This document shows, one piece after another, positions 1 to 22,822 of a DNA stretch of 22,822 bases. The first letter of the stretch is position 1; the number at the start of each line of letters is the position of its first letter. The position numbers and the translations under genes are program-made. The stretch lies in the IMG/VR virus record IMGVR_UViG_2645727821_000016. One strand, 5' to 3'. The stretch is from a virus (Duplodnaviria > Heunggongvirae > Uroviricota > Caudoviricetes). The notes beneath the pieces were generated by a model. That model saw only the letters and a program-made list of their open reading frames with translations, was not told the DNA's origin and made no database searches.

Positions 1-471
1 TTAAAACGCTCCAGAGTACACACCATCGCATCGGCAGGTACTTTTTCCACCGTGGTTATTGAAATGGATCAGTAATGCGCATCCGTCGTTTTCGATGGGT
101 GATTTTTGTGTGGCTGGTGGTTGTTTCTGACTGAAATAACTGTCTTCCAGTTTTTCGAACGCATCCCACGCCTGATCGGTTTCGAGCATTTTTGCGTGGC
201 GGGCTGCTCCGCGTTCTGTCCAGAGGATGAGGGAGCGGGTTTTTGGGGAAATTTGCAGGTAACTAAAAGTTACTCGCCAATTTTTCAGATCATCGCCAAC
301 GACTTTGAAATAATGCTTCCCTTCCAGAAAACGAGTCTGATTACGTGAATGATTCATTTTTATGTTGGCAACATCTGTTCCATAAAGATGTGCCAATAAC
401 TCGGTGGTAAGGACAGGAATCTGGTTATGGGTGATCTGTGAGAGACTTTCAACAGAGATTTGAGTTGTCAT
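1..471 (-). CDS. ORF6N/antirepressor-like N-terminal domain protein (hypothetical), lying outside the integrase
   Basis: Complete 156-aa ORF on the track. The N-terminal region (HYFKVVGDDLKNW ... LILWTERGAARHAKMLE) resembles the ORF6N/KilA-N-type fold of phage antirepressors, by recall only. It lies beyond the int end of the prophage, so it may be a remnant of a neighbouring element or a host-side gene. Confidence 0.4.
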   Translation of the reverse strand: MTTQISVESLSQITHNQIPVLTTELLAHLYGTDVANIKMNHSRNQTRFLEGKHYFKVVGDDLKNWRVTFSYLQISPKTRSLILWTERGAARHAKMLETDQAWDAFEKLEDSYFSQKQPPATQKSPIENDGCALLIHFNNHGGKSTCRCDGVYSGAF

Positions 472-630
472 AATGACGCCCTCTGGTGGTTTCTAAATAA
501 CCCACCACCGACGATGCCAATCATCTGGTGGTGAACTGTGCAGGGTTGGCATAACCGGGAAACCGACCGGCGCGGATCTCTCCGCCCCCACACAGCCCAC
601 CATAATTCAGATGTGCGCGTGCATACGACA

Positions 631-654
631 ATAAAAAACACGCTCGCGGCGTGT
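631..654 (-). terminator. Putative rho-independent terminator downstream of int (minus strand)
   Basis: Inverted repeat acacgc/gcgtgt (638-643 and 649-654) with a 5-nt loop; the adjacent A-run on the plus strand gives a U-tract after the stem on the minus-strand transcript. It lies about 90 bp past the int stop. Confidence 0.45.
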
Positions 655-741
655 ATCTGTCGCGGTTTCTATCCGGGATGCCAATCCCGACGCCAGATTT
701 TGCTGGCGTGCGCAGACTATAATCCCGGACGGTTATTTTTG

Positions 742-1860
742 TCAAACAACCAACTTAACCCATTCCTGACCTCGAGTATCGTTATAGCGATCGGTGGTTG
801 CCTGGACTTTATGTCCTAGTAATGTTTTTGTATCGATACCCTGTGCACGGTACAGCCGTTCTGATAGAGAGCGTTGTTCATGAAATGTTGGCGGCGTTTT
901 TCCTGCTGGTGGAATTATCCCAGCCAGATCCCGTGCTTTGGCAAAGTAGTCGCTCAGGTTGTCTTTACTCATTGGCTTTGGTTGTTTCTGGTGCCGACTA
1001 TGGATTAGATATGGACTTAATATTCTGTCTCGGCATCCATCAATAACTTCTTTTAACGTTATCCCAATGGCATCACAGCGTAGTGTAAGCGGCAACGCCA
1101 GACGCATTCCGGTTTTTCCCTGGGTGATATGCAAGTGTTCGTTCCACACATCTGAAAAACGCATGTGGCAAATGTCATCACGGCGCTGACCAGTAACAAT
1201 CGCAAGAAGCATTGCGTTACGGATAAAGTGTTTTTCAGGCGTTGCATTGTAAATTTTTTGCCAGTCTTCCAGGGTGAGTCTGGCTCTGGTTACTTTAGGG
1301 ATCGGTTTACGGGTAGCCTCCGGAGGATTCCATCCGGGAGGAACTTCCCCTGCATGCTGTGCTTCTTTATAAATATCAACCCATAATCCACGGTTTACTC
1401 TCGCCGTACTGACCATGTCTTTATCCAGCCACTCATCCAGTATCAATGCAAAGTCTCTTACTTCCAGTTCTTTCAATGGGTGGTTTCCCAGACGGGAAAC
1501 CAGGTATGCAGCCATTCGGGCTTTTTCTTTGTGGGTTGTAGCTGCAATATCTCCATTTTTCAGTCGCGTGTCCTGTATTTTCAGATATCGATCAACCCAT
1601 GCCTTTAATCTAATACCCCGACGTTTTGTTGCTGACGGACTGTCATCAATTTTGCGCATGAAATATTCAGCTTCTGCTGCAGCTATTCGCTGATTGGCTG
1701 TGGAAGCGATTTTTTCTGCCTTACCTTTGTCTGTTCCGAGTCCGTGAAATTTTCCAGTCACAGGGTTTTTATACTGGTAGTAAACTCTGCCAGTTCTGCG
1801 ATCAAACTTTTCATAAAGTCCGGCTACGTCAGTGCTGTTTTTTCGTGGCCTCGGTGACAT
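742..1860 (-). CDS. int: Tyrosine-type site-specific integrase (lambda Int family)
   Basis: 372-aa ORF whose C-terminal region (PPTFHEQRSLSERLY ... LLGHK ... RGQEWVKL) aligns by eye with lambda Int (PPTFHELRSLSARLY ... LLGHK ... RGREWDKI), carrying the catalytic R/H/Y context. Its 5' end overlaps the excisionase 3' end, as is typical. Confidence 0.93.
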   Translation of the reverse strand: MSPRPRKNSTDVAGLYEKFDRRTGRVYYQYKNPVTGKFHGLGTDKGKAEKIASTANQRIAAAEAEYFMRKIDDSPSATKRRGIRLKAWVDRYLKIQDTRLKNGDIAATTHKEKARMAAYLVSRLGNHPLKELEVRDFALILDEWLDKDMVSTARVNRGLWVDIYKEAQHAGEVPPGWNPPEATRKPIPKVTRARLTLEDWQKIYNATPEKHFIRNAMLLAIVTGQRRDDICHMRFSDVWNEHLHITQGKTGMRLALPLTLRCDAIGITLKEVIDGCRDRILSPYLIHSRHQKQPKPMSKDNLSDYFAKARDLAGIIPPAGKTPPTFHEQRSLSERLYRAQGIDTKTLLGHKVQATTDRYNDTRGQEWVKLVV

Positions 1861-2098
1861 GAGTTAAAATCTCCTTCAGTGCATCATCATCGCCAGTATG
1901 AATTTCCGGCGCAATTCCCGTTTCACCAGGCCCAACAAATACTGCTCGGCGATCTATCAGCCAACGCCCACGAATTTTTTGTGGTCTTGGAACGATGTAT
2001 CCTAGTTTTCCGTATTTCACCAGGGTAGTGTTTGTTATTGGGAGACTGAACCGTTTTGGTTTCCACTCATCGAGCGTTATCAGGTACTGTTCGCTCAT
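1829..2098 (-). CDS. xis: Excisionase (Xis-like)
   Basis: Small basic ORF immediately upstream of and overlapping int. ATG at 2098 is preceded by GGAG about 8 nt upstream on the minus strand; the track's longer version begins at a GTG at 2107. Position and size are classic for xis. Confidence 0.75.
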   Translation of the reverse strand: MSEQYLITLDEWKPKRFSLPITNTTLVKYGKLGYIVPRPQKIRGRWLIDRRAVFVGPGETGIAPEIHTGDDDALKEILTHVTEATKKQH

Positions 2099-2159
2099 GG
2101 CTATCACTCCGGAACGCGCCAGTTGCAGAATACCAACGACAACTGGCGACGGTTGAACA

Positions 2160-4631
2160 TTAAAAATCAGCCTGACTCGGGATCAGTTTTTGCCAGATAG
2201 CTGAAACGTATTTTGCTTGGTAACGGGCGTCATCAAGTGCATTATGGCGCTCACCTTCGAATGGAATAGCCGTTCTGGCATCGAAGTCAATGGCTTTCCC
2301 CAGCTCGACGATTGTGCGTACATCGCGATCGTTGTAGTAACGCCACGGGCAGGGGATCCCCTGCCGTTCGTATGAACGGCGCAAAATCGTGTTGTCGAAG
2401 TTGGCTCCATTTCCCCAGACCTGAACAAAAAATTCACCGGAGTTTTCGTCGATAAATTCCCGCAATTGTAACAGTGCATCATCTAACGGGATTTCATCGG
2501 TCATAATGGCAGATTGCGCTTCGCGTGATTGCTTAAGCCACCGTTTAATGGTGCCCCGATCAATGACTCCGCCAGCAGTTTCCAGATCGATAGTCTTACT
2601 AAATTCCGGTCCCATATCTCCGGTTTGCGGGTCGAAAAATATTGCACCTATTGAGATGATCGGGGCATCAGGATTTTTTCCCATGGTTTCAAGGTCGATC
2701 ATTAGATGGTCACACGTCCTGCTGGTGGATGTGTCTTTTTGATGACCATGCACCTTAATTAAGGAATTTGTCGTCCTGCCAGTTTTATCACCGCTATCGT
2801 TATGCTGATAGTTGTCAGCATCTTCCGGATGCGGATGTCCAGGGCTTTCCATCTCCTCCGGAGCTTTTTCCTGAGATTCATCTGAATCTTCCTCGCAGAA
2901 TGTCTCATGGTAAGTTGCGTCACCCATTACTGAGCCACAGTCAGGGCATGTGCCCCCGCCAGTTTCCCCACAAACATTACAGGGATTTTTCTGTGTATGT
3001 TGCGCTGCTGGCTCCGGATGTATCGTTTTTGGTTCATTTTGGTGTGCGTCCTGGCTATTTTGTCCCGATTCTGGCCTGGTTTGTTCCGCTTCTGGTTGAT
3101 TCTGGTTCGAAGACTCGCGAGTCTGGATCCCCTTGACCCATTTCGGATCATTAGGGTCGCTAATCCCCTCAACAAATTCACCACGCGATACAGCAAGTAA
3201 CTTATCGGCGTCAGGCTGGCTGATATTGGCTGCCTGCATAATTTTGTTTACTTCGTCAGCGGTAACTTTTACCGGCCCTGGTTGTGCGGTCGTGTCAGAT
3301 GCACCAGTATTTTGTTGTGAACCTGAGTATGTACCGTTTTTGCGGGCGAAATATTCTTCTTTCGTGATTTCAGTAGCCCCAGCAGCCAGTGCCTTATCCA
3401 GACCAGAAAGTTTGTTTGCGCGACCGTATTTTTCGCCATCCTTGTCGGTGAAGAGGAAGTAGAACGGCCCCTCACGCTCTACAGATGGTTCGACTTCCAC
3501 TTTACATTCGGTTTTTTCGTTGTCCTGAATTGCCGTTTCCACTGCATCAGTTTCTGGTACTGGCGACGAGAGAGTATCAGTTGCGCTCTGATTTCTTCCT
3601 TCATCTTCAAACACGCCCTTTGTAGTCAGGTATTCAGTAATGTATTTGTTCAGTGCCACAGGGGCTTTGTGAATGTCGATCGGACGTTCACGGACAAGGC
3701 CAAAAATAGTCTGGCGATCGTAGCGAAGGGCATCAGGCTGTTTGCGCATTGATGCTGAGATACGCTTCCAGTCTTCGCGGTCGTTGTCGATAACTTCATT
3801 TTTTGCCCAGCGATGGATGCTGCCGTCAATGTTTCCGGCATCCACATCACCTGGCCAGAGAGCGTAGGCCAGTTCGTCATCCAGTGTTTTCCATGTCTGC
3901 TTGTATTCGCGATGAGTGGCAGCAATGACCGGGTTGATTTTTCCTGTTGAATTATCAGTGTTCTGTTGATTGGCTCTGGCGCGGGCGAGATCAACAACAG
4001 ACGTGTATTTTCCGGTTTCCTTGCGTTCACCTTCGCGACGTTTTTTCCAGATGCGCATCTCTGCCTGAATTTCGGGCCATTTAGCACCAGGAATACATTT
4101 ATGCTTAACCCACCCGATGGCATGCAGCTTAAGCTCCGGATACATAGCGTTAACTTCTGGCATTTTCATCAACGCTTCAACGATATGTCCGTCGAATGTT
4201 GCCATGTCTTCCTGCAACAATTCCTGCGCGCTAATCACCATATCAACGGTGATGTTTTCACATGTGTCGAACTTAACCATGACAGCGTTCTGTACTTCAG
4301 GGGCCAGCTTGTCAAAAGTGACGTTCATCGGATCTGATTCAGTCTCAACCGGGACAAAGGAAGCAGACTCCTCATCCCAGCGGTTTTCCTGCATATATTC
4401 AGCATCCCAGGAATCGAGGGCAGGGCGGGGTATACCGGGTTTATCCTCGCAAACAAGAAATTTATAAGCGCAGTCCTGAGCAGCCGGATAATGTTCCAGG
4501 AATTGCCAGTGAAATTTTGCGCGGGCGCGACGTTCATCACCGGCTTCAATGGCAGTGGCTACAGCGACTGCACCTTCTTCCTTTATTGCCTGTTCGTCCG
4601 GAATGGCGGCGCAAATAAAGACTTTACTCAT
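2160..4631 (-). CDS. Prophage exonuclease VIII (RecE)-like protein with internal Cys4 zinc ribbon and C-terminal DnaQ-like (DEDDh) 3'-5' exonuclease domain
   Basis: 823-aa ORF with a GAGGT Shine-Dalgarno upstream of ATG 4631. A central segment (DADKLLAVSRGEFVEGISDPNDPKWVKGIQTR) matches my recollection of a RecE segment. Zinc-ribbon motif CNVCGETGGGTCPDCG. The C-terminus carries DEDDh motifs: DLETMG (Exo I), VWGNGANFD (Exo II) and HNALDDARY (Exo III, H-x4-D). Confidence 0.85.
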   Translation of the reverse strand: MSKVFICAAIPDEQAIKEEGAVAVATAIEAGDERRARAKFHWQFLEHYPAAQDCAYKFLVCEDKPGIPRPALDSWDAEYMQENRWDEESASFVPVETESDPMNVTFDKLAPEVQNAVMVKFDTCENITVDMVISAQELLQEDMATFDGHIVEALMKMPEVNAMYPELKLHAIGWVKHKCIPGAKWPEIQAEMRIWKKRREGERKETGKYTSVVDLARARANQQNTDNSTGKINPVIAATHREYKQTWKTLDDELAYALWPGDVDAGNIDGSIHRWAKNEVIDNDREDWKRISASMRKQPDALRYDRQTIFGLVRERPIDIHKAPVALNKYITEYLTTKGVFEDEGRNQSATDTLSSPVPETDAVETAIQDNEKTECKVEVEPSVEREGPFYFLFTDKDGEKYGRANKLSGLDKALAAGATEITKEEYFARKNGTYSGSQQNTGASDTTAQPGPVKVTADEVNKIMQAANISQPDADKLLAVSRGEFVEGISDPNDPKWVKGIQTRESSNQNQPEAEQTRPESGQNSQDAHQNEPKTIHPEPAAQHTQKNPCNVCGETGGGTCPDCGSVMGDATYHETFCEEDSDESQEKAPEEMESPGHPHPEDADNYQHNDSGDKTGRTTNSLIKVHGHQKDTSTSRTCDHLMIDLETMGKNPDAPIISIGAIFFDPQTGDMGPEFSKTIDLETAGGVIDRGTIKRWLKQSREAQSAIMTDEIPLDDALLQLREFIDENSGEFFVQVWGNGANFDNTILRRSYERQGIPCPWRYYNDRDVRTIVELGKAIDFDARTAIPFEGERHNALDDARYQAKYVSAIWQKLIPSQADF

Positions 4632-4723
4632 TTTGTTTTACCTCATTACAGATTTAAGGGTGAACAAATCCCTGCCATTGCTGGCATATAAGAATGAAAT
4701 CGGATGTTTATTACGGAACAGTT

Positions 4724-4915
4724 TTAAAGACCTGCCGGGATTTCGTTATTATCCTGGTGAATAACTTTATCGACCGGGTAACAGTTACCGGGAATTTTCT
4801 GTTCGGTTGCTGCAGTCACACACTCCTGCATTGTCCTGTGAACACTGACTGCAGTATCAACTGGCTCTCCGGAAACAAGAAAAACTGTCAGAACAAGTGC
4901 AAATGCTGTATTCAT
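4724..4915 (-). CDS. Small secreted/membrane-anchored hypothetical protein (signal-peptide-like N-terminus)
   Basis: Start chosen at the internal ATG 4915, with AGGA 8 nt upstream. The N-terminus MNTAFALVLTVFLVSG is hydrophobic and signal-like. The start overlaps the stop of the upstream small ORF in an ATGA arrangement (4912-4915), suggesting translational coupling. Confidence 0.35.
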   Translation of the reverse strand: MNTAFALVLTVFLVSGEPVDTAVSVHRTMQECVTAATEQKIPGNCYPVDKVIHQDNNEIPAGL

Positions 4916-5100
4916 TGCCAGCATCCTTTTTGTATCGGACGTAAACGGGCCAACATTGAAAGAATGCATATTTTATTTAATAGCTCCCGTTCGTGTTTTC
5001 TCTTGTTAATGGCATCTTCAGTAAATACAGGGTTACTGATAGTGACACCAATTTCAAAACAACCTTCAGACGTATTAACGTTTGGTAATAACGTTTCCAT
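4912..5100 (-). CDS. Small hypothetical early protein
   Basis: Internal ATG at 5100 with GAGGA about 8 nt upstream; a 62-aa product in the leftward early operon; stop overlaps the downstream start. Confidence 0.3.
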   Translation of the reverse strand: METLLPNVNTSEGCFEIGVTISNPVFTEDAINKRKHERELLNKICILSMLARLRPIQKGCWQ

Positions 5101-5665
5101 TATCGCGTCCTCAACAATGAATTTTGTGATGCGGTGCCTGGTGCTTCCAGGTGACGTTAACCAGTTAACAATTAACGCCGGATACAGAGAATCCACCCAT
5201 AACACTGTTTTTGGTTTTAACTGTTCCGCGTGCGCTTAGCCGCATTCACCGCATCACAAAATTCACTTTAAAAAGGGCGGCAGAGCAGTCACGGAGTAAA
5301 ACTGATACCGCCAAACGTCACCAGAAAATTGATAACAGAGGGCGTTGCAGCGGGGTTGTCACTTAAGCGTATGGTCAACCTGACAACCCGGTGTCCTCAA
5401 CGGTGGAAGGAATAACCCCGCCATACTTACCGCCGCGCCATTTCGCGGATTGCCACAACCGGAAGCGCACGGTCGACGAAAATTTAACGACAGGCTATCT
5501 ATGAACCAGCTACCTCGCCGTGCGCTTTCGCGTTATGGTCTGACTTTTCAGGGAAATATCCTTTCAGTAAACTGTCAGTGCCGGATGCTCACCCGTGTCC
5601 GGCGCACGCACTCCACCTCACCCGTGGAGAACTCCTTAATTACCAACCTTAGCTTCGTTGGTTAG

Positions 5666-5887
5666 CTATTCACGCGGGTATGTAATCATTCTGGCAATGC
5701 TTAATGCCGCTGCTTGTTCCAGATTGGTGATATCCTGCTCCAGAGCGGACAGATTTTCAGCCTGCTTAGCCCTGGCTTCATTGGCCCATTTCAAATCCTG
5801 CGCTGCATTAATTTTCTGGCGCATCCACTCATAAAGTTCATCATTGGTATAGTCTGGCGCGATGATGACGGGTTCTCGTTTCTGCAT
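5666..5887 (-). CDS. Hypothetical protein (leftward early operon)
   Basis: 73-aa ORF on the track, co-oriented with the neighbouring early genes; no recognisable motif. Confidence 0.4.
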   Translation of the reverse strand: MQKREPVIIAPDYTNDELYEWMRQKINAAQDLKWANEARAKQAENLSALEQDITNLEQAAALSIARMITYPRE

Positions 5888-5916
5888 ACTGATTCCTCGC
5901 GGTGCTGCTTCGCTTA

Positions 5917-6045
5917 TCAGCCGTTAGATTTTGCCGAGCTGGAAAGCGCCTGTTTAAACTCACTGAAGCTGAGAGCTTCTTCGCCTTCGGCAAGGCCTTC
6001 GAAGTATTCTTCGTAAGCCTTTTCCATGATTGTGTCGAAATCCAT
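5917..6045 (-). CDS. Small acidic hypothetical protein (42 aa)
   Basis: Not on the track because it is under 60 aa. Translating the minus strand from ATG 6045 gives MDFDTIMEKAYEEYFEGLAEGEEALSFSEFKQALSSSAKSNG, ending at 5917. The start lies 2 nt after the stop of the upstream YdaF-like ORF, an operon-like arrangement. Confidence 0.3.
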   Translation of the reverse strand: MDFDTIMEKAYEEYFEGLAEGEEALSFSEFKQALSSSAKSNG

Positions 6046-6046
6046 A

Positions 6047-6202
6047 TCACTCACCTGAGTTTCTTTCCAGCCAGCGACGGGCACCATTTTCGGTTTTAAA
6101 CGTTTTGCTTTTGGTATACGTCATCGCGGTGAACGTACCGTCCTGGTTGGGGAACACGCCACATACCAGAGATTCGCTGTTGCCAAGATCGATAGTATCC
6201 AT
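6047..6202 (-). CDS. YdaF-like small prophage protein (Rac-type)
   Basis: Internal ATG at 6202 with GAGGT 5-6 nt upstream gives a 51-aa protein, MDTIDLGNSESLVCGVFPNQDGTFTAMTYTKSKTFKTENGARRWLERNSGE. This matches my recollection of E. coli Rac YdaF, which also lies to the left of the repressor. Confidence 0.55.
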   Translation of the reverse strand: MDTIDLGNSESLVCGVFPNQDGTFTAMTYTKSKTFKTENGARRWLERNSGE

Positions 6203-6408
6203 GCTGACCTCATTTCCCCTTAACGCCGGGGTAGCGGAACAAAAACCTGCTGCATAGTTATTAAAGTTGAACCCTGCCGTCATGTTCTTACGCCTCGGGC
6301 TGGCTACTTAACCCCTGACCACTGCCTGGTAACTAGAAGTATTGCCCTGCATTCTGTGGGGTGGGGAGAGGGAATGAATTAAGTTTAGAAAAATGAACTT
6401 TTCAGGTC

Positions 6409-6430
6409 AATGTTTTTTTATCAAAACATT
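6409..6430. promoter_or_regulatory. Palindrome in the intergenic region left of the repressor gene (candidate operator or leftward-operon control site)
   Basis: aatgtttt (6409-6416) and aaaacatt (6423-6430) form an 8-bp inverted repeat inside the 210-bp noncoding gap between the repressor gene and the leftward early genes. Confidence 0.3.
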
Positions 6431-6494
6431 TTAAGCAGGCAGCTGTTAAGCCATCACCACGATGGCATACAGTTAATCAAATAGATGAGGTCGG

Positions 6495-7133
6495 TTAAAT
6501 ATTTTGTTGAATTTTAAAGCATACGCCCAATATGCAAGATAGATCATCCAGCATAATTGAAGGGTAGCGAGGATTCGTGGGGACTAAAAGAATATCCGGC
6601 CCTTCTATCTCCAGTTTACGAATGACAGGTGTTGTGGTCCCTTTGGGTAAGGCAAGGACAATATTTCCTGGTTGTACGGTTCGATCGGGATCAACAAAAA
6701 CTGTTGAACCATTTGGGATGGAAACTCCCCCACCAGATGTTGACATACTGTCACTCTCTAGAACAACTGCAAAGGTATTGGCCGGGATTTCTCCGACAAG
6801 CTGCACACAAGAGGTTATTGAGGAATTTTTCATATAATCACTCCAGCTTGCTGCCTGCTGAAGTGATAGTAGCGGAACCGTTTTTATCGGCGGTAAAGAT
6901 AGATCAAGCGAATCACCTGTATTTAACTCTCCTCCATTAAGAAGCCAATTTTCGTTTACTTTCAATATTTTTGCCAGTGAACTTATGTAACGCGAGGACG
7001 GCGCTCCTCCACCGTTCATCCATTGACTTACGGAGCCTTTTGATGCGCCAGTGGCATTGACAAGGTCTTTGCCTTTCAGGTTTAGCGCATGCATACGTTG
7101 GGTTATGCGTTCAGATATTGTTTGCTTGTTCAT
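6495..7133 (-). CDS. CI-type prophage repressor (XRE-family HTH plus LexA-like S24 autopeptidase domain)
   Basis: 212-aa ORF. The N-terminus has an HTH-like segment (LKGKDLVNATGASKGSVSQWMNG). The C-terminus has S24-like elements (ESDSMS serine context, downstream VIRKLE lysine). It is divergent from the cro-like gene, and no strong Shine-Dalgarno is visible, so it may be leaderless like lambda cI. Confidence 0.88.
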   Translation of the reverse strand: MNKQTISERITQRMHALNLKGKDLVNATGASKGSVSQWMNGGGAPSSRYISSLAKILKVNENWLLNGGELNTGDSLDLSLPPIKTVPLLSLQQAASWSDYMKNSSITSCVQLVGEIPANTFAVVLESDSMSTSGGGVSIPNGSTVFVDPDRTVQPGNIVLALPKGTTTPVIRKLEIEGPDILLVPTNPRYPSIMLDDLSCILGVCFKIQQNI

Positions 7134-7224
7134 GTTTTGATTTTAAAACACAGATGGTTTTGTTTCTTGACTTTCTTTGGTTTTGATTATTAAACTTTTG
7201 GCGTTCAGTTTTATGGAGCGACTC
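7134..7224. promoter_or_regulatory. Immunity-region divergent promoter/operator segment between repressor and cro-like gene
   Basis: 91-bp AT-rich gap containing a rightward TTGACT at 7166-7171 with TATTAA/TTAAAC -10 candidates 15-17 bp downstream, plus repeated ggttttg/ttttgatt motifs that could be operator half-sites. Confidence 0.5.
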
Positions 7225-7467
7225 ATGAAAAAATCAGAAGTATTAGGCTATTTTGGCGGAGTTGTTAAAACAGCCGCAGCTCTAGGAACGTCAAAAACCA
7301 CAGTCAGCATGTGGGGGGAAGAGGTTCCGTGGAAATGGGCGTTGCTAATTCAGGCAGTCACTGCCGGGGCGCTCAAATATGAGTTACACATACCGACGGT
7401 TGTCATTCCCGGTTCTGATCATAATCCGCCTTCTAACCAAGGGGGGATTCATGAAAATCAAGCATGA
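7225..7467 (+). CDS. Cro-like HTH regulator (YdaS family)
   Basis: ATG at 7225 with GGAG 7 nt upstream. The product MKKSEVLGYFGGVVKTAAALGTSKTTVSMWGE... has a Cro/CI-type HTH and sits divergent from the repressor. It resembles Rac YdaS by recall. Confidence 0.75.
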   Translation: MKKSEVLGYFGGVVKTAAALGTSKTTVSMWGEEVPWKWALLIQAVTAGALKYELHIPTVVIPGSDHNPPSNQGGIHENQA

Positions 7468-7876
7468 ACACATCCGCATGGCGATGAATGCCTGGGCGCG
7501 TCCTGATGGCGAAAAAGTTCCGGCAGCTGGAATAACCCAGGCTTATTTTGAGTTGGGTATGACGTTTCCTGAACTGTACGACGACAGCCATCCGGAAGCC
7601 CTGGCTCGCAATACCCAGAAAATTTTCCGCTGGATAGAGAAAGACACCCCTGATGCAGTTGAAAAAATTCAGGCGTTGTTACCAGCGATCGAAAAGGCAA
7701 TGCCACCTTTGCTGGTGGCCAGAATGCGCAGCCACAGTTCAGCTTATTTTCGGGAGCTGGTGGAGACGCGGGAGCGACTGGTGAGAGACGCTGATGATTT
7801 TGTCGCAGTGGCAATCGCCGGTTTCAATCAGATGAACCGTGGTGGCCCGGCAGGAAATGCTGTGGCAGTACATTGA
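7451..7876 (+). CDS. YdaT-like protein (occupies the CII position)
   Basis: ATG at 7451 preceded by AAGGGGGG; the product begins MKIKHEHIRMAMNAW..., and I recall Rac YdaT beginning MKIKHEH. It overlaps the cro-like gene by 17 nt. Confidence 0.65.
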   Translation: MKIKHEHIRMAMNAWARPDGEKVPAAGITQAYFELGMTFPELYDDSHPEALARNTQKIFRWIEKDTPDAVEKIQALLPAIEKAMPPLLVARMRSHSSAYFRELVETRERLVRDADDFVAVAIAGFNQMNRGGPAGNAVAVH

Positions 7877-7947
7877 CTGACAATAGCCATATCGAATCGC
7901 TTCCGGCAACTCGTGAGTAAAAAGATTCGGTATCAGAAGAGGTGAGT

Positions 7948-9018
7948 ATGGCTAACGCCTGGCTCAGATTATGGCATGACATGCCAAATGACCCTAAGTG
8001 GCGAACAATTGCCAGGGTGTCAGGGCAGCCAATTGCAACAGTGATGGCAGTGTATATCCACCTCCTGGTGAGCGCGTCACGAAATGTCACGCGAGGTCAC
8101 ATTGATGTCACGACAGAAGATTTGGCAAGTGCGCTCGACGTGACAGAAGAGGTAATTGATTCAATTTTGCAGACGATGCAGGGGCGGGTACTTGATGGTG
8201 ATTTAATCACTGGATGGGAAAAACGCCAGGTGCTTAAAGAGGACAACGGCAATATTTCGCAAACCGCAAAATCTCCTGCAGAGCGCAAGAGGGCGCAGCG
8301 AGAGAGGGAAAGAAAGCGGGAACAAAATGGCGATTGTCACGGCGCGTCACGAAATGTCACGCACATGTCACGACGAGTCACGACAGATAAAGATACAGAT
8401 AAAGATACAGATCAAGAAGATCAAAACACTATGGTCCATGGCGTAAAAAACGCCACGAACCAGGCAGGGGATGTTCAGACCGTCAATCTTGGTCAGCCAG
8501 CAGGCACGACACCGGAAGCCGATTCAGCGTATGCGCTGAAAGCCGATTCGGGCGCTGTGCAGCAGGTGATGACCGCAAGGCCGGAGCAATCACACCAACT
8601 GCAGCAGCCCGAAGCCGATTCCGCCATTCAGCGGGAAGCCGATCGGGTAGTCCCGGAAAACACCGGGCAGTCTGTGGGACGAGTGGATTATCCGGATGTG
8701 TTCGAACAGGTCTGGCGGGAGTACCCGTTGCGTGCTGGGGCAAACCCGAAGAAATCCGCTTTCAGTGCCTGGAAGGCCAGATTACGCGAGGGGGTGCCAC
8801 CAGAGGCCATGCTGGATGGCGTGAGGCGTTACGCAAGATACTTGGCGGCTACCGGGAAAACGGGAACGGAATTTGTTCAGCGAGCGACGACGTTTTTTGG
8901 ACCGGACCGGAATTTTGAGAACCCCTGGTTGCTCCCGGTAAGCGGCACGAACAACCAGCGTTGTGTGAATCATATTTCTGAACCGGATAACGAAATTCCG
9001 CCGGGCTTCAGGGGGTAA
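7948..9018 (+). CDS. Replication initiation protein (lambda O-like organisation, with internal origin iterons)
   Basis: ATG at 7948 with GAGGTGAG upstream. The position after the cro/cII-like genes fits a replication initiator, and the gene contains two clusters of helically phased GTCAC(G) repeats followed by an AT-rich tandem tract, the lambda O/ori arrangement. Confidence 0.7.
   Translation: MANAWLRLWHDMPNDPKWRTIARVSGQPIATVMAVYIHLLVSASRNVTRGHIDVTTEDLASALDVTEEVIDSILQTMQGRVLDGDLITGWEKRQVLKEDNGNISQTAKSPAERKRAQRERERKREQNGDCHGASRNVTHMSRRVTTDKDTDKDTDQEDQNTMVHGVKNATNQAGDVQTVNLGQPAGTTPEADSAYALKADSGAVQQVMTARPEQSHQLQQPEADSAIQREADRVVPENTGQSVGRVDYPDVFEQVWREYPLRAGANPKKSAFSAWKARLREGVPPEAMLDGVRRYARYLAATGKTGTEFVQRATTFFGPDRNFENPWLLPVSGTNNQRCVNHISEPDNEIPPGFRG
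8076..8112. repeat. Iteron-like cluster 1 (4 x GTCAC at about 10-bp phasing)
   Basis: GTCAC at 8076, 8086, 8096 and 8107; an inverted copy cgtgac at 8138-8143. Confidence 0.55.
8336..8425. repeat. Candidate origin of replication: iteron cluster 2 (5 x GTCAC at 10-11 bp phasing) plus AT-rich tandem gataaagataca repeat
   Basis: GTCAC at 8336, 8346, 8356, 8367 and 8377, immediately followed by gataaagatacagataaagatacagatcaagaagatcaaaaca. The 20-mer cgcgtcacgaaatgtcacgc occurs in both clusters. Confidence 0.6.
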
Positions 9019-9058
9019 GTGTTAATTTCTGGTCATGAGGTAATTTTCAGGAGGGCTT

Positions 9059-9481
9059 GTGGCAAAAGTTTTTACACAAGAAGAGCGGGAAAAAATTAAA
9101 GGACAGGTTGTTGAACTCGTACGCCAGAGTGGGCGTGAGACGTTACGGCAACTGGAAGTCAAGACAGGTGCGACAAGATATCTGATGAGCGTTCTCGCAA
9201 GAGAGCTGGTTGCCAGCGGCGATGTATGCAACTCTGGTTACGGGTTATTCCCGTCTGAACAGGCGCGTAAGGACTGGCAAAATGCCCGTAAAAAGCTCTC
9301 AAGGGCAAAGCTGAAGAAACCATCTGCGGTTGATCCGGACCTTATCTGGTCATTACCTGACGGAGAAATACGTCGCTACGACAGGCGTCAGAACATAATC
9401 TGTCGCGAGTGCCGGAAGAGTGAAGTTATGCAGCGCATATTGTCGTTTTATCAGGGTGATGTTCGGTATTTATTGAAGTGA
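9059..9481 (+). CDS. Hypothetical protein (replication-module associated)
   Basis: 140-aa ORF starting at GTG 9059 with AGGAGGG 3-5 nt upstream; basic; no recognisable motif. It occupies the slot where lambdoid phages carry a helicase loader but is too short to be one. Confidence 0.5.
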   Translation: MAKVFTQEEREKIKGQVVELVRQSGRETLRQLEVKTGATRYLMSVLARELVASGDVCNSGYGLFPSEQARKDWQNARKKLSRAKLKKPSAVDPDLIWSLPDGEIRRYDRRQNIICRECRKSEVMQRILSFYQGDVRYLLK

Positions 9482-9607
9482 CGAGATTAAAGTGCATTAG
9501 TTCAGATGCAAATTGACATTTTGTGGCACAGGGTAGAGCTAGCGTGGTTGTCCGCTTTGTGCCAATAGCGGACATTGCTGGCTCATGGTATGTTAGTTTA
9601 AGGAGGC

Positions 9608-9639
9608 AGGTTATGCTCTGTATTTCGCTGTGGTATAAT
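9608..9639 (+). promoter_or_regulatory. Candidate promoter with extended -10 (TGgTATAAT) for the AT-rich cassette
   Basis: tggtataat at 9631-9639 is a perfect TATAAT with an upstream TG; a weak -35-like TTATGC lies 17 bp upstream. If the ATG at 9613 is the true start, this element would be intragenic. Confidence 0.35.
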
Positions 9640-10635
9640 AGTTGCGCAATTGATACAAGGGAGCGTTACATCGTGAAAATTGTTTTCGAGGTTAATGGAA
9701 AGAAAGTTCCACTAAAATCTTTAAAATACATAAGCAAAAAAGATCAACTCGAAGTAATGAAAAACTGGTTCTTTGAAAACTTTGAAGATCCGGCAAATGC
9801 TTGTCCGTATGAAAGTAGAGAAGGTGGCTATGCTTACATATATGGCGGGCCGTATGATGCGAGCGAAGAACTACAATCCATCTTCGGTCAATATGTTAAA
9901 TCTGAGTATATTGAGGAATTAGTAGATGAATTACAAACACAATGTTTTGACTGGTCTGGAAACTCAAATAATATAGATGATTGGTACGATGATGATATCT
10001 ACGACGCTGTAACGTCTTCCGGTAATCCGTATTTAAAATTCATTGATAATATCGATAAAATAAAAAAACTTGCAAAAGATAAAACTGAACAACAGCAAAA
10101 AAACCACTTGCTTAGTTTGCTCTACACGAATGTTATTACAGCTTTGGAAACGCTTTATGTTGAGCTATTCATTAATTCTATAGAGAAAGATGATGTCTAC
10201 ATAGCCAATTGTATAGAAAAAGGTAAGACTGAATTTAAAGTAAGCAAAGATATTGCTGCGTTGCCTTTCAAGGGTGAACCCATCGAGAAAATTAGGGGAG
10301 AGCTAATCAGGTCAATCAAGGAACACTTGATCAGTGCAAGCTGGCATAGCACTAAAAAGGTAATCGACCGCTATGAAGCTACATTCGATATAAAAGTACA
10401 AAAAGACTGTCCGATAGAAGCTATTGAATTGGCAACCCTCAATCGAAATCACTTAGTGCATCGTGGTGGAAAGGATAAAGAAGGGAACCTCGTAGTGATT
10501 ACAGACCAGGATCTTGAAACGCTGATTGAAAATGCATCGAACCTGGCAATTATGCTCTACAACAGTTTAAATGTAGCAACGAATAAAACCACCATTTTGC
10601 AACCAGATGACAAACCGTTCATTCATGAATTTTAA
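9613..10635 (+). CDS. AT-rich cassette gene A: hypothetical protein with no assignable function (candidate defence/abortive-infection component)
   Basis: Long ORF with strongly AT-biased codon usage, unlike its neighbours. Start is ambiguous: ATG 9613 with AGGAGG 6 nt upstream, or GTG 9673 with AAGGGAG 9 nt upstream, or the track's 9523. A single R-x4-H (RNHLVH) lies near the C-terminus. Confidence 0.7.
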   Translation: MLCISLWYNSCAIDTRERYIVKIVFEVNGKKVPLKSLKYISKKDQLEVMKNWFFENFEDPANACPYESREGGYAYIYGGPYDASEELQSIFGQYVKSEYIEELVDELQTQCFDWSGNSNNIDDWYDDDIYDAVTSSGNPYLKFIDNIDKIKKLAKDKTEQQQKNHLLSLLYTNVITALETLYVELFINSIEKDDVYIANCIEKGKTEFKVSKDIAALPFKGEPIEKIRGELIRSIKEHLISASWHSTKKVIDRYEATFDIKVQKDCPIEAIELATLNRNHLVHRGGKDKEGNLVVITDQDLETLIENASNLAIMLYNSLNVATNKTTILQPDDKPFIHEF

Positions 10636-10650
10636 TAGCGCAGGTCATAC

Positions 10651-11652
10651 ATGGATATTCGCACACGAAAGACAAAATTTTTAGAGTCGTTAGATTCAAC
10701 TGAAGTGATACGCAAAGCAGTAAGTCTCGCTATAGATTGCATTATTGATAATCATAATAGTAATGAAGATACCCCCTTAGTTATTACCAGCTATGATGAT
10801 CTCTGTAGAATCCAGGTGCTAAATTATGTACAGGAGTTTTGCGAAGCTGCATTCCCTGATATGGATGAATATTACTTTAGTCCTAACATACTTCGCATCA
10901 ACGGCAAGACTAGTGAAGAAGCTTGTATTAACTTAATTAAACTCTTAAGAAGTACAAAAGGCATGCTATTCTGGTCCGATGCCCCATCGTGGTTCGCTAG
11001 CCTCCCCGACGGATTATTCCATGTTGTTAACATTGATCAAAAAATCGTTACTCGCGGCCTTAATAAGAAAAACTCTAAGCCGACAATAATCAATAAAGAT
11101 TACAGTGTAGATACACTACTATCAGAGCTATTTTTGAATGGCGCACACATGGAGCAACCCAACGTACACAACGTTTCTGAGGGAAACATGAAGTTCTATG
11201 ATGAATGCCATGCTGGATTAATCAGACCAATACCCGCTCCAATAGGCGCGTCATACGATGAAGAGATCACAATTAATTCTCCAGATTGGCAAAAGCTCGC
11301 GTGTGTAGCTTTACGCCGCTATCAGTCGAAGGAATGTCATGACGGAATGCAATGGGATACAACCGATCATGGTTGGACTGATGTAATCGCGTATCCATTC
11401 GTCGAAGAAATACAATCAATGGATAATAGTGGTTATCGACAATGTTTAGTTGGGCTGGTCACAATAAACAATTCAAATGCAAATTCTCCGTACCTATCTA
11501 CCGTTTGGATACATCCATTTTATCGCAGGAGAGGGTTATTAAGTAAGTTATGGCCAAAATTACAAGAGTTATATGGAAGTAACTTCGAAATTGAGCGACC
11601 TAATGAAAATATGAAAGCATTTCTGAAAAGTGCGAAACACGCAGATTACTAA
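10651..11652 (+). CDS. AT-rich cassette gene B: hypothetical protein with C-terminal GNAT-like (acetyltransferase motif A-like) segment
   Basis: 333-aa ORF, 15 bp downstream of gene A, on the same strand with the same AT-rich composition. The C-terminus reads ...CLVGLVTINNSN...YLSTVWIHPFYRRRGLLSKLWPKL, resembling the GNAT beta4-alpha3 acetyl-CoA-binding loop. Confidence 0.8.
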   Translation: MDIRTRKTKFLESLDSTEVIRKAVSLAIDCIIDNHNSNEDTPLVITSYDDLCRIQVLNYVQEFCEAAFPDMDEYYFSPNILRINGKTSEEACINLIKLLRSTKGMLFWSDAPSWFASLPDGLFHVVNIDQKIVTRGLNKKNSKPTIINKDYSVDTLLSELFLNGAHMEQPNVHNVSEGNMKFYDECHAGLIRPIPAPIGASYDEEITINSPDWQKLACVALRRYQSKECHDGMQWDTTDHGWTDVIAYPFVEEIQSMDNSGYRQCLVGLVTINNSNANSPYLSTVWIHPFYRRRGLLSKLWPKLQELYGSNFEIERPNENMKAFLKSAKHADY

Positions 11653-12059
11653 TTTATGAATCAGTCTGTGGAGTTAGGGTTGGTGTCAACAAGTAGGGTA
11701 AGAGCCTCAACGTGATGCTATGCCGACCTGCTCCCTGAGAATTCACACAGAAGGCTGCTAGCAATGTCTGCAGATCGCTCAAAGCGGACTAGAAGGTTAG
11801 CTTGCGTCGGACTTGGCGTATTTAAAGAAGTGCTGGTGGTGACTGGTTGTTGTGTTCCATTTCTACAGAACAAAATCACAGAAACTATACCCAATAGTTA
11901 TATTGAATCAATGATGAGACAGCCTCATATTTATCAGAACTGGTGTACGTCCAATACAGGAGGTTGTCGTGCTGGTTCTCAAATGTGCGCTAGCTATTGC
12001 GGCTGTAATGGCAATTTATTGTCTTGCTGTTGTTCTTATGGATCGCCTTTCTGATTGAT

Positions 12060-12269
12060 TTTATATTGGCGAGGTGACGGGAGTTAAGTAGAATTGCTGC
12101 GGGTGCTTGAGGCTATCTGCCTCAGGCATGAACACCAAAGGCAGATAGAGAAAAGCCCCAGTTAATATTACGCGTCCTGCAAGACGCTTAACATTAATCT
12201 GAGGCTCAATCTATGAACGGCAAATCTAGGTTAGCCTCTTACGTGCCGAAAGGCAAGGAGAAGCAGGCT
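12060..12269 (+). promoter_or_regulatory. hok mRNA leader region (probable location of antisense Sok-type RNA and an upstream overlapping frame)
   Basis: Structured leader upstream of hok: hairpin tgagg-ctatctg-cctca and a complementary aaaggcagatagag segment. The 5' segment gaggtgacggg (12071-12081) is partly complementary to the hairpin flank ccctcgccacctc (12447-12459) downstream of hok, fbi/tac-like. An in-frame upstream start at 12213 extends the frame to 70 codons. Confidence 0.35.
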
Positions 12270-12425
12270 ATGAAGCAGCAAAAGGCGATGTTAATCGCCC
12301 TGATCGTCATCTGTTTAACCGTCATAGTGACGGCACTGGTAACGAGGAAAGACCTCTGCGAGGTACGAATCCGAACCGGCCAGACGGAGGTCGCTGTCTT
12401 CACAGTTTACGAACCTGAGGAGTAA
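12270..12425 (+). CDS. hok: Hok/Gef-family type I toxin (HokD/RelF-like), 51 aa
   Basis: ATG at 12270 with AAGGAG at 12255-12260. The product MKQQKAMLIALIVICLTVIVTALVTRKDLCEVRIRTGQTEVAVFTVYEPEE has the single transmembrane helix and conserved Cys/Glu tail of Hok-family toxins. Confidence 0.85.
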   Translation: MKQQKAMLIALIVICLTVIVTALVTRKDLCEVRIRTGQTEVAVFTVYEPEE

Positions 12426-12432
12426 GAGACCC

Positions 12433-12454
12433 GGCGAGGGAGAAATCCCTCGCC
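12433..12454 (+). other. Perfect 9-bp hairpin at the hok 3' end (fbi-like fold-back element)
   Basis: ggcgaggga-gaaa-tccctcgcc with no U-tract after it; consistent with the hok mRNA 3' fold-back element rather than a terminator. Confidence 0.4.
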
Positions 12455-12493
12455 ACCTCTGATGTGTCAGGCATCCTCAACGCACCCGCACGT

Positions 12494-12520
12494 AACCCGC
12501 TTCGGCGGGTTTTGTTTTTT
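12494..12520 (+). terminator. Rho-independent terminator downstream of hok
   Basis: aacccgc-ttcg-gcgggtt followed by ttgtttttt. Confidence 0.6.
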
Positions 12521-12592
12521 CCTGGCATTCTGGTTTACAATTCGCACGCCAGCCTGAACAACTGGCACCTGCTGCGCCAGCAGAGACAACCG

Positions 12593-12871
12593 ATGGCGCA
12601 CGATACCAAATTACACAATTCTGATGATTCTGCCGTCTTTGCCAGCAGGCACGGGCGGCGTTCCCGCACTTTCAAATCTGACTGGTTCCAGCATCCCCCA
12701 TGCACTGAAGAACAGGCCGAGTGGCTAATTCAGTGCTACCGCAGACACGGATACGAGATTAAGAAAGCCCTCAGCCTCGATTATCGTCACTGGATAATCT
12801 CCGTCAGGCTTCCTTACTCCGAACGATCACCGCGTCCGTCCCGCACATTCCAGCAACGCATCTGGAGGTAA
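12593..12871 (+). CDS. Hypothetical nin-region protein
   Basis: The track ORF begins at 12464, but that start would place the terminator inside the coding sequence, so the internal ATG at 12593 is preferred. Its stop lies 2 nt before the GTG start of the next gene. Confidence 0.45.
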   Translation: MAHDTKLHNSDDSAVFASRHGRRSRTFKSDWFQHPPCTEEQAEWLIQCYRRHGYEIKKALSLDYRHWIISVRLPYSERSPRPSRTFQQRIWR

Positions 12872-12872
12872 C

Positions 12873-13919
12873 GTGCGAGTATTACTTCGACCTGTTCTGG
12901 TACCGGAACTCGGGCTGGTGATCGTTAAGCCGGGCCGTGAATCCATGCCGGTATTCCACAATACCCGGGTACTGGTGGAGCCGGAACCGAAAAGCATGCG
13001 TAATCTGCCGTCCGGGGTTGTTCCTGCCGTTCGCCAGCCGCTAGTGGAAGACAAAACATTGCTGCCGTTTTTCAGTAACGCACGGGTGATTCGTGCTGCT
13101 GGTGGTGCTGGTGCATTGTCTGACTGGCTGTTGCGCCATATTAAATCCTGCCAGTGGCCACACGGCGATTATCATCACAGCGAAACCGTCATTCACCGTT
13201 ATGGTACCGGCGCAATGGTGTTGTGCTGGCACTGCGACAACCAGCTGCGTGACCAGACATCCGAATCACTCGAGCAACTTGCTCATCAAAACCTGTCAGC
13301 ATGGATGATTGACGTCATACTCCATGCAATGAATGGCTCGCAGGAACGGGAATTATCGCTGGCTGAATTATCCTGGTGGGCGGTCCGCAATCAGGTGGCG
13401 GACGCGCTACCGGAAGCGGTATTACGTCGTTCGCTGGGGTTGCGTGCGGAAAAAATCCGCTCAATGTACCGTGAAAGCGACATCGTACCGGGAGAGCAGA
13501 CCGCCACCAGCATACTGAAGCAGCGCACAAAAAATCTTGCGCCGCTGCCTCACGCCCACCAGCAAAACCCGCCACAGGAAGAGACGGTGGTCAGCATTGC
13601 CGTTGATCCTGAGTCTCCGGAATCTTTCATGAAACGACCTAAACGTCGCCGCTGGGTTAACGAGAAATACACACGCTGGGTGAAGACACAGCCGTGTGCG
13701 TGTTGTGGTAAGCCAGCCGACGATCCCCATCACCTGATTGGTCATGGTCAGGGCGGAATGGGGACAAAATCTCACGATATTTTCACGCTACCGCTGTGTC
13801 GGGAGCATCACAACGAGCTTCATGCGGATCCTCTGGCGTTCGAAGAAAAGCATGGTTCTCAGGTTGATTTAATTTTTCGTTTTCTTGATCACGCCTTTGC
13901 AACTGGCGTGCTTGGGTAA
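12873..13919 (+). CDS. DUF968-like nin-region protein with C-terminal Cys/His (HNH-like) motif
   Basis: GTG start at 12873 with TGGAGG 5 nt upstream. The C-terminus reads PCACCGKPADDPHHLIGHGQGGMGTKSHDIFTLPLCREHHNELH, a zinc-binding HNH-like signature. The DUF968 naming is by recall. Confidence 0.75.
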   Translation: MRVLLRPVLVPELGLVIVKPGRESMPVFHNTRVLVEPEPKSMRNLPSGVVPAVRQPLVEDKTLLPFFSNARVIRAAGGAGALSDWLLRHIKSCQWPHGDYHHSETVIHRYGTGAMVLCWHCDNQLRDQTSESLEQLAHQNLSAWMIDVILHAMNGSQERELSLAELSWWAVRNQVADALPEAVLRRSLGLRAEKIRSMYRESDIVPGEQTATSILKQRTKNLAPLPHAHQQNPPQEETVVSIAVDPESPESFMKRPKRRRWVNEKYTRWVKTQPCACCGKPADDPHHLIGHGQGGMGTKSHDIFTLPLCREHHNELHADPLAFEEKHGSQVDLIFRFLDHAFATGVLG

Positions 13920-13931
13920 AAGAGGTGACTG

Positions 13932-14306
13932 ATGCTCATAGATTTGGTTTTACCTTACCCGCCGACGGTGAACACTTACTGGCGACGCCGTGGCAGCACA
14001 TATTTTATCTCGGAGGAGGGAAAGCGTTATCGCCGGGCTGTGGCGCTTATTGTTCGCCAGCAGCGGCTGAAATTAAGCCTGTCCGGAAGGCTGGCGATAA
14101 AGGTGATTGCAGAGCCACCGGATAAGCGTCGTCGCGACCTGGACAATATCCTGAAAGCACCGCTGGATGCGCTGACGCATGCGGGAGTGTTAATGGACGA
14201 TGAGCAGTTTGATGAAATCAATATCGTTCGTGGTCAGCCAGTATCTGGTGGACGTATGGGGGTGAAGATTTACCCCATAATGCATGAAGAGCAGGTCAAA
14301 AAATGA
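13932..14306 (+). CDS. rusA: Holliday junction resolvase RusA
   Basis: 124-aa protein with the RusA hallmarks LPYPPTVNTYWRRRG and DKRRRDLDNILKAPLDALTHAGVLMDDEQ, aligning to E. coli RusA by recall. Confidence 0.9.
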   Translation: MLIDLVLPYPPTVNTYWRRRGSTYFISEEGKRYRRAVALIVRQQRLKLSLSGRLAIKVIAEPPDKRRRDLDNILKAPLDALTHAGVLMDDEQFDEINIVRGQPVSGGRMGVKIYPIMHEEQVKK

Positions 14307-15124
14307 AACTGGAAGATTTACCGAAATACTACTCCCCAAAATCCCCTGGCCTGACCGATGCATCGGCCTCAACGTCAAAAGATGCGCTGAGTATCACTGA
14401 TGTGATGGCCGCGCAGGGCATGACACAGAATCGGGCTGAGATGGGGTTTTCTGCGTTCCTGGGGAAAATGGGCATCAGTATGAATGACAGGGCGCGGGCA
14501 ACAGAATTACTGGCAGATTATGCACTCAGTCGGTGCGATCGTGTGGCGGCGTTGAGAAAACTTCCGGCAGAAATAAAACCGGTAGTGATGCGCATTATGG
14601 CTTCGTATGCGTTTGAAGATTATGCCCGTAGCGCGGCGAGCAAAAAACAGTGCCCTTGCTGTCACGGAAAAAAATTTATTGAAAGCGAGGTTTTTACAAA
14701 CAAGATCCAGTATCCGGATGGTAAGCCACCAGTGTGGGCAAAGTGCACAAAAGGCGTGTATCCGTCTTACTGGGAAGAATGGAAAAAAGTCAGGGAGGTG
14801 GTAAAAGTTGCCTGTCCGGAGTGTGGCGGAAAGGGTGAGGTTTCCACCGCCTGTAAGGATTGCCGTGGGCGTGGTGTCGCCATTCATCGTGAAGAGTCGG
14901 TAAAACGTGGTATGCCTGTTATCAGAGATTGCCAGCGTTGTGGTGGTCGTGGCTGTGAAAGGCTGCCATCAACGGAGGCATTTAATGCCATATGCAAAGT
15001 GACGAGTGCTATCACGCTTGATACGTGGAAAAAATCAGTGAAACGCTTTTACGATACGTTGGTGGTTCGGTTTGACATTGAAGAGGCATGGGCGGAGCGG
15101 CAGTTAAAGAGGGTAACGCGATAG
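14303..15124 (+). CDS. Late-gene antitermination protein Q-like (zinc-finger-rich)
   Basis: Start overlaps the rusA stop (ATGA). Several CxxC pairs are present (CPCCHGKK, CPECGGKGE, CKDCRGRG, CQRCGGRG). It is the last nin-region gene and is followed directly by a pR'-like promoter and terminator. The Q family is inferred from position and recall. Confidence 0.65.
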   Translation: MKLEDLPKYYSPKSPGLTDASASTSKDALSITDVMAAQGMTQNRAEMGFSAFLGKMGISMNDRARATELLADYALSRCDRVAALRKLPAEIKPVVMRIMASYAFEDYARSAASKKQCPCCHGKKFIESEVFTNKIQYPDGKPPVWAKCTKGVYPSYWEEWKKVREVVKVACPECGGKGEVSTACKDCRGRGVAIHREESVKRGMPVIRDCQRCGGRGCERLPSTEAFNAICKVTSAITLDTWKKSVKRFYDTLVVRFDIEEAWAERQLKRVTR

Positions 15125-15129
15125 TGTTG

Positions 15130-15157
15130 TTGATTTTTCCCGAATCTGTGGTAAATT
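15130..15157 (+). promoter_or_regulatory. Candidate late promoter pR' (TTGATT - 16 nt - TGgTAAATT)
   Basis: -35 TTGATT at 15130-15135 and an extended -10 TGgTAAATT at 15149-15157, 6 bp after the Q-like stop. Lambda pR' has the same TTGACT/TAAATT architecture. Confidence 0.45.
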
Positions 15158-15206
15158 TGCTCTAACGATGGGCGTTTTATGCCTGACGTTAGAAGATTTT
15201 TTACAC

Positions 15207-15228
15207 CCCGCCGCCTGGCGGGTTTTTT
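15207..15228 (+). terminator. Rho-independent terminator (tR'-like) downstream of the candidate pR'
   Basis: cccgcc-gcct-ggcggg followed by tttttt. Confidence 0.55.
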
Positions 15229-15348
15229 ATGACTGAAATCGCGTCAGTACAGTAAACGCGCTGGTGGCGGTGAATACCTGTCTTTCAGCTTGCTGGCTTT
15301 TTCGACAAGAGTTATTGGTGTGTCACGTTAACCGGAAAAGGAAAAGAC

Positions 15349-15546
15349 ATGCTAAAACAGCAGGATATGACAGAAACCGCCAGAGTGGTGTTTAATGAAT
15401 TAAGCGTTACCGACCCGGCGACAGTCGGGGAGATAGCGCAGAATACTTACCTTTCACGCGAACGCTGCCAGTTAATACTGACTCAGCTGGTTATGGCGGG
15501 TCTGGCAGACTATCAGTTCGGTTGTTACAGACGCCTTCCGCAGTGA
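15349..15546 (+). CDS. Small hypothetical protein (possible winged-helix-like)
   Basis: 65-aa ORF with AAAGGAAAAG upstream of the ATG. It is followed by a perfect 12-bp inverted repeat (ggctggtgggtg ... cacccaccagcc) at about 15571-15602. Confidence 0.4.
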   Translation: MLKQQDMTETARVVFNELSVTDPATVGEIAQNTYLSRERCQLILTQLVMAGLADYQFGCYRRLPQ

Positions 15547-15696
15547 AGGCTTTTTTATTTGTGGTAAATGGGCGGCTGGTGGGTGTTAGGGGCACCCACC
15601 AGCCATCTGCTCATGCGTCCGGATCACAAGCAAACCTCAGGCCCACTGCTTTGCGCAAAAGCAGAATGAGCCTATCAGAGACAGGCTTAATGATCC

Positions 15697-16746
15697 ATGC
15701 TTAATACTGTAAAAATATCCAGTTGTGAGTTAATCAACGCCGACTGCCTGGAATTTATCCGGTCGTTACCCGAAAATTCTGTTGACCTGATAGTCACGGA
15801 CCCGCCGTACTTTAAAGTGAAGCCTGAGGGCTGGGATAACCAGTGGAAGGGCGACGATGATTACCTGAAGTGGCTGGACCAGTGTCTGGCGCAGTTCTGG
15901 CGGGTGCTGAAACCTGCCGGAAGTCTTTACCTGTTCTGTGGTCATCGCCTGGCATCTGATATCGAAATCATGATGCGTGAACGCTTCAGTGTGCTGAACC
16001 ATATTATCTGGGCGAAGCCGTCCGGACGCTGGAACGGATGCAACAAGGAAAGCCTGCGGGCGTATTTCCCCGCCACAGAGCGCATTCTGTTCGCGGAACA
16101 TTATCAGGGGCCGTATCGTCCGAAAGATGCCGGGTATGCGGCGAAGGGCAGTGCACTGAAACAGCATGTGATGGCCCCGCTGATTTCTTACTTTCGTGAT
16201 GCGCGCGCGGCCCTGGGGATAACGGCAAAACAGATTGCAGATGCCACAGGAAAGAAAAACATGGTGTCGCACTGGTTCAGTGCCAGTCAGTGGCAGCTAC
16301 CGAATGAAAGCGATTATCTGAAATTACAGGCGCTGTTTGCCCGGGTGGCAGAAGAGAAGCATCGGCGTGGTGAACTGGAAAAGCTCCACCACCAGCTGGT
16401 GGATACGTATACCTCACTGAACCGGCAGTATGCGGAGCTGCTGAGTGAATATAAACATCTGCGGCGGTATTTTGGCGTGACGGTGCAGGTGCCGTATACC
16501 GATGTGTGGACGCATAAACCGGTGCAGTTCTATCCCGGGAAACATCCGTGCGAAAAACCGGCAGAAATGCTGCAGCAGATAATCAGCGCAAGTAGCCGTC
16601 CTGGTGATCTGGTTGCGGATTTTTTCATGGGGTCGGGTTCAACGGTAAAAGCGGCGATGGCACTGGGGCGTCGTGCGATTGGTGTTGAGCTGGAGACCGG
16701 ACGTTTTGAGCAGACAGTCAGGGAAGTTCAGGATTTAATCGTTTGA
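15697..16746 (+). CDS. Orphan DNA methyltransferase, beta-class N6-adenine/N4-cytosine type (DPPY motif)
   Basis: Motif IV VTDPPYF lies near the N-terminus and motif I FFMGSGST near the C-terminus, the IV-before-I order that defines beta-class amino-methyltransferases. No restriction endonuclease candidate is adjacent. Confidence 0.88.
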   Translation: MLNTVKISSCELINADCLEFIRSLPENSVDLIVTDPPYFKVKPEGWDNQWKGDDDYLKWLDQCLAQFWRVLKPAGSLYLFCGHRLASDIEIMMRERFSVLNHIIWAKPSGRWNGCNKESLRAYFPATERILFAEHYQGPYRPKDAGYAAKGSALKQHVMAPLISYFRDARAALGITAKQIADATGKKNMVSHWFSASQWQLPNESDYLKLQALFARVAEEKHRRGELEKLHHQLVDTYTSLNRQYAELLSEYKHLRRYFGVTVQVPYTDVWTHKPVQFYPGKHPCEKPAEMLQQIISASSRPGDLVADFFMGSGSTVKAAMALGRRAIGVELETGRFEQTVREVQDLIV

Positions 16747-16795
16747 AACGGATGAGATTGCAGAATTAATTACGCACCATTATTATTCTGCTCCC

Positions 16796-16871
16796 GGCCC
16801 TTTAGCTCAGTGGTGAGAGCGAGCGACTCATAATCGCCAGGTCGCTGGTTCAAATCCAGCAAGGGCCACCA
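16796..16871 (+). tRNA. tRNA-Ile (anticodon CAU, ileX/ileZ-like; tRNA-Met not formally excluded)
   Basis: 76-nt cloverleaf: acceptor GGCCCTT/AAGGGCC, D-arm GCTCAGTGGTGAGAGC, anticodon loop CTCATAA, T-loop GGTTCAAATCC, 3' ACCA. Close to E. coli tRNA-Ile2 by recall. Confidence 0.85.
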
Positions 16872-16878
16872 TCACATA

Positions 16879-16955
16879 CCGCCATTAGCTCATCAGGAAA
16901 GAGCGCCAGCCTTCGAAGCTGGTTGCGCGGAGTTCGGGTCCCCGAAGGCGGTCCA
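16879..16955 (+). tRNA. tRNA-Arg (anticodon UCG), somewhat degenerate (argN-like)
   Basis: Acceptor CCGCCAT/AAGGCGG with one mismatch; anticodon stem-loop CCAGC-CTTCGAA-GCTGG; T-loop GTTCGGGTCC with one mismatch in the T-stem; ends in CCA. Confidence 0.6.
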
Positions 16956-16968
16956 TTATCTGTATCCT

Positions 16969-17045
16969 GCGTTGTTAGCTCAGCCGGACAGAGCAATTGC
17001 CTTCTAAGCAATCGGTCACTGGTTCGAATCCAGTACAACGCGCCA
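16969..17045 (+). tRNA. tRNA-Arg (anticodon UCU, argO/argU-like)
   Basis: Acceptor GCGTTGT/ACAACGC; D-arm TAGCTCAGCCGGACAGAGC; anticodon stem-loop ATTGC-CTTCTAA-GCAAT; T-arm ACTGG-TTCGAAT-CCAGT; 3' GCCA. Confidence 0.85.
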
Positions 17046-17060
17046 CACTTATTTTCCCTG

Positions 17061-17089
17061 GCTCGCTTTTGCGGGCTTTTTTTTAAATG
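17061..17089 (+). terminator. Rho-independent terminator after the tRNA cluster
   Basis: gctcgc-tttt-gcgggc (one G-U pair) followed by an 8-nt T-run. Confidence 0.55.
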
Positions 17090-17090
17090 T

Positions 17091-17306
17091 CTCACAATTC
17101 AGGCGGTTGACTGTTGTCTGGTTTGCGGGGAGTTTGTTAAAAGAAACTGGCATGGTGAATCCCCCTGTGCGGAGGGGCAATCAGCGAGTAGGTATATGGG
17201 ATAATCGCGGATTCAGGTGCTGGTACTGAATTCACCGGGAGGCACCCGGCACCATGCAATGGCACATAGCGCCACTCTCCAGCCCCTCTCCGGAGGGGCT
17301 TTTCTG
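17091..17306 (+). repeat. Structured noncoding unit, copy 1 (promoter-like TTGACT, nested hairpins, terminator): candidate small RNA or attenuator
   Basis: Blocks shared with copy 2: ctcacaattcag, ttgac, tttgttaaaa, catggtgaatccccctgNgcggaggggc, caccgggaggcacccggcaccatg, and agcccctctccggagggg followed by a T-tract (terminator hairpin at 17281-17306). Confidence 0.5.
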
Positions 17307-17493
17307 TGCCGGATACATCACAGTTTCTGGAACCTTAGGTACTACAGTATCAGTCAGGGTGCTATATTTTCAGATGTGATGAAAGCCTGTCAGCAGGCAG
17401 GGCGTATCGGAAATGACCCAGTAGAGAAAACGTTGACTCAGATACCGGTGCTGAGTTACCGGGAAACCGGCATCACATGACCGCTATCCTTCC

Positions 17494-17521
17494 AGGCCCA
17501 TCCGCTCCGGTGGGCCTTTTT
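17494..17521 (+). terminator. Rho-independent terminator between the two repeat units
   Basis: ggcccatccg-ctc-cggtgggcc followed by ttttt. Confidence 0.5.
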
Positions 17522-17558
17522 ACTGCAGAAAACAGGTTCCCCGTTAAATGCTATGTTG

Positions 17559-17792
17559 CTCACAATTCAGTAAGTTGACAGTTGCCTGTCAGACTGGGCA
17601 TTTGTTAAAAAAATTTCGCATGGTGAATCCCCCTGAGCGGAGGGGCGACTGGTGACGGTATAATCTCTGATTATCAAAACGAGAATGACGCGGGTTTAGT
17701 GGCACCGGGCTGAACTCACCGGGAGGCACCCGGCACCATGTGCATGATGATACAGATACGCGGCTTTAGCCCCTCTCCGGAGGGGTTTTCTT
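17559..17792 (+). repeat. Structured noncoding unit, copy 2 (TTGACA, TATAAT, nested hairpins, terminator)
   Basis: Same conserved blocks as copy 1 in the same order; TTGACA at 17575-17580; TATAAT at 17659-17664; terminator gcccctctccggagggg plus ttttctt at 17768-17792; another hairpin gcccgcg...cgcgggc at about 17807-17829. Confidence 0.5.
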
Positions 17793-18020
17793 GTGGGCAA
17801 AAAAAGCCCGCGCTGGGAGACGCGGGCGGCAAGGAATAAACAATAAAACGTGAAGTAATATTTCAGCTGGCGAATAATACCCCATAGTAATCACTCTGCG
17901 CAACTGCGCGGTCTTTTTCGAATTGCGGGCTGTCGTCTCTCTTCTGCCATTGTCCTGTAACTTCCGGACTTCAGCCCGCTCCTTATTTTACTCACAATAT
18001 TATCCCGGCCGGGAGGATTC

Positions 18021-18248
18021 ATGGCATTTAAACACTATGACGTGGTCAGGGCGGTATCGCCGTCAGACCTTGCGAAACGACTGACACAAAAACTGAAGGA
18101 GGGCTGGCAGCCGTTTGGTAGTCCGGTGGCCATAACCCCTTATACCCTGATGCAGGCGATTGCAGCAGAAGGTGATGTGGTGGTCAGTGGTGCAACTGAG
18201 CCGGATTGGTACTACGTCATCGTACTGGCCCGGCATTCCAGGCCATAA
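18021..18248 (+). CDS. DUF1737-like small protein (commonly found upstream of holin in lambdoid late regions)
   Basis: 75-aa ORF with GGGAGG upstream; its 5' context ctcacaatattatcccggccgggaggattcATG repeats the ctcacaat and ccgggagg elements of the upstream units. The DUF name is by recall. Confidence 0.65.
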   Translation: MAFKHYDVVRAVSPSDLAKRLTQKLKEGWQPFGSPVAITPYTLMQAIAAEGDVVVSGATEPDWYYVIVLARHSRP

Positions 18249-18451
18249 AAGACAGTCTGGCAGTGGGACTAAATGCACTGACGCTGATGGATATTACCAA
18301 AAATGTAACGTATGGCGTTGAGATAGAAAGTCTGGCGCTGGAGATAAATGCACCGGCATCATCATAAAAAGTGAGCCAGTCAAATGGAAGGTATCGTTAA
18401 ACTCACCGGTAGTGTCAGTGGGTCGTCTGAGACGCTTGCATGAGTTATCAG

Positions 18452-18482
18452 AGCCATCAGTAGTTAACTGGTGGCTTTTTTA
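18452..18482 (+). terminator. Rho-independent terminator immediately upstream of the holin gene
   Basis: agccatcag-tagttaa-ctggtggct (one G-U pair) followed by tttttta. Confidence 0.5.
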
Positions 18483-18516
18483 TTGTTTTCAGCTTCCGGA
18501 TAACGGGAGACGGGGT

Positions 18517-18732
18517 ATGGACCAGATGGAAAAAATCACAACAGGTGTGTCATACACCACGTCAGCGGTGGGAACGGGCTACTGGTTCCTGCAGTTGCTG
18601 GACAGGGTTTCCCCGTCTCAGTGGGCGGCAATAGGCGTGCTGGGGAGTCTGCTGTTTGGGCTGCTGACATATCTGACTAACCTGTATTTCAAAATCAGAG
18701 AGGACCGTCGTAAGGCGGCACGGGGAGAGTAA
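18517..18732 (+). CDS. S: Class II pinholin, phage 21 S21-like, with dual start motif
   Basis: The product [71 protein letters not shown] is near-identical over its C-terminal two-thirds to S21 as I recall it. Two closely spaced Met codons (M1, M4) are typical of the holin/antiholin dual start. The track's longer ORF starting at 18412 would span the terminator. Confidence 0.9.
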
Positions 18733-18736
18733 TTCA

Positions 18737-19081
18737 ATGACTCAAAACTATGAACTGATTGTGAAAGGGATCCGCAATTTTGAGAATAAAGTTACGGTAA
18801 CTTTAGCATTACAGGACAAAGAACGCTTTGACGGTGAAATTTTTGACCTGGACATCTCGCTGGACCGTGTTGAAGGTGCTGCGCTGGAGTTTTATGAGGC
18901 AGCGGCCAGAAGGAGCATCAGACAGGTCTTCCTGGATGTCGCTGCCGGGTTATGTGAAGGGGATGAGCAGTCGCCGGAAAAGCGCCCCGTAATTTTAGAG
19001 GCGCAGAATGTATGGATAACCTACAAAGGAAAGCTACCGGGAAGGATTACTGGTTCCCTGAAGACTCCGCCGAAATGGTAG
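18737..19081 (+). CDS. YdfR-like protein (DUF1327-like) inserted between holin and endolysin
   Basis: 114-aa ORF starting 5 nt after the holin stop; the N-terminal half MTQNYELIVKGIRNFENKVTVTLALQDK...ALEFYEAAARR resembles E. coli Qin YdfR by recall. Confidence 0.55.
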   Translation: MTQNYELIVKGIRNFENKVTVTLALQDKERFDGEIFDLDISLDRVEGAALEFYEAAARRSIRQVFLDVAAGLCEGDEQSPEKRPVILEAQNVWITYKGKLPGRITGSLKTPPKW

Positions 19082-19319
19082 TTTTGCCAGCATAATTTTC
19101 TTCCAGCAATGCCGCCAGCCACTTGAAAGAATTTTGTTGTTCCTGGGACCATTTGGGGTTGCGTGATTCAAAATGAATGGATGCCAGCGTTGGCAGCATT
19201 TGCTCCCTGGGAATTGATAAGGCCAGATGTGAAAATGCAACAGTGAGGGCATTTACATCATCCCGAAGCCTGGAAATGCAGTCGAGCAACTCCTGTAGAG
19301 AAATGGTGCTATTGTCCAT
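19047..19319 (-). CDS. Hypothetical protein on the opposite strand within the lysis cassette
   Basis: 90-aa ORF convergent with the YdfR-like gene, overlapping its 3' end by 35 bp; no motif recognised. Confidence 0.35.
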   Translation of the reverse strand: MDNSTISLQELLDCISRLRDDVNALTVAFSHLALSIPREQMLPTLASIHFESRNPKWSQEQQNSFKWLAALLEENYAGKTTISAESSGNQ

Positions 19320-19424
19320 AAATAATCCTCTTGATTGTCTTTACCTTTTCCCCGCCTGATTCAACAGGCCGGGACAGATAAACATATCCAGGGTTCAGAA
19401 ACCGATAAATCCTGATAAATATCC

Positions 19425-19958
19425 ATGAACGCAAAAATCAAATACGGCCTGTCAGCTGCAGTTCTGGCGCTGATTGGAGCAGGCGCATCAGCTCCTCAGA
19501 TACTTGACCAGTTTCTGGATGAAAAAGAGGGTAACCACACTACGGCATACCGCGATGGTTCCGGCAACTGGACCATCTGTCGGGGGGCCACGATGGTGGA
19601 TGGAAAACCCGTTTTTCCCGGTATGAAACTGTCGAAGGAAAAATGCGACCAGGTCAACGCCATTGAGCGTGATAAGGCGCTGGCATGGGTGGAGAAAAAC
19701 ATCAAAGTGCCATTGAGCGAACCCCAGAAAGCGGGGATCGCGTCATTCTGTCCGTACAACATTGGTCCCGGTAAGTGTTTCCCGTCGACGTTTTATAAAC
19801 GAATTAATGCAGGTGATCGCAGGGGAGCGTGTGAGGCGATTCGCTGGTGGATTAAGGACGGTGGCAGAGACTGCCGTATTCGTTCAAACAACTGCTACGG
19901 TCAGGTATCCCGTCGTGACCAGGAGAGCGCGCTGGCGTGCTGGGGTATCGACAGATAA
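19425..19958 (+). CDS. SAR-endolysin (phage lysozyme, T4-lysozyme/GH24-like fold with N-terminal signal-anchor-release segment)
   Basis: N-terminus YGLSAAVLALIGAGASAPQIL is a weakly hydrophobic Gly/Ala-rich SAR-like segment, followed by a catalytic-region pattern (EGNHTTAYRDGSGNWTICRG) comparable to R21 ([20 protein letters not shown]). It sits downstream of a pinholin, which is the expected pairing. Confidence 0.88.
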   Translation: MNAKIKYGLSAAVLALIGAGASAPQILDQFLDEKEGNHTTAYRDGSGNWTICRGATMVDGKPVFPGMKLSKEKCDQVNAIERDKALAWVEKNIKVPLSEPQKAGIASFCPYNIGPGKCFPSTFYKRINAGDRRGACEAIRWWIKDGGRDCRIRSNNCYGQVSRRDQESALACWGIDR

Positions 19959-20048
19959 GCAGAATATTTTGCTGAAAAATAAGGCATGGCCACGCGGGCG
20001 GATAACATGAAATCCTGCGAAGTGGCGAAACGTAAGTGAATAAAAGTA

Positions 20049-20088
20049 AAAACCCCGTTTGTTGGCACCAAGCGGGGTTTTGTGTTTC
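20049..20088 (+). terminator. Rho-independent terminator downstream of the endolysin gene
   Basis: aaaccccg...cggggttt stem with an inner ttgg/ccaa pairing, followed by tgtgttt. Confidence 0.45.
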
Positions 20089-20117
20089 CTGACTCCGGAA
20101 AAGTCAAAGGAGAAAGT

Positions 20118-20255
20118 GTGTTTGATTTTAGCAAACTGATTCGGGAGATTCGAGTGATGGCTGAAAAATTATCCACCTGGAAGTTCATTCTTATCTGGCT
20201 GGTGTTTGTGATTATGGCCTCTGGTTATTTCATCGGTCAGATACGCTGGTGGTGA
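20118..20255 (+). CDS. Small hydrophobic ORF (45 aa) between endolysin and Rz
   Basis: GTG at 20118 with AAGGAG 5 nt upstream gives [45 protein letters not shown]; the stop is 1 nt before the Rz ATG. Not on the track because it is under 60 aa. Confidence 0.3.
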
Positions 20256-20256
20256 A

Positions 20257-20721
20257 ATGAACCGCGTACTGTGCGTGGTCATCATTGCCCTGCTGGTGGC
20301 CTGTGGTGCGCTTAGTCTGGGGCTGAATCATTACCGTGATAACGCCATTACCTACAAAGCCCAGCGCGACAAAAATGTCAGAGAACTGAAGCTGGCGAAC
20401 GCGGCAATTACTGACATGCAGATGCGTCAGCGTGATGTTGCTGCGCTCGATGCAAAATACACGAAGGAGTTAGCTGATGCGAAAGCTGAAAATGATGCTC
20501 TGCGTGATGATGTTGCCGCTGGTCGTCGTCGGTTGCACATCAAAGCAGTCTGTCAGTCAGTGCGTGAAGCCACCACCGCCTCCGGCGTGGATAATGCAGC
20601 CTCCCCCCGACTGGCAGACACCGCTGAACGGGATTATTTCACCCTCAGAGCGCGACTGATAATAATGCAAAAACAACTTGAAGGGGCACAGCTATACATT
20701 CGAGAGCAATGCCTCAGATAA
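20257..20721 (+). CDS. Rz: Rz i-spanin (lambda-type)
   Basis: The product aligns closely with lambda Rz as I recall it ([107 protein letters not shown]), with an N-terminal transmembrane segment. Confidence 0.9.
20477..20659 (+). CDS. Rz1: Rz1 o-spanin lipoprotein, embedded in the +1 frame of Rz
   Basis: [59 protein letters not shown] has a lipobox (VVGC) and a proline-rich mature region, near-identical to lambda Rz1 by recall, and lies wholly within Rz. Confidence 0.85.
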
Positions 20722-21028
20722 AAACCGGCCAAGGATAATCCGCTGAAGATTCGCCGGTGGCTAAAGTGTGCCAAGAGTTCAATTTACGCAATTACTCCTG
20801 TCGATGCTATGTACCGTCTTTGTGAAGTCAATGGATACCTGATTTATTTCTGTGCGCTGTATCGTCGCTGTACTCTTGCATTAATTATGACTGTAGCCTG
20901 ACGGGGAACTCCTTCTGCACAAGTGTGGGGGAATAATCAAAAACGATGCACACCGGGGTTACCGGGTACACATATTTCATCATGCCAGCGAGTCCGGTTC
21001 TGGCACGGAAGAAACCGGACGTTATGAT

Positions 21029-21439
21029 TTAGTGCGGAAATATTTGTGTAGTGTTCTGAATGTTCTCAGTAAAGAGTAATGAATTATCAAAGGTATAGTA
21101 ATACCTTTTGTTTTCGTGGATATTTGTAATCCATCTGAAAACCCCTGCTGTAGCAAGATTTTTCCTGTATTCGTAAAATGATAACTCTCCTGATTTGAAT
21201 CCTTTTAAGGTGGCTTCTATAAGGCATTTATTTTTTGAAAATCTTACATTTACAACCTTACCCTGTCCTTTTATTAAAACCGTATTATCGTTTTCAAGAA
21301 CAAGATGAATATTCTCTGTGGCTAAATAGTAAATGTAATGTGAGACATTGTGACGTTTTAGTTCAGAATAAAACCAGTGATAGTTTAAATTATTTCGCAC
21401 TTTATCGAATATTTGTTTAAAAATGGCAATCTGAGCCAT
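21029..21439 (-). CDS. YbcV/YdfO-like (DUF1398-like) protein, AT-rich moron between lysis genes and cos
   Basis: Start chosen at the internal ATG 21439, with GAAGG 9 nt upstream. AT-rich composition; resembles DLP12 YbcV by recall. Confidence 0.55.
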
Positions 21440-21496
21440 TGTAGTACCTTCCATGTGATATGAGGGGGGGTAGTCTGCACGATTATCTAAATTGCT

Positions 21497-21730
21497 TCAA
21501 TCTGGTCTGACCTGTTTTCTGAGCAATTCAGTAATGTCACTCTTTTCTTTGTTTGCTTCAGGCGAAACTCTTTTTTCTGAGCACAGTCTCCGGCGGCAGG
21601 CTTCAATGACCCAGGCTGAGAAATTCCCGGACCCTTTTTGAACAAGAGCGATGTTAATTTGTTCAATCATTTGGTTAGGAAAGCGGATGTTGCGGGTTGT
21701 TGTTCTGCGGGTTCTGTTCTTCGTTGACAT
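21497..21730 (-). CDS. Small basic putative ribbon-helix-helix DNA-binding protein
   Basis: 77-aa ORF. The N-terminus is Arg/Thr-rich, followed by RFPNQMIEQINIALVQKGSGNFSAWVIEACRRRL, a beta-strand/helix pattern resembling CopG/Arc-type RHH proteins. Confidence 0.45.
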   Translation of the reverse strand: MSTKNRTRRTTTRNIRFPNQMIEQINIALVQKGSGNFSAWVIEACRRRLCSEKRVSPEANKEKSDITELLRKQVRPD

Positions 21731-21929
21731 GAGGTTGCCCTGTATTCAGTGTCGCTGATTTGTATTGTCTGAAGTTGTTTTTACGTTAGGTTGATGCAGA
21801 TCAATTAATACGATACCTGCGTCATAATTGATTATTTGACGTGGTTTGATGGCCTCCACGCACGTTGTGATATGTAGATGATAATCATTATCGCTTTACG
21901 GGTCCTTTCCGGTGATCCGACAGGTTACG

Positions 21930-21941
21930 GGGCGGCGACCT
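21930..21941. other. cosN cohesive-end site (lambda-type GGGCGGCGACCT)
   Basis: ttacgGGGCGGCGACCTcgcggtttttcactatttatgaaaattttt matches the lambda cos junction as I recall it, about 190 bp upstream of Nu1. Downstream inverted repeats tccgacatgaaa (about 22040) and tttcatgtcggg (about 22080) are candidate cosB terminase-binding elements. Confidence 0.6.
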
Positions 21942-22116
21942 CGCGGTTTTTCACTATTTATGAAAATTTTTCAGGGAAAATCGTGTCGGTACTTCTCGAA
22001 TATAACTTTTTGTTTTTTTTAATATTGCATTCATAAATGTCCGACATGAAAGTGTCCGAAAATGCCTTTTTCTGGCGTTTTCATGTCGGGCCTTGTATTT
22101 GATAATGGGTTGTTCT

Positions 22117-22665
22117 ATGAAGGTTAATAAAAAGAGGCTTGCCGAAATTTTTAACGTGGACCCGCGGACGATTGAACGCTGGCAGTCTCAGGGGCTCCCT
22201 TGCGTCTCCAAAGGCAGTAAGGGCATTGAATCTGTATTTGATACTGCCATGGCAATTCAGTGGTATGCGCAGAGGGAAACTGATATCGAAAACGAAAAGC
22301 TCCGCAAAGAACTGGCCGATTTGCGTGCGGCAGCGGAGTCAGATTTACAACCCGGCACCATTGACTATGAACGCTACCGGCTCACAAAAGCGCAGGCAGA
22401 TGCGCAGGAACTGAAAAATGCCCGTGAAGACGGAGTGGTGCTGGAAACTGAACTGTTTACCTTCATTCTGCAACGTGTGGCACAGGAGATTTCGGGGATA
22501 CTTGTGCGTGTGCCGTTGACATTACAGCGTAAATATCCGGACATTTCACCATCACACCTTGATGTGGTGAAAACTGAAATCGCGAAAGCCTCCAATGTTG
22601 CAGCTAAGGCCGGTGAAAACGTGGGCGGGTGGATCGATGATTTCAGACGCACAGAAGGCAGCTAA
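22117..22665 (+). CDS. nu1: Terminase small subunit Nu1 (lambda-type)
   Basis: [28 protein letters not shown]... aligns with lambda Nu1 (MEVNKKQLADIFGASIRTIQNWQEQGMP...), including ENEKLR and [28 protein letters not shown]. Confidence 0.92.
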
Positions 22666-22822
22666 TGCAGCCGGTGCGATAGCTACAGGGCTTTTATCTC
22701 TCATTATTCCTGTTCCACTGACGACAGTTCAGTGGGCCAATAAACATTATTACCTTCCTAAAGAGTCGTCTTATACCCCGGGGCGGTGGGAAACACTGCC
22801 GTTTCAGGTTGGCATCATGAAC
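22637..22822 (+). CDS. A: Terminase large subunit A (lambda gpA-like), 5' fragment running off the window end
   Basis: Not on the track because the in-window part is short. The frame from ATG 22637 reads ...[32 protein letters not shown], matching lambda A ([30 protein letters not shown]). It overlaps the Nu1 end by 29 nt, as in lambda. Confidence 0.8.

Follow-up and report, generated by a model that had tools for sequence, protein, structure and literature searches.

An E. coli lambdoid prophage gene that joins a RecE-family N-terminal region to a DexA/Rv2179c-type DEDDh exonuclease domain

A gene of a lambdoid, Qin/Rac-like E. coli prophage (positions 2160..4631, minus strand) encodes an 823-amino-acid protein in which, as judged from its sequence, a RecE-family N-terminal carrier (amino acids 1–625) is joined to a DEDDh exonuclease domain of the DexA/Rv2179c type that replaces the usual PD-(D/E)XK 5′-3′ nuclease. 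The gene lies in a 22,822-nucleotide stretch of viral DNA, referred to here as the window, where it is part of the early-left operon, and its product is modular. A preliminary description had read the open reading frame as encoding a RecE-like protein with a DnaQ-type domain, and the gene call stands: PHROG 2082 (‘exonuclease’) matches the 823-residue protein over its full length (1763 bits), precomputed Pfam matches to PF27430 and PF27432 are recorded for it, and NCBI holds a 100% identical protein named ‘3′-5′ exoribonuclease’. The gene is the intact ortholog of ydfE (b1577), a pseudogene of the Qin prophage of E. coli K-12. The two products share 248 of the 256 N-terminal residues, and the K-12 copy, which is interrupted by IS2E after about 256 codons, contains neither the RecE-core segment nor the exonuclease. 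Public databases and papers published between 2013 and 2025 already cover the fusion gene, the DEDDh domain that it encodes and the phage context. Our literature search found no functional study of ydfE or of a RecE-DEDDh fusion, which the lack of an intact form in K-12 Qin may help to explain.

The nuclease domain (amino acids 642–813; 2193..2708, minus strand) matches the Pfam family PF16473, the Rv2179c-like 3′-5′ exoribonuclease domain, along the full length of the profile (positions 2–177 of 177, E = 3.7e-64, 216.1 bits against a cut-off of 27). The founder of this family, Rv2179c of M. tuberculosis, is a standalone exoribonuclease from a non-phage context. Exo I contributes D646 and E648, Exo II D746, and Exo III (H-x4-D) H796 and D801. 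In an alignment of 39 family sequences, each of these catalytic residues is either invariant or conserved to at least 90%, and 68–69 of 69 close homologs retain them. Together with a pN/pS of 0.14 and an amino acid identity of 97–99% among 68 unique proteins, the alignments show that the predicted active site is intact and that the domain is under purifying selection. The preliminary description had located Exo I/II/III motifs of the DnaQ fold in the last ~200 residues, and the DEDDh domain indeed fills the last ~180. Because the PF16473 match covers the C-terminus end to end, a divergent PD-(D/E)XK domain hidden in this region is ruled out, and no such domain was found anywhere in the window. 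The same description had allowed for a PD-(D/E)XK fold at the C-terminus, where the Pfam search gave PF16473 instead.

When the DEDDh domain was compared with the PDB using phmmer, T4 DexA (8KEL/8KEN) was the only match (E = 1e-4), and entries for Rv2179c were not matched. T4 DexA is a 3′-5′ DNA exonuclease that prefers single-stranded DNA and has a role in intron homing (PMC12153337). DexA and its E. coli homolog EcD (‘HREX’, Kang 2025) belong to the same DEDDh subfamily and have all the catalytic residues of the window protein; the differences are that the window domain is the end of an 823-residue protein and that its identity to DexA is low. A 3′-5′ polarity is predicted from membership in the family, in which T4 DexA and Rv2179c are the nearest relatives that have been characterised.

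The region that precedes the nuclease comprises an N-terminal YdfE-type domain (amino acids 1–257; 3861..4631), a middle region (amino acids 258–470; 3222..3860) and a RecE-core segment (amino acids 471–625; 2757..3221), all on the minus strand. In BLASTP, residues 262–625 align to residues 278–591 of K-12 RecE with 35% identity (E = 2e-49), the middle region being matched from RecE residue 278 onward and the core containing a near-identical stretch with RecE residues 455–591. The alignment ends at residue 591, where the RecE nuclease starts, and tblastn of RecE in 83 related loci never extended past about residue 592, in agreement with the earlier proposal that a DnaQ-fold domain stands in place of the PD-(D/E)XK nuclease. 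Homology to recE at the DNA level is limited to amino acids 475–618 (71% over 431 nt). The NCBIfam RecE equivalog NF007259 is matched only by residues 238–625 (model positions 261–602 of 877) with a score of 225.4 bits against a cut-off of 1269. The term RecE-like is therefore apt for residues 262–625, but the protein is not a full-length RecE equivalog.

The RecE-core segment contains the motif LLAxSRGEFVxGISDPNDPKW and a Cys4 motif, C551-x2-C554-x7-C562-x2-C565 (2937..2981, minus strand), a putative zinc knuckle or ribbon that is followed by an acidic tail. The Cys4 motif and the acidic stretch are kept in 66–69 of 69 homologs. Both elements also occur in K-12 RecE, where the Cys4 motif reads CNACGQTGGDNCPDCG, and hence belong to the shared module and not to the DEDDh domain. 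Thus, the Cys4 ribbon and the acidic linker that had been singled out earlier are both present, but they are ordinary features of RecE, and the zinc-ribbon fold is unconfirmed, with an AF2 pLDDT below 50 in the Cys4 region. Within the middle region, a mini-domain (amino acids 385–435) with the pattern ER-GPFY...GRANK...EI-EEY-ARKNG is conserved, in which E385, R386, G388–Y391, R404, N406 and K407 are invariant in seven divergent N-terminal modules. Homolog searches yielded little beyond near-identical E. coli proteins, which limited the depth of alignments. The AF2 model of amino acids 1–640, built on a shallow alignment, has a mean pLDDT of 52.7, is confident only at amino acids 1–200 and 388–435 (pLDDT of 63–84 in the latter), and produced no fold match. 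The N-terminal region of RecE improves linear-linear recombineering.

The fusion gene is flanked downstream by the excisionase gene xis (1829..2107, minus strand; PHROG 629, E = 5e-26; Pfam Exc) and a lambda-type integrase gene int (742..1860, minus strand; Pfam Arm-DNA-bind_1 and Phage_integrase). Its upstream neighbor encodes a ydfD-like DUF1482 small protein (4724..4969, minus strand; PF07358, E = 6.9e-24) and is preceded by an open reading frame for the cell-division inhibitor DicB (4912..5205, minus strand; Pfam DicB, E = 6.1e-37, amino acids 36–97), inside which the true start of dicB probably lies, and by the DicF sRNA (5275..5326, minus strand; Rfam RF00039, 76.7 bits against a gathering score of 48). 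K-12 Qin has its genes in the same order, dicF-dicB-ydfD-ydfE, in the dicBF operon. A scan for promoter and terminator signals around the fusion gene gave nothing above chance. This arrangement bears out the preliminary description, which had xis on one side and small open reading frames on the other and had pointed to 4632–5660 as a place where an annealase gene might be annotated; DUF1482, dicB and DicF lie in that interval. All open reading frames at 4632–6500 are either identified or shorter than 100 amino acids (DUF1482, DicB, PHROGs 1744 and 2061, DUF1391), which rules out an annealase among them. A plus-strand open reading frame of 181 amino acids (4694–5239), which has no family match and is antisense to dicB/ydfD, was rejected as a gene.

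RecE (exonuclease VIII, b1350) of the K-12 Rac prophage is encoded at the same place, in the early-left operon between kil/dic-type genes and xis-int, and its central and linker regions are homologous to those of the window protein, including GISDPNDPKW, the Cys4 motif and the acidic tail. In contrast to the window protein, RecE has a PD-(D/E)XK domain (RecE residues 564/606–866), differs in the first ~260 residues, and would have the opposite polarity according to the prediction above. Furthermore, recT is directly downstream of recE in Rac, whereas the window gene has no adjacent recT.

The absence of an annealase, which had been noted for the immediate neighborhood, extends further. Families RecT, Bet, Erf, Rad52 and Sak4 are absent from all scanned open reading frames of the 22.8-kb window, RecT was not found by tblastn in the 83 related loci, and Gam or Abc2 had no Pfam match in the scanned open reading frames of the window. 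The contiguous annealase, SSB or anti-RecBCD genes that mark a canonical lambdoid Rec module are not present beside the nuclease. The window contains 17 Chi octamers (GCTGGTGG), compared to 0.70 expected and a maximum of four in 100 shuffles. Thirteen of them are on the plus strand, opposite to the exonuclease gene, and 14 fall within 7711..20299, a span that stretches from the O-like replication genes to cos/Nu1. Related loci carry 3.4–4.4 Chi per 10 kb, more than 85% of them on one strand and with the same polarity as in the window; in E. coli-type fusion loci, 214 of the 221 Chi found in 650 kb have the orientation of the window. The Rac region, on the other hand, has no Chi in 12 kb. The phage matches the Rec-module-less, Chi-rich lambdoid class, as it has no annealase or RecBCD inhibitor and its Chi sites are co-oriented from ori to cos. 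Lambdoids of this class, which rely on RecBCD, were described by Bobay 2013 (PMC3784561) and Zheng 2025 (PMC12315714). The lack of an annealase is thus not peculiar to the fusion gene, and the whole phage is of a published type.

The two halves of the protein also occur in other combinations. Elsewhere, the fusion partner of the RecE-type N-terminal module is a PD-(D/E)XK nuclease or an annealase of the Rad52 fold; by its distribution, the module is a swappable carrier. The surroundings of DEDDh homologs were surveyed in 80 diverse phage loci, for which viral contigs had been scanned with an alignment narrower than the 39-sequence one. An SSB gene is directly upstream of the homolog in 12 of these loci, and 11 of the 12 are ordered annealase-SSB-DEDDh, the annealase being of the Rad52_Rad22 type in seven (E = 5e-26), the AAA_24/Sak4 type in three (E = 8e-34) and ERF in one (E = 4e-43). 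No Chi was found in 112 kb of annealase-SSB-DEDDh loci. This contrast in Chi content matches the split between Rec-less, Chi-rich phages and Rec-module phages drawn by PMC3784561 and PMC12315714. The DEDDh domain is shared by Chi-rich phages without an annealase and Chi-free phages that have one, so it is tied to neither recombination pathway.

[quoted passage not shown] The available text of that work does not describe a fusion of a DnaQ-type nuclease to a RecE-type N-terminal region; its ‘RecE-2’ proteins are said to lack a nuclease domain.

The gene is widespread. A copy that covers at least 80% of its length is present in 3531 of 5426 complete E. coli genomes, and the fusion nuclease occurs in roughly two-thirds to four-fifths of such genomes. 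Among 82 related genes, 76 encode at least 700 amino acids, and most encode 812–828. The RecE-core segment is 57–98% identical among relatives, compared to 97–99% for the DEDDh domain; the same DEDDh nuclease is found behind either of two N-terminal types, and some sister proteins have the RecE N-terminus from residue 50 onward. The same architecture is found at 40–60% identity in other genera (P0133, P0134, P0137, P0142, P0157), and the gene is present in the plaque-forming phages mEp460_ev081, Tritos and HannyBb. The commonest form of the DEDDh domain in enterobacterial prophages is a standalone, EcD-like protein of ~185 amino acids.

We tentatively favor the reading that the protein is a 3′-end-trimming DNA exonuclease of the phage recombination region. 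Following prophage induction, the gene would be transcribed leftward together with dicF-dicB-ydfD. The substrate would be DNA and not RNA, and 3′ ends would be trimmed at DNA ends, breaks and flaps in phage replication and recombination, while the carrier module may take the nuclease to the sites or partners where RecE and the annealase fusions go. The removal of 3′ single-stranded tails would, for example, make the ends substrates for RecBCD loading. As the phage lacks an annealase and a RecBCD inhibitor while its Chi sites are dense and correctly oriented, the enzyme would work beside the host RecBCD-RecA and not with a phage annealase. A DNA substrate is suggested by the identity of the closest solved relative by sequence, the DNase DexA. 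A place in recombination is supported by the annealase-SSB-DEDDh loci described above and, independently, by the listing of DnaQ-like 3′-5′ nucleases among lambdoid Rec modules (PMC12315714). Several observations count against end trimming. Rv2179c, from which the Pfam family derives, is an RNase, PGAP names the product an exoribonuclease, and a place as the last gene ahead of xis-int is typical of accessory or moron genes too. The RecE N-terminal module has no assigned function (PMC11611040), the AF2 model of the module in the window protein matched no fold, and the DEDDh domain is not bound to either recombination pathway. Zheng 2025 (PMC12315714) points out that the usual effect of 3′-5′ DNA exonucleases like ExoI and ExoX is to reduce recombination, since 3′ tails are destroyed, and explicitly does not regard DnaQ-type genes beside int as Rec-module genes. 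A more specific version, in which the RecE N-terminal region is a portable targeting module for at least three effectors (PD-(D/E)XK, DEDDh and Rad52-fold) and the DEDDh form is a RecBCD-Chi helper that trims 3′ tails into RecBCD entry sites in annealase-less lambdoids, is distinctly doubtful.

The main rival to end trimming is prophage defense of the HREX kind, in which the DEDDh domain would selectively degrade the 5-hydroxymethylcytosine (5hmC) DNA of superinfecting T-even phages and protect the lysogen; we consider it unlikely. Such a role would explain why an intact gene is found in most E. coli genomes (the 3531 of 5426 given above), even in defective prophages, and the 97–99% conservation and the pN/pS of 0.14 of the nuclease domain are in line with it. 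The operon partner DicB is reportedly a phage-exclusion factor (Ragunathan & Vanderpool 2019). The window domain aligns to DexA and is in the same length register as EcD, a standalone protein that degrades T4 DNA, leaves unmodified dsDNA intact and, when plasmid-borne, makes cells resistant to T4 (Kang 2025, PMC12153337); DexA homologs were found in 3196 bacteria, most often in Escherichia (PMC12153337). However, the gene belongs to a repressor-controlled early-left operon, and the scan showed no separate promoter beyond chance level; in the lysogen it should therefore be silent. DexA W152, a residue required to recognize 5hmC, corresponds to Y766 in the window protein, and the aspartate of DexA D90 is kept (D718) where EcD has an alanine (PMC12153337). 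P715 occupies the position of DexA S87, and the position of DexA D169 is beyond the aligned stretch, with D782 and D784 close by in the window protein. PADLOC gives a generic DEDDh match alone (E = 1e-5), and defense would account neither for the RecE-type carrier and the fact that it is also fused to a 5′-3′ nuclease or an annealase, nor for the annealase-SSB-DEDDh triads. The preliminary description had also raised a non-recombination role such as anti-defense, but the only such role with experimental support in a homolog is the opposite one, host defense against T4 (PMC12153337). Anti-defense itself, whereby a nucleic acid of host immunity (such as retron msDNA, a signaling oligonucleotide or guide DNA) would be destroyed by the exonuclease in lytic growth, is very improbable: expression early in the lytic cycle from a region of lambdoid host-takeover genes and the ability of DEDD-type enzymes to degrade short oligonucleotides would suit it, but there is no match to a known anti-defense family, no support in the literature search and no indication of a counter-defense cassette in the neighborhoods, and comparison across loci assigns each half of the protein to recombination modules, an association that this role would not explain.

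An RNA exonuclease that trims phage or host transcripts, for instance at 3′ ends left by DicF processing, or restricts RNA phages in the manner of the ISG20-like TONDO exonucleases, is improbable as well. The Pfam family takes its name from an exoribonuclease, the identical NCBI protein is annotated as one, and the gene shares its transcription unit with the DicF sRNA, located 650 nt upstream. DicF, however, is released by the endonucleases RNase III and RNase E, which speaks against such a function in its production, and the sole solved relative detectable by sequence is a DNase, DexA, while both protein halves associate with DNA recombination proteins. Prophage DEDDh exonucleases with auxiliary domains do defend against MS2 and Qbeta (preprint PMC13344964), but the TONDO candidate set consists of BLAST matches of less than 500 amino acids from ISG20-related clades, which its authors set apart from other defense DEDDh domains (PMC13344964). 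Least probable of all, to the point that we give it hardly any credence, is a functionless mosaic relic of illegitimate recombination between Rac-like and other prophages that persists through the abundance of prophages. The gene is clearly mosaic, as evidenced by the unequal identity of its RecE-core (57–98%) and DEDDh (97–99%) parts and by the two N-terminal types on the same nuclease, and the K-12 copy is truncated. Against this stand the 76 of 82 copies of at least 700 amino acids (mostly 812–828), the retention of the catalytic residues and the Cys4 motif in 66–69 of 69 homologs, the nuclease pN/pS of 0.14, the occurrence of the same architecture at 40–60% identity in other genera, and the presence of the gene in plaque-forming mEp460_ev081, Tritos and HannyBb.

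What this analysis adds is that the carrier module is swappable and that standalone DEDDh homologs are found in annealase-SSB-exonuclease triads. As a discovery the fusion gene carries little weight; it is of some value as a target, being an uncharacterised nuclease that is common in E. coli. An answer to whether it serves RecBCD-dependent growth or the protection of the lysogen from T-even phages would close a gap in the understanding of lambdoid phages, and a role for the RecE N-terminal region could finally be assigned through this protein.

The gene at 2160-4631 (minus strand) is a single unbroken ORF of 823 codons. A complete Rv2179c-like 3′-5′ exonuclease domain (PF16473) occupies amino acids 642-813 (Pfam, E 3.7e-64; 216 bits, with a cut-off of 27; profile positions 2-177 of 177). 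The generic RNase_T family also matches this region weakly, and the DnaQ-type DEDDh domain proposed for the C terminus in the preliminary description is thus confirmed. The active site is intact: when the domain is aligned with 38 representatives (39-53% identity), the first four residues of the signature D646-x-E648, D746 and H796-x4-D801 do not vary and D801 reaches at least 90% conservation, and all five are retained in 68-69 of 69 close full-length relatives. By sequence, no solved structures are detected other than 8KEL and 8KEN, which are T4 DexA and its S87A/D90A mutant, respectively (Kang et al., PMC12153337). Among 82 related copies, 76 span at least 700 codons, and their nuclease domains share 97-99% protein identity and are under purifying selection (pN/pS 0.14), while identity in the RecE-core segment ranges between 57 and 98%. 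The gene is mosaic yet maintained.

The protein had also been described as RecE-like, which holds for amino acids 262-625, homologous to residues 278-591 of K-12 RecE (BLASTP, E 2e-49), but not for the nuclease, as the alignment stops at the start of the RecE nuclease domain. The NCBIfam exodeoxyribonuclease VIII equivalog matches amino acids 238-625 only (model positions 261-602 of 877) with 225 bits, far below its 1269-bit cut-off, and DNA-level likeness to recE is confined to codons 475-618 (71%). The 823-aa protein fails three of the four tests that define RecE (equivalog score, PD-(D/E)XK domain and RecT partner); it is a PF16473 member and resembles a DexA-type nuclease placed on the chassis of RecE. 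The Cys4 motif and acidic linker, earlier regarded as special, are ordinary non-catalytic parts of RecE, because the CxxC-x7-CxxC motif and acidic tail, like the LLAxSRGEFVxGISDPNDPKWVKGIQTR motif, are near-identical in the K-12 protein. Residues 1-256 share 97% identity with ydfE, a pseudogene of the K-12 Qin prophage that is truncated by IS2E, and the gene is thus an intact ydfE. A short, strongly conserved mini-domain at amino acids 385-435 (3327-3479, minus strand; ER-GPFY...G-x4-GRANK...L-x2-G-x2-EI-x2-EEY-ARKNG) is invariant across N-terminal modules of only 31-45% overall identity and is among the few carrier parts predicted to fold confidently, as two β-hairpins and helices.

Cluster representatives that share amino acids 3-450 of this protein differ in their terminal domain. 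P0138 terminates in a PDDEXK domain (DUF3799), whereas P0136, P0145, P0151, P0171 and P0211 have a final domain of ~290 aa, the standalone relatives of which carry precomputed PF04098 matches and UniRef ‘Rad52/22’ names, and P0129, P0159 and P0217 end in small domains. A Sipho_Gp157 gene (E 1e-38) always comes next after the carrier-annealase fusions, around which Chi octamers are few (37 in 298 kb) and unbiased in orientation. A RecE-type rather than YdfE-type N terminus is joined to the same DEDDh domain in 20 of the 83 E. coli-type fusion loci. Because the PDDEXK, Rad52/22-type, small-domain and DEDDh versions share this N-terminal part, the RecE-type region behaves as an exchangeable carrier of recombination effectors.

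The nuclease half is likewise associated with recombination modules. Among 1.84 billion cluster representatives searched, 6628 proteins match at E ≤1e-10, many of them standalone, ~180-200 aa long and 45-50% identical to the window domain; the domain is present in 626 of 50,697 phage records. Of the copies in 80 diverse viral loci, 70 stand alone and 10 are fused; nearly all lie in the early-left operon, usually as the final gene before xis-int. In 12 of these loci the gene directly upstream encodes SSB (Pfam SSB, E 2e-38), and 11 of the 12 have the order annealase-SSB-DEDDh with an annealase of the Rad52_Rad22 (E 5e-26; seven loci), AAA_24/Sak4 (E 8e-34; three) or ERF (E 4e-43; one) type. In enterobacterial prophages (L085-L164 of this locus set, match at ~6001-6550), standalone genes are most often preceded by a conserved run of c7 (123 aa), DUF2303 (YfdQ-like), an HD-domain YfdR-like gene and a 216-aa protein (cluster c5, 27 loci); other standalone loci have RdgC or ParB-like genes in its place.

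The window ORFs display no match to RecT/Redβ, ERF, Rad52/Sak, Sak4, SSB, Gam or Abc2, and tblastn with K-12 RecT finds none in the window or in the 82 related loci. As the C terminus has no PD-(D/E)XK fold and 4632-5660 holds no annealase gene, the earlier observation of an exonuclease lacking an adjacent annealase stands. The window carries 17 Chi octamers (0.70 expected; maximum of 4 in 100 shuffles), at 113, 905, 2721, 7711, 7756, 11832, 13098, 13504, 13556, 15260, 15575, 15596, 16389, 16395, 19843, 20245 and 20292. Since Chi is this abundant, mostly on the plus strand (13/17) and concentrated between the O-like replication gene and Nu1 (14/17, span 7711-20299), the prophage is one of the Chi-rich, recombinase-less lambdoids. 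A recombinase is absent from 134 of 275 lambdoids, with Chi over-represented between ori and cos (Bobay et al. 2013, PMC3784561), and phage LLS and its relatives have no Rec module, abundant Chi and growth aided by RecBCD (Zheng et al. 2025, PMC12315714). The latter authors also noted sporadic DnaQ-type nuclease genes ‘very near int’, the same arrangement as in the window. Our fetched loci reproduce this published dichotomy between Rec-less, Chi-rich phages and those with a Rec module: the E. coli-type fusion loci contain 221 Chi in 650 kb (214 on the strand opposite the gene) and standalone DEDDh loci without annealase 202 in 499 kb (186 opposite), against none in 112 kb of annealase-SSB-DEDDh loci and none in 12 kb of K-12 Rac. 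Chi is absent wherever the triad is present (190 loci).

The exonuclease gene is followed by xis and int and directly preceded by an intact Qin-type dicBF segment (4724-5326, minus strand) encoding DicF sRNA (Rfam, 76.7 bits), DicB and a YdfD-like lysis protein, the order DicF-dicB-ydfD-ydfE being that of the K-12 dicBF operon. A 181-aa ORF antisense to dicB/ydfD (4694-5239, plus strand) has no family match and is probably spurious. The window contains the entire early region of a lambdoid prophage, arranged in the order S24 repressor, Cro-like and YdaT-like genes, O-like replisome organiser, DUF977, a low-GC two-gene island, DUF968, RusA, Q, a DNA methylase, three tRNAs, lysis genes and Nu1. 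The island (9523-11652, plus strand; 37-40% GC inside a ~50% GC prophage) encodes 370- and 333-aa proteins with only sub-threshold HEPN/RES-NTD1 and GNAT matches and none in PADLOC, a candidate moron or unrecognised defence/toxin pair. The N6/N4 DNA methyltransferase gene (15697-16746, plus strand) and the tRNA-Met/Arg/Arg cluster (16796-17045, plus strand) before the lysis genes resemble the layout of Stx-type lambdoid phages. Just past the integrase gene, at or outside the left prophage end, lies a P1/P7-type immunity cassette (1-722, minus strand), in which C4 antisense RNA (524-607, 68 bits), its a1/b1 target (670-722, 53 bits) and isrK (633-709, 80 bits) are directly upstream of an ORF6N anti-repressor ORF (1-471).

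Proteins 100% identical to this one are present in NCBI and UniRef as ‘3′-5′ exoribonuclease’ or ‘exonuclease’, with precomputed matches to PF27430, PF16473 and PF27432, and PHROG 2082 ‘exonuclease’ matches end to end. By megablast, 4477 of 5426 complete E. coli genomes contain the gene (3531 at ≥80% coverage), and PGAP labels it ‘3′-5′ exonuclease’ or ‘exonuclease’. Carriers include the plaque-forming or sequenced phages mEp460_ev081, Tritos, HannyBb and PPompW prophages, and a UTI89 prophage shares 98.8% identity with window positions 2151-22822. All observations of the preliminary description are already known from databases or from PMC3784561, PMC12315714 and PMC12153337; to these the present analysis adds, to a modest extent, the carrier-swap pattern and the annealase-SSB-DEDDh triads, neither of which we found stated in the accessible literature.

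The strongest rival to a role in recombination, though an unlikely one, is defence of the HREX type, as the standalone DexA homologue EcD from E. coli digests T4 DNA but leaves unmodified dsDNA uncut and confers protection from T4 (Kang et al. 2025, PMC12153337). However, the window gene is repressor-controlled with no promoter of its own detected, has Y766 at the position of DexA W152, keeps Asp at that of DexA D90, and its carrier and carrier fusions would be left unexplained. An RNase role, suggested by names (PF16473 Rv2179c-like, NCBI ‘3′-5′ exoribonuclease’), by the proximity of DicF and by an analogy with ISG20-like TONDO proteins (PMC13344964), is improbable. The anti-defence factor suggested earlier, for which we found no specific support, is about as improbable, and a functionless relic, contradicted by the conservation of gene length and nuclease domain, is barely credible.

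We tentatively favour an end-trimming 3′-5′ DNA exonuclease of phage recombination that cooperates with RecBCD-RecA. Against this reading, 3′-5′ DNases normally lower recombination (PMC12315714), the DEDDh domain occurs both with and without annealases, and the locus is typical of accessory genes. T4 DexA takes part in intron homing (PMC12153337), which agrees with break processing by DexA-type enzymes. Produced after prophage induction, the window enzyme would trim 3′ ends or flaps, its carrier targeting the DEDDh nuclease in the way it targets RecE. In E. coli, 3′ tails block RecBCD loading, and ExoI-type enzymes are needed for end-blunting. In a Chi-rich phage that has no annealase, the exonuclease would cooperate with RecBCD-RecA, plausibly by blunting such tails. 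The lack of an annealase belongs to the recombination strategy of the phage and is not an oddity of its exonuclease gene.

Follow-up and report, generated by a model that had tools for sequence, protein, structure and literature searches.

A putative replication origin within the replisome-organizer gene of a lambda-like prophage, with a second iteron array in the same gene

Positions 8336–8462 of the window (the whole 22,822-nt stretch of DNA analysed here) are very probably the replication origin of a lambda-like prophage, situated inside the linker-coding part of the gene for its own initiator. A preliminary description of this DNA had read phased iterons running into an AT-rich tract as an origin inside the initiator gene, and comparison across homologous loci lends that reading strong support. 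Our data further suggest that a second array of the same iteron word, upstream in the same gene, is a functional site for the organizer protein itself, a reading that we consider probable on the strength of its conservation. The anatomy of these elements, their conservation, selection on them at the DNA level and their covariation with the protein are established by the data presented below.

Iterons, AT-rich tract and hairpin within the organizer gene

The window is a lambda-like E. coli or Shigella prophage with 97–100% identity to phages Tritos, Evi and others. Its genes are ordered as follows:

Start of the listed gene order, ahead of CI: integrase, exonuclease and DicF
6495–7133, minus strand: CI
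7177–7467: Cro
7379–7876: YdaT/CII-like gene
7948–9018, plus strand: the repeat-bearing open reading frame, a replisome-organizer (initiator) gene of 356 aa
9059–9481: DUF977/Ren-like gene, the next gene after the organizer
After the DUF977/Ren-like gene: cargo genes, Q and lysis genes

No helicase-loader gene was found in the window: the gene that follows the organizer is DUF977 (Ren-like), and the subsequent open reading frames are not loaders. A P gene is present in an O157 variant whose organizer has a DnaT-like C-domain.

The following elements were located within the organizer gene:

8076–8112, plus strand: cluster 1, the upstream array of iterons, whose four GTCAC(G) cores are direct and start at 8076, 8086, 8096 and 8107
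8139–8145, minus strand: inverted single iteron TGTCACG, 33 bp downstream of cluster 1
8275–8325, plus strand: codons of a basic helix (aa 110–126, PAERKRAQRERERKREQ), the candidate iteron-reading element
8336–8382, plus strand: cluster 2, the main array of iterons, whose five GTCACG cores are direct and start at 8336, 8346, 8356, 8367 and 8377
8383–8431, plus strand: AT-rich tract, purine-rich on the coding strand, a candidate DNA unwinding element
8432–8462, no strand: imperfect palindrome or hairpin that immediately follows the AT-rich tract, TGGTCCATGGCGT AAAAA ACGCCACGAACCA
8974–9015, plus strand: DnaT-like C-terminal tail, ISEPDNEIPPGFRG, common to the host primosomal protein DnaT

Around the basic helix and the tail, three further regions of the protein were predicted:

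aa 1–97: winged-helix N-domain
aa 128–244: disordered linker
aa 245–325: helical C-domain

The nine GTCAC copies lie on the plus strand exactly where the preliminary description had placed them and at the 10–11 bp spacing it gave (10, 10 and 11 bp in cluster 1; 10, 10, 11 and 10 bp in cluster 2), and Tandem Repeats Finder picks up a 10-bp array at 8335–8385. Across the whole window GTCAC shows no enrichment (41 copies found versus 37.6 expected); 10 of these 41 copies are clustered within 8076–8381. The longest chain of any 5-mer at 10–11 bp spacing has five members and is cluster 2, the second has four and is cluster 1, and the maximum reached in 300 first-order Markov simulations was three; other 5-mers in the real window form chains of two at most. 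The conserved core is 6 bp long (GTCACG) and direct; among 136 close pairs, the spacing is 10 bp in 98 and 11 bp in 27. A 20-bp block (cgcgtcacgaaatgtcacgc) had been reported as duplicated at a distance of about 260 bp; the duplication is real (8073–8092 and 8343–8362), though the measured distance is 270 bp. The two copies are thus 90 codons apart, so that both encode ASRNVT. Cluster 1 codes for the loop at aa 43–55 (ASRNVTRGHIDVT), between helix 3 and the helix-turn-helix, and cluster 2 codes for the start of the disordered linker, both of which are protein regions tolerant of imposed sequence.

Repeats within a gene might reflect only the protein they encode, through a repeated peptide motif or codon usage with no role at the DNA level. 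VT dipeptides do recur (NVT, DVT, RVT), as expected of such a coding artefact, but the nine cores occupy all three reading frames (offsets from the ATG of 128, 138, 148, 159, 388, 398, 408, 419 and 429), and their 10–11 bp period is not a multiple of 3. Synonymous sites are also conserved, and AT-rich codons are retained in GC-rich hosts. The reading-frame analysis effectively refutes this explanation, to which we assign a negligible probability.

As described earlier, the second cluster runs straight into an AT-rich tandem repeat, (ACAGATAAAGAT) × 2.9 at 8383–8417, and the tract also contains two GATC sites (8410–8413 and 8419–8422). GC content is down to 0.34 at 8375–8449. The 40-bp segment starting at 8386 (8386–8425) has the least stable duplex of the region 7100–9500 and ranks among the least stable 0.5% of the whole window. 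The hairpin that follows (8432–8462), folded as DNA, has a free energy of -8.7 kcal/mol (z = -3.1 versus shuffles). The combination of iterons and AT-rich tract originally proposed therefore stands, and this hairpin is the part that it lacked, so that the module extends to 8462. Homology with O157 variants that bear a different C-domain stops inside the AT-rich tract, which suggests a module joint at the origin; lambdoid O genes likewise have a module joint at the origin.

Searches for other signals in the region gave little. There is no consensus DnaA box at or near the origin module, the sole exact match in the window being at 9070; the one-mismatch boxes nearest the origin, at 8165 and 8215, lie between the two arrays, and the total count of such boxes is at chance level. 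A promoter and terminator scan returned only a weak promoter-like match on the minus strand, made by the iterons themselves and occurring at chance frequency. No third iteron cluster (an oriR-like site) was found elsewhere in the window.

The initiator protein and its homologous loci

Along its entire length, the 356-aa product matches phrog_3729 (‘replication initiation protein’), and the NCBI name for the protein is ‘phage replisome organizer’. Its match to Pfam PF09681 (Phage_rep_org_N) spans model positions 1–119 of 121 at 16.6 bits, below the gathering threshold of 23.3 (E = 0.008). BLASTP against the phiEf11 organizer gave an E-value of 9e-10, and a profile–profile comparison (hhalign) with the organizers of phiEf11, phi11 and SM1 gave a probability of 95.5% (E = 1.6e-8). 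These similarities point to a remote PF09681 phage replisome organizer, with an N-domain predicted to fold as a winged helix of the DnaD N-terminal type. At the other end of the protein, the last 14 residues (ISEPDNEIPPGFRG) match positions 156–179 of 179 in the DnaT family NCBIfam NF002770 (E = 7e-4) and align with the tails of the DnaT structures 6aep, 2ru8 and 9zbt.

The gene had been called ‘O-like’, which is apt for its position and role; the implied membership in the lambda O family did not hold, as the protein appears to be a remote PF09681 member and has no similarity to O. It has no PF04492 match, and its BLASTP alignment with lambda O (E = 0.085) is confined to the low-complexity linker, whereas lambda O itself matched PF04492 with an E-value of 5.7e-36 in the identical Pfam scan. 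TP901-1 ORF13 and 80alpha ORF20 were also considered as homologs and rejected: they are alike in architecture, share no sequence similarity with the window protein and belong to other families. Sequence records mostly list organizer genes of this family under ‘hypothetical protein’ or under the loose name ‘protein O’, and an origin is annotated in none of the family records examined.

A scan of one genome per species yielded 80 loci with N-domain identities of 35–99%. After truncated genes were left out, the scan loci, the window and four phage loci made up the 76 loci analysed. GTCAC occurs at matching gene offsets (128, 138, 148, 159 and ~386–430) in about 25 species, including members of Escherichia, Aquitalea, Entomomonas, Rahnella, Serratia and Bordetella as well as of Pseudomonas, Gilvimarinus, Acidovorax, Castellaniella and Chromobacterium. 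More distant members of the family have GAACGC, GTAACG, GCAACG or GTGACG as their iteron word instead of GTCACG. A downstream array of the lineage’s own word, at the offset of the main array, is present at 65 of the 76 loci, drawn from many proteobacterial genera, and an identical 5-mer is found in both arrays at 51 of the 76. Across the family, the iteron word has changed on several occasions.

The tract beside the main array is conserved in the same manner. In the 45 nt past the last downstream iteron, mean GC content is 0.36 versus 0.57 gene-wide (lower in 64 of 65 loci) and the mean purine fraction is 0.73. Both the tract and its junction with the array (yAGATAAAGATAAAGA, CAGATACAGATAC, AGAGAAGAGAAG) are kept even in hosts with a GC content of 0.67, and many homologs have a hairpin in the matching place, right after the AT/purine tract. 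The pattern extends to the Firmicutes phages phiEf11, phi11 and SM1, in which three to five GTAACG cores, 10–12 bp apart, are followed by a purine/AT tract at gene offsets 397–445. An iteron array and AT/purine tract just after the basic-helix codons are thus found in the window, in these three phages and at 65 of the 76 loci.

The upstream array and the reading of the iterons

The upstream duplication of the 20-bp block had been called unusual. Our comparison shows instead a second array conserved across the family, with a word that changes together with that of the main array. Among GTCACG-type genes (21 non-redundant genes aligning without indels), the entropy at third codon positions is 0.17 bit within the four cores versus 1.39 bit outside (P = 1.8e-5), and in the GAACGC-type group it is 0.06 versus 1.21 bit (P = 2.9e-5). 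Since these synonymous sites are nearly invariant, the upstream array is kept at the DNA level, beyond the needs of the encoded peptide. Part of its conservation nevertheless stems from that peptide. At 23 of 43 loci (1.3 expected), an inverted core is found no more than 60 nt downstream of cluster 1; the conserved peptide DVT partly explains this excess.

It is conceivable, though unlikely, that only 8336–8462 is functional and that the upstream array is a relic of an in-frame duplication, kept for the N-domain peptide ASRNVTRGH.DVT. Consistent with a relic, the 20-bp blocks share a reading frame and code for one and the same peptide, the peptide is conserved in GTCACG-type homologs, and the upstream array is missing from the Firmicutes members and from about a quarter of the proteobacterial members; the array is thus not essential for the family. 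Selection for the peptide does not, however, account for third positions that are frozen inside the cores only, nor for the fact that a change of iteron word alters the upstream array and its peptide too (NVTRGH to NATERGRT, among others). The loop itself tolerates insertions: E. coli variants carry 7-residue insertions there that add exactly two further iterons, and because such an insertion is 21 nt, or two periods, the reading frame is kept. A hybrid gene (L122) that has undergone a change of specificity, described below, also argues against a relic, as it has no upstream iterons.

Which part of the organizer might read the iterons was addressed by an association test over the first 130 alignment positions of 60 homologs. 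The columns most strongly associated with iteron type were 117 (z = 20.9) and 114 (z = 16.7), both in the basic helix, and they outranked the loop positions that are encoded by the iterons themselves. Each pair of residues at 114 and 117 maps to one iteron type only among the 60 homologs, as shown here without five pairs that occur in one sequence each (A,Y; G,H; G,F; T,H; A,H):

Residues 114,117 = K,Q: iteron GTCACG, 24 of 24
Residues 114,117 = A/S/K,W: iteron GAACGC, 21 of 21
Residues 114,117 = V,F/Y: iteron GTAACG, 4 of 4
Residues 114,117 = S,H/R: iteron GCAACG, 4 of 4
Residues 114,117 = T,Y: iteron GTGACG, 2 of 2

When homologs are instead paired with their nearest neighbour by winged-helix core sequence, iteron type matches in only 46 of 60. 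The hybrid L122 illustrates the difference: its winged-helix core is 86% identical to that of a GAACGC-type gene, yet its basic helix is of the K,Q kind and its main array consists of GTCACG iterons; all iterons of the upstream array have been lost. The Firmicutes members with GTAACG iterons have an aromatic residue or His before RE(K). These correlations point to the basic helix as the iteron reader. The helix codons are only ~40 nt from the main array, however, so physical linkage is a competing or partial explanation for the covariation at 114 and 117.

We tentatively propose, with somewhat less than even confidence, that a single basic helix (aa 110–126), rather than the recognition helix of the winged helix, reads the iterons, that residues 114 and 117 set the word, and that repeated switches rewrote both arrays. 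The code may then be K,Q for GTCACG, A/S/K,W for GAACGC, V,F/Y for GTAACG, S,H for GCAACG and T,Y for GTGACG, with residues 114 and 117 on one helix face and the upstream array spanning all three frames of the N-domain. An interpretation of the iteron words as bZIP half-sites was dropped, as the helix, inspected by eye, is without the signature Asn of bZIP proteins.

The same covariation bears on whether the arrays are bound by some other protein or serve another DNA transaction, with a repressor, Cro, the CII-like regulator, terminase and packaging, or a host factor as candidates. Phased short repeats are typical also of packaging sites and of some operator arrays, and the arrays in the window resemble these to that extent. 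However, the arrays always accompany this N-domain, while flanking regulators and C-domains vary among loci, and the iteron word follows two residues of the organizer itself. The neighbouring tract of unwinding type and the hairpin fit an origin, and a consensus DnaA box is absent nearby, the exact match at 9070 being the only one. We consider a different binder or function very improbable.

Proposed initiation, wider meaning and known systems

From this organization we infer binding, melting and helicase recruitment by the organizer. Upon induction, transcription from the early rightward promoter would lead to synthesis of the replisome organizer. Its N-terminal winged helix and basic helix would bind the five-iteron array along a single face of the DNA, contacting one short GTCACG core at each helical turn. 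The resulting nucleoprotein complex could strain and melt the adjacent purine-rich AT tract (8383–8431), and the C-terminal domain and DnaT-like tail might then recruit the host DnaB/DnaC machinery, the window being without a loader gene of its own. The upstream array (8076–8112, with the inverted copy at 8140) would provide a second set of organizer sites, most likely auxiliary and looping to the main array. Its effect could be to stimulate initiation or, alternatively, to restrain it through titration or handcuffing, or by blocking the gene’s transcription.

The open-access literature searched holds no description of the origin of the proteobacterial branch of this organizer family, though a prior mention is possible; nor does it describe the short, one-turn-spaced iterons of that branch, a covarying second array in the N-domain coding region or the two-residue correlation at 114 and 117. 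The upstream array thus appears to be both conserved and undescribed. Of 5426 complete E. coli genomes, 2078 carry the replication module, O157:H7 among them, and homologs are found in prophages of many further genera, such as Pseudomonas, Bordetella and Serratia. If our interpretation is correct, it identifies the origin of a large prophage class and what probably determines its specificity, and the iteron word would predict incompatibility or cross-activation between co-resident prophages. The initiator and origin would form a compact, re-targetable pair, and a clean natural case of a protein coevolving with binding sites written in its own coding sequence. Should the basic helix in fact read the iterons, the origin specificity of a very common prophage group would be predictable from sequence and could be re-programmed.

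The likeness to lambda ori (NC_001416) drawn in the preliminary description is borne out at the level of layout, since iterons, AT tract and palindrome are arranged as in the window. In both, the iterons lie in the linker-coding middle of the gene (offsets 348–432 in O versus 388–434 here) and are followed by an AT tract that is purine-rich on one strand and then by a palindrome. The setting is also shared: both genes are transcribed from the early rightward promoter, follow cro and a gene of the cII type, and have a Ren-like gene downstream. The differences are substantial, however. Lambda O (PF04492) has no sequence similarity to the window protein, and lambda has four annotated 18-bp iterons about two turns apart, each a dyad bound by an O dimer, whereas the window has direct cores of 6–7 bp, one turn apart. 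Lambda also lacks a second array in the N-domain coding region and has the loader gene P, for which the window has no counterpart.

Two arrays of one initiator-binding word near or around the initiator gene are found in P1 (incC/incA), F (ori2/incC) and P4 (ori/crr). Looping, handcuffing or a cis-acting enhancer can be modelled on these bipartite systems, by analogy only: their initiators are different, their iterons longer and their arrays intergenic. In P1- and F-type replicons the iterons measure 17–22 bp, the origin contains host DnaA boxes and a second array exerts negative control, in contrast to the 6–7 bp cores of the window and its origin with no consensus box.

Phages of Gram-positive hosts provide further parallels in architecture. 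To our knowledge, no second array is known for the origins of TP901-1, Tuc2009 and 80alpha. The 80alpha record has a rep_origin annotated inside the ORF20 gene, and repeats, an AT-rich tract and a hairpin are visible mid-gene, as in the window; ORF20 carries PF09524 and has no sequence similarity to phi11 ORF15 or to the window protein. Embedding of the origin in this gene has been reported for 80alpha (PMC5499656), and TP901-1 ORF13 and Tuc2009 Rep2009 bind repeats, or have an origin, within their own genes (PMC8965321). The repeats of TP901-1 and 80alpha are longer than those described here. In SPP1, G38P binds direct repeats beside an AT-rich unwinding element in its own gene (oriL, gene 38), and a second set of repeats is located at oriR, elsewhere in the genome (PMC6316719). 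The window resembles SPP1 at the level of layout, with repeats and an AT-rich element in the organizer gene and a second set of the same repeats, but oriR lies at a distance of ~13 kb and comes with an AT-rich region of its own, whereas the second array here is 229 bp upstream, in the same gene, and has no AT tract. For related organizer families, both repeat binding by the organizer and replication supported by the origin fragment are documented (PMC6316719, PMC8965321, PMC5499656). Given the embedded origins documented for SPP1, TP901-1, Tuc2009 and 80alpha, the placement of an origin within an initiator gene is an architecture already known.

Probable remote relatives are the PF09681 organizers of Firmicutes phages (phi11 ORF15, SM1 gp19 and phiEf11 ORF47), whose iterons we did not find described in the open-access literature searched. 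These differ from the window in having no upstream array, a DnaB_2/DnaD-like C-domain and a DnaC-like loader or helicase gene after the organizer. Their N-domain and basic helix are homologous to those of the window protein by BLASTP and hhalign, and their module of iterons and purine/AT tract lies at the same offset in the gene.

Iteron copy number and internal length variants of the organizer gene

Iteron number varies within E. coli: the replisome-organizer locus of O157 carries 6 + 5 copies (upstream array, cluster 1, plus main array) versus 4 + 5 in the window. Among the E. coli variants, cluster 1 changes in 21-nt steps, each equal to seven codons and two iterons. The features concerned are:

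L166 (homologous locus, E. coli O157:H7) 3009-4052, with organizer proteins P0003, P0022, P0069 and P0101: iteron copy-number variants
8512-8547 and 8608-8643: 36-nt direct repeat, copies 96 bp apart, in the linker-coding region and encoding PEADSA motifs

In the 324-aa E. coli organizer variants, the missing interval comprises exactly the 32 residues between the 36-nt repeats, as expected from recombination between them. A natural in-frame variant (P0019, 302 aa), found on four contigs, one of them a complete genome, has lost the AT tract and the hairpin together with the greater part of the main array (compared with window 8350-8511). A locus of this type is possibly that of a replication-dead prophage.

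Possible structured elements flanking the array and AT tract

Several distant homologs carry a hairpin 3' of the AT tract in which the loop is conserved, encoding SLRS, while the stems vary. This loop is absent from the window's own hairpin. A 13-nt inverted repeat in the window has one arm by the end of the cII-like gene and the other at the left edge of the main array.

L088, L096, L104, L149, L155, L159 and L163 (homologous loci), about 20-60 nt past the purine tract: hairpin with conserved loop, about TCnCTWCGnTC
7878-7890 / 8327-8339: inverted repeat TGACAATAGCCAT / ATGGCGATTGTCA, 12/13 complementary

A loop kept constant on changing stems points to a specific structured DNA element in these distant homologs, which might act as a signal for priming or loading. 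The inverted repeat may be due to chance.

Genes and RNAs around the replication module

No helicase or helicase-loader gene was found 3' of the organizer (9059-11652); the gene directly behind it is only a DUF977/Ren-like one. Elsewhere, what follows an organizer homolog is a gene for a DnaB-like helicase, a lambda P-like gene, an unannotated gene of 1.8 kb or a small one that carries the annotation 'replicative helicase'.

9523-10635 and 10651-11652: two ORFs of low GC content, with the replication module on one side and the hok/sok region on the other
524-722, 5275-5326, 12101-12275, 16796-17042 and 17121-17798: Rfam-matched RNAs, whole set

Of the two low-GC ORFs, one matched HEPN/RES N-terminal domain 1 weakly and below threshold, and the other had a weak match to GNAT; PADLOC matched neither. 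A cargo or defence role is possible for both. The Rfam matches comprised C4 antisense RNA with its a1/b1 targets, isrK, DicF, sok, three tRNAs and two copies of the sRNA STnc100.

A probable mosaic joint and a DnaT-like tail

Variants of the O157:H7 type share the N-domain and origin of the window, followed by a DnaT-like C-domain and then a lambda P-like gene, and their nucleotide identity to the window stops within the AT tract (window about 8405-8418). Since identity ends there and the C-domain is swapped, the candidate origin appears to be a mosaic joint between a specificity module and a helicase-recruitment module.

8974-9015: DnaT-like tail ISEPDNEIPPGFRG, C-terminal end of the organizer

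The tail motif PPGF[RK]G is retained in organizer homologs whose C-domains are unrelated. The tail differs little from the one at the C-terminus of DnaT, the host primosomal protein, and could serve to recruit the host helicase or else to oligomerise the organizer.

Follow-up and report, generated by a model that had tools for sequence, protein, structure and literature searches.

A low-GC cassette in a lambdoid prophage

We identified two long co-directional open reading frames (positions 9523-10635 and 10651-11652, both on the plus strand, 15 nt from stop to ATG), as reported in an earlier note on this DNA, in a 22,822-nt stretch of viral sequence, the whole of which we refer to as the window. 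A RefSeq locus that matches the window with 99.97% identity over 3 kb has the gene order replisome-organiser-like gene, DUF977 gene, gene A, gene B, hokD, DUF968, rusA and antiterminator. The two-gene cassette lies between the DUF977 gene and hokD in a Rac/Qin-like lambdoid prophage of E. coli, in agreement with the earlier placement of the pair after the replication genes and before hok.

The AT-rich composition step attributed to this block was borne out by windowed calculation (GC of 0.38 in the block versus 0.49 in the rest). In 400-nt windows, GC is 0.345-0.43 between ~9.4 and 12.2 kb, compared with 0.48-0.575 in the left flank (7.2-9.6 kb) and 0.54-0.56 to the right of ~12.2 kb. The cassette interior (9583-11756) has a GC of 0.384 (gene A 0.361, gene B 0.391), and the rest of the window outside the cassette has 0.490. 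Equal-sized windows elsewhere have a mean of 0.488 (sd 0.024) and a minimum of 0.432, which places the interior about 4 sd below them. The low-GC tract extends slightly beyond gene B, to ~12.2 kb.

At the 5′ boundary, an extended -10 element (TGGTATAAT, 9631-9639, plus strand) was read directly where the earlier note had located one. The string TGNTATAAT occurs once on the two strands of the 22.8-kb window, at 9631-9639. The element is conserved across contexts, taking the form TGGTACAAT or TGATACAAT in Erwinia, in Aeromonas and in copies from which gene A is deleted. It is likely to be the promoter of the cassette, and its absence from the output of a simple -35/-10 scan is due to a poor -35. 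Downstream, a terminator scan found no convincing terminator 3′ of gene B, and folding of the 3′ flank (11640-11810) gave no structure above shuffled controls (z 0.32).

The block is bracketed by imperfect inverted repeats of 46 nt, with a left arm at 9537-9582 and a right arm at 11757-11802 that are 74% complementary to each other. The left arm holds an internal hairpin (GTCCGC-N12-GCGGAC), and its core is common to the Erwinia, plasmid and A-deleted copies of the cassette, with a looser version in the LF82 prophage, which carries different cargo. The right arm is present 3′ of gene B in the copies from the IncF plasmid, Erwinia and IMG/VR, and homology to LF82 restarts at 11763. These repeats may delimit a mobile unit of cargo, ~2.25 kb long, able to move into and out of the DUF977/hokD slot and onto plasmids.

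The proposal that this position is an accessory hotspot holds, as the DUF977-hokD slot is variable and contains differing cargo in other E. coli prophages, including an FRG-domain gene, a DUF262 gene with an AAA ATPase, a SMEK-domain gene, a restriction endonuclease and others. The slot is thus a rich cargo hotspot of Rac/Qin-like prophages, and it could be mined further because kinds of cargo found there have been validated, namely DS-33 (discussed below) and DS-27, a SMEK-domain protein.

Domain structure of the two proteins

Both proteins, neither of which the earlier note recognised as a replication, recombination or structural function, have recognisable folds: A has the HEPN fold, in a domain arrangement already on record in a 2013 catalogue, and B has a GNAT fold. 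Gene A (9673-10635, plus strand) likely starts at the GTG at 9673, in agreement with the RefSeq start, which lies 8 nt after a ribosome-binding site (AGGGAG, 9659-9664, plus strand) and gives a protein of 320 aa. It is a HEPN-fold protein (AF2 model pLDDT 88.5) with an N-terminal domain that is probably of the HEPN/RES-NTD1 type. This N-terminal domain covers residues ~26-92 (9748-9948, plus strand). Its match to PF18870 (HEPN_RES_NTD1) is below the curated cut-off (E 2e-4, 22.1 bits versus 27.4), and the same Pfam family is precomputed on many gene A homologues. The family also shares a conserved N-terminal motif, WF..N.EDP...PY.S.EGGY.YI.GGPY.

The C-terminal part of gene A (residues ~140-308; 10090-10596, plus strand) forms a HEPN helical bundle. 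It contains the lone Rx4H motif spotted earlier, which reads R258-N-H-L-V-H263 (codons at 10444-10461, plus strand), with the arginine and the histidine both invariant in 46 homologues. A search with PF18735 (HEPN_RiboL-PSP) gave no match to the protein of the window at E up to 1; around 30 gene A homologues carry this family.

Gene B (10651-11652, plus strand; WP_000354966.1) encodes 333 aa, and its AF2 model has a pLDDT of 89.8. Residues 1-190 (10651-11220, plus strand) form a family-specific alpha/beta domain, for which we found no match in Pfam, PADLOC or NCBIfam. Among 1.84 billion representative sequences it has 20 matches, all in its own family of ~330-aa proteins, and no other architecture containing it was detected. 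Residues ~205-333 (11263-11649, plus strand) adopt the GNAT fold, and a GNAT-like motif (W-I-H-P-F-Y-R-R-R-G) is indeed found close to the C-terminus. At 19.9 bits, the match to Pfam Acetyltransf_1 lies under the cut-off (20.7). Motif A reads R-R-R-G-L-L, where Q/R-x-x-G-x-G/A is expected; within the family R292 is invariant, unlike the G and the last G/A, which are not conserved. A Foldseek search of the gene B model against the PDB returned acetyltransferases only, at low TM-scores, with nothing for the N-terminal domain. The GNAT core is closest to protein lysine or N-terminal acetyltransferases.

Anti-phage activity and the roles of the two genes

The pair is DS-33 (working id ‘GNAT’), a system reported with DefensePredictor (Science 2026, PMC13092281). 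Gene A is identical to DS-33A (WP_014639476.1) at 320 of 320 residues, and gene B to the tested DS-33B (WP_000354965.1) at 332 of 333, the sole difference being P289L. Gene order and spacing are alike, with B directly downstream on the same strand after a 15-nt gap. The suggestion of an undescribed system consequently falls and, as the locus was published in 2026, it is no discovery; all the same, the earlier note was right to single out DS-33, from the letters alone, as a genuine locus of defence. Full-text literature searches with accessions and domain words did not retrieve DS-33, which came to light only through the supplementary tables of PMC13092281; that paper gives phenotypes for it and no mechanism, and its main text does not take it up.

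The claim that the cassette is anti-phage is supported by plaque assays in the literature, performed with a gene A identical to this one, in which DS-33 protected by 2-6 logs against T7, T3, Bas67 and Bas26 (PMC13092281). These assays used a low-copy plasmid clone in MG1655, described as having the native promoter, rather than the native lysogen. Specifically, log10 protection in two replicates (Table S7 of PMC13092281) was 3.8/2.6 for T7, 3.3/2.4 for T3, 4.0/2.0 for Bas67 and 5.0/5.9 for Bas26 with the wild type. Deletion of the HEPN gene reduced protection to ~0 for every phage, and the R258A mutant gave 0.8 or less. With the GNAT gene deleted, the values were 4.8/4.3, 3.3/3.3, 4.0/3.3 and 5.0/4.9, respectively. 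Together with the sequence identity established here, these published data show that protection against T7, T3, Bas67 and Bas26 depends on gene A, that gene A is sufficient without gene B, and that R258 is required. They likewise show that gene B was not required for defence, in assays in which the B allele carried P289L. Mutants in the RRRG loop of gene B, the test suggested in the earlier note, are likely to defend as before against the phages assayed to date.

The B allele in these assays is atypical. The clone had L289, and the window has the common P289 allele, encoded by CCA at 11515-11517 (plus strand) in the motif-A region of the GNAT domain. P289 is invariant in all 42 gene B family members, and the surrounding 63 nt of the window are matched at ≥99%, a band that over this length rules out even one mismatch, in all 209 complete E. 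coli genomes that have any part of the cassette. Because the change in the tested allele falls at an invariant position, gene B could have lacked activity even in the published ‘wild-type’ construct. The published GNAT-gene result rests on this allele, which is relevant to any follow-up of DS-33. An active P289 gene B could regulate the HEPN nuclease by gating or tuning it, or could acetylate a phage or host protein, leading to wider or redirected protection. We consider it rather doubtful that the P289 protein is an active acyltransferase that changes the action of DS-33 and, as a separate matter, that the 46-nt inverted repeats are the marks of a mobile cassette.

The intact pair is present in E. 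coli prophages (205 of 5426 complete genomes), in Erwinia, on IncF and other plasmids, and in an Aeromonas island adjoining Thoeris genes, consistent with the horizontally acquired module that had been proposed. Relatives of gene A with at least 87% identity all have B after them unless the contig breaks off, but each gene also occurs alone. We found full-length gene A relatives (24-76% identity) without gene B at 41 loci from many phyla, with no recurrent partner across these loci. For gene B, solitary relatives (39-62% identity) are carried by an ICE, by a mobile region of Shewanella and next to Mu-like phage genes, and they have no neighbour in common. Thus, with defence retained after deletion of the GNAT gene and abolished by HEPN deletion or R258A, the cassette is not an obligate two-gene system.

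This bears on whether the genes form an obligate toxin-antitoxin-like pair, similar to type VII, in which B would acetylate the HEPN toxin or its target until phage infection relieves the block. The tight operon with its 15-nt gap and the joint movement of the pair among E. coli, Erwinia, Aeromonas and plasmids are in keeping with such an arrangement, as is the increase in protection of 0-1.7 log upon deletion of the GNAT gene (T7, T3, Bas67 and T5). Loss or inactivation of gene A with gene B left intact has also happened on at least six independent occasions, as expected if A is costly. However, the strain without the GNAT gene is viable and still defends, the B protein tested already had P289L at an invariant residue, and E. 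coli SF-173 carries an IS1 element in gene B at about codon 187 together with an intact gene A. The 41 loci at which A relatives lack B or any other conserved partner, and the absence of an antitoxin of the MNT or RHH type, also argue against obligate pairing, which we judge to be improbable. The bias in loss (at least six for A against one for B, ~6:1; one-sided binomial p ~0.06) is suggestive only and is affected by locus sampling.

Alternatively, A and B may be two independent cargo genes that share a promoter, with A a solo HEPN defence gene and B a separate accessory gene of mobile elements that has its own target and acts in defence against other phages, in counter-defence or in the modification of host proteins. 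The solitary B relatives point in this direction, as do two A-deleted copies (L100 and L101) that keep the promoter region directly upstream of gene B, the presence of at least 80% of B in all 209 E. coli genomes with any part of the cassette (compared with 205 for A) and the resemblance of the GNAT core to protein acetyltransferases. On the other hand, B has no known phenotype and its DefensePredictor log-odds score is low (1.08 versus 9.45 for A; PMC13092281), and close relatives of A are invariably found ahead of B on contigs that continue. We regard full independence as possible, if on balance unlikely; it overlaps with the explanation that we favour and does not exclude it.

It is very improbable that the cassette is an addiction or stabilisation module of prophages and plasmids for which phage defence is a side effect of plasmid expression. 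The cassette does adjoin hokD in the prophage, and its plasmid copies sit beside relB, pemIK and partition genes. But the defence reaches 5-6 logs, is replicated, phage-specific and R258-dependent, and was obtained from a low-copy clone with what is described as the native promoter. The ready loss of gene A in nature also argues against addiction.

Overall, we consider it very probable that DS-33 is prophage cargo in which A is a self-sufficient HEPN effector and B is accessory. We propose that DS-33A is a self-contained sensor-effector protein, the C-terminal HEPN domain of which probably dimerises to form a composite Rx4H ribonuclease site; the evidence for ribonuclease activity is the genetic requirement for R258. 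The HEPN/RES-NTD1 domain may hold the protein inactive, or may sense a phage cue, until infection. Activated DS-33A would then cut a putative RNA target (tRNA, rRNA or mRNA), and the resulting stop in translation would block phage growth, probably via abortive infection. We take gene B to be a GNAT-fold acyltransferase that became linked to A in a single Enterobacterales/Aeromonas lineage. It is predicted to be co-transcribed with A, and would at most slightly damp gene A or serve some separate function.

Comparison with known systems

Searches with PADLOC (2023 models), NCBIfam and PHROGs gave no functional name for either protein. Both families are present in PHROGs (phrog_17908 and phrog_16994), labelled ‘unknown function’, and searching PDB sequences with profiles of the two families returned nothing meaningful. 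As the PADLOC 2023 models are silent, we place gene A in a known HEPN defence family by its fold and by distant homology.

Neither gene B nor the genes around it matched NTP_transf_2 or MNT, which sets the cassette apart from HepT/MntA (type VII). The partner of HepT is an MNT nucleotidyltransferase, whereas that of gene A has a GNAT fold and is dispensable, and gene A has an extra N-terminal domain. The GNAT-RHH toxins (TacT, AtaT and ItaT) are single-domain proteins of ~175 aa with an RHH/DUF1778 antitoxin. They resemble gene B as GNAT-fold proteins on mobile elements. Gene B falls outside this group (TacAT/AtaRT), with 333 aa, two domains and no RHH/DUF1778 neighbour in any context; it also differs in its unique N-terminal domain and its persistence alone.

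The authors of DefensePredictor reported an HHblits match of DS-33A to PD-T4-2_B, a RiboL-PSP-HEPN protein, with a probability of 96.1 over 55% of the protein (PMC13092281). PD-T4-2 (Vassallo et al. 2022) consists of DUF262 and RiboL-PSP-HEPN proteins and, like DS-33, comes from E. coli accessory regions. The phage ranges differ, with T4 for PD-T4-2 and T7-like phages and Bas26 for DS-33. We do not assign the cassette to PD-T4-2, as PADLOC gave no PD-T4-2 match (E up to 1) and the cassette contains no DUF262 gene.

HepS of the Salmonella Gifsy-1 prophage (PMC13043305) is similar to gene A in that a single HEPN protein is sufficient for defence without an inhibitory partner. It is also carried as cargo just past the replication genes of a lambdoid prophage, and it has an essential Rx4-6H motif (PMC13043305). 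Gene A lies outside HepS as delimited (standalone HEPN proteins of <250 aa homologous to STM14_3211).

The two-domain layout of gene A, HEPN/RES-NTD1 followed by HEPN, is that of the MAE_28990/MAE_18760 group (for example, KPK_1764; Anantharaman et al. 2013, PMC3710099). In this architecture, an N-terminal domain of ~100 aa, fused elsewhere to RES toxins, precedes an Rx4-6H HEPN domain (PMC3710099). The 2013 group is a computational catalogue with no phenotype (PMC3710099), and the Pfam score of gene A does not reach the curated threshold. As a single-protein HEPN defence that has been validated, DS-33A could serve as a model for the control of different effectors by an adaptor domain, given that RES toxins carry the same type of N-terminal domain.

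A low-GC cassette in a variable prophage slot

The window corresponds to a Rac/Qin-like lambdoid prophage that sits beside ompW in E. coli of the ExPEC type, with UTI89, IHE3034 and the type strain as examples. Windowed GC calculation (400-nt windows) revealed a drop to 0.345-0.43 at about 9.4-12.2 kb, from 0.48-0.575 before it and returning to 0.54-0.56 after it. The cassette interior (9583-11756) has a GC content of 0.384 versus 0.490 for the remaining window, and the lowest value elsewhere in windows of the same size is 0.432, confirming the composition step claimed from sequence reading. The low-GC tract extends to about the hokD region.

Two ORFs on the plus strand, 9523..10635 (gene A) and 10651..11652 (gene B), lie 15 nt apart, as the earlier note had it. 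Gene A most likely starts at a GTG at 9673, preceded by an AGGGAG ribosome-binding site, giving a product of 320 aa; the RefSeq annotation uses the same start and length. The Rx4H motif of gene A (R258-H263) and the GNAT-like C-terminus of gene B were both found. The extended -10 reported at the 5' boundary is present as sequence: TGGTATAAT, at 9631-9639, is the sole TGNTATAAT in the window and is kept in the copies of other genera. A spacer separates the cassette from hokD and contains a cysteine-rich ORF of 96 aa (11764-12054, plus strand) that overlaps the right inverted-repeat arm; it is conserved in E. coli copies, lacks RefSeq annotation and is unlikely to be a gene. Next comes hokD, a type I toxin gene, at 12270-12425, with an in-frame mok-like extension upstream (whole region 12213-12425).

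The queried stretch was matched in 1322 of 5426 complete E. coli genomes, with nearly all of these matches confined to the 3' end of the DUF977 gene upstream; only 209 genomes have the cassette itself. We compared the variable slot flanked by the DUF977 gene and hokD (9482-12269) with loci of other genomes (L002, L117-L121). Its cargo in other Rac/Qin-like E. coli prophages includes an FRG-domain gene; a DUF262 gene with an AAA ATPase and a third, hypothetical gene; a SMEK-domain gene with a SAM methyltransferase; a hypothetical gene of 505 aa with a restriction endonuclease; and various unnamed genes. A SMEK-domain protein was validated as DS-27 in the DefensePredictor paper (PMC13092281). 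This differing cargo indicates that the proposed accessory hotspot is real.

Flanking repeats and distribution of the intact pair

Imperfect inverted repeats of 46 nt (9537-9582 and 11757-11802, 74% complementary) bracket the cassette, and the left arm contains a hairpin, GTCCGC-N12-GCGGAC. The arms accompany the cassette into Erwinia, an IncF plasmid and IMG/VR contigs, and a looser left arm (5-6 mismatches in 30 nt) lies beside cargo of another kind in LF82 and two further prophages. Judged from sequence, the repeats may represent a putative cargo-exchange site or mobile-cassette boundary.

Intact copies of the pair, whose genes lie 15-18 nt apart, were found in E. coli prophages, in Erwinia sp. 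ErVv1 (amino-acid identity of 93% for A and 89% for B), on an IMG/VR contig (96% and 92%) and on plasmids (IncF and other types) from E. coli, Klebsiella variicola and Citrobacter. On the K. variicola IncFIA/IncFIC plasmid NZ_CP114364.1 (locus L115, 5034-7013), a conjugative resistance plasmid, the proteins are identical to those of the E. coli pair and the DNA is essentially 100% identical; here the pair has relB on one side and IS26 on the other, with qnrS1 a few kb away. This near-identity indicates that the cassette spreads on plasmids too. The pair is also found beside Thoeris genes in an Aeromonas chromosomal island (87% identity for A and 78% for B). At these Aeromonas loci (L103-L106, genes 5001-6971 and 8093-10963) its neighbours are a gene with a TIR domain and a Thoeris-like pair, in which a SIR2-STALD gene resembles ThsA and a TIR gene resembles ThsB, and in one strain it is next to integron and resistance genes.

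Genes A and B apart

Neither B nor any other recurrent neighbour was found at 41 loci, from many phyla, encoding full-length relatives of A (24-76% identity). Relatives of B (39-62% identity) occur solo: one setting is an ICE, another adjoins Mu-like phage genes and a third is a mobile region of Shewanella. Among the loci examined, distant relatives of A and B were never paired.

Among close copies, gene A has been disrupted independently at least six times, by deletion, truncation or frameshift, with gene B or its GNAT half intact. Two loci carry different internal deletions in A (L100, 5817-5924; L101, 5878-5944) that retain the likely cassette promoter directly 5' of B, and Citrobacter/Enterobacter elements share a 5' truncation (L107-L110, about 4790). 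Gene A is also lost by IS1-mediated deletion in E. coli AHB12 (L114, 4001) and is frameshifted in the cassette of a Providencia plasmid (L116, 3300-4300). On 9 contigs the first ~120 residues of a DnaC-like helicase loader are fused in frame to residues 133-333 of B (protein P0148 at L102, 5644-6606); the fusion apparently arose through a deletion that took out gene A together with most of the B N-terminal domain. A single instance of the opposite was observed: in E. coli SF-173 (L112), IS1 interrupts B at about codon 187 and A is intact. At ≥80% coverage, gene B is present in 209 complete E. coli genomes and gene A in 205. The pattern points to gene A being self-sufficient, and probably costly, and to gene B being separable.

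Correspondence to defence system DS-33

A transcription unit from an ECOR strain, encoding WP_014639476.1 and WP_000354965.1, has been published as DS-33 (working name ‘GNAT’) and is defensive, with replication (DeWeirdt et al., Science 2026, PMC13092281, supplementary tables); the main text neither discusses DS-33 nor gives a mechanism. Log10 protection in two replicates (Table S7) was 3.8/2.6 against T7, 3.3/2.4 against T3, 4.0/2.0 against Bas67, 5.0/5.9 against Bas26 and 0.8/0.1 against T5. Given that Bas67 belongs to Berlinvirus (Autographiviridae) and Bas26 to Epseptimavirus (Demerecviridae), the range comprises T7-like phages and one T5 relative. Against all five phages, protection fell to about 0 when the HEPN gene was deleted and was at most 0.8 with R258A (PMC13092281). 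Deletion of the GNAT gene gave 4.8/4.3 for T7, 3.3/3.3 for T3, 4.0/3.3 for Bas67, 5.0/4.9 for Bas26 and 1.7/0.5 for T5, a rise of 0-1.7 log for all of these phages but one (Table S7, PMC13092281). This slight gain hints at mild damping by B; expression effects or assay noise could also explain it. The two-gene system envisaged by the earlier note is not obligate, as relatives of A and B occur solo and defence is kept without the GNAT gene.

Gene A is identical to DS-33A at 320 of 320 residues, and gene B differs from DS-33B solely by P289L. P289 (codon at 11515-11517), in the GNAT motif-A region, is invariant in all 42 aligned gene B family members, and all 209 cassette-bearing complete E. coli genomes match the window around this codon in the ≥99% band, which on a 63-nt query means zero mismatches. 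As the tested clone carries L289 (PMC13092281) at this invariant position, the GNAT deletion may not inform on a functional B; residue conservation suggests that dispensability may have been scored on an already impaired B. That the native gene B allele has a real role, or that the locus is a repeat-bounded mobile cassette, we consider unlikely.

The cassette is already known, as defence system DS-33. Its reading as defence cargo stands, but it is not the undescribed system first proposed, since it has been published under that name (PMC13092281).

Follow-up and report, generated by a model that had tools for sequence, protein, structure and literature searches.

A prophage accessory gene of Escherichia coli encodes a divergent GNAT-fold module joined to a predicted AAA+-like domain

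Introduction

To our knowledge, acetyltransferases are rare among the characterised effectors of phage defence and counter-defence, with TacT-type toxins and AcrVA5 as the known examples. AcrVA5-type acetyltransferases are GNAT proteins of phages that inactivate a host defence protein. HEPN proteins with N-terminal domains like the one we describe below for gene A have Abi-analogous architectures (Anantharaman et al. 2013, PMC3710099).

We analyzed a stretch of viral DNA of 22,822 nucleotides (IMG/VR record IMGVR_UViG_2645727821_000016, Caudoviricetes), which we refer to as the window. It contains two adjacent genes, called A and B here, and gene B is the main subject of this work. Our literature search on its product, WP_000354966, returned no paper, and the main text of a functional-selection study in E. 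coli (PMC9519451) does not mention GNAT or acetyltransferase. Some public database records already name members of the family 'GNAT family N-acetyltransferase', so the GNAT fold call is not new in itself. What this analysis adds is a corrected domain map, the AAA+-like N-terminal domain, a set of stand-alone 'WIHPFxR' modules in phages, and the facultative pairing of gene B with an Abi-like HEPN gene in a cassette.

Results

Gene B is an accessory gene of a lambdoid prophage

The window is a lambdoid (Rac/Qin-like) prophage whose integration site adjoins ompW in E. coli UTI89. Over the 2.7 kb compared, its DNA is identical to that of UTI89, and the same holds for about 200 more complete E. coli genomes. 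Gene B comes second in a low-GC insert (36-39% GC, versus 48% for the whole window) placed between a DUF977/LygF gene and hokD, which confirms the prophage-island setting proposed in a first-pass annotation of this DNA. The slot is variable: phage Evi has an HTH-cupin regulator and a GNAT gene there, and phage Tritos carries an FRG-domain protein as cargo in the equivalent slot. We considered the Evi protein as a relative of gene B and rejected it; it is a canonical PF13673/PF00583 GNAT, and hhalign assigned the relationship a probability of 1.3%.

The features discussed below are collected in Table 1. Translating the ORF at 10651-11652 (+) reproduces, letter for letter, the stretch quoted in the first-pass annotation, YRQCLVGLVTINNSNANSPYLSTVWIHPFYRRRGLLSKLWPKLQELYG. 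RefSeq lists the protein in UTI89 as hypothetical, and it matches the PHROG family given in Table 1, of unknown function, at E=4.5e-246. With a pI of 5.4 computed from the sequence, it is acidic. Homologs form 66 clusters of proteins of about 330 aa across Gammaproteobacteria and reside in prophages, ICEs and islands. The conservation of the 3' flank was seen in a five-locus DNA alignment that included loci lacking gene A. Gene B is a genuine, conserved prophage accessory gene.

Table 1. Features of genes A and B, in coordinates of the window
Feature	Coordinates	Strand	Basis or remark
Extended -10-like element TGGTATAAT upstream of gene A	9631..9639	+	Sequence; candidate cassette promoter
Gene A, 320 aa, HEPN/RES-NTD1 + RiboL-PSP-type HEPN	9673..10635	+	RefSeq CDS; 15 nt upstream of gene B
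Gene A Rx4H motif, R258-H263	10444-10461	+	R258, H263, R264 invariant
Gene B CDS	10651..11652	+	333 aa; WP_000354966.1; PHROG 16994
N-terminal alpha/beta domain (aa 1-165), AAA+/STAND-like topology, no Walker A	10651..11145	+	
C-terminal divergent GNAT-fold module (aa ~180-333), stops after alpha4	11188..11649	+	
Strand beta4, motif A and start of alpha3, Y281-W301: YLSTVWIHPFYRRRGLLSKLW	11491..11553	+	Sequence
Motif A, R292-R-R-G295-L-L297	11524-11541	+	Sequence
Gene B 3' flank, ~70 nt, approximate end	11653..11722	+	Conserved with the gene across genera

The C-terminal part of gene B is a divergent GNAT fold

The first-pass annotation reported a GNAT-like signature at the C-terminus of gene B, and several lines of evidence agree with it. 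PF00583 matched residues 264-311 at E=9e-4, with a score of 19.9 bits that falls below the gathering cutoff of 20.7. The same model matched 26 of the 42 aligned family members at E<0.1 (best 6e-6) and scored 24.2 bits, over the cutoff, against P0198, a stand-alone relative. NCBIfam returned nothing useful for gene B beyond a weak GNAT-type match to TIGR04045 (E=0.048). A profile of the module matched the GNAT structure of RibT (5xxr) at E=0.001, with cwiHPFyRnrGll aligned with ISVNPSHRHQGIG.

Structure prediction gave the same answer. The AlphaFold2 model of gene B, built from the alignment of the 42 family members, has a pLDDT of 89.6 and a pTM of 0.82, and residues 164-168 are the sole stretch below 50. 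All Foldseek matches to this model at E<=0.001 are acetyltransferases of the GNAT superfamily, and HAT1, MYST, ESCO1 and SSAT are among the top matches (E 2e-4 to 3e-3). The modelled order is a short beta1 (~194, ~206), alpha1 (212-229), alpha2 (239-242), beta2 (245-255), beta3 (262-273), beta4 (281-287), alpha3 (296-308), beta5 (~313) and alpha4 (319-327), after which the chain ends; this order contains the GNAT core. The motif-A region is modelled at pLDDT >90 with no disorder. The beta6 and beta7 strands of canonical GNATs are absent throughout the family. The last ~150 residues of gene B are a divergent, C-terminally shortened GNAT acetyltransferase fold. A similarity of the module profile to several chains of ribosomal protein bS18 over residues ~183-228 (E 0.19-1.3) was set aside as chance; hhalign against E. 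coli S18 yielded a probability of 3.2%.

Relatives of the module that stand alone define its boundaries. A family-profile search among 1.84 billion cluster representatives returned 466 proteins at E<=0.001, the weaker of which may include ordinary GNATs. Only about 10 of the 466 span the full length; dozens consist of 150-180 aa and stand alone, and most of the best-scoring matches cover the GNAT module alone. The stand-alone relatives (~160 aa), found in phages and bacteria, align to residues 180-330 of gene B and share its end point. The GNAT module therefore spans about 150 aa (180-333) rather than just the last 100 residues. The first-pass annotation had described an unrecognisable N-terminal region of 230 aa. 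Its boundary has to be moved, as the GNAT module starts at ~180-190; the description holds at the level of sequence and fails at the level of the model, where the region resembles a known class of folds. The fusion of a GNAT module to a large extra domain is real, and that domain has no sequence-detectable relatives.

The N-terminal domain is predicted to resemble AAA+ and STAND cores

The model of the N-terminal domain resembles the alpha/beta cores of AAA+ and STAND proteins. Its elements are ordered alpha0 (18-37), beta1 (43-47), alpha1 (50-67), beta2 (79-80), alpha2 (88-101), beta3 (106-109) and beta4 (124-129). A Walker A motif (GxxxxGK[ST]) is absent between beta1 and alpha1, where S47-Y-D-D50 leads into helix 50-67. 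A 'GKT' at residues 85-87 was considered as Walker A and rejected, as it is unconserved in the family. Conserved residues of the domain are I28-D29-C30, N34, D110, H124 and R135-G136-x-N138, of which the nearly invariant D110 occupies the Walker B position. We read this region as a P-loop-less AAA+-like domain, meaning a resemblance between a predicted fold and known ones rather than demonstrated homology. Since it has no P-loop, ATPase activity is unlikely.

Surveyed as a list, the family-profile matches that fell in the N-terminal region proved to be fragments or short proteins, and none in that list showed the domain fused to another effector. A weak match of residues 66-164 to the radical SAM structure 9cg1 (E=0.028) had no backing from the structure searches.

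An invariant residue set surrounds an unusual motif A

The first-pass annotation had recognised a motif A in which the second Gly is replaced by Leu. The alignment with RibT 5xxr places motif A in that register: R292 is the Q/R position, G295 the first Gly and L297 the final Gly/Ala. R292 is invariant, and G295 is mostly kept and replaced in some homologs. Position 297 is L, M, F or V across the family; neither G nor A was seen there.

The full-length family is invariant at L282, T284, W286, H288, P289 and R292, and also at S210, W213, R222, E228, W242 and G268; Y224, F290 and several further positions are nearly invariant. H288, P289 and R292 are also invariant in the stand-alone relatives, where W286 is nearly invariant. 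The set common to both groups comprises S210, W213, R223-Y224, E228, W242, G268, W286, H288, P289, F290, R292, P317 and M321. Retention of such a set would fit a working cofactor or active site. Judged by these residues, the module falls into a previously uncharacterised GNAT subfamily with S-x-x-W, RRY, E and W-I-H-P-F-x-R as its hallmarks.

The same alignment bears on whether the module is an enzyme at all. It could instead be a non-catalytic pseudo-enzyme or scaffold that binds a ligand or a partner and transfers no acyl group. Such a protein might well lack beta6 and beta7, carry Leu at the motif-A G/A position next to a variable G295, score below the PF00583 threshold and be joined to an N-terminal domain that resembles a degenerate ATPase. 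Leu325 points the same way, as it stands where the general-acid Tyr is usual after N-x-x-A-x-x-F, which we take to be the canonical motif. However, the CoA-pyrophosphate loop keeps H288, P289 and R292 without exception and W286 and F290 almost without exception, even in very distant relatives, and the polar residues S210, E228 and Y224 are invariant or nearly so. Many active GNATs also have no general-acid Tyr or rely on backbone amides only. We consider a pseudo-enzyme unlikely.

Gene A forms a facultative cassette with gene B

Gene A itself matches PF18870 weakly, and its homologs carry both PF18870 (HEPN/RES-NTD1) and PF18735 (RiboL-PSP-type HEPN). From its sequence, it is predicted to be an Abi-like HEPN protein and RNase; PADLOC-DB v2.0.0 returned only noise for it. 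The GTG start at 9673 is conserved in three genera. An alternative ATG start at 9613, preceded by a strong AAGGAGG Shine-Dalgarno sequence, was rejected as the ATG is not conserved in Aeromonas. The form TGnTAYAAT of the -10-like element upstream is conserved in the cassettes of E. coli, Serratia grimesii and Aeromonas caviae, and the flanks diverge. A consensus promoter scan missed the element because it has no -35. The low-GC cassette thus appears to carry its own promoter.

Adjacency of the two genes is restricted to E. coli, Serratia and Aeromonas. The pair occurs with equal spacing in three types of element: a prophage, a CP4-57-like island and a relaxase-bearing mobilisable element. Decay of gene A beside a preserved gene B was seen elsewhere. 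In Citrobacter, gene A is reduced to codons 257-320 and gene B is full length. In Rahnella and two viral contigs, the last 16-20 codons of gene A remain next to an intact gene B; these remnants are weak matches (E 0.02-0.07) but lie exactly immediately upstream of gene B. The dN/dS of gene B is 0.28-0.35 in lineages where gene A has decayed and 0.24-0.35 when loci without gene A are included. None of the gene B homologs at <=62% identity has gene A, and gene A homologs at 56-74% identity occur on their own, without gene B. Both families are mostly solitary and pairing is confined to one clade, so co-occurrence is not obligate. Genes A and B are independently mobile single-gene modules, and B is not dependent on A.

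These distributions can be set against the idea that A and B act as a pair, with B neutralising or regulating the HEPN RNase A through covalent modification (acetylation), by analogy with the MNT proteins that AMPylate HEPN toxins. A pair would fit the 15-nt spacer, the shared strand and upstream promoter-like element, and the conservation of the unit in three genera and three element types. Within the clade it is always A that is lost and B that is kept, as expected for a toxin with an antidote after it. In contrast, the solitary gene A homologs and the more distant gene B homologs that all lack gene A argue against a pair, as does the fact that the pairing has a far narrower distribution than the B family and the stand-alone module. 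The Abi-analogous architectures of gene A-type HEPN proteins (PMC3710099) weigh on the same side, as we read that work to suggest that such proteins function as single-protein modules. Modification of A by B is, in our judgement, quite unlikely.

Gene B homologs have no conserved partner and recur near conflict genes

All-against-all BLAST of ORFs identified no conserved neighbour of the full-length family in 15 diverse loci, gene A being the sole recurrent one, and no conserved neighbour of the stand-alone module in 12 loci. No family in PADLOC-DB v2.0.0 matched gene B at E<=10.

The first-pass annotation had drawn an analogy between gene B and the TacT/AtaT toxins. A type II GNAT toxin of the TacT/AtaT/ItaT kind would act by acetylating aminoacyl-tRNA, and an antitoxin from an adjacent gene would neutralise it. 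Gene B has the fold for this, its stand-alone relatives of ~160 aa have the size of TacT-type toxins, and it lies in a mobile element beside hokD and a HEPN gene. The analogy is nevertheless unsupported because there is no conserved partner gene in the 15 full-length or 12 small-family loci, whether a DUF1778/RHH gene upstream or any other. The Pfam and NCBIfam searches returned the weak GNAT-type matches given above (PF00583 and TIGR04045) and no TacT-type family. The acidic pI of gene B also speaks against a toxin of this kind, and its persistence after gene A has decayed would be unexpected for a constitutively active toxin. We regard this explanation as very improbable.

The wider contexts of gene B homologs include many genes linked to conflict. 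SIR2 occurs with cREC, SIR2_2 lies directly downstream of one homolog, and SIR2-HerA is found near another, most likely in locus L010. Abi_2 accompanies AAA_14/DUF4143, and other neighbourhoods contain HigBA-like genes or CARF/Csx1, a restriction enzyme and mad8. Further homologs lie within an ICE, within CP4-57-like islands and among CbtA/CbeA island genes. The association with defence islands, seen in ~5 of 14 contexts, is anecdotal. Housekeeping genes such as polA and dsbD adjoin some homologs. Examples of stand-alone modules in phage genomes follow a DUF3987 gene or lie in a group of genes inserted between portal and protease; another is present in a 107-kb viral contig.

These contexts help to assess a more ordinary role. 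Gene B could encode a small-molecule acetyltransferase, detoxifying an antibiotic, a polyamine or a metabolite, and be carried as a 'moron' outside of phage conflicts. The top structural matches are instead protein acetyltransferases (ATAT-2, ESCO1, NatD, HAT1 and MYST). Conflict systems are suggested by the AAA+-like extra domain and by neighbourhoods in which SIR2, Abi, TA and ICE genes recur; the stand-alone module is present in phage genomes, and the canonical GNAT of phage Evi is unrelated to gene B at the profile level. A small-molecule enzyme is improbable on this evidence.

Discussion

We favour a model in which gene B codes for a two-domain, acyl-CoA-dependent acyltransferase that acts on a macromolecular target in conflicts among mobile elements, phages and their hosts, works independently of gene A and is not a TacT/AtaT toxin. 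We hold this to have a little better than an even chance of being right. The GNAT module would most likely catalyze acyl-CoA-dependent (probably acetyl-CoA-dependent) N-acylation of the target, with the invariant W-x-H-P-F-x-R loop presumably holding the CoA pyrophosphate. The AAA+-like domain could serve in target recognition, regulation or oligomerisation. A macromolecular target in a conflict setting seems most likely because the best structural matches are protein acetyltransferases and because of the genomic company of the family; the role could be either defence or counter-defence. The first-pass description of gene B as an unusual effector may reasonably be kept. We counted several observations against the model: the sub-threshold Pfam score, Leu297, the variable G295, the missing beta6 and beta7, Leu325, the lack of a PADLOC match, the anecdotal nature of the defence-island association and housekeeping neighbours such as polA and dsbD.

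A bolder form of this model is possible, though we lean against it. Gene B would then be a single-protein conflict effector in which an AAA+/STAND-like sensor controls a GNAT that acetylates an essential host or phage macromolecule upon infection, or else B and the HEPN protein A would form a two-gene cassette. The phage 'WIHPFxR' modules would in that case be a new family of takeover or counter-defence acetyltransferases.

Defining the WIHPFxR module family would add a new enzymatic activity to the toolbox of defence and counter-defence. Because about 200 of the 5,426 complete E. coli genomes carry the A-B cassette, and the model uropathogen UTI89 is one of them, experiments should be straightforward. 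If gene B is a generic acetyltransferase 'moron', the value of this work would be limited to a better annotation of PHROG 16994 and WP_000354966.1.

Comparison with known systems

The core of gene B (beta2-beta3-beta4-alpha3-beta5-alpha4) superposes on members of the GNAT superfamily (PF00583, clan CL0257) at 2.2-2.8 A over 105-131 residues, and gene B has the beta4-loop-alpha3 motif A in the form h-x-h-x-P-x-x-R-x-x-G. In terms of sequence profile, B. subtilis RibT (PDB 5xxr) comes nearest. By structure, the nearest are the alpha-tubulin acetyltransferase ATAT-2 (8y9f), SSAT2 (2bei), ESCO1 (4mxe) and NatD (4ua3). Gene B differs from the superfamily in its low identity (10-19%), the Leu in place of the last motif-A Gly/Ala and the lack of beta6 and beta7. 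The family also has its own invariant set (S210, W213, RRY, E228, W286 and H288), and the module is fused to a 165-aa AAA+-like domain. The model of that domain resembles AAA+/STAND cores (NB-ARC of plant NLRs and Apaf-1, ORC1/Cdc6, Lon and HslU) in its order of strands and helices; its identity to them is 5-12% and it has no Walker A, lid domain or HMM match.

Like the TacT/AtaT/ItaT/KacT toxins, gene B has a GNAT fold and is carried on mobile elements, and its stand-alone relatives are similar to them in size (~160 aa). Unlike those toxins, it is an acidic, two-domain protein of 333 aa with no specific sequence similarity to them, and it has no DUF1778/RHH antitoxin gene or other conserved neighbour. 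The AcrVA5-type enzymes, compared here by description, are like the stand-alone relatives small, solitary accessory GNAT genes of phages or mobile elements; gene B has an additional domain. The Abi-like modules that combine HEPN/RES-NTD1 with HEPN, of which gene A is one (Anantharaman et al. 2013, PMC3710099), share with gene B an orphan N-terminal domain joined to an enzymatic C-terminal domain and a life as solitary mobile genes in prophages and islands. The effector domain of gene B differs from theirs in having a GNAT fold rather than that of a nuclease, and PADLOC-DB v2 has no match to it. Gene B belongs neither to the TacT/AtaT family, nor to the AAA+ ATPases, nor to any system listed in PADLOC, and is best filed in the GNAT superfamily, of which it is a divergent and shortened variant carrying a novel accessory domain.

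Gene A and its loss beside gene B

The product of gene A, which lies 15 nt upstream of gene B, is an Abi-like HEPN protein in which R258-x4-H263-R264 is invariant. RefSeq labels it hypothetical, and a PADLOC search returned no match for this gene. The GTG start codon at 9673 is conserved and is accompanied by a GGGAG ribosome-binding site. An in-frame ATG at 9613, preceded by a near-perfect AAGGAGG Shine-Dalgarno sequence, starts the 340-aa version used by many database entries; this ATG is not present in the Aeromonas cassette.

Solitary homologs of gene A were found at the edges of prophages and islands in Dickeya, E. coli and Aeromonas. In Citrobacter, Rahnella and two viral contigs, "solitary" copies of gene B are directly preceded by remnants of the gene A 3' end, which indicates that gene A has been lost repeatedly while gene B was kept intact.

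Positions of the cassette genes, their remnants and neighboring cargo
Feature	Position	Strand	Description
Gene A	window 9673-10635	+	HEPN/RES-NTD1 and RiboL-PSP-type HEPN domain
Gene A remnants	L027-L029 4791-4982; L008 5923-5982; L072 and L073 ~4923-4982		
Stretch between gene B and hokD	window 11653-12270		
hokD	window 12270-12425		just downstream of the cassette
Phage Evi cargo, DUF977-to-hokD slot	L002 3139-4352		HTH-cupin regulator and canonical PF13673 GNAT
Phage Tritos cargo, DUF977-to-hokD slot	L003 3320-4654		444-aa FRG-domain protein

Interrupted and duplicated relatives of gene B

Some E. coli genomes carry a cassette broken by an IS1 insertion, as in NZ_CP012631.1 (hit H6). The PGAP features under this match include one 'GNAT family N-acetyltransferase', possibly a truncated gene B. 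Such broken cassettes may correspond to two loci (L048 and L077) and two clusters of 320-aa proteins (P0027 and P0028) in which residues 133-333 are all that is left of gene B.

Proteins of ~450-570 aa, such as P0234 (568 aa) and P0242 (492 aa), end in the same WIHPFxR...AMxxFL module as gene B. Upstream of it they contain a degenerate second copy of the motif (RFIWCHPFVR), which suggests that tandem-duplicated architectures exist within the GNAT subfamily of gene B.

Where the GNAT module begins, at residues ~183-228 of gene B (window ~11197-11334; IRPIPAP...ITINSPDWQKLACVALRRYQSKE), its sequence is weakly similar to the core that is conserved in bS18, a ribosomal protein, and matched several S18 chains in HMMER (E 0.19-1.3). 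This likeness is probably due to chance, because the hhalign probability was only 3%.

The cassette slot and surrounding prophage

The UTI89 annotation places three prophage tRNA genes (Ile, Arg, Arg; window ~16796-17045, L001 17397-17646) downstream of a DNA methyltransferase gene.

The ~70 nt that directly follow the 3' end of gene B share its conservation across genera, also at loci without gene A and hok. The slot between DUF977 and hokD is a variable cargo site, and phages Evi and Tritos each carry different cargo there.

Follow-up and report, generated by a model that had tools for sequence, protein, structure and literature searches.

The best-described relatives of the locus considered here are hok/mok/sok of plasmid R1 and hokW-sokW of prophage Sp5. 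In the R1 model, the full-length mRNA has tac paired with fbi and the mok SD with ucb, and the truncated mRNA has tac paired with ucb and the SD with dcb (PMC9841398). Processing of the mRNA from its 3' end, cleavage of the duplex by RNase III, and the short half-life of Sok are known for R1 and partly for hokW (PMC9841398, PMC8621323). Experiments demonstrated that hokW-sokW of Sp5 is a toxin-antitoxin system of type I in which HokW is toxic and is neutralised by sokW expressed from its own promoter, aided by RNase III and Hfq; this promoter is required for the antitoxin activity (PMC8621323). After mitomycin C treatment, sokW is lost in a RecA-dependent manner, and after induction HokW builds up in the inner membrane ca. 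1 h before the endolysin. The deletion of hokW-sokW from Sp5 delayed growth arrest and halved phage release (PMC8621323).

The window, i.e., the whole 22,822-nt stretch of viral DNA that was analysed, very probably carries an intact hok/mok/sok type I toxin-antitoxin module at 12060-12520. The module belongs to a lambdoid E. coli prophage that resembles Rac and Qin, and its place there is the early-right region, the equivalent of 'nin'. The promoter, tac, ucb, mok, the Sok gene, dcb, hok, the 3' stem-loop, fbi, and the terminator were all located within 12066-12521 (Table 1). The initial annotation had read 12060-12520 as a complete, HokD/RelF-like locus for a type I toxin of the hok family; this reading was borne out, with a prophage as the carrier, and these limits bracket the whole locus well. 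The hok and Hok signals in the window were far above chance expectation. The copy in the window contains no IS element and no truncation, and its mok start, Sok gene, and fbi are kept. The module is a conventional one that is already known and catalogued, and a near-identical phage copy has been characterised. As a discovery, the locus carries little weight: hundreds of RefSeq genomes have this very sequence annotated as hokD, the mechanism is a textbook one, and a prophage copy that has already been characterised is 94% identical to it. It is of practical use for annotation, in that base-precise positions can be given to mok, Sok, tac, fbi, and the promoters, where RefSeq has the hok CDS only.

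Table 1 Features of the hok/mok/sok locus in the window, in order of position.
Feature	Coordinates	Strand	Sequence or size	Basis
hok (mok-hok) promoter	12066-12094	+	-35 TTGGCG (12066-12071), 17-nt spacer, -10 TAGAAT (12089-12094)	
Putative full-length mok-hok mRNA	12101-12518	+	ca. 418 nt	5' end from homology, 3' end from the terminator
tac (translational activator element)	12101-12112	+	GGGUGCUUGAGG	Predicted MFE partner: fbi in full-length RNA, ucb in truncated RNA
Sok antisense RNA gene	12221 to 12151	-	ca. 71 nt	Transferred from annotated sokW of 933W by alignment
ucb / anti-SD	12153-12159	+	AAGCCCC	Predicted folds; agrees with the published R1 model (PMC9841398)
mok frame	12213-12425	+	70 codons; SD GAGG (12201-12204)	ORF list; equals annotated mokW
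Sok promoter	12228-12256	-	-35 TTGCCT (12256 to 12251), 17-nt spacer, -10 TAACCT (12233 to 12228)	
dcb	12233-12238	+	AGCCUC	Predicted folds of RNAs ending at 12474 or 12465; partner is the mok SD region (12201-12206)
hok toxin gene	12270-12425	+	51 aa; SD AGGAG (12256-12260)	Pfam, PHROG, RefSeq name
3' stem-loop	12433-12454	+	9 bp, GAAA loop: GGCGAGGGA-GAAA-TCCCTCGCC	Read from the sequence
fbi (fold-back inhibition element)	12475-12487	+	CCUCAACGCACCC, C12481 bulged	Pairs with tac; folds and alignment
Intrinsic terminator of hok mRNA	12494-12521	+	Stem 12494-12511, T-rich tail	Terminator scan

Over 12081-12489, the locus shared 93.7% DNA identity with hokW/mokW/sokW of the Stx2 phage 933W and the Sakai prophage Sp5, and the alignment mapped the 933W annotation of mokW to 12213-12425, hokW to 12270-12425, and sokW to 12151-12221 on the minus strand. 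The -10 hexamer, tac, ucb, the Sok promoter, an in-frame 70-codon mok, and fbi are common to both loci, whereas 933W differs upstream of the -10, downstream of fbi, where its terminator is a different one, and in the first six mok codons, which are the target of the Sok 5' tail. The positions also differ: the 933W locus lies in the right-end moron region and that of the window in the early-right region. hokD (relF) of the K-12 prophage Qin occupies the same neighbourhood as the locus in the window (dicF, cargo, hokD, rem/DUF968 ydfU, and the Q-like ydfT), and its 3' hairpin, fbi, and terminator are nearly identical. However, K-12 hokD is homologous to the window only from 12256 onward, and its promoter, tac, ucb, mok start, and whole Sok gene have been replaced by relBE sequence from next to relE. 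The window holds the complete form and K-12 the truncated one, so that the former shows what K-12 hokD was like before relBE took over its 5' half.

The comparison with hok/mok/sok (parB) of plasmid R1 was made through an R1-like locus (L010). Although DNA similarity between this locus and the window was detectable over ca. 47 nt only, the order of the elements, the Sok architecture, and the match to Rfam RF01794 were alike, and so were the pairings predicted for the alternative folds, namely, tac/fbi and ucb/SD and, on the other hand, tac/ucb and SD/dcb. The R1-type locus is plasmid-borne, unlike that of the window, its mok is in the +1 frame and not in frame with hok, and its tac and fbi differ from those of the window by compensatory changes. 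The chromosomal hokC/mokC/sokC of E. coli (gef, L006), a core-chromosome locus beside dnaJ, showed 74.6% DNA identity and has an in-frame 69-codon mok and the same tac; its Sok-terminator hairpin is shorter than that of the window, and its fbi is CUUCAACGCACCC with a G:U pair.

The Hok peptide read from the ATG at 12270, MKQQKAMLIALIVICLTVIVTALVTRKDLCEVRIRTGQTEVAVFTVYEPEE, corresponds to the last 51 codons of the 70-codon frame. The Hok/Gef assignment made initially for this ORF was confirmed by the ORF list and by its match to Pfam HOK_GEF (PF01848; score 78.6 bits, cut-off 22, E 2.6e-22). Both the 70-codon and the 51-aa forms match HOK_GEF and PHROG 251 ('MokW-like host killing'), the latter with an E value of 2.8e-32 for Hok, and the score with the NCBIfam Hok subfamily NF007279 was 45 bits, which is under its strict cut-off of 73. 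With these matches, the peptide fits the description of a hok/mok/sok toxin as a Hok/Gef family member of ca. 50 aa with a single transmembrane segment. The identical CDS is named hokD in RefSeq. Hok of the window is the same as K-12 HokD/RelF in 50 of 51 residues, the sole change being A46V, and as HokW in 47 of 51. Among the toxic homologues, RelF/HokD is the classical one (Gerdes 1986, cited in PMC9841398); the peptide of the window, with its A46V change, may be toxic as well.

The putative hok promoter matched the consensus at nine of 12 positions in the promoter scan, its -35 hexamer being a poor match. In all the aligned loci, a -10-like hexamer lies 6-7 nt before a conserved GGGYGCTTGAG, at which transcription would start, and the sequence farther upstream is lineage-specific. 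RF01794, the curated covariance model of the hok leader and sok region, matched 12101-12275 over its full length with 113.3 bits against a gathering score of 59. The minimum free energy (MFE) of the RNA 12101-12518 was -175.4 kcal/mol (z = -8.5 versus shuffled sequences). The terminator stem comprises seven pairs, five of them G-C, followed by TTGTTTTTTC. Three statements of the initial annotation were thereby upheld: a structured leader, as indicated by the RF01794 score; a perfect 9-bp hairpin just after the stop codon, its loop being GAAA; and a terminator, formed by the stem at 12494-12511 and the T-run behind it. The full-length mRNA also folds much more stably than its shuffled counterparts. 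By analogy with R1 (PMC9841398), the hairpin at 12433-12454 is probably the 3'-terminal protective hairpin of the processed mRNA. An isrK model also hit the 3' untranslated region (12434-12515) with 27.8 bits against a gathering score of 50; this hit was set aside as a generic likeness between hairpin-plus-terminator structures.

In the predicted fold of the full-length RNA, tac pairs with fbi, closing the two ends of the molecule, and CCCC of ucb (12156-12159) pairs with the mok SD. When the RNA was made to end at 12474 or 12465, the partner of tac was predicted to switch to ucb (12153-12159) and the mok SD region (12201-12206) to pair with dcb, which would make the Sok-target hairpin with its loop facing the Sok 5' tail. 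An RNA ending at 12470 was predicted to form a tac-proximal hairpin, as described for the metastable co-transcriptional structure. The in silico folds therefore contain both states of a conformational switch (ucb/SD in the full-length RNA; tac/ucb and SD/dcb in the truncated RNAs), and this predicted switch is the published R1 scheme, element for element. A different tac/fbi pair had been suggested initially, namely, 'gaggtgacggg' (12071-12081) with the flank of the 3' hairpin, and this was rejected in favour of 12101-12112 with 12475-12487. Since 'gaggtgacggg' lies between the -35 (12066-12071) and the -10 (12089-12094), it is upstream of the transcript, which would start at ca. 12101. It is also not conserved in 933W, and its complementarity to the flank, at 12454, is limited to the 6 nt GAGGTG/CACCTC.

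The initial annotation held that mok and Sok could not be placed confidently by eye; both were placed by homology to the annotated mokW and sokW of 933W and by structure. The mok frame starts 57 nt upstream of hok in the same frame, so that it overlaps hok and has an SD of its own, and the exact 70-aa Mok sequence occurs on at least 1,000 contigs. The predicted Sok RNA has 14 single-stranded nt as its 5' tail, followed by a long hairpin (12207 to 12153) and the U-tail UUUUCU, and it folds with -35 kcal/mol (z = -5.7); as modelled, this 71-nt RNA has the Sok architecture. Its complementarity to the mRNA covers ucb as well as the SD (GAGG, 12201-12204) and AUG of mok. From sequence, the minus strand would encode a cis antisense RNA of the size of Sok (ca. 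65-70 nt) over the SD and start of mok, with a promoter and a terminator hairpin. RF01794 could not be used as evidence for the Sok strand: its match lies on the hok-sense strand, the minus-strand match scoring only 19.9 bits, and therefore marks the leader region.

The initial annotation had also proposed a search for a minus-strand promoter at ca. 12200-12280. A scan of 12200-12280 with a consensus promoter found none on this strand; the alignment with sokW placed a putative, weak one at 12228-12256. With its hexamers, it matches the consensus at only seven of 12 positions, which explains its absence from the scan results. The -35, spacer, and -10 are identical to those of sokW of 933W, and the predicted +1 of Sok lies 6 nt past the -10 TAACCT.

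The structure was further examined in 37 non-identical loci with intact ends, which comprised Escherichia loci of the hokD, hokW, and hokC types, copies from P1-like plasmids, an R1-like Klebsiella plasmid locus, and loci from Kluyvera, Citrobacter, Pantoea, and many Photorhabdus. When the MFE structure of the window was projected on these loci, 86.9% of the cells were paired as compared to 39-46% in controls in which the 3' partners were slid by 1-3 columns; the real structure is favoured in this comparison because it was derived from one of the aligned sequences. The counts of pairs changed on both sides, which are less affected by this bias, were 37 for the real structure and 15-21 for the slid controls. 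Per-sequence duplex folding gave a tac/fbi duplex in all 37 loci, with energies of -18 to -26 kcal/mol. It also resolved an undercount of the distal half of tac/fbi in Photorhabdus, which the projection had produced through a 1-nt register shift at the bulged C of the Escherichia rows. The compensatory changes in the tac/fbi helix include U:A to C:G at pair 4:427, with 23 sequences having the former and 12 the latter, and G:C to A:U; GAGG/CCUC of the window is GAGA/UCUC in Photorhabdus and GAAG/CUUC in Citrobacter. The post-stop hairpin (helix 15) was 96.7% paired across the 37 loci, again with compensatory changes.

An ATG-started mok frame running across the hok start was found in 33 of the 37 loci and the in-frame layout of the window in 26, while mok is in the +1 frame in the P1-type loci, the R1-like locus, and two others. 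This variation fits the view that the translation of mok matters and not the Mok product (PMC9841398).

Most of the chromosomal hok loci of K-12 are inactive, and the intact sequence of the locus in the window is, therefore, not proof of its activity. It might be a silent relic of the same kind that is neither transcribed nor toxic and merely hitch-hikes with the prophage. K-12 hokD is a truncated remnant of this very locus, and the same truncated form was found in three other loci (L015, L035, and L047); four loci have no ATG-started mok frame across the hok start (L023, L024, L025, and L008), and in another (L005) IS421 lies between the 3' hairpin and fbi, so that fbi has been removed. The promoter hexamers of the window are also weak. 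However, every regulatory element is present, the compensatory changes in the RNA helices indicate purifying selection on the structure, sokW, which is functional, has an identical promoter to Sok of the window (PMC8621323), and the locus is 100% conserved in many genomes. These observations render a silent relic improbable.

The 461-nt stretch 12060-12520 is 100% identical in UTI89, S88, APEC O1, IHE3034, NU14, ATCC 11775, and many other strains. Among 5,426 complete E. coli genomes, 4,728 had matches with at least 85% identity, and in 3,926 the hok locus covered at least 80% of the query. The prophage of UTI89 that is integrated beside ompW has the same sequence as the window from ca. 6000 onward but not in the first 4.5 kb, so that the window derives from a related strain and not from UTI89 itself. 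To the left of hok, the window carries dicB/DicF, a cI-like repressor, Cro, YdaT, a DUF977 gene, and an AT-rich two-gene cassette, and to the right a DUF968 gene, RusA, Q, tRNAs, and lysis genes. The hok locus thus lies between the DUF977 gene with a variable cargo slot and the DUF968-RusA-Q genes. As the right-hand edge of this slot in Rac/Qin-like prophages, it may aid the mining of defence genes there.

The two-gene cassette (9523-11652; GC content 33-43%) is adjacent to hok, and the initial annotation had suggested that hok may cooperate with it or stabilise it. Of the 5,426 E. coli genomes, 205 had a complete match to a cassette query (9500-11700), and in 201 of these the cassette was contiguous with hok. 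In spite of this adjacency, a functional tie between the two, be it as an addiction or stabilisation partner or as one defence system, is hardly credible. The hok locus is present in ca. 3,900 genomes (3,926 by the coverage above), so that ca. 95% of the genomes with hok have no cassette. The slot also accommodates quite different cargos: relBE in K-12, a DUF4209 gene in ATCC 25922, AbiH or small hypothetical genes in other genomes, and Paa/AdfO in PPompW phages. It also exists without hok, as in Rac-like prophages whose cargo is either a transporter or a set made up of an adenosine deaminase, an NTP pyrophosphatase, and SIR2. The hok module, for its part, has its own promoter and terminator and is found at other positions, i.e., after Q, on P1-like and other plasmids, and at the right end of Stx phages. 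A survey found hok enriched in prophages and not enriched near defence systems (bioRxiv 10.1101/2025.08.07.668861). From the genome counts, the alternative cargos, the other positions of hok, and this survey, the adjacency is positional, both elements lying at a recombination-prone cargo site with nothing to point to a functional link between them. Neither PADLOC nor NCBIfam had a match for the cassette proteins, and Pfam gave only sub-threshold hits to HEPN/RES-NTD1 and GNAT.

Based on the predicted folds and the systems described above, we propose that the locus would work as follows. The weak promoter would constitutively yield a stable mok-hok mRNA of ca. 418 nt, in which tac (12101-12112) would be bound to fbi (12475-12487) and the mok SD would be held by ucb; because of these pairings, the full-length mRNA would be neither translated nor bound by Sok. 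Slow trimming from the 3' end would strip the terminator and fbi and halt at the 12433-12454 hairpin, upon which tac would re-pair with ucb and the mok SD with dcb in the target hairpin. The short-lived 71-nt Sok (12221 to 12151) would then bind to the target hairpin, and RNase III would cut the duplex. Once the supply of Sok stops, mok would be translated and hok with it by coupling, and the 51-aa Hok peptide would enter the inner membrane and kill the cell.

By analogy with Sp5, the prophage would most likely profit from the locus by killing and lysing its host faster after induction; loss-dependent killing and the exclusion of other phages are possible secondary roles. The locus of Sp5, from which the lysis role is extrapolated, sits in another part of the prophage. 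Exclusion might instead be the main role, in which case the shut-off of host transcription by an infecting lytic phage would deplete Sok and lead to abortive infection. hok/sok of R1 is reported to exclude T4, the survey mentioned above cites a defence role of hok/Sok (bioRxiv 10.1101/2025.08.07.668861), and the adjoining cargo slot often holds defence-like genes (AbiH and SIR2). However, the same survey showed no enrichment of hok near defence systems, PADLOC has no model matching hok, and the sole experiment on a prophage homologue points to lysis coupled to induction (PMC8621323). We, thus, consider exclusion as the main role unlikely, if conceivable, and favour induction-coupled lysis. The two roles are not mutually exclusive.

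The ca. 300 bp upstream of the hok promoter (11775-12073) carry no annotation, yet at least 1,356 E. coli genomes have them in conserved form. This segment contains an ORF for a 29-aa hydrophobic peptide (11969-12058) with a strong SD, for which PADLOC and NCBIfam scans returned no match. It is rather doubtful, if worth considering, that the hok module is the downstream half of a larger conserved unit that includes 11775-12073 and in which the peptide or early-right transcription couples the release of Hok to induction. Should the peptide prove to be a genuine small membrane protein or a toxin, the transcription of its gene would run into hok/sok. Since hok is co-oriented with the early-right operon, read-through from this operon at induction would likewise run into hok/sok and could meet the convergent Sok promoter. 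Transcription from either source could then silence this promoter at induction, which would provide a mechanistic explanation for the loss of sokW on induction in Sp5.

A stretch of about 300 bp without annotation (window positions 11775-12073) lies upstream of the hok promoter. Of the 5,426 E. coli genomes, 1,356 contained this segment with a coverage of at least 80%. In every case, it was located in Rac/Qin-like prophages, where it occupied the right edge of the slot for variable cargo, the stretch between the DUF977 gene and hok. In some prophages (loci L065 and L066), the segment was followed by a DUF1971 gene in place of hok, with the break at approximately 12073. The segment contains a hydrophobic 29-aa ORF, which had an uninterrupted frame of 29 codons in each of the eight variants examined. 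Ten variable sites were found in the 90 nt of this ORF, six of which were at codon position 3, as compared to 38 in the 169 nt upstream. Searches against Pfam, NCBIfam, PHROGs, and PADLOC gave no match, and the exact sequence occurred in 146 contigs, with a single annotation as 'hypothetical protein' (GCZ25347.1). The ORF may encode an unrecognised small membrane protein.

The cargo slot of the window is filled by an AT-rich cassette encoding proteins of 370 aa and 333 aa, which matched PHROGs 17908 and 16994, respectively, both of unknown function. Pfam yielded only sub-threshold matches (HEPN/RES-NTD1 and GNAT) for these proteins, and no match was obtained in a PADLOC scan. The cassette was carried by 205 E. 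coli genomes, and it is disrupted by IS1 in strain SF-173. The coordinates of the cassette, the 29-aa ORF, and the other RNA genes in the window are listed below.

Features of the window outside the hok locus
Feature	Coordinates	Strand	Remarks
C4 antisense RNA with a1/b1 targets, plus isrK	524-722	-	
DicF	5275-5326	-	
AT-rich two-gene cassette	9523-11652		GC 33-43%
29-aa hydrophobic ORF, MLVLKCALAIAAVMAIYCLAVVLMDRLSD	11969-12058	+	Start GTG; AGGAGG 5 nt upstream
Three tRNAs (Ile, Arg, Arg)	16796-17042		
STnc100, two tandem copies	17121-17798		Downstream of Q/methyltransferase region

The match to Rfam RF01794 ('sok antitoxin') at 12101-12275 was on the hok-sense strand and ended at the hok AUG; in effect, this family models the leader of hok mRNA and not the antisense RNA itself. 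The isrK covariance model matched the hok 3' UTR (12434-12515) with 27.8 bits, below its gathering score of 50. This match spans the hok hairpin, the 3'-end element fbi, and the terminator; the resemblance is probably a generic structural likeness.

The hok Tyr47 codon and the following G form UACG (12408-12411), which is the reported motif for the Tyr-to-Cys recoding of hokB, hokC, hokD, and hokE through A-to-I editing by TadA (bioRxiv 10.1101/2025.08.07.668861). TACGAA around this codon was invariant in all 37 aligned loci.

The truncated relBE-hokD arrangement of the K-12 type was also found in another E. coli strain and a Kluyvera species (L015, L035, and L047); therefore, the replacement of the 5' half of hok by relBE sequence has spread as a unit. 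Near-identical hokD sequences were also observed in very short contigs that bear the names Acinetobacter idrijaensis and Xanthomonas pisi, and one with 97% identity was present in an entry titled Actinobacillus phage vB_Apl-pPE4 (loci L027 and L032; database match H37). The occurrences under these three names are likely due to contamination with E. coli prophage DNA or mislabelling.

What the first reader, a model, noticed from the sequence alone, without database searches (positions are those of the whole stretch)
17091..17792. Two tandem paralogous structured noncoding units occupying the locus where Stx phages carry stx (between the tRNA cluster and the lysis genes)
Each copy spans about 215-235 nt. 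Both have a TTGAC(T/A) -35-like hexamer, then catggtgaatcccccTG(t/a)GCGGAGGGGC (a hairpin whose loop differs between copies while the stem is kept), then caccgggaggcacccggcaccatg, and finally the terminator gcccctctccggagggg(c) plus a T-tract. The 5' catggtg and 3' caccatg segments are complementary, suggesting a closing helix. There are no long ORFs. Conserved structure with divergent spacers suggests function as small RNAs or cis-acting attenuators rather than junk.
Basis: seen in the sequence. Interest (0 to 1): 0.65.

Follow-up and report, generated by a model that had tools for sequence, protein, structure and literature searches.

The report
Tandem STnc100-family prophage small RNA genes
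The two repeated blocks are copies of an already catalogued prophage small-RNA family (Rfam STnc100, related to EcOnc27/sRNA103 and PasD), so the finding is real but not new; a third, diverged copy lies between them, and all copies share a pseudoknotted core fold.

Summary
Both blocks are full-length, high-scoring matches to Rfam RF02076 (STnc100): 17121-17311 at 136 bits and 17589-17798 at 161 bits, against a threshold of 47. The window is a lambdoid prophage of ExPEC strains such as UTI89. The blocks lie in the late operon between Q/methylase/three tRNAs and the DUF1737 remnant and holin.

Unit 2 is the same element that Stx2 phages carry just after stx2B (EcOnc27/sRNA103, Hfq-bound in published work). 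Unit 1 and the "spacer" occupy the slot where stx2AB sits. The spacer is a third, diverged copy (17374-17522) with the same fold in different letters. A fourth copy lies on the minus strand between dicF and dicB (5123-5260), and also in E. coli K-12.

Covariation across about 90 distinct homologues supports helices P1, P2, P4 and P5. It also supports a pseudoknot between the strand after P2 and the P4 loop, which the Rfam structure line does not show.

Most likely these are independently transcribed, Hfq-dependent, trans-acting sRNAs. Each has a conserved structured 5' scaffold, a variable single-stranded tail (the probable seed) and an intrinsic terminator. The family is already known. What the scaffold does is still open.

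The parts
17091..17149 (+). Unit 1 upstream block. Contains CTCACAATTCAG, TTGACT (17107-12), TTGTCT (17114-19, the likely -35) and the extended -10 TGTTAAAAG (17135-43).
   Evidence: Conserved between the two units and the Stx2-phage copy. The PasD2 homologue has TTGACT-N18-TAAAAA-N7 ahead of its RNA-seq 5' end. The consensus promoter scan did not call it.
17150..17305 (+). Unit 1 predicted sRNA, about 155 nt. P1 17150-57/17250-57; P2 17162-77; pseudoknot 17180-86 with 17218-24; P4 17209-33; P5 17235-49; single-stranded tail 17258-81; terminator 17282-17302.
   Evidence: Rfam STnc100 136 bits; core model R1 97 bits; fold; terminator scan; coordinates.
17360..17368 (+). Middle unit extended -10 (TGCTATATT).
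   Evidence: Read from the sequence. It lies 5 nt upstream of P1, the same geometry as in the other units.
17374..17522 (+). Middle, diverged unit, about 149 nt. P1 17374-81/17471-78; P2 17386-97 (CCUG-UCAG-CAGG); pseudoknot 17405-10 with 17445-50; P4 17435-57; P5 17459-70 (CCGG-GAAA-CCGG); tail 17479-94; terminator 17495-17521.
   Evidence: Rfam 30.1 bits, E 1.7e-4, below the gathering score. R1 26.2 bits, E 3e-5. The MFE fold reproduces the architecture, z -2.6. Present in 673 of 5426 E. coli genomes.
17559..17617 (+). Unit 2 upstream block. Contains TTGACA (17575-80), TTGCCT (17582-87) and the extended -10 TGTTAAAAA (17603-11).
17618..17792 (+). Unit 2 predicted sRNA, about 175 nt. It is the orthologue of the copy downstream of stx2B (EcOnc27/sRNA103). 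P1 17618-25/17734-41; P2 17630-45; pseudoknot 17649-54 with 17703-08; P4 17692-17717; P5 17719-33; tail 17742-68; terminator 17769-89.
   Evidence: Rfam 161 bits; R1 94 bits; about 95% identity to Stx2a phage L002 4003-4250.
5123..5260 (-). Fourth copy of the core fold, between dicF (5326-5275) and the dicB start codon (5100). It has no terminator of its own.
   Evidence: R1 47.7 bits, E 8e-11; fold z -4.7. The same element is in K-12 Qin (L060 2450-2587, 45.7 bits).
14303..15124 (+). Q-type antiterminator gene. A tR'-like terminator follows at 15207-15222. This marks the start of the late operon.
   Evidence: Pfam PF03589, E 2e-49; RefSeq annotation; terminator scan.
16796..17077 (+). Three phage tRNA genes (CAT, TCG and TCT anticodons) and the post-tRNA hairpin 17060-77. 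Stx2 phages share this hairpin just before stx2A.
18021..18732 (+). DUF1737 remnant of nanS-p (18021-18248) and a P21-type holin (18517-18732). This is the downstream boundary of the sRNA slot.
   Evidence: Pfam; RefSeq annotation.

Best explanation
The region 17091-17792 holds three tandem, independently transcribed small-RNA genes of the STnc100 family (Rfam RF02076; relatives are EcOnc27/sRNA103 and PasD1/2). They lie in the 'moron' slot of a lambdoid prophage late operon. The gene order is Q, tR', methylase, three tRNAs, the sRNAs, nanS-p remnant, holin, lysozyme, Rz.

Each gene has four parts:
1. A sigma-70 promoter with an extended -10.
2. A structured core of 105-125 nt whose first nucleotide is the first base of the closing helix P1. 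The core is a multi-helix junction of P2, a variable P3, P4 and P5, and the strand after P2 pairs with the P4 loop to form a pseudoknot.
3. A single-stranded tail of 16-28 nt that differs between copies.
4. An intrinsic terminator.

In the lysogen each RNA is probably made from its own promoter, ends at its own terminator, binds Hfq, and pairs through its tail with host or prophage mRNAs. Three copies would then give three different target sets. After induction, Q-modified polymerase would read through all the terminators.

What is shown and what is inferred:
- Shown here: family membership, the fold and its covariation, the terminators and the genomic position.
- Inferred from homologues: transcription start, Hfq dependence, and the tail acting as the seed.
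- Inferred from general principle only: the scaffold buries the 5' end and so stabilises the RNA.
For: Family membership. Both units are full-length hits at 136 and 161 bits against a gathering score of 47. The middle unit is a weaker hit with the same architecture.

Fold.
- On a MAFFT alignment of 44 distinct cores from many Enterobacterales genera, 96% of cells are paired against 42-52% in slid controls. Eleven pairs show compensatory changes, and 0 of 500 shuffles reach the observed score.
- On 89 distinct, mostly IMG/VR, sequences, 94.8% are paired against 42-46%. Fifteen pairs and 274 cells are compensatory, now including P2.
- The pseudoknot averages 6.5-6.7 bp for a sequence's own partner against 4.5-4.65 bp for partners from other sequences. 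In two independent sets, 0 of 5000 permutations reach that.

Independent genes. There is a terminator after every unit. The RNA-seq 5' end of PasD2 is the G of GCAUGGUG, 7 nt after TAAAAA, the same geometry as here.

sRNA function.
- PasD1/2 are 172-173 nt, depend on Hfq for stability, and form RIL-seq chimeras through a UGUGAG seed in the tail.
- EcOnc27/sRNA103, the orthologue of unit 2, is Hfq-CRAC and Northern positive.
- EDL933 copies are transcribed and one is Northern-positive.

Context. Q, the tRNAs, DUF1737 and the holin are confirmed. Synteny with an Stx2a phage is shown.
Against: - There are no expression, Hfq-binding or target data for these copies or for this strain background.
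- The consensus promoter scan called no promoter at its thresholds.
- The terminator U runs are short (UUUUCU), which is weaker than typical Hfq-binding 3' ends.
- PasD levels change little in an hfq mutant by RNA-seq in one condition (table S2).
- No direct, validated target is known for any canonical STnc100 copy.
- The near-invariant unpaired nucleotides and the pseudoknot exceed what a simple stabilising 5' hairpin needs.
- The same core occurs without a terminator ahead of dicB and ahead of kdgM-type porin genes, so 'sRNA scaffold' may not be its only or primary role.
- The MFE of unit 2 folded from the predicted start is not the consensus fold.
Confidence: 0.7

Rival explanations
1. The conserved pseudoknotted core is itself the functional unit: a ligand- or protein-binding domain, riboswitch-like or a decoy. 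On this reading the sRNA-like tails are secondary. The core would sense or sequester something and control whatever lies 3' of it: a seed plus terminator, dicB, or a porin gene.
For: - Unpaired positions are near-invariant across many genera: GGUGAAUC, the NNGCG(G) loop, the A before P5 and the AGGCA loop.
- The pseudoknot covaries.
- The core occurs as a leader without a terminator before dicB, in the window and in K-12.
- It also precedes KdgM-family porin genes in Kosakonia, Raoultella, Enterobacter and Klebsiella, and small envelope proteins.
- Only 28 of 53 genomic copies have a recognisable terminator within 140 nt.
Against: - The downstream genes show no consistent function.
- About half the copies end in a terminator with no ORF after them.
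- The diverged middle unit and PasD change or lose the 'invariant' P2 and P5 loops yet persist.
- No ligand or partner is known.
- No alternative-pairing expression platform is evident.
Confidence: 0.15
2. The units act mainly in cis as a stack of terminators or insulators. They would keep the lysis genes silent in the lysogen, with Q antitermination overriding them after induction.
For: The scan found 16 terminator-like sites in 15100-18800 against 3.4 expected from shuffles. The units lie between pR'/tR' and the holin.
Against: - A terminator hairpin alone would be enough, and this reading does not explain a covarying 110-nt core with a pseudoknot.
- Family members occur outside late operons.
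- Homologues accumulate as discrete Hfq-bound RNAs.
Confidence: 0.07
3. The core is a processing or punctuation module. It would be recognised by RNase III, RNase E or RNase P so that RNAs can be cut out of long early or late transcripts, in the way tRNAs are.
For: - It lies next to tRNA genes in many loci.
- It sits between dicF and dicB in a polycistronic RNA that is known to be processed.
- P1 extends to about 21 bp in the dicF-dicB copy.
Against: - The mapped RNase III site of the dicBF transcript is 5' of DicF, not in this element.
- The 5' end of PasD coincides with a promoter-proximal start, not a cleavage site.
Confidence: 0.05
4. The blocks are degraded remnants of a protein-coding gene. 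RefSeq places a partial 'hypothetical protein' pseudogene antisense to unit 1.
For: PGAP annotates a partial CDS at L001 6091-6216, which is window 17140-17265 on the minus strand. It annotates similar ORFs over PasD1/2.
Against: - Substitutions are compensatory in helices.
- Indels between copies are 15, 1, 3 and 2 nt.
- Variation is concentrated in loops and in P3.
- There is no Pfam family for it.
Confidence: 0.01

Closest known systems
STnc100 (Rfam RF02076), known as EcOnc27 in E. coli O157 Sakai and sRNA103 in EDL933
   Same: Units 1 and 2 match the full model well above threshold. Unit 2 is syntenic with, and about 95% identical to, the copy 75 nt downstream of stx2B. It has the same promoter block, core, terminator and downstream sequence up to nanS-p.
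   Different: This is a non-Stx ExPEC prophage, and the stx2AB slot holds two further family members. The tails differ between copies. The pseudoknot, the transcription start at the first base of P1, and the copy in the dicF-dicB spacer are not part of the Rfam description as printed, and I did not find them in the papers I read.
PasD1/PasD2 (EPEC E2348/69; Pearl Mizrahi 2021; Zhu, Shabalina and Storz 2026 preprint)
   Same: They occupy the same prophage slot between Q and the esterase/holin genes. They share P1, P2, the pseudoknot and P4, and the order core, tail, terminator. They are 172-173 nt and start at the G of GCAUGGUG.
   Different: PasD lacks P5 and has a shorter P2 loop. It scores below the Rfam threshold (38-41 bits). 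Its UGUGAG seed is absent from all three tails here. PasD copies are reported to be distal to one another, not tandem.
AsxR/AgvB anti-sRNA 'dyads' of EHEC lambdoid prophages (Tree et al. 2014)
   Same: They are Hfq-binding sRNAs placed between the late promoter and the lysis genes, and they pair with an STnc100-type partner.
   Different: No AsxR or AgvB match exists in the window or next to the Stx2a_95 copy, even at E up to 10. There is only an unclassified candidate on the minus strand at 17799-17887.
IpeX (3' UTR of nmpC, DLP12 prophage of K-12)
   Same: It is a non-coding regulator placed after a moron gene, between Q and the lysis genes (recalled from Castillo-Keller et al. 2006, not re-read here).
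   Different: It is not homologous. Neither Rfam nor my core model gives any hit in the K-12 quuD-nmpC-essD region.
Tandem duplicated sRNAs with a shared scaffold and diverged seeds (OmrA/OmrB, PrrF1/PrrF2, Qrr1-4)
   Same: Neighbouring paralogous genes, each with its own promoter and terminator. The structural part is conserved and the pairing region is diverged.
   Different: In those families the conserved part is the seed or the terminator end and the RNAs are small and simple. Here the conserved part is a large pseudoknotted 5' domain and the 3' tail varies.

Membership tests
STnc100 (Rfam RF02076) | Score at or above the curated gathering threshold (47 bits) over the whole model. | tested here: met
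   Unit 1 scores 136.3 bits and unit 2 scores 161 bits, both over model positions 1-206 of 206. The middle unit scores 30.1 bits, below threshold.
STnc100 (Rfam RF02076) | Consensus secondary structure: a closing helix and internal hairpins maintained by compensatory change. | tested here: met
   96.1% and 94.8% of cells are paired against 42-52% in slid controls. There are 11 and 15 pairs with changes on both sides, and 0 of 500 shuffles reach the observed score.
STnc100 (Rfam RF02076) | Intrinsic terminator at the 3' end. | tested here: met
   Terminators at 17281-17300, 17494-17517 and 17768-17787, each followed by a T run.
STnc100 (Rfam RF02076) | Own promoter, making each unit an independent sRNA gene. 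| tested here: inconclusive
   The consensus scan called none. By eye there is TTG(T/C)CT-N18-TGtTAAAA(G/A)-N6-7-G. The geometry matches the PasD2 promoter and its mapped 5' end and promoters of copies in other genera.
STnc100 (Rfam RF02076) | Accumulates as a discrete RNA that associates with Hfq. | not testable with these tools
   Only homologues have data: EDL933 Northern and RNA-seq, EcOnc27 Hfq-CRAC, and PasD RIL-seq and Northern.
PasD1/PasD2 | PasD sequence, including the UGUGAG seed in the tail and absence of P5. | tested here: not met
   All three units keep a P5 hairpin and none has UGUGAG in its tail. They are relatives of PasD, not PasD itself.
Riboswitch / cis-regulatory leader | A conserved aptamer consistently placed upstream of functionally related genes, with an expression platform. 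| tested here: not met
   The structured domain is conserved. But 28 of 53 copies end in their own terminator, and the ORFs that follow are heterogeneous: holin, KdgM porin, NlpC/P60, small lipoproteins and DicB. Ligand binding cannot be tested here.
Processive antiterminator RNA (HK022 put type) | Acts in cis so that polymerase reads through downstream terminators. | not testable with these tools
   The indirect evidence is against it. Homologues end at the terminator 20-40 nt after the core: PasD is 172-173 nt and EcOnc27 is Northern-positive.
IpeX | Homology to the K-12 nmpC 3' UTR element. | tested here: not met
   No Rfam STnc100 or R1 hit in L057.

The most novel reading that the evidence does not exclude
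The STnc100 core is a discrete, portable, pseudoknotted RNA domain, not merely the 5' part of one sRNA family. Its parts are P1, P2, a variable P3, P4 with a loop-to-strand pseudoknot, and P5. It is conserved across Enterobacterales and their phages and is used in at least three settings:
- at the 5' end of seed-bearing sRNAs, often in arrays of 2-5;
- between dicF and dicB, including in E. coli K-12;
- ahead of kdgM-type porin and other envelope genes.

On this reading the domain has a specific molecular partner, a protein or small ligand, that has not been identified.
Probability: 0.25. Interest if true: 0.6.

Novelty: already known. Interest (0 to 1): 0.3.

Why it matters
The finding as written would have been caught by a routine Rfam scan, so it adds one more array of a known prophage sRNA family. 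It still matters for three reasons.

1. The family sits immediately after stx2B. SNPs that predict haemolytic uraemic syndrome map to what I read as its extended -10 and discriminator. A correct gene model (promoter, +1, seed tail) therefore makes that association testable.

2. Published work notes that it is unclear why Hfq-binding sRNAs cluster between the late promoter and the lysis genes. The array structure shown here is a shared scaffold with different tails, in up to 4-5 copies in the phage contigs I examined. This suggests a cassette system for diversifying regulators.

3. I did not find the pseudoknot, or the presence of the same core in the K-12 dicF-dicB spacer, described in the papers I read. 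Both give a tractable model, K-12, for asking what the scaffold does.

Tried and rejected
- **IpeX.** I suspected that IpeX (nmpC 3' UTR, DLP12) was a family member because of its position. Neither Rfam nor my model gives a hit in K-12 570000-580000, so I rejected this.
- **AsxR/AgvB partner.** I looked for one next to unit 2, as in the EHEC 'dyads'. There is no hit in the window or in the Stx2a_95 phage, even at E up to 10.
- **Coding remnant.** Rejected on covariation and on indel lengths that break a reading frame.
- **TTGAC(T/A) as the -35.** Its spacing to the only good -10 is 25 nt. The neighbouring TTG(T/C)CT fits at 18 nt.
- **Consensus promoter scan.** It found nothing in the units, so the promoter call rests on homology with PasD2.
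- **Targets of the three tails inside the window.** I found only a 10-nt match at 16957-66, which is chance level. Host targets could not be searched.
- **Fold of unit 2 from the predicted +1.** The MFE is a non-consensus structure. With the longer Rfam span it gives the consensus. I rely on covariation, not on MFE.
- **Literature search for the conserved motifs as text.** It returned only a primer in PMC12370729.
- **Cis-attenuator and antiterminator readings.** Considered and ranked low; see the rival explanations.
Full report
**1. What is there**

The two blocks align over 255 columns at 82% mean column identity. The blocks of perfect identity are the putative promoter region, GCATGGTGAATCCCCCTG.GCGGAGGGGC, CACCGGGAGGCACCCGGCACCATG and the terminator.

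A gathering-threshold Rfam scan of the whole window identifies both blocks as full-length members of RF02076, STnc100 ('Gammaproteobacterial sRNA'). The hits are 17121-17311 at 136.3 bits and 17589-17798 at 161 bits, against a threshold of 47.

**2. Where it is**

The 801-nt segment is 100% identical to prophages of ExPEC/B2 strains such as UTI89, S88, IHE3034 and the type strain ATCC 11775.
- 2869 of 5426 complete E. coli genomes carry at least one related copy (median 2, maximum 12).
- 353 genomes carry this whole array.

RefSeq annotation of UTI89 and Pfam give this gene order: RusA, Q-type antiterminator (14303-15124, PF03589), small ORF, DNA methyltransferase, three tRNAs (16796-17045), the array, a DUF1737 fragment (remnant of nanS-p), a P21-type holin, lysozyme and Rz. 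A tR'-like terminator follows Q at 15207-15222. The stretch 15100-18800 has 16 terminator-like sites against 3.4 expected. This is the late-operon leader, the classic position for morons.

**3. Relation to stx**

In Stx2a phage Stx2_95 the order is Q, methylase, the same three tRNAs, stx2A, stx2B, one STnc100 copy, nanS-p, holin. Pairwise alignment shows three things:
- The last tRNA and the hairpin after it (17060-77) are shared.
- Everything from the CTCACAATTCAG block of unit 2 through the nanS-p start is about 95% identical.
- Unit 1 plus the 'spacer' occupies the interval that holds stx2AB.

So unit 2 is the orthologue of the RNA that follows stx2B. That RNA is EcOnc27 in Sakai and sRNA103 in EDL933, and it is Hfq-CRAC and Northern positive (PMC7873438 and PMC12711010). 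Only unit 1 and its neighbour 'replace' stx.

**4. A third and a fourth copy**

A permissive Rfam scan gave a sub-threshold STnc100 hit inside the 'spacer' (17350-17523, 30.1 bits, E 1.7e-4). My own core-only covariance model R1 also finds it (26 bits, E 3e-5). R1 was built from 44 distinct homologues.

The MFE fold of this middle unit reproduces the family architecture with different letters:
- P1: AUGUGAUG/CAUCACAU
- P2: CCUG-UCAG-CAGG
- P4: GACUCAG-loop-CUGAGUU
- P5: CCGG-GAAA-CCGG

The core is followed by a free tail and a terminator (17495-17521). An extended -10 (TGCTATATT, 17360-68) lies 5 nt upstream of P1. The middle unit occurs in 673 of 5426 E. coli genomes in two variants. In strain CREC-629 it again lies between two canonical copies, in a different neighbourhood next to iraM.

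R1 also found a fourth copy on the minus strand at 5260-5123 (47.7 bits, E 8e-11). It lies between DicF (5326-5275) and the dicB start codon at 5100. The same element is in the dicF-dicB spacer of K-12 Qin (45.7 bits).

**5. The fold**

A motif scan of one genome per species returned 54 loci in many Enterobacterales genera. Every one I ran through Rfam, 33 of the 54, was classified as STnc100. A second scan of IMG/VR, which left P2 free to vary, returned 120 loci with 87 distinct cores.

Architecture: P1, 8 bp or more; junction AAUC; P2; a short strand; variable P3; P4; one A; P5; then the 3' strand of P1.

Pair counts:
- On a plain MAFFT alignment, 96.1% of cells are paired against 42-52% when the 3' partners are slid. 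Eleven pairs and 83 cells have changes on both sides, and 0 of 500 shuffles reach the observed score.
- On the model-fitted alignment of 89 distinct sequences, 94.8% are paired against 42-46%. Fifteen pairs and 274 cells are compensatory. That alignment leans towards the structure.
- P2 was fixed by my first search pattern. In the second set it covaries: CCCCU/AGGGG, CCUUUC/GAAAGG, UGCG/CGCA, CUCACC/GGUGGG and CGCUU/AAGCG.

**6. A pseudoknot**

In every copy the strand just after P2 is complementary to the loop of P4, and the two change together.

| Copy | Strand after P2 | P4 loop |
|---|---|---|
| Unit 1 | AUCAGCG | UGCUGGU |
| Unit 2 | CUGGUG | CACCGG |
| Middle unit | UAUCGG | CCGGUG |
| dicF-dicB copy | CAGUUAA | UUAACUG |
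| PasD2 | AAUGAUC | GAUCAUU |

Examples from other loci are AAGCCACAG/UUGUGGCUU, GAAUCCGGA/UUCGGGUUU and AGACUGACAAA/UUUGUCAGUCU.

I compared each sequence's own strand and loop with strand-loop pairs taken from different sequences. The own-pair duplex averages 6.5 bp against 4.5 bp in the genome set and 6.67 bp against 4.65 bp in the IMG/VR set. In each set, 0 of 5000 permutations reach the observed mean.

The Rfam structure line has no such pairing. The 2026 preprint on PasD and STnc100 used RNAalifold and does not mention a pseudoknot.

**7. Gene model**

In many genera a sigma-70 promoter ends 6-8 nt before P1. For PasD2 the RNA-seq 5' end (NC_011601 741157) is the G of GCAUGGUG, preceded by TTGACT-N18-TAAAAA-N7.

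By the same geometry the window units should start at about 17150, 17374 and 17618 and end at their terminators. That gives RNAs of roughly 155, 149 and 175 nt, against 172-173 nt for PasD. The generic promoter scan did not call these sites, so this step is an inference.

The tails between P1 and the terminator differ completely between the copies:
- Unit 1: AAUGGCACAUAGCGCCACUCUCCAG
- Middle unit: GACCGCUAUCCUUCCA
- Unit 2: GCAUGAUGAUACAGAUACGCGGCUUUAG

They are unpaired in the consensus fold. In PasD the RIL-seq seed (UGUGAG) lies in this tail.

**8. Most likely mechanism**

These are three independently transcribed, Hfq-associated, trans-acting sRNAs that share a structured 5' scaffold and differ in their seed-bearing tail. 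They are probably expressed in the lysogen from their own promoters and read through by Q-modified polymerase after induction.

- Shown here: family identity, the fold, the terminators and the position.
- Inferred from homologues: transcription start, Hfq dependence and the tail as seed.
- Inferred from general principle only: because the RNA starts at the first base of P1, the 5' end is buried, which should protect it from 5'-end-dependent decay. I did not test this.

**9. Rivals**

- *Cis-acting terminator stack.* It fits the terminator density. It does not explain a covarying pseudoknotted core, or copies outside late operons.
- *Riboswitch-like or protein-binding domain.* It is favoured by near-invariant unpaired nucleotides and by copies that lead directly into ORFs without a terminator: dicB; KdgM-family porin genes in Kosakonia, Raoultella, Enterobacter and Klebsiella; NlpC/P60; and small lipoproteins. 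Against it, the downstream genes are heterogeneous, about half the copies end in their own terminator, and PasD and the middle unit alter the 'invariant' loops.
- *Processing module.* It is suggested by the neighbouring tRNAs and the polycistronic dicBF RNA. But the mapped RNase III site lies 5' of DicF.
- *Coding remnant.* Covariation excludes it.

**10. Comparison with the known, and verdict**

The units are members of STnc100. They are relatives of PasD but not PasD, they are unrelated to IpeX, and they have no AsxR/AgvB partner.

Tandem arrays are a family trait: 2-4 copies in the Superficieibacter, Pantoea, Kosakonia and E. albertii loci and up to 4-5 in IMG/VR contigs. This contrasts with the distal arrangement reported for PasA and PasD.

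The finding itself is already known and rates low to moderate interest. I did not find the following described in the papers I read: the third copy, the corrected gene model, the pseudoknot, and the presence of the core in the K-12 dicF-dicB spacer. They bear on the open question of what the scaffold does.

Noticed in passing
window 5123-5260 (-); L060 2450-2587 (E. coli K-12 NC_000913.3 1649449-1649586): A copy of the STnc100 core fold (P1, P2, pseudoknot, P4, P5; no terminator) fills the spacer between dicF and dicB, 23 nt upstream of the dicB ATG. It is present in the window and in K-12 Qin. P1 extends to about 21 bp. The dicBF paper I read does not describe a structure there.
   Followed up: partly
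window 17180-86 with 17218-24; 17649-54 with 17703-08; 17405-10 with 17445-50: A covarying pseudoknot joins the strand after P2 to the P4 loop. It is absent from the Rfam structure line. It is supported by permutation tests in two independent sequence sets.
   Followed up: yes
window 17799-17887 (-), terminator 17827-17806: A candidate small RNA on the minus strand converges on unit 2. It ends ...CCUUGCCGCCCGCGUCUCCCAGCGCGGGCUUUUUUU. It closely resembles the EPEC RIL-seq candidate 'E2348C_1409.E2348C_1408.IGR' (seed CUUGCG) and is conserved next to the Stx2-phage copy. Rfam gives only weak hits, the best being OmrA-B at 25 bits.
   Followed up: partly
L002 4046-4062 (Stx2a phage Stx2_95), equivalent to window 17600-17617: The two mutations reported as HUS-predictive in O157:H7 lie at +90 and +103 after stx2B. 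They fall in what I read as the extended -10 (TGTTAAAAA) and the T run between the -10 and +1 of the STnc100 gene. They could therefore act through its transcription.
   Followed up: partly
L009, L010, L024, L029, L039, L042 (Kosakonia, Raoultella, Enterobacter, Klebsiella sp.): A sub-type of the core (GGGGUCAUGCUGA...) lies about 90-200 nt upstream of a KdgM-family porin gene (PF06178, E 8e-72). No terminator is detectable between them, so it looks like a chromosomal leader, not a phage sRNA.
   Followed up: partly
L022, L012, L014, L134, L096, L069, L082, L028, L061: Arrays of 2-5 tandem STnc100-type units recur in other genera and in IMG/VR phage contigs, often just upstream of a holin. Examples are three copies at a 257-bp period in Superficieibacter electus and four or five copies in IMG/VR contig L134.
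   Followed up: partly
window 17140-17265 (-) = L001 6091-6216; also L058 4198-4439, L059 3801-4199: RefSeq/PGAP places partial or whole 'hypothetical protein' CDS antisense to STnc100 and PasD genes and annotates no ncRNA there. These are probably spurious ORF calls on conserved RNA genes.
   Followed up: partly
window 17195-17204: The P3 loop of unit 1 contains the string tatgggata, which a RIBO-seq study listed as the Shine-Dalgarno region of EDL933 STnc100_10 (ribosome coverage value 3.2). It holds a minimal AUG-GGA-UAA ORF. The conserved GGAGG motifs in P2 and P5 might also attract ribosomes.
   Followed up: no
window 524-722 (-), 12101-12275 (+), 5275-5326 (-): Other Rfam hits in the prophage: a C4 antisense RNA with its a1/b1 target and isrK (a P1/P7-type immunity module), a sok antitoxin with hokD, and DicF.
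   Followed up: no
window 15100-18800: The late-operon leader is unusually dense in terminator-like hairpins: 16 found against 3.4 expected from shuffles. They include one right after the tRNA cluster (17060-77) that Stx2 phages share upstream of stx2A.
   Followed up: no
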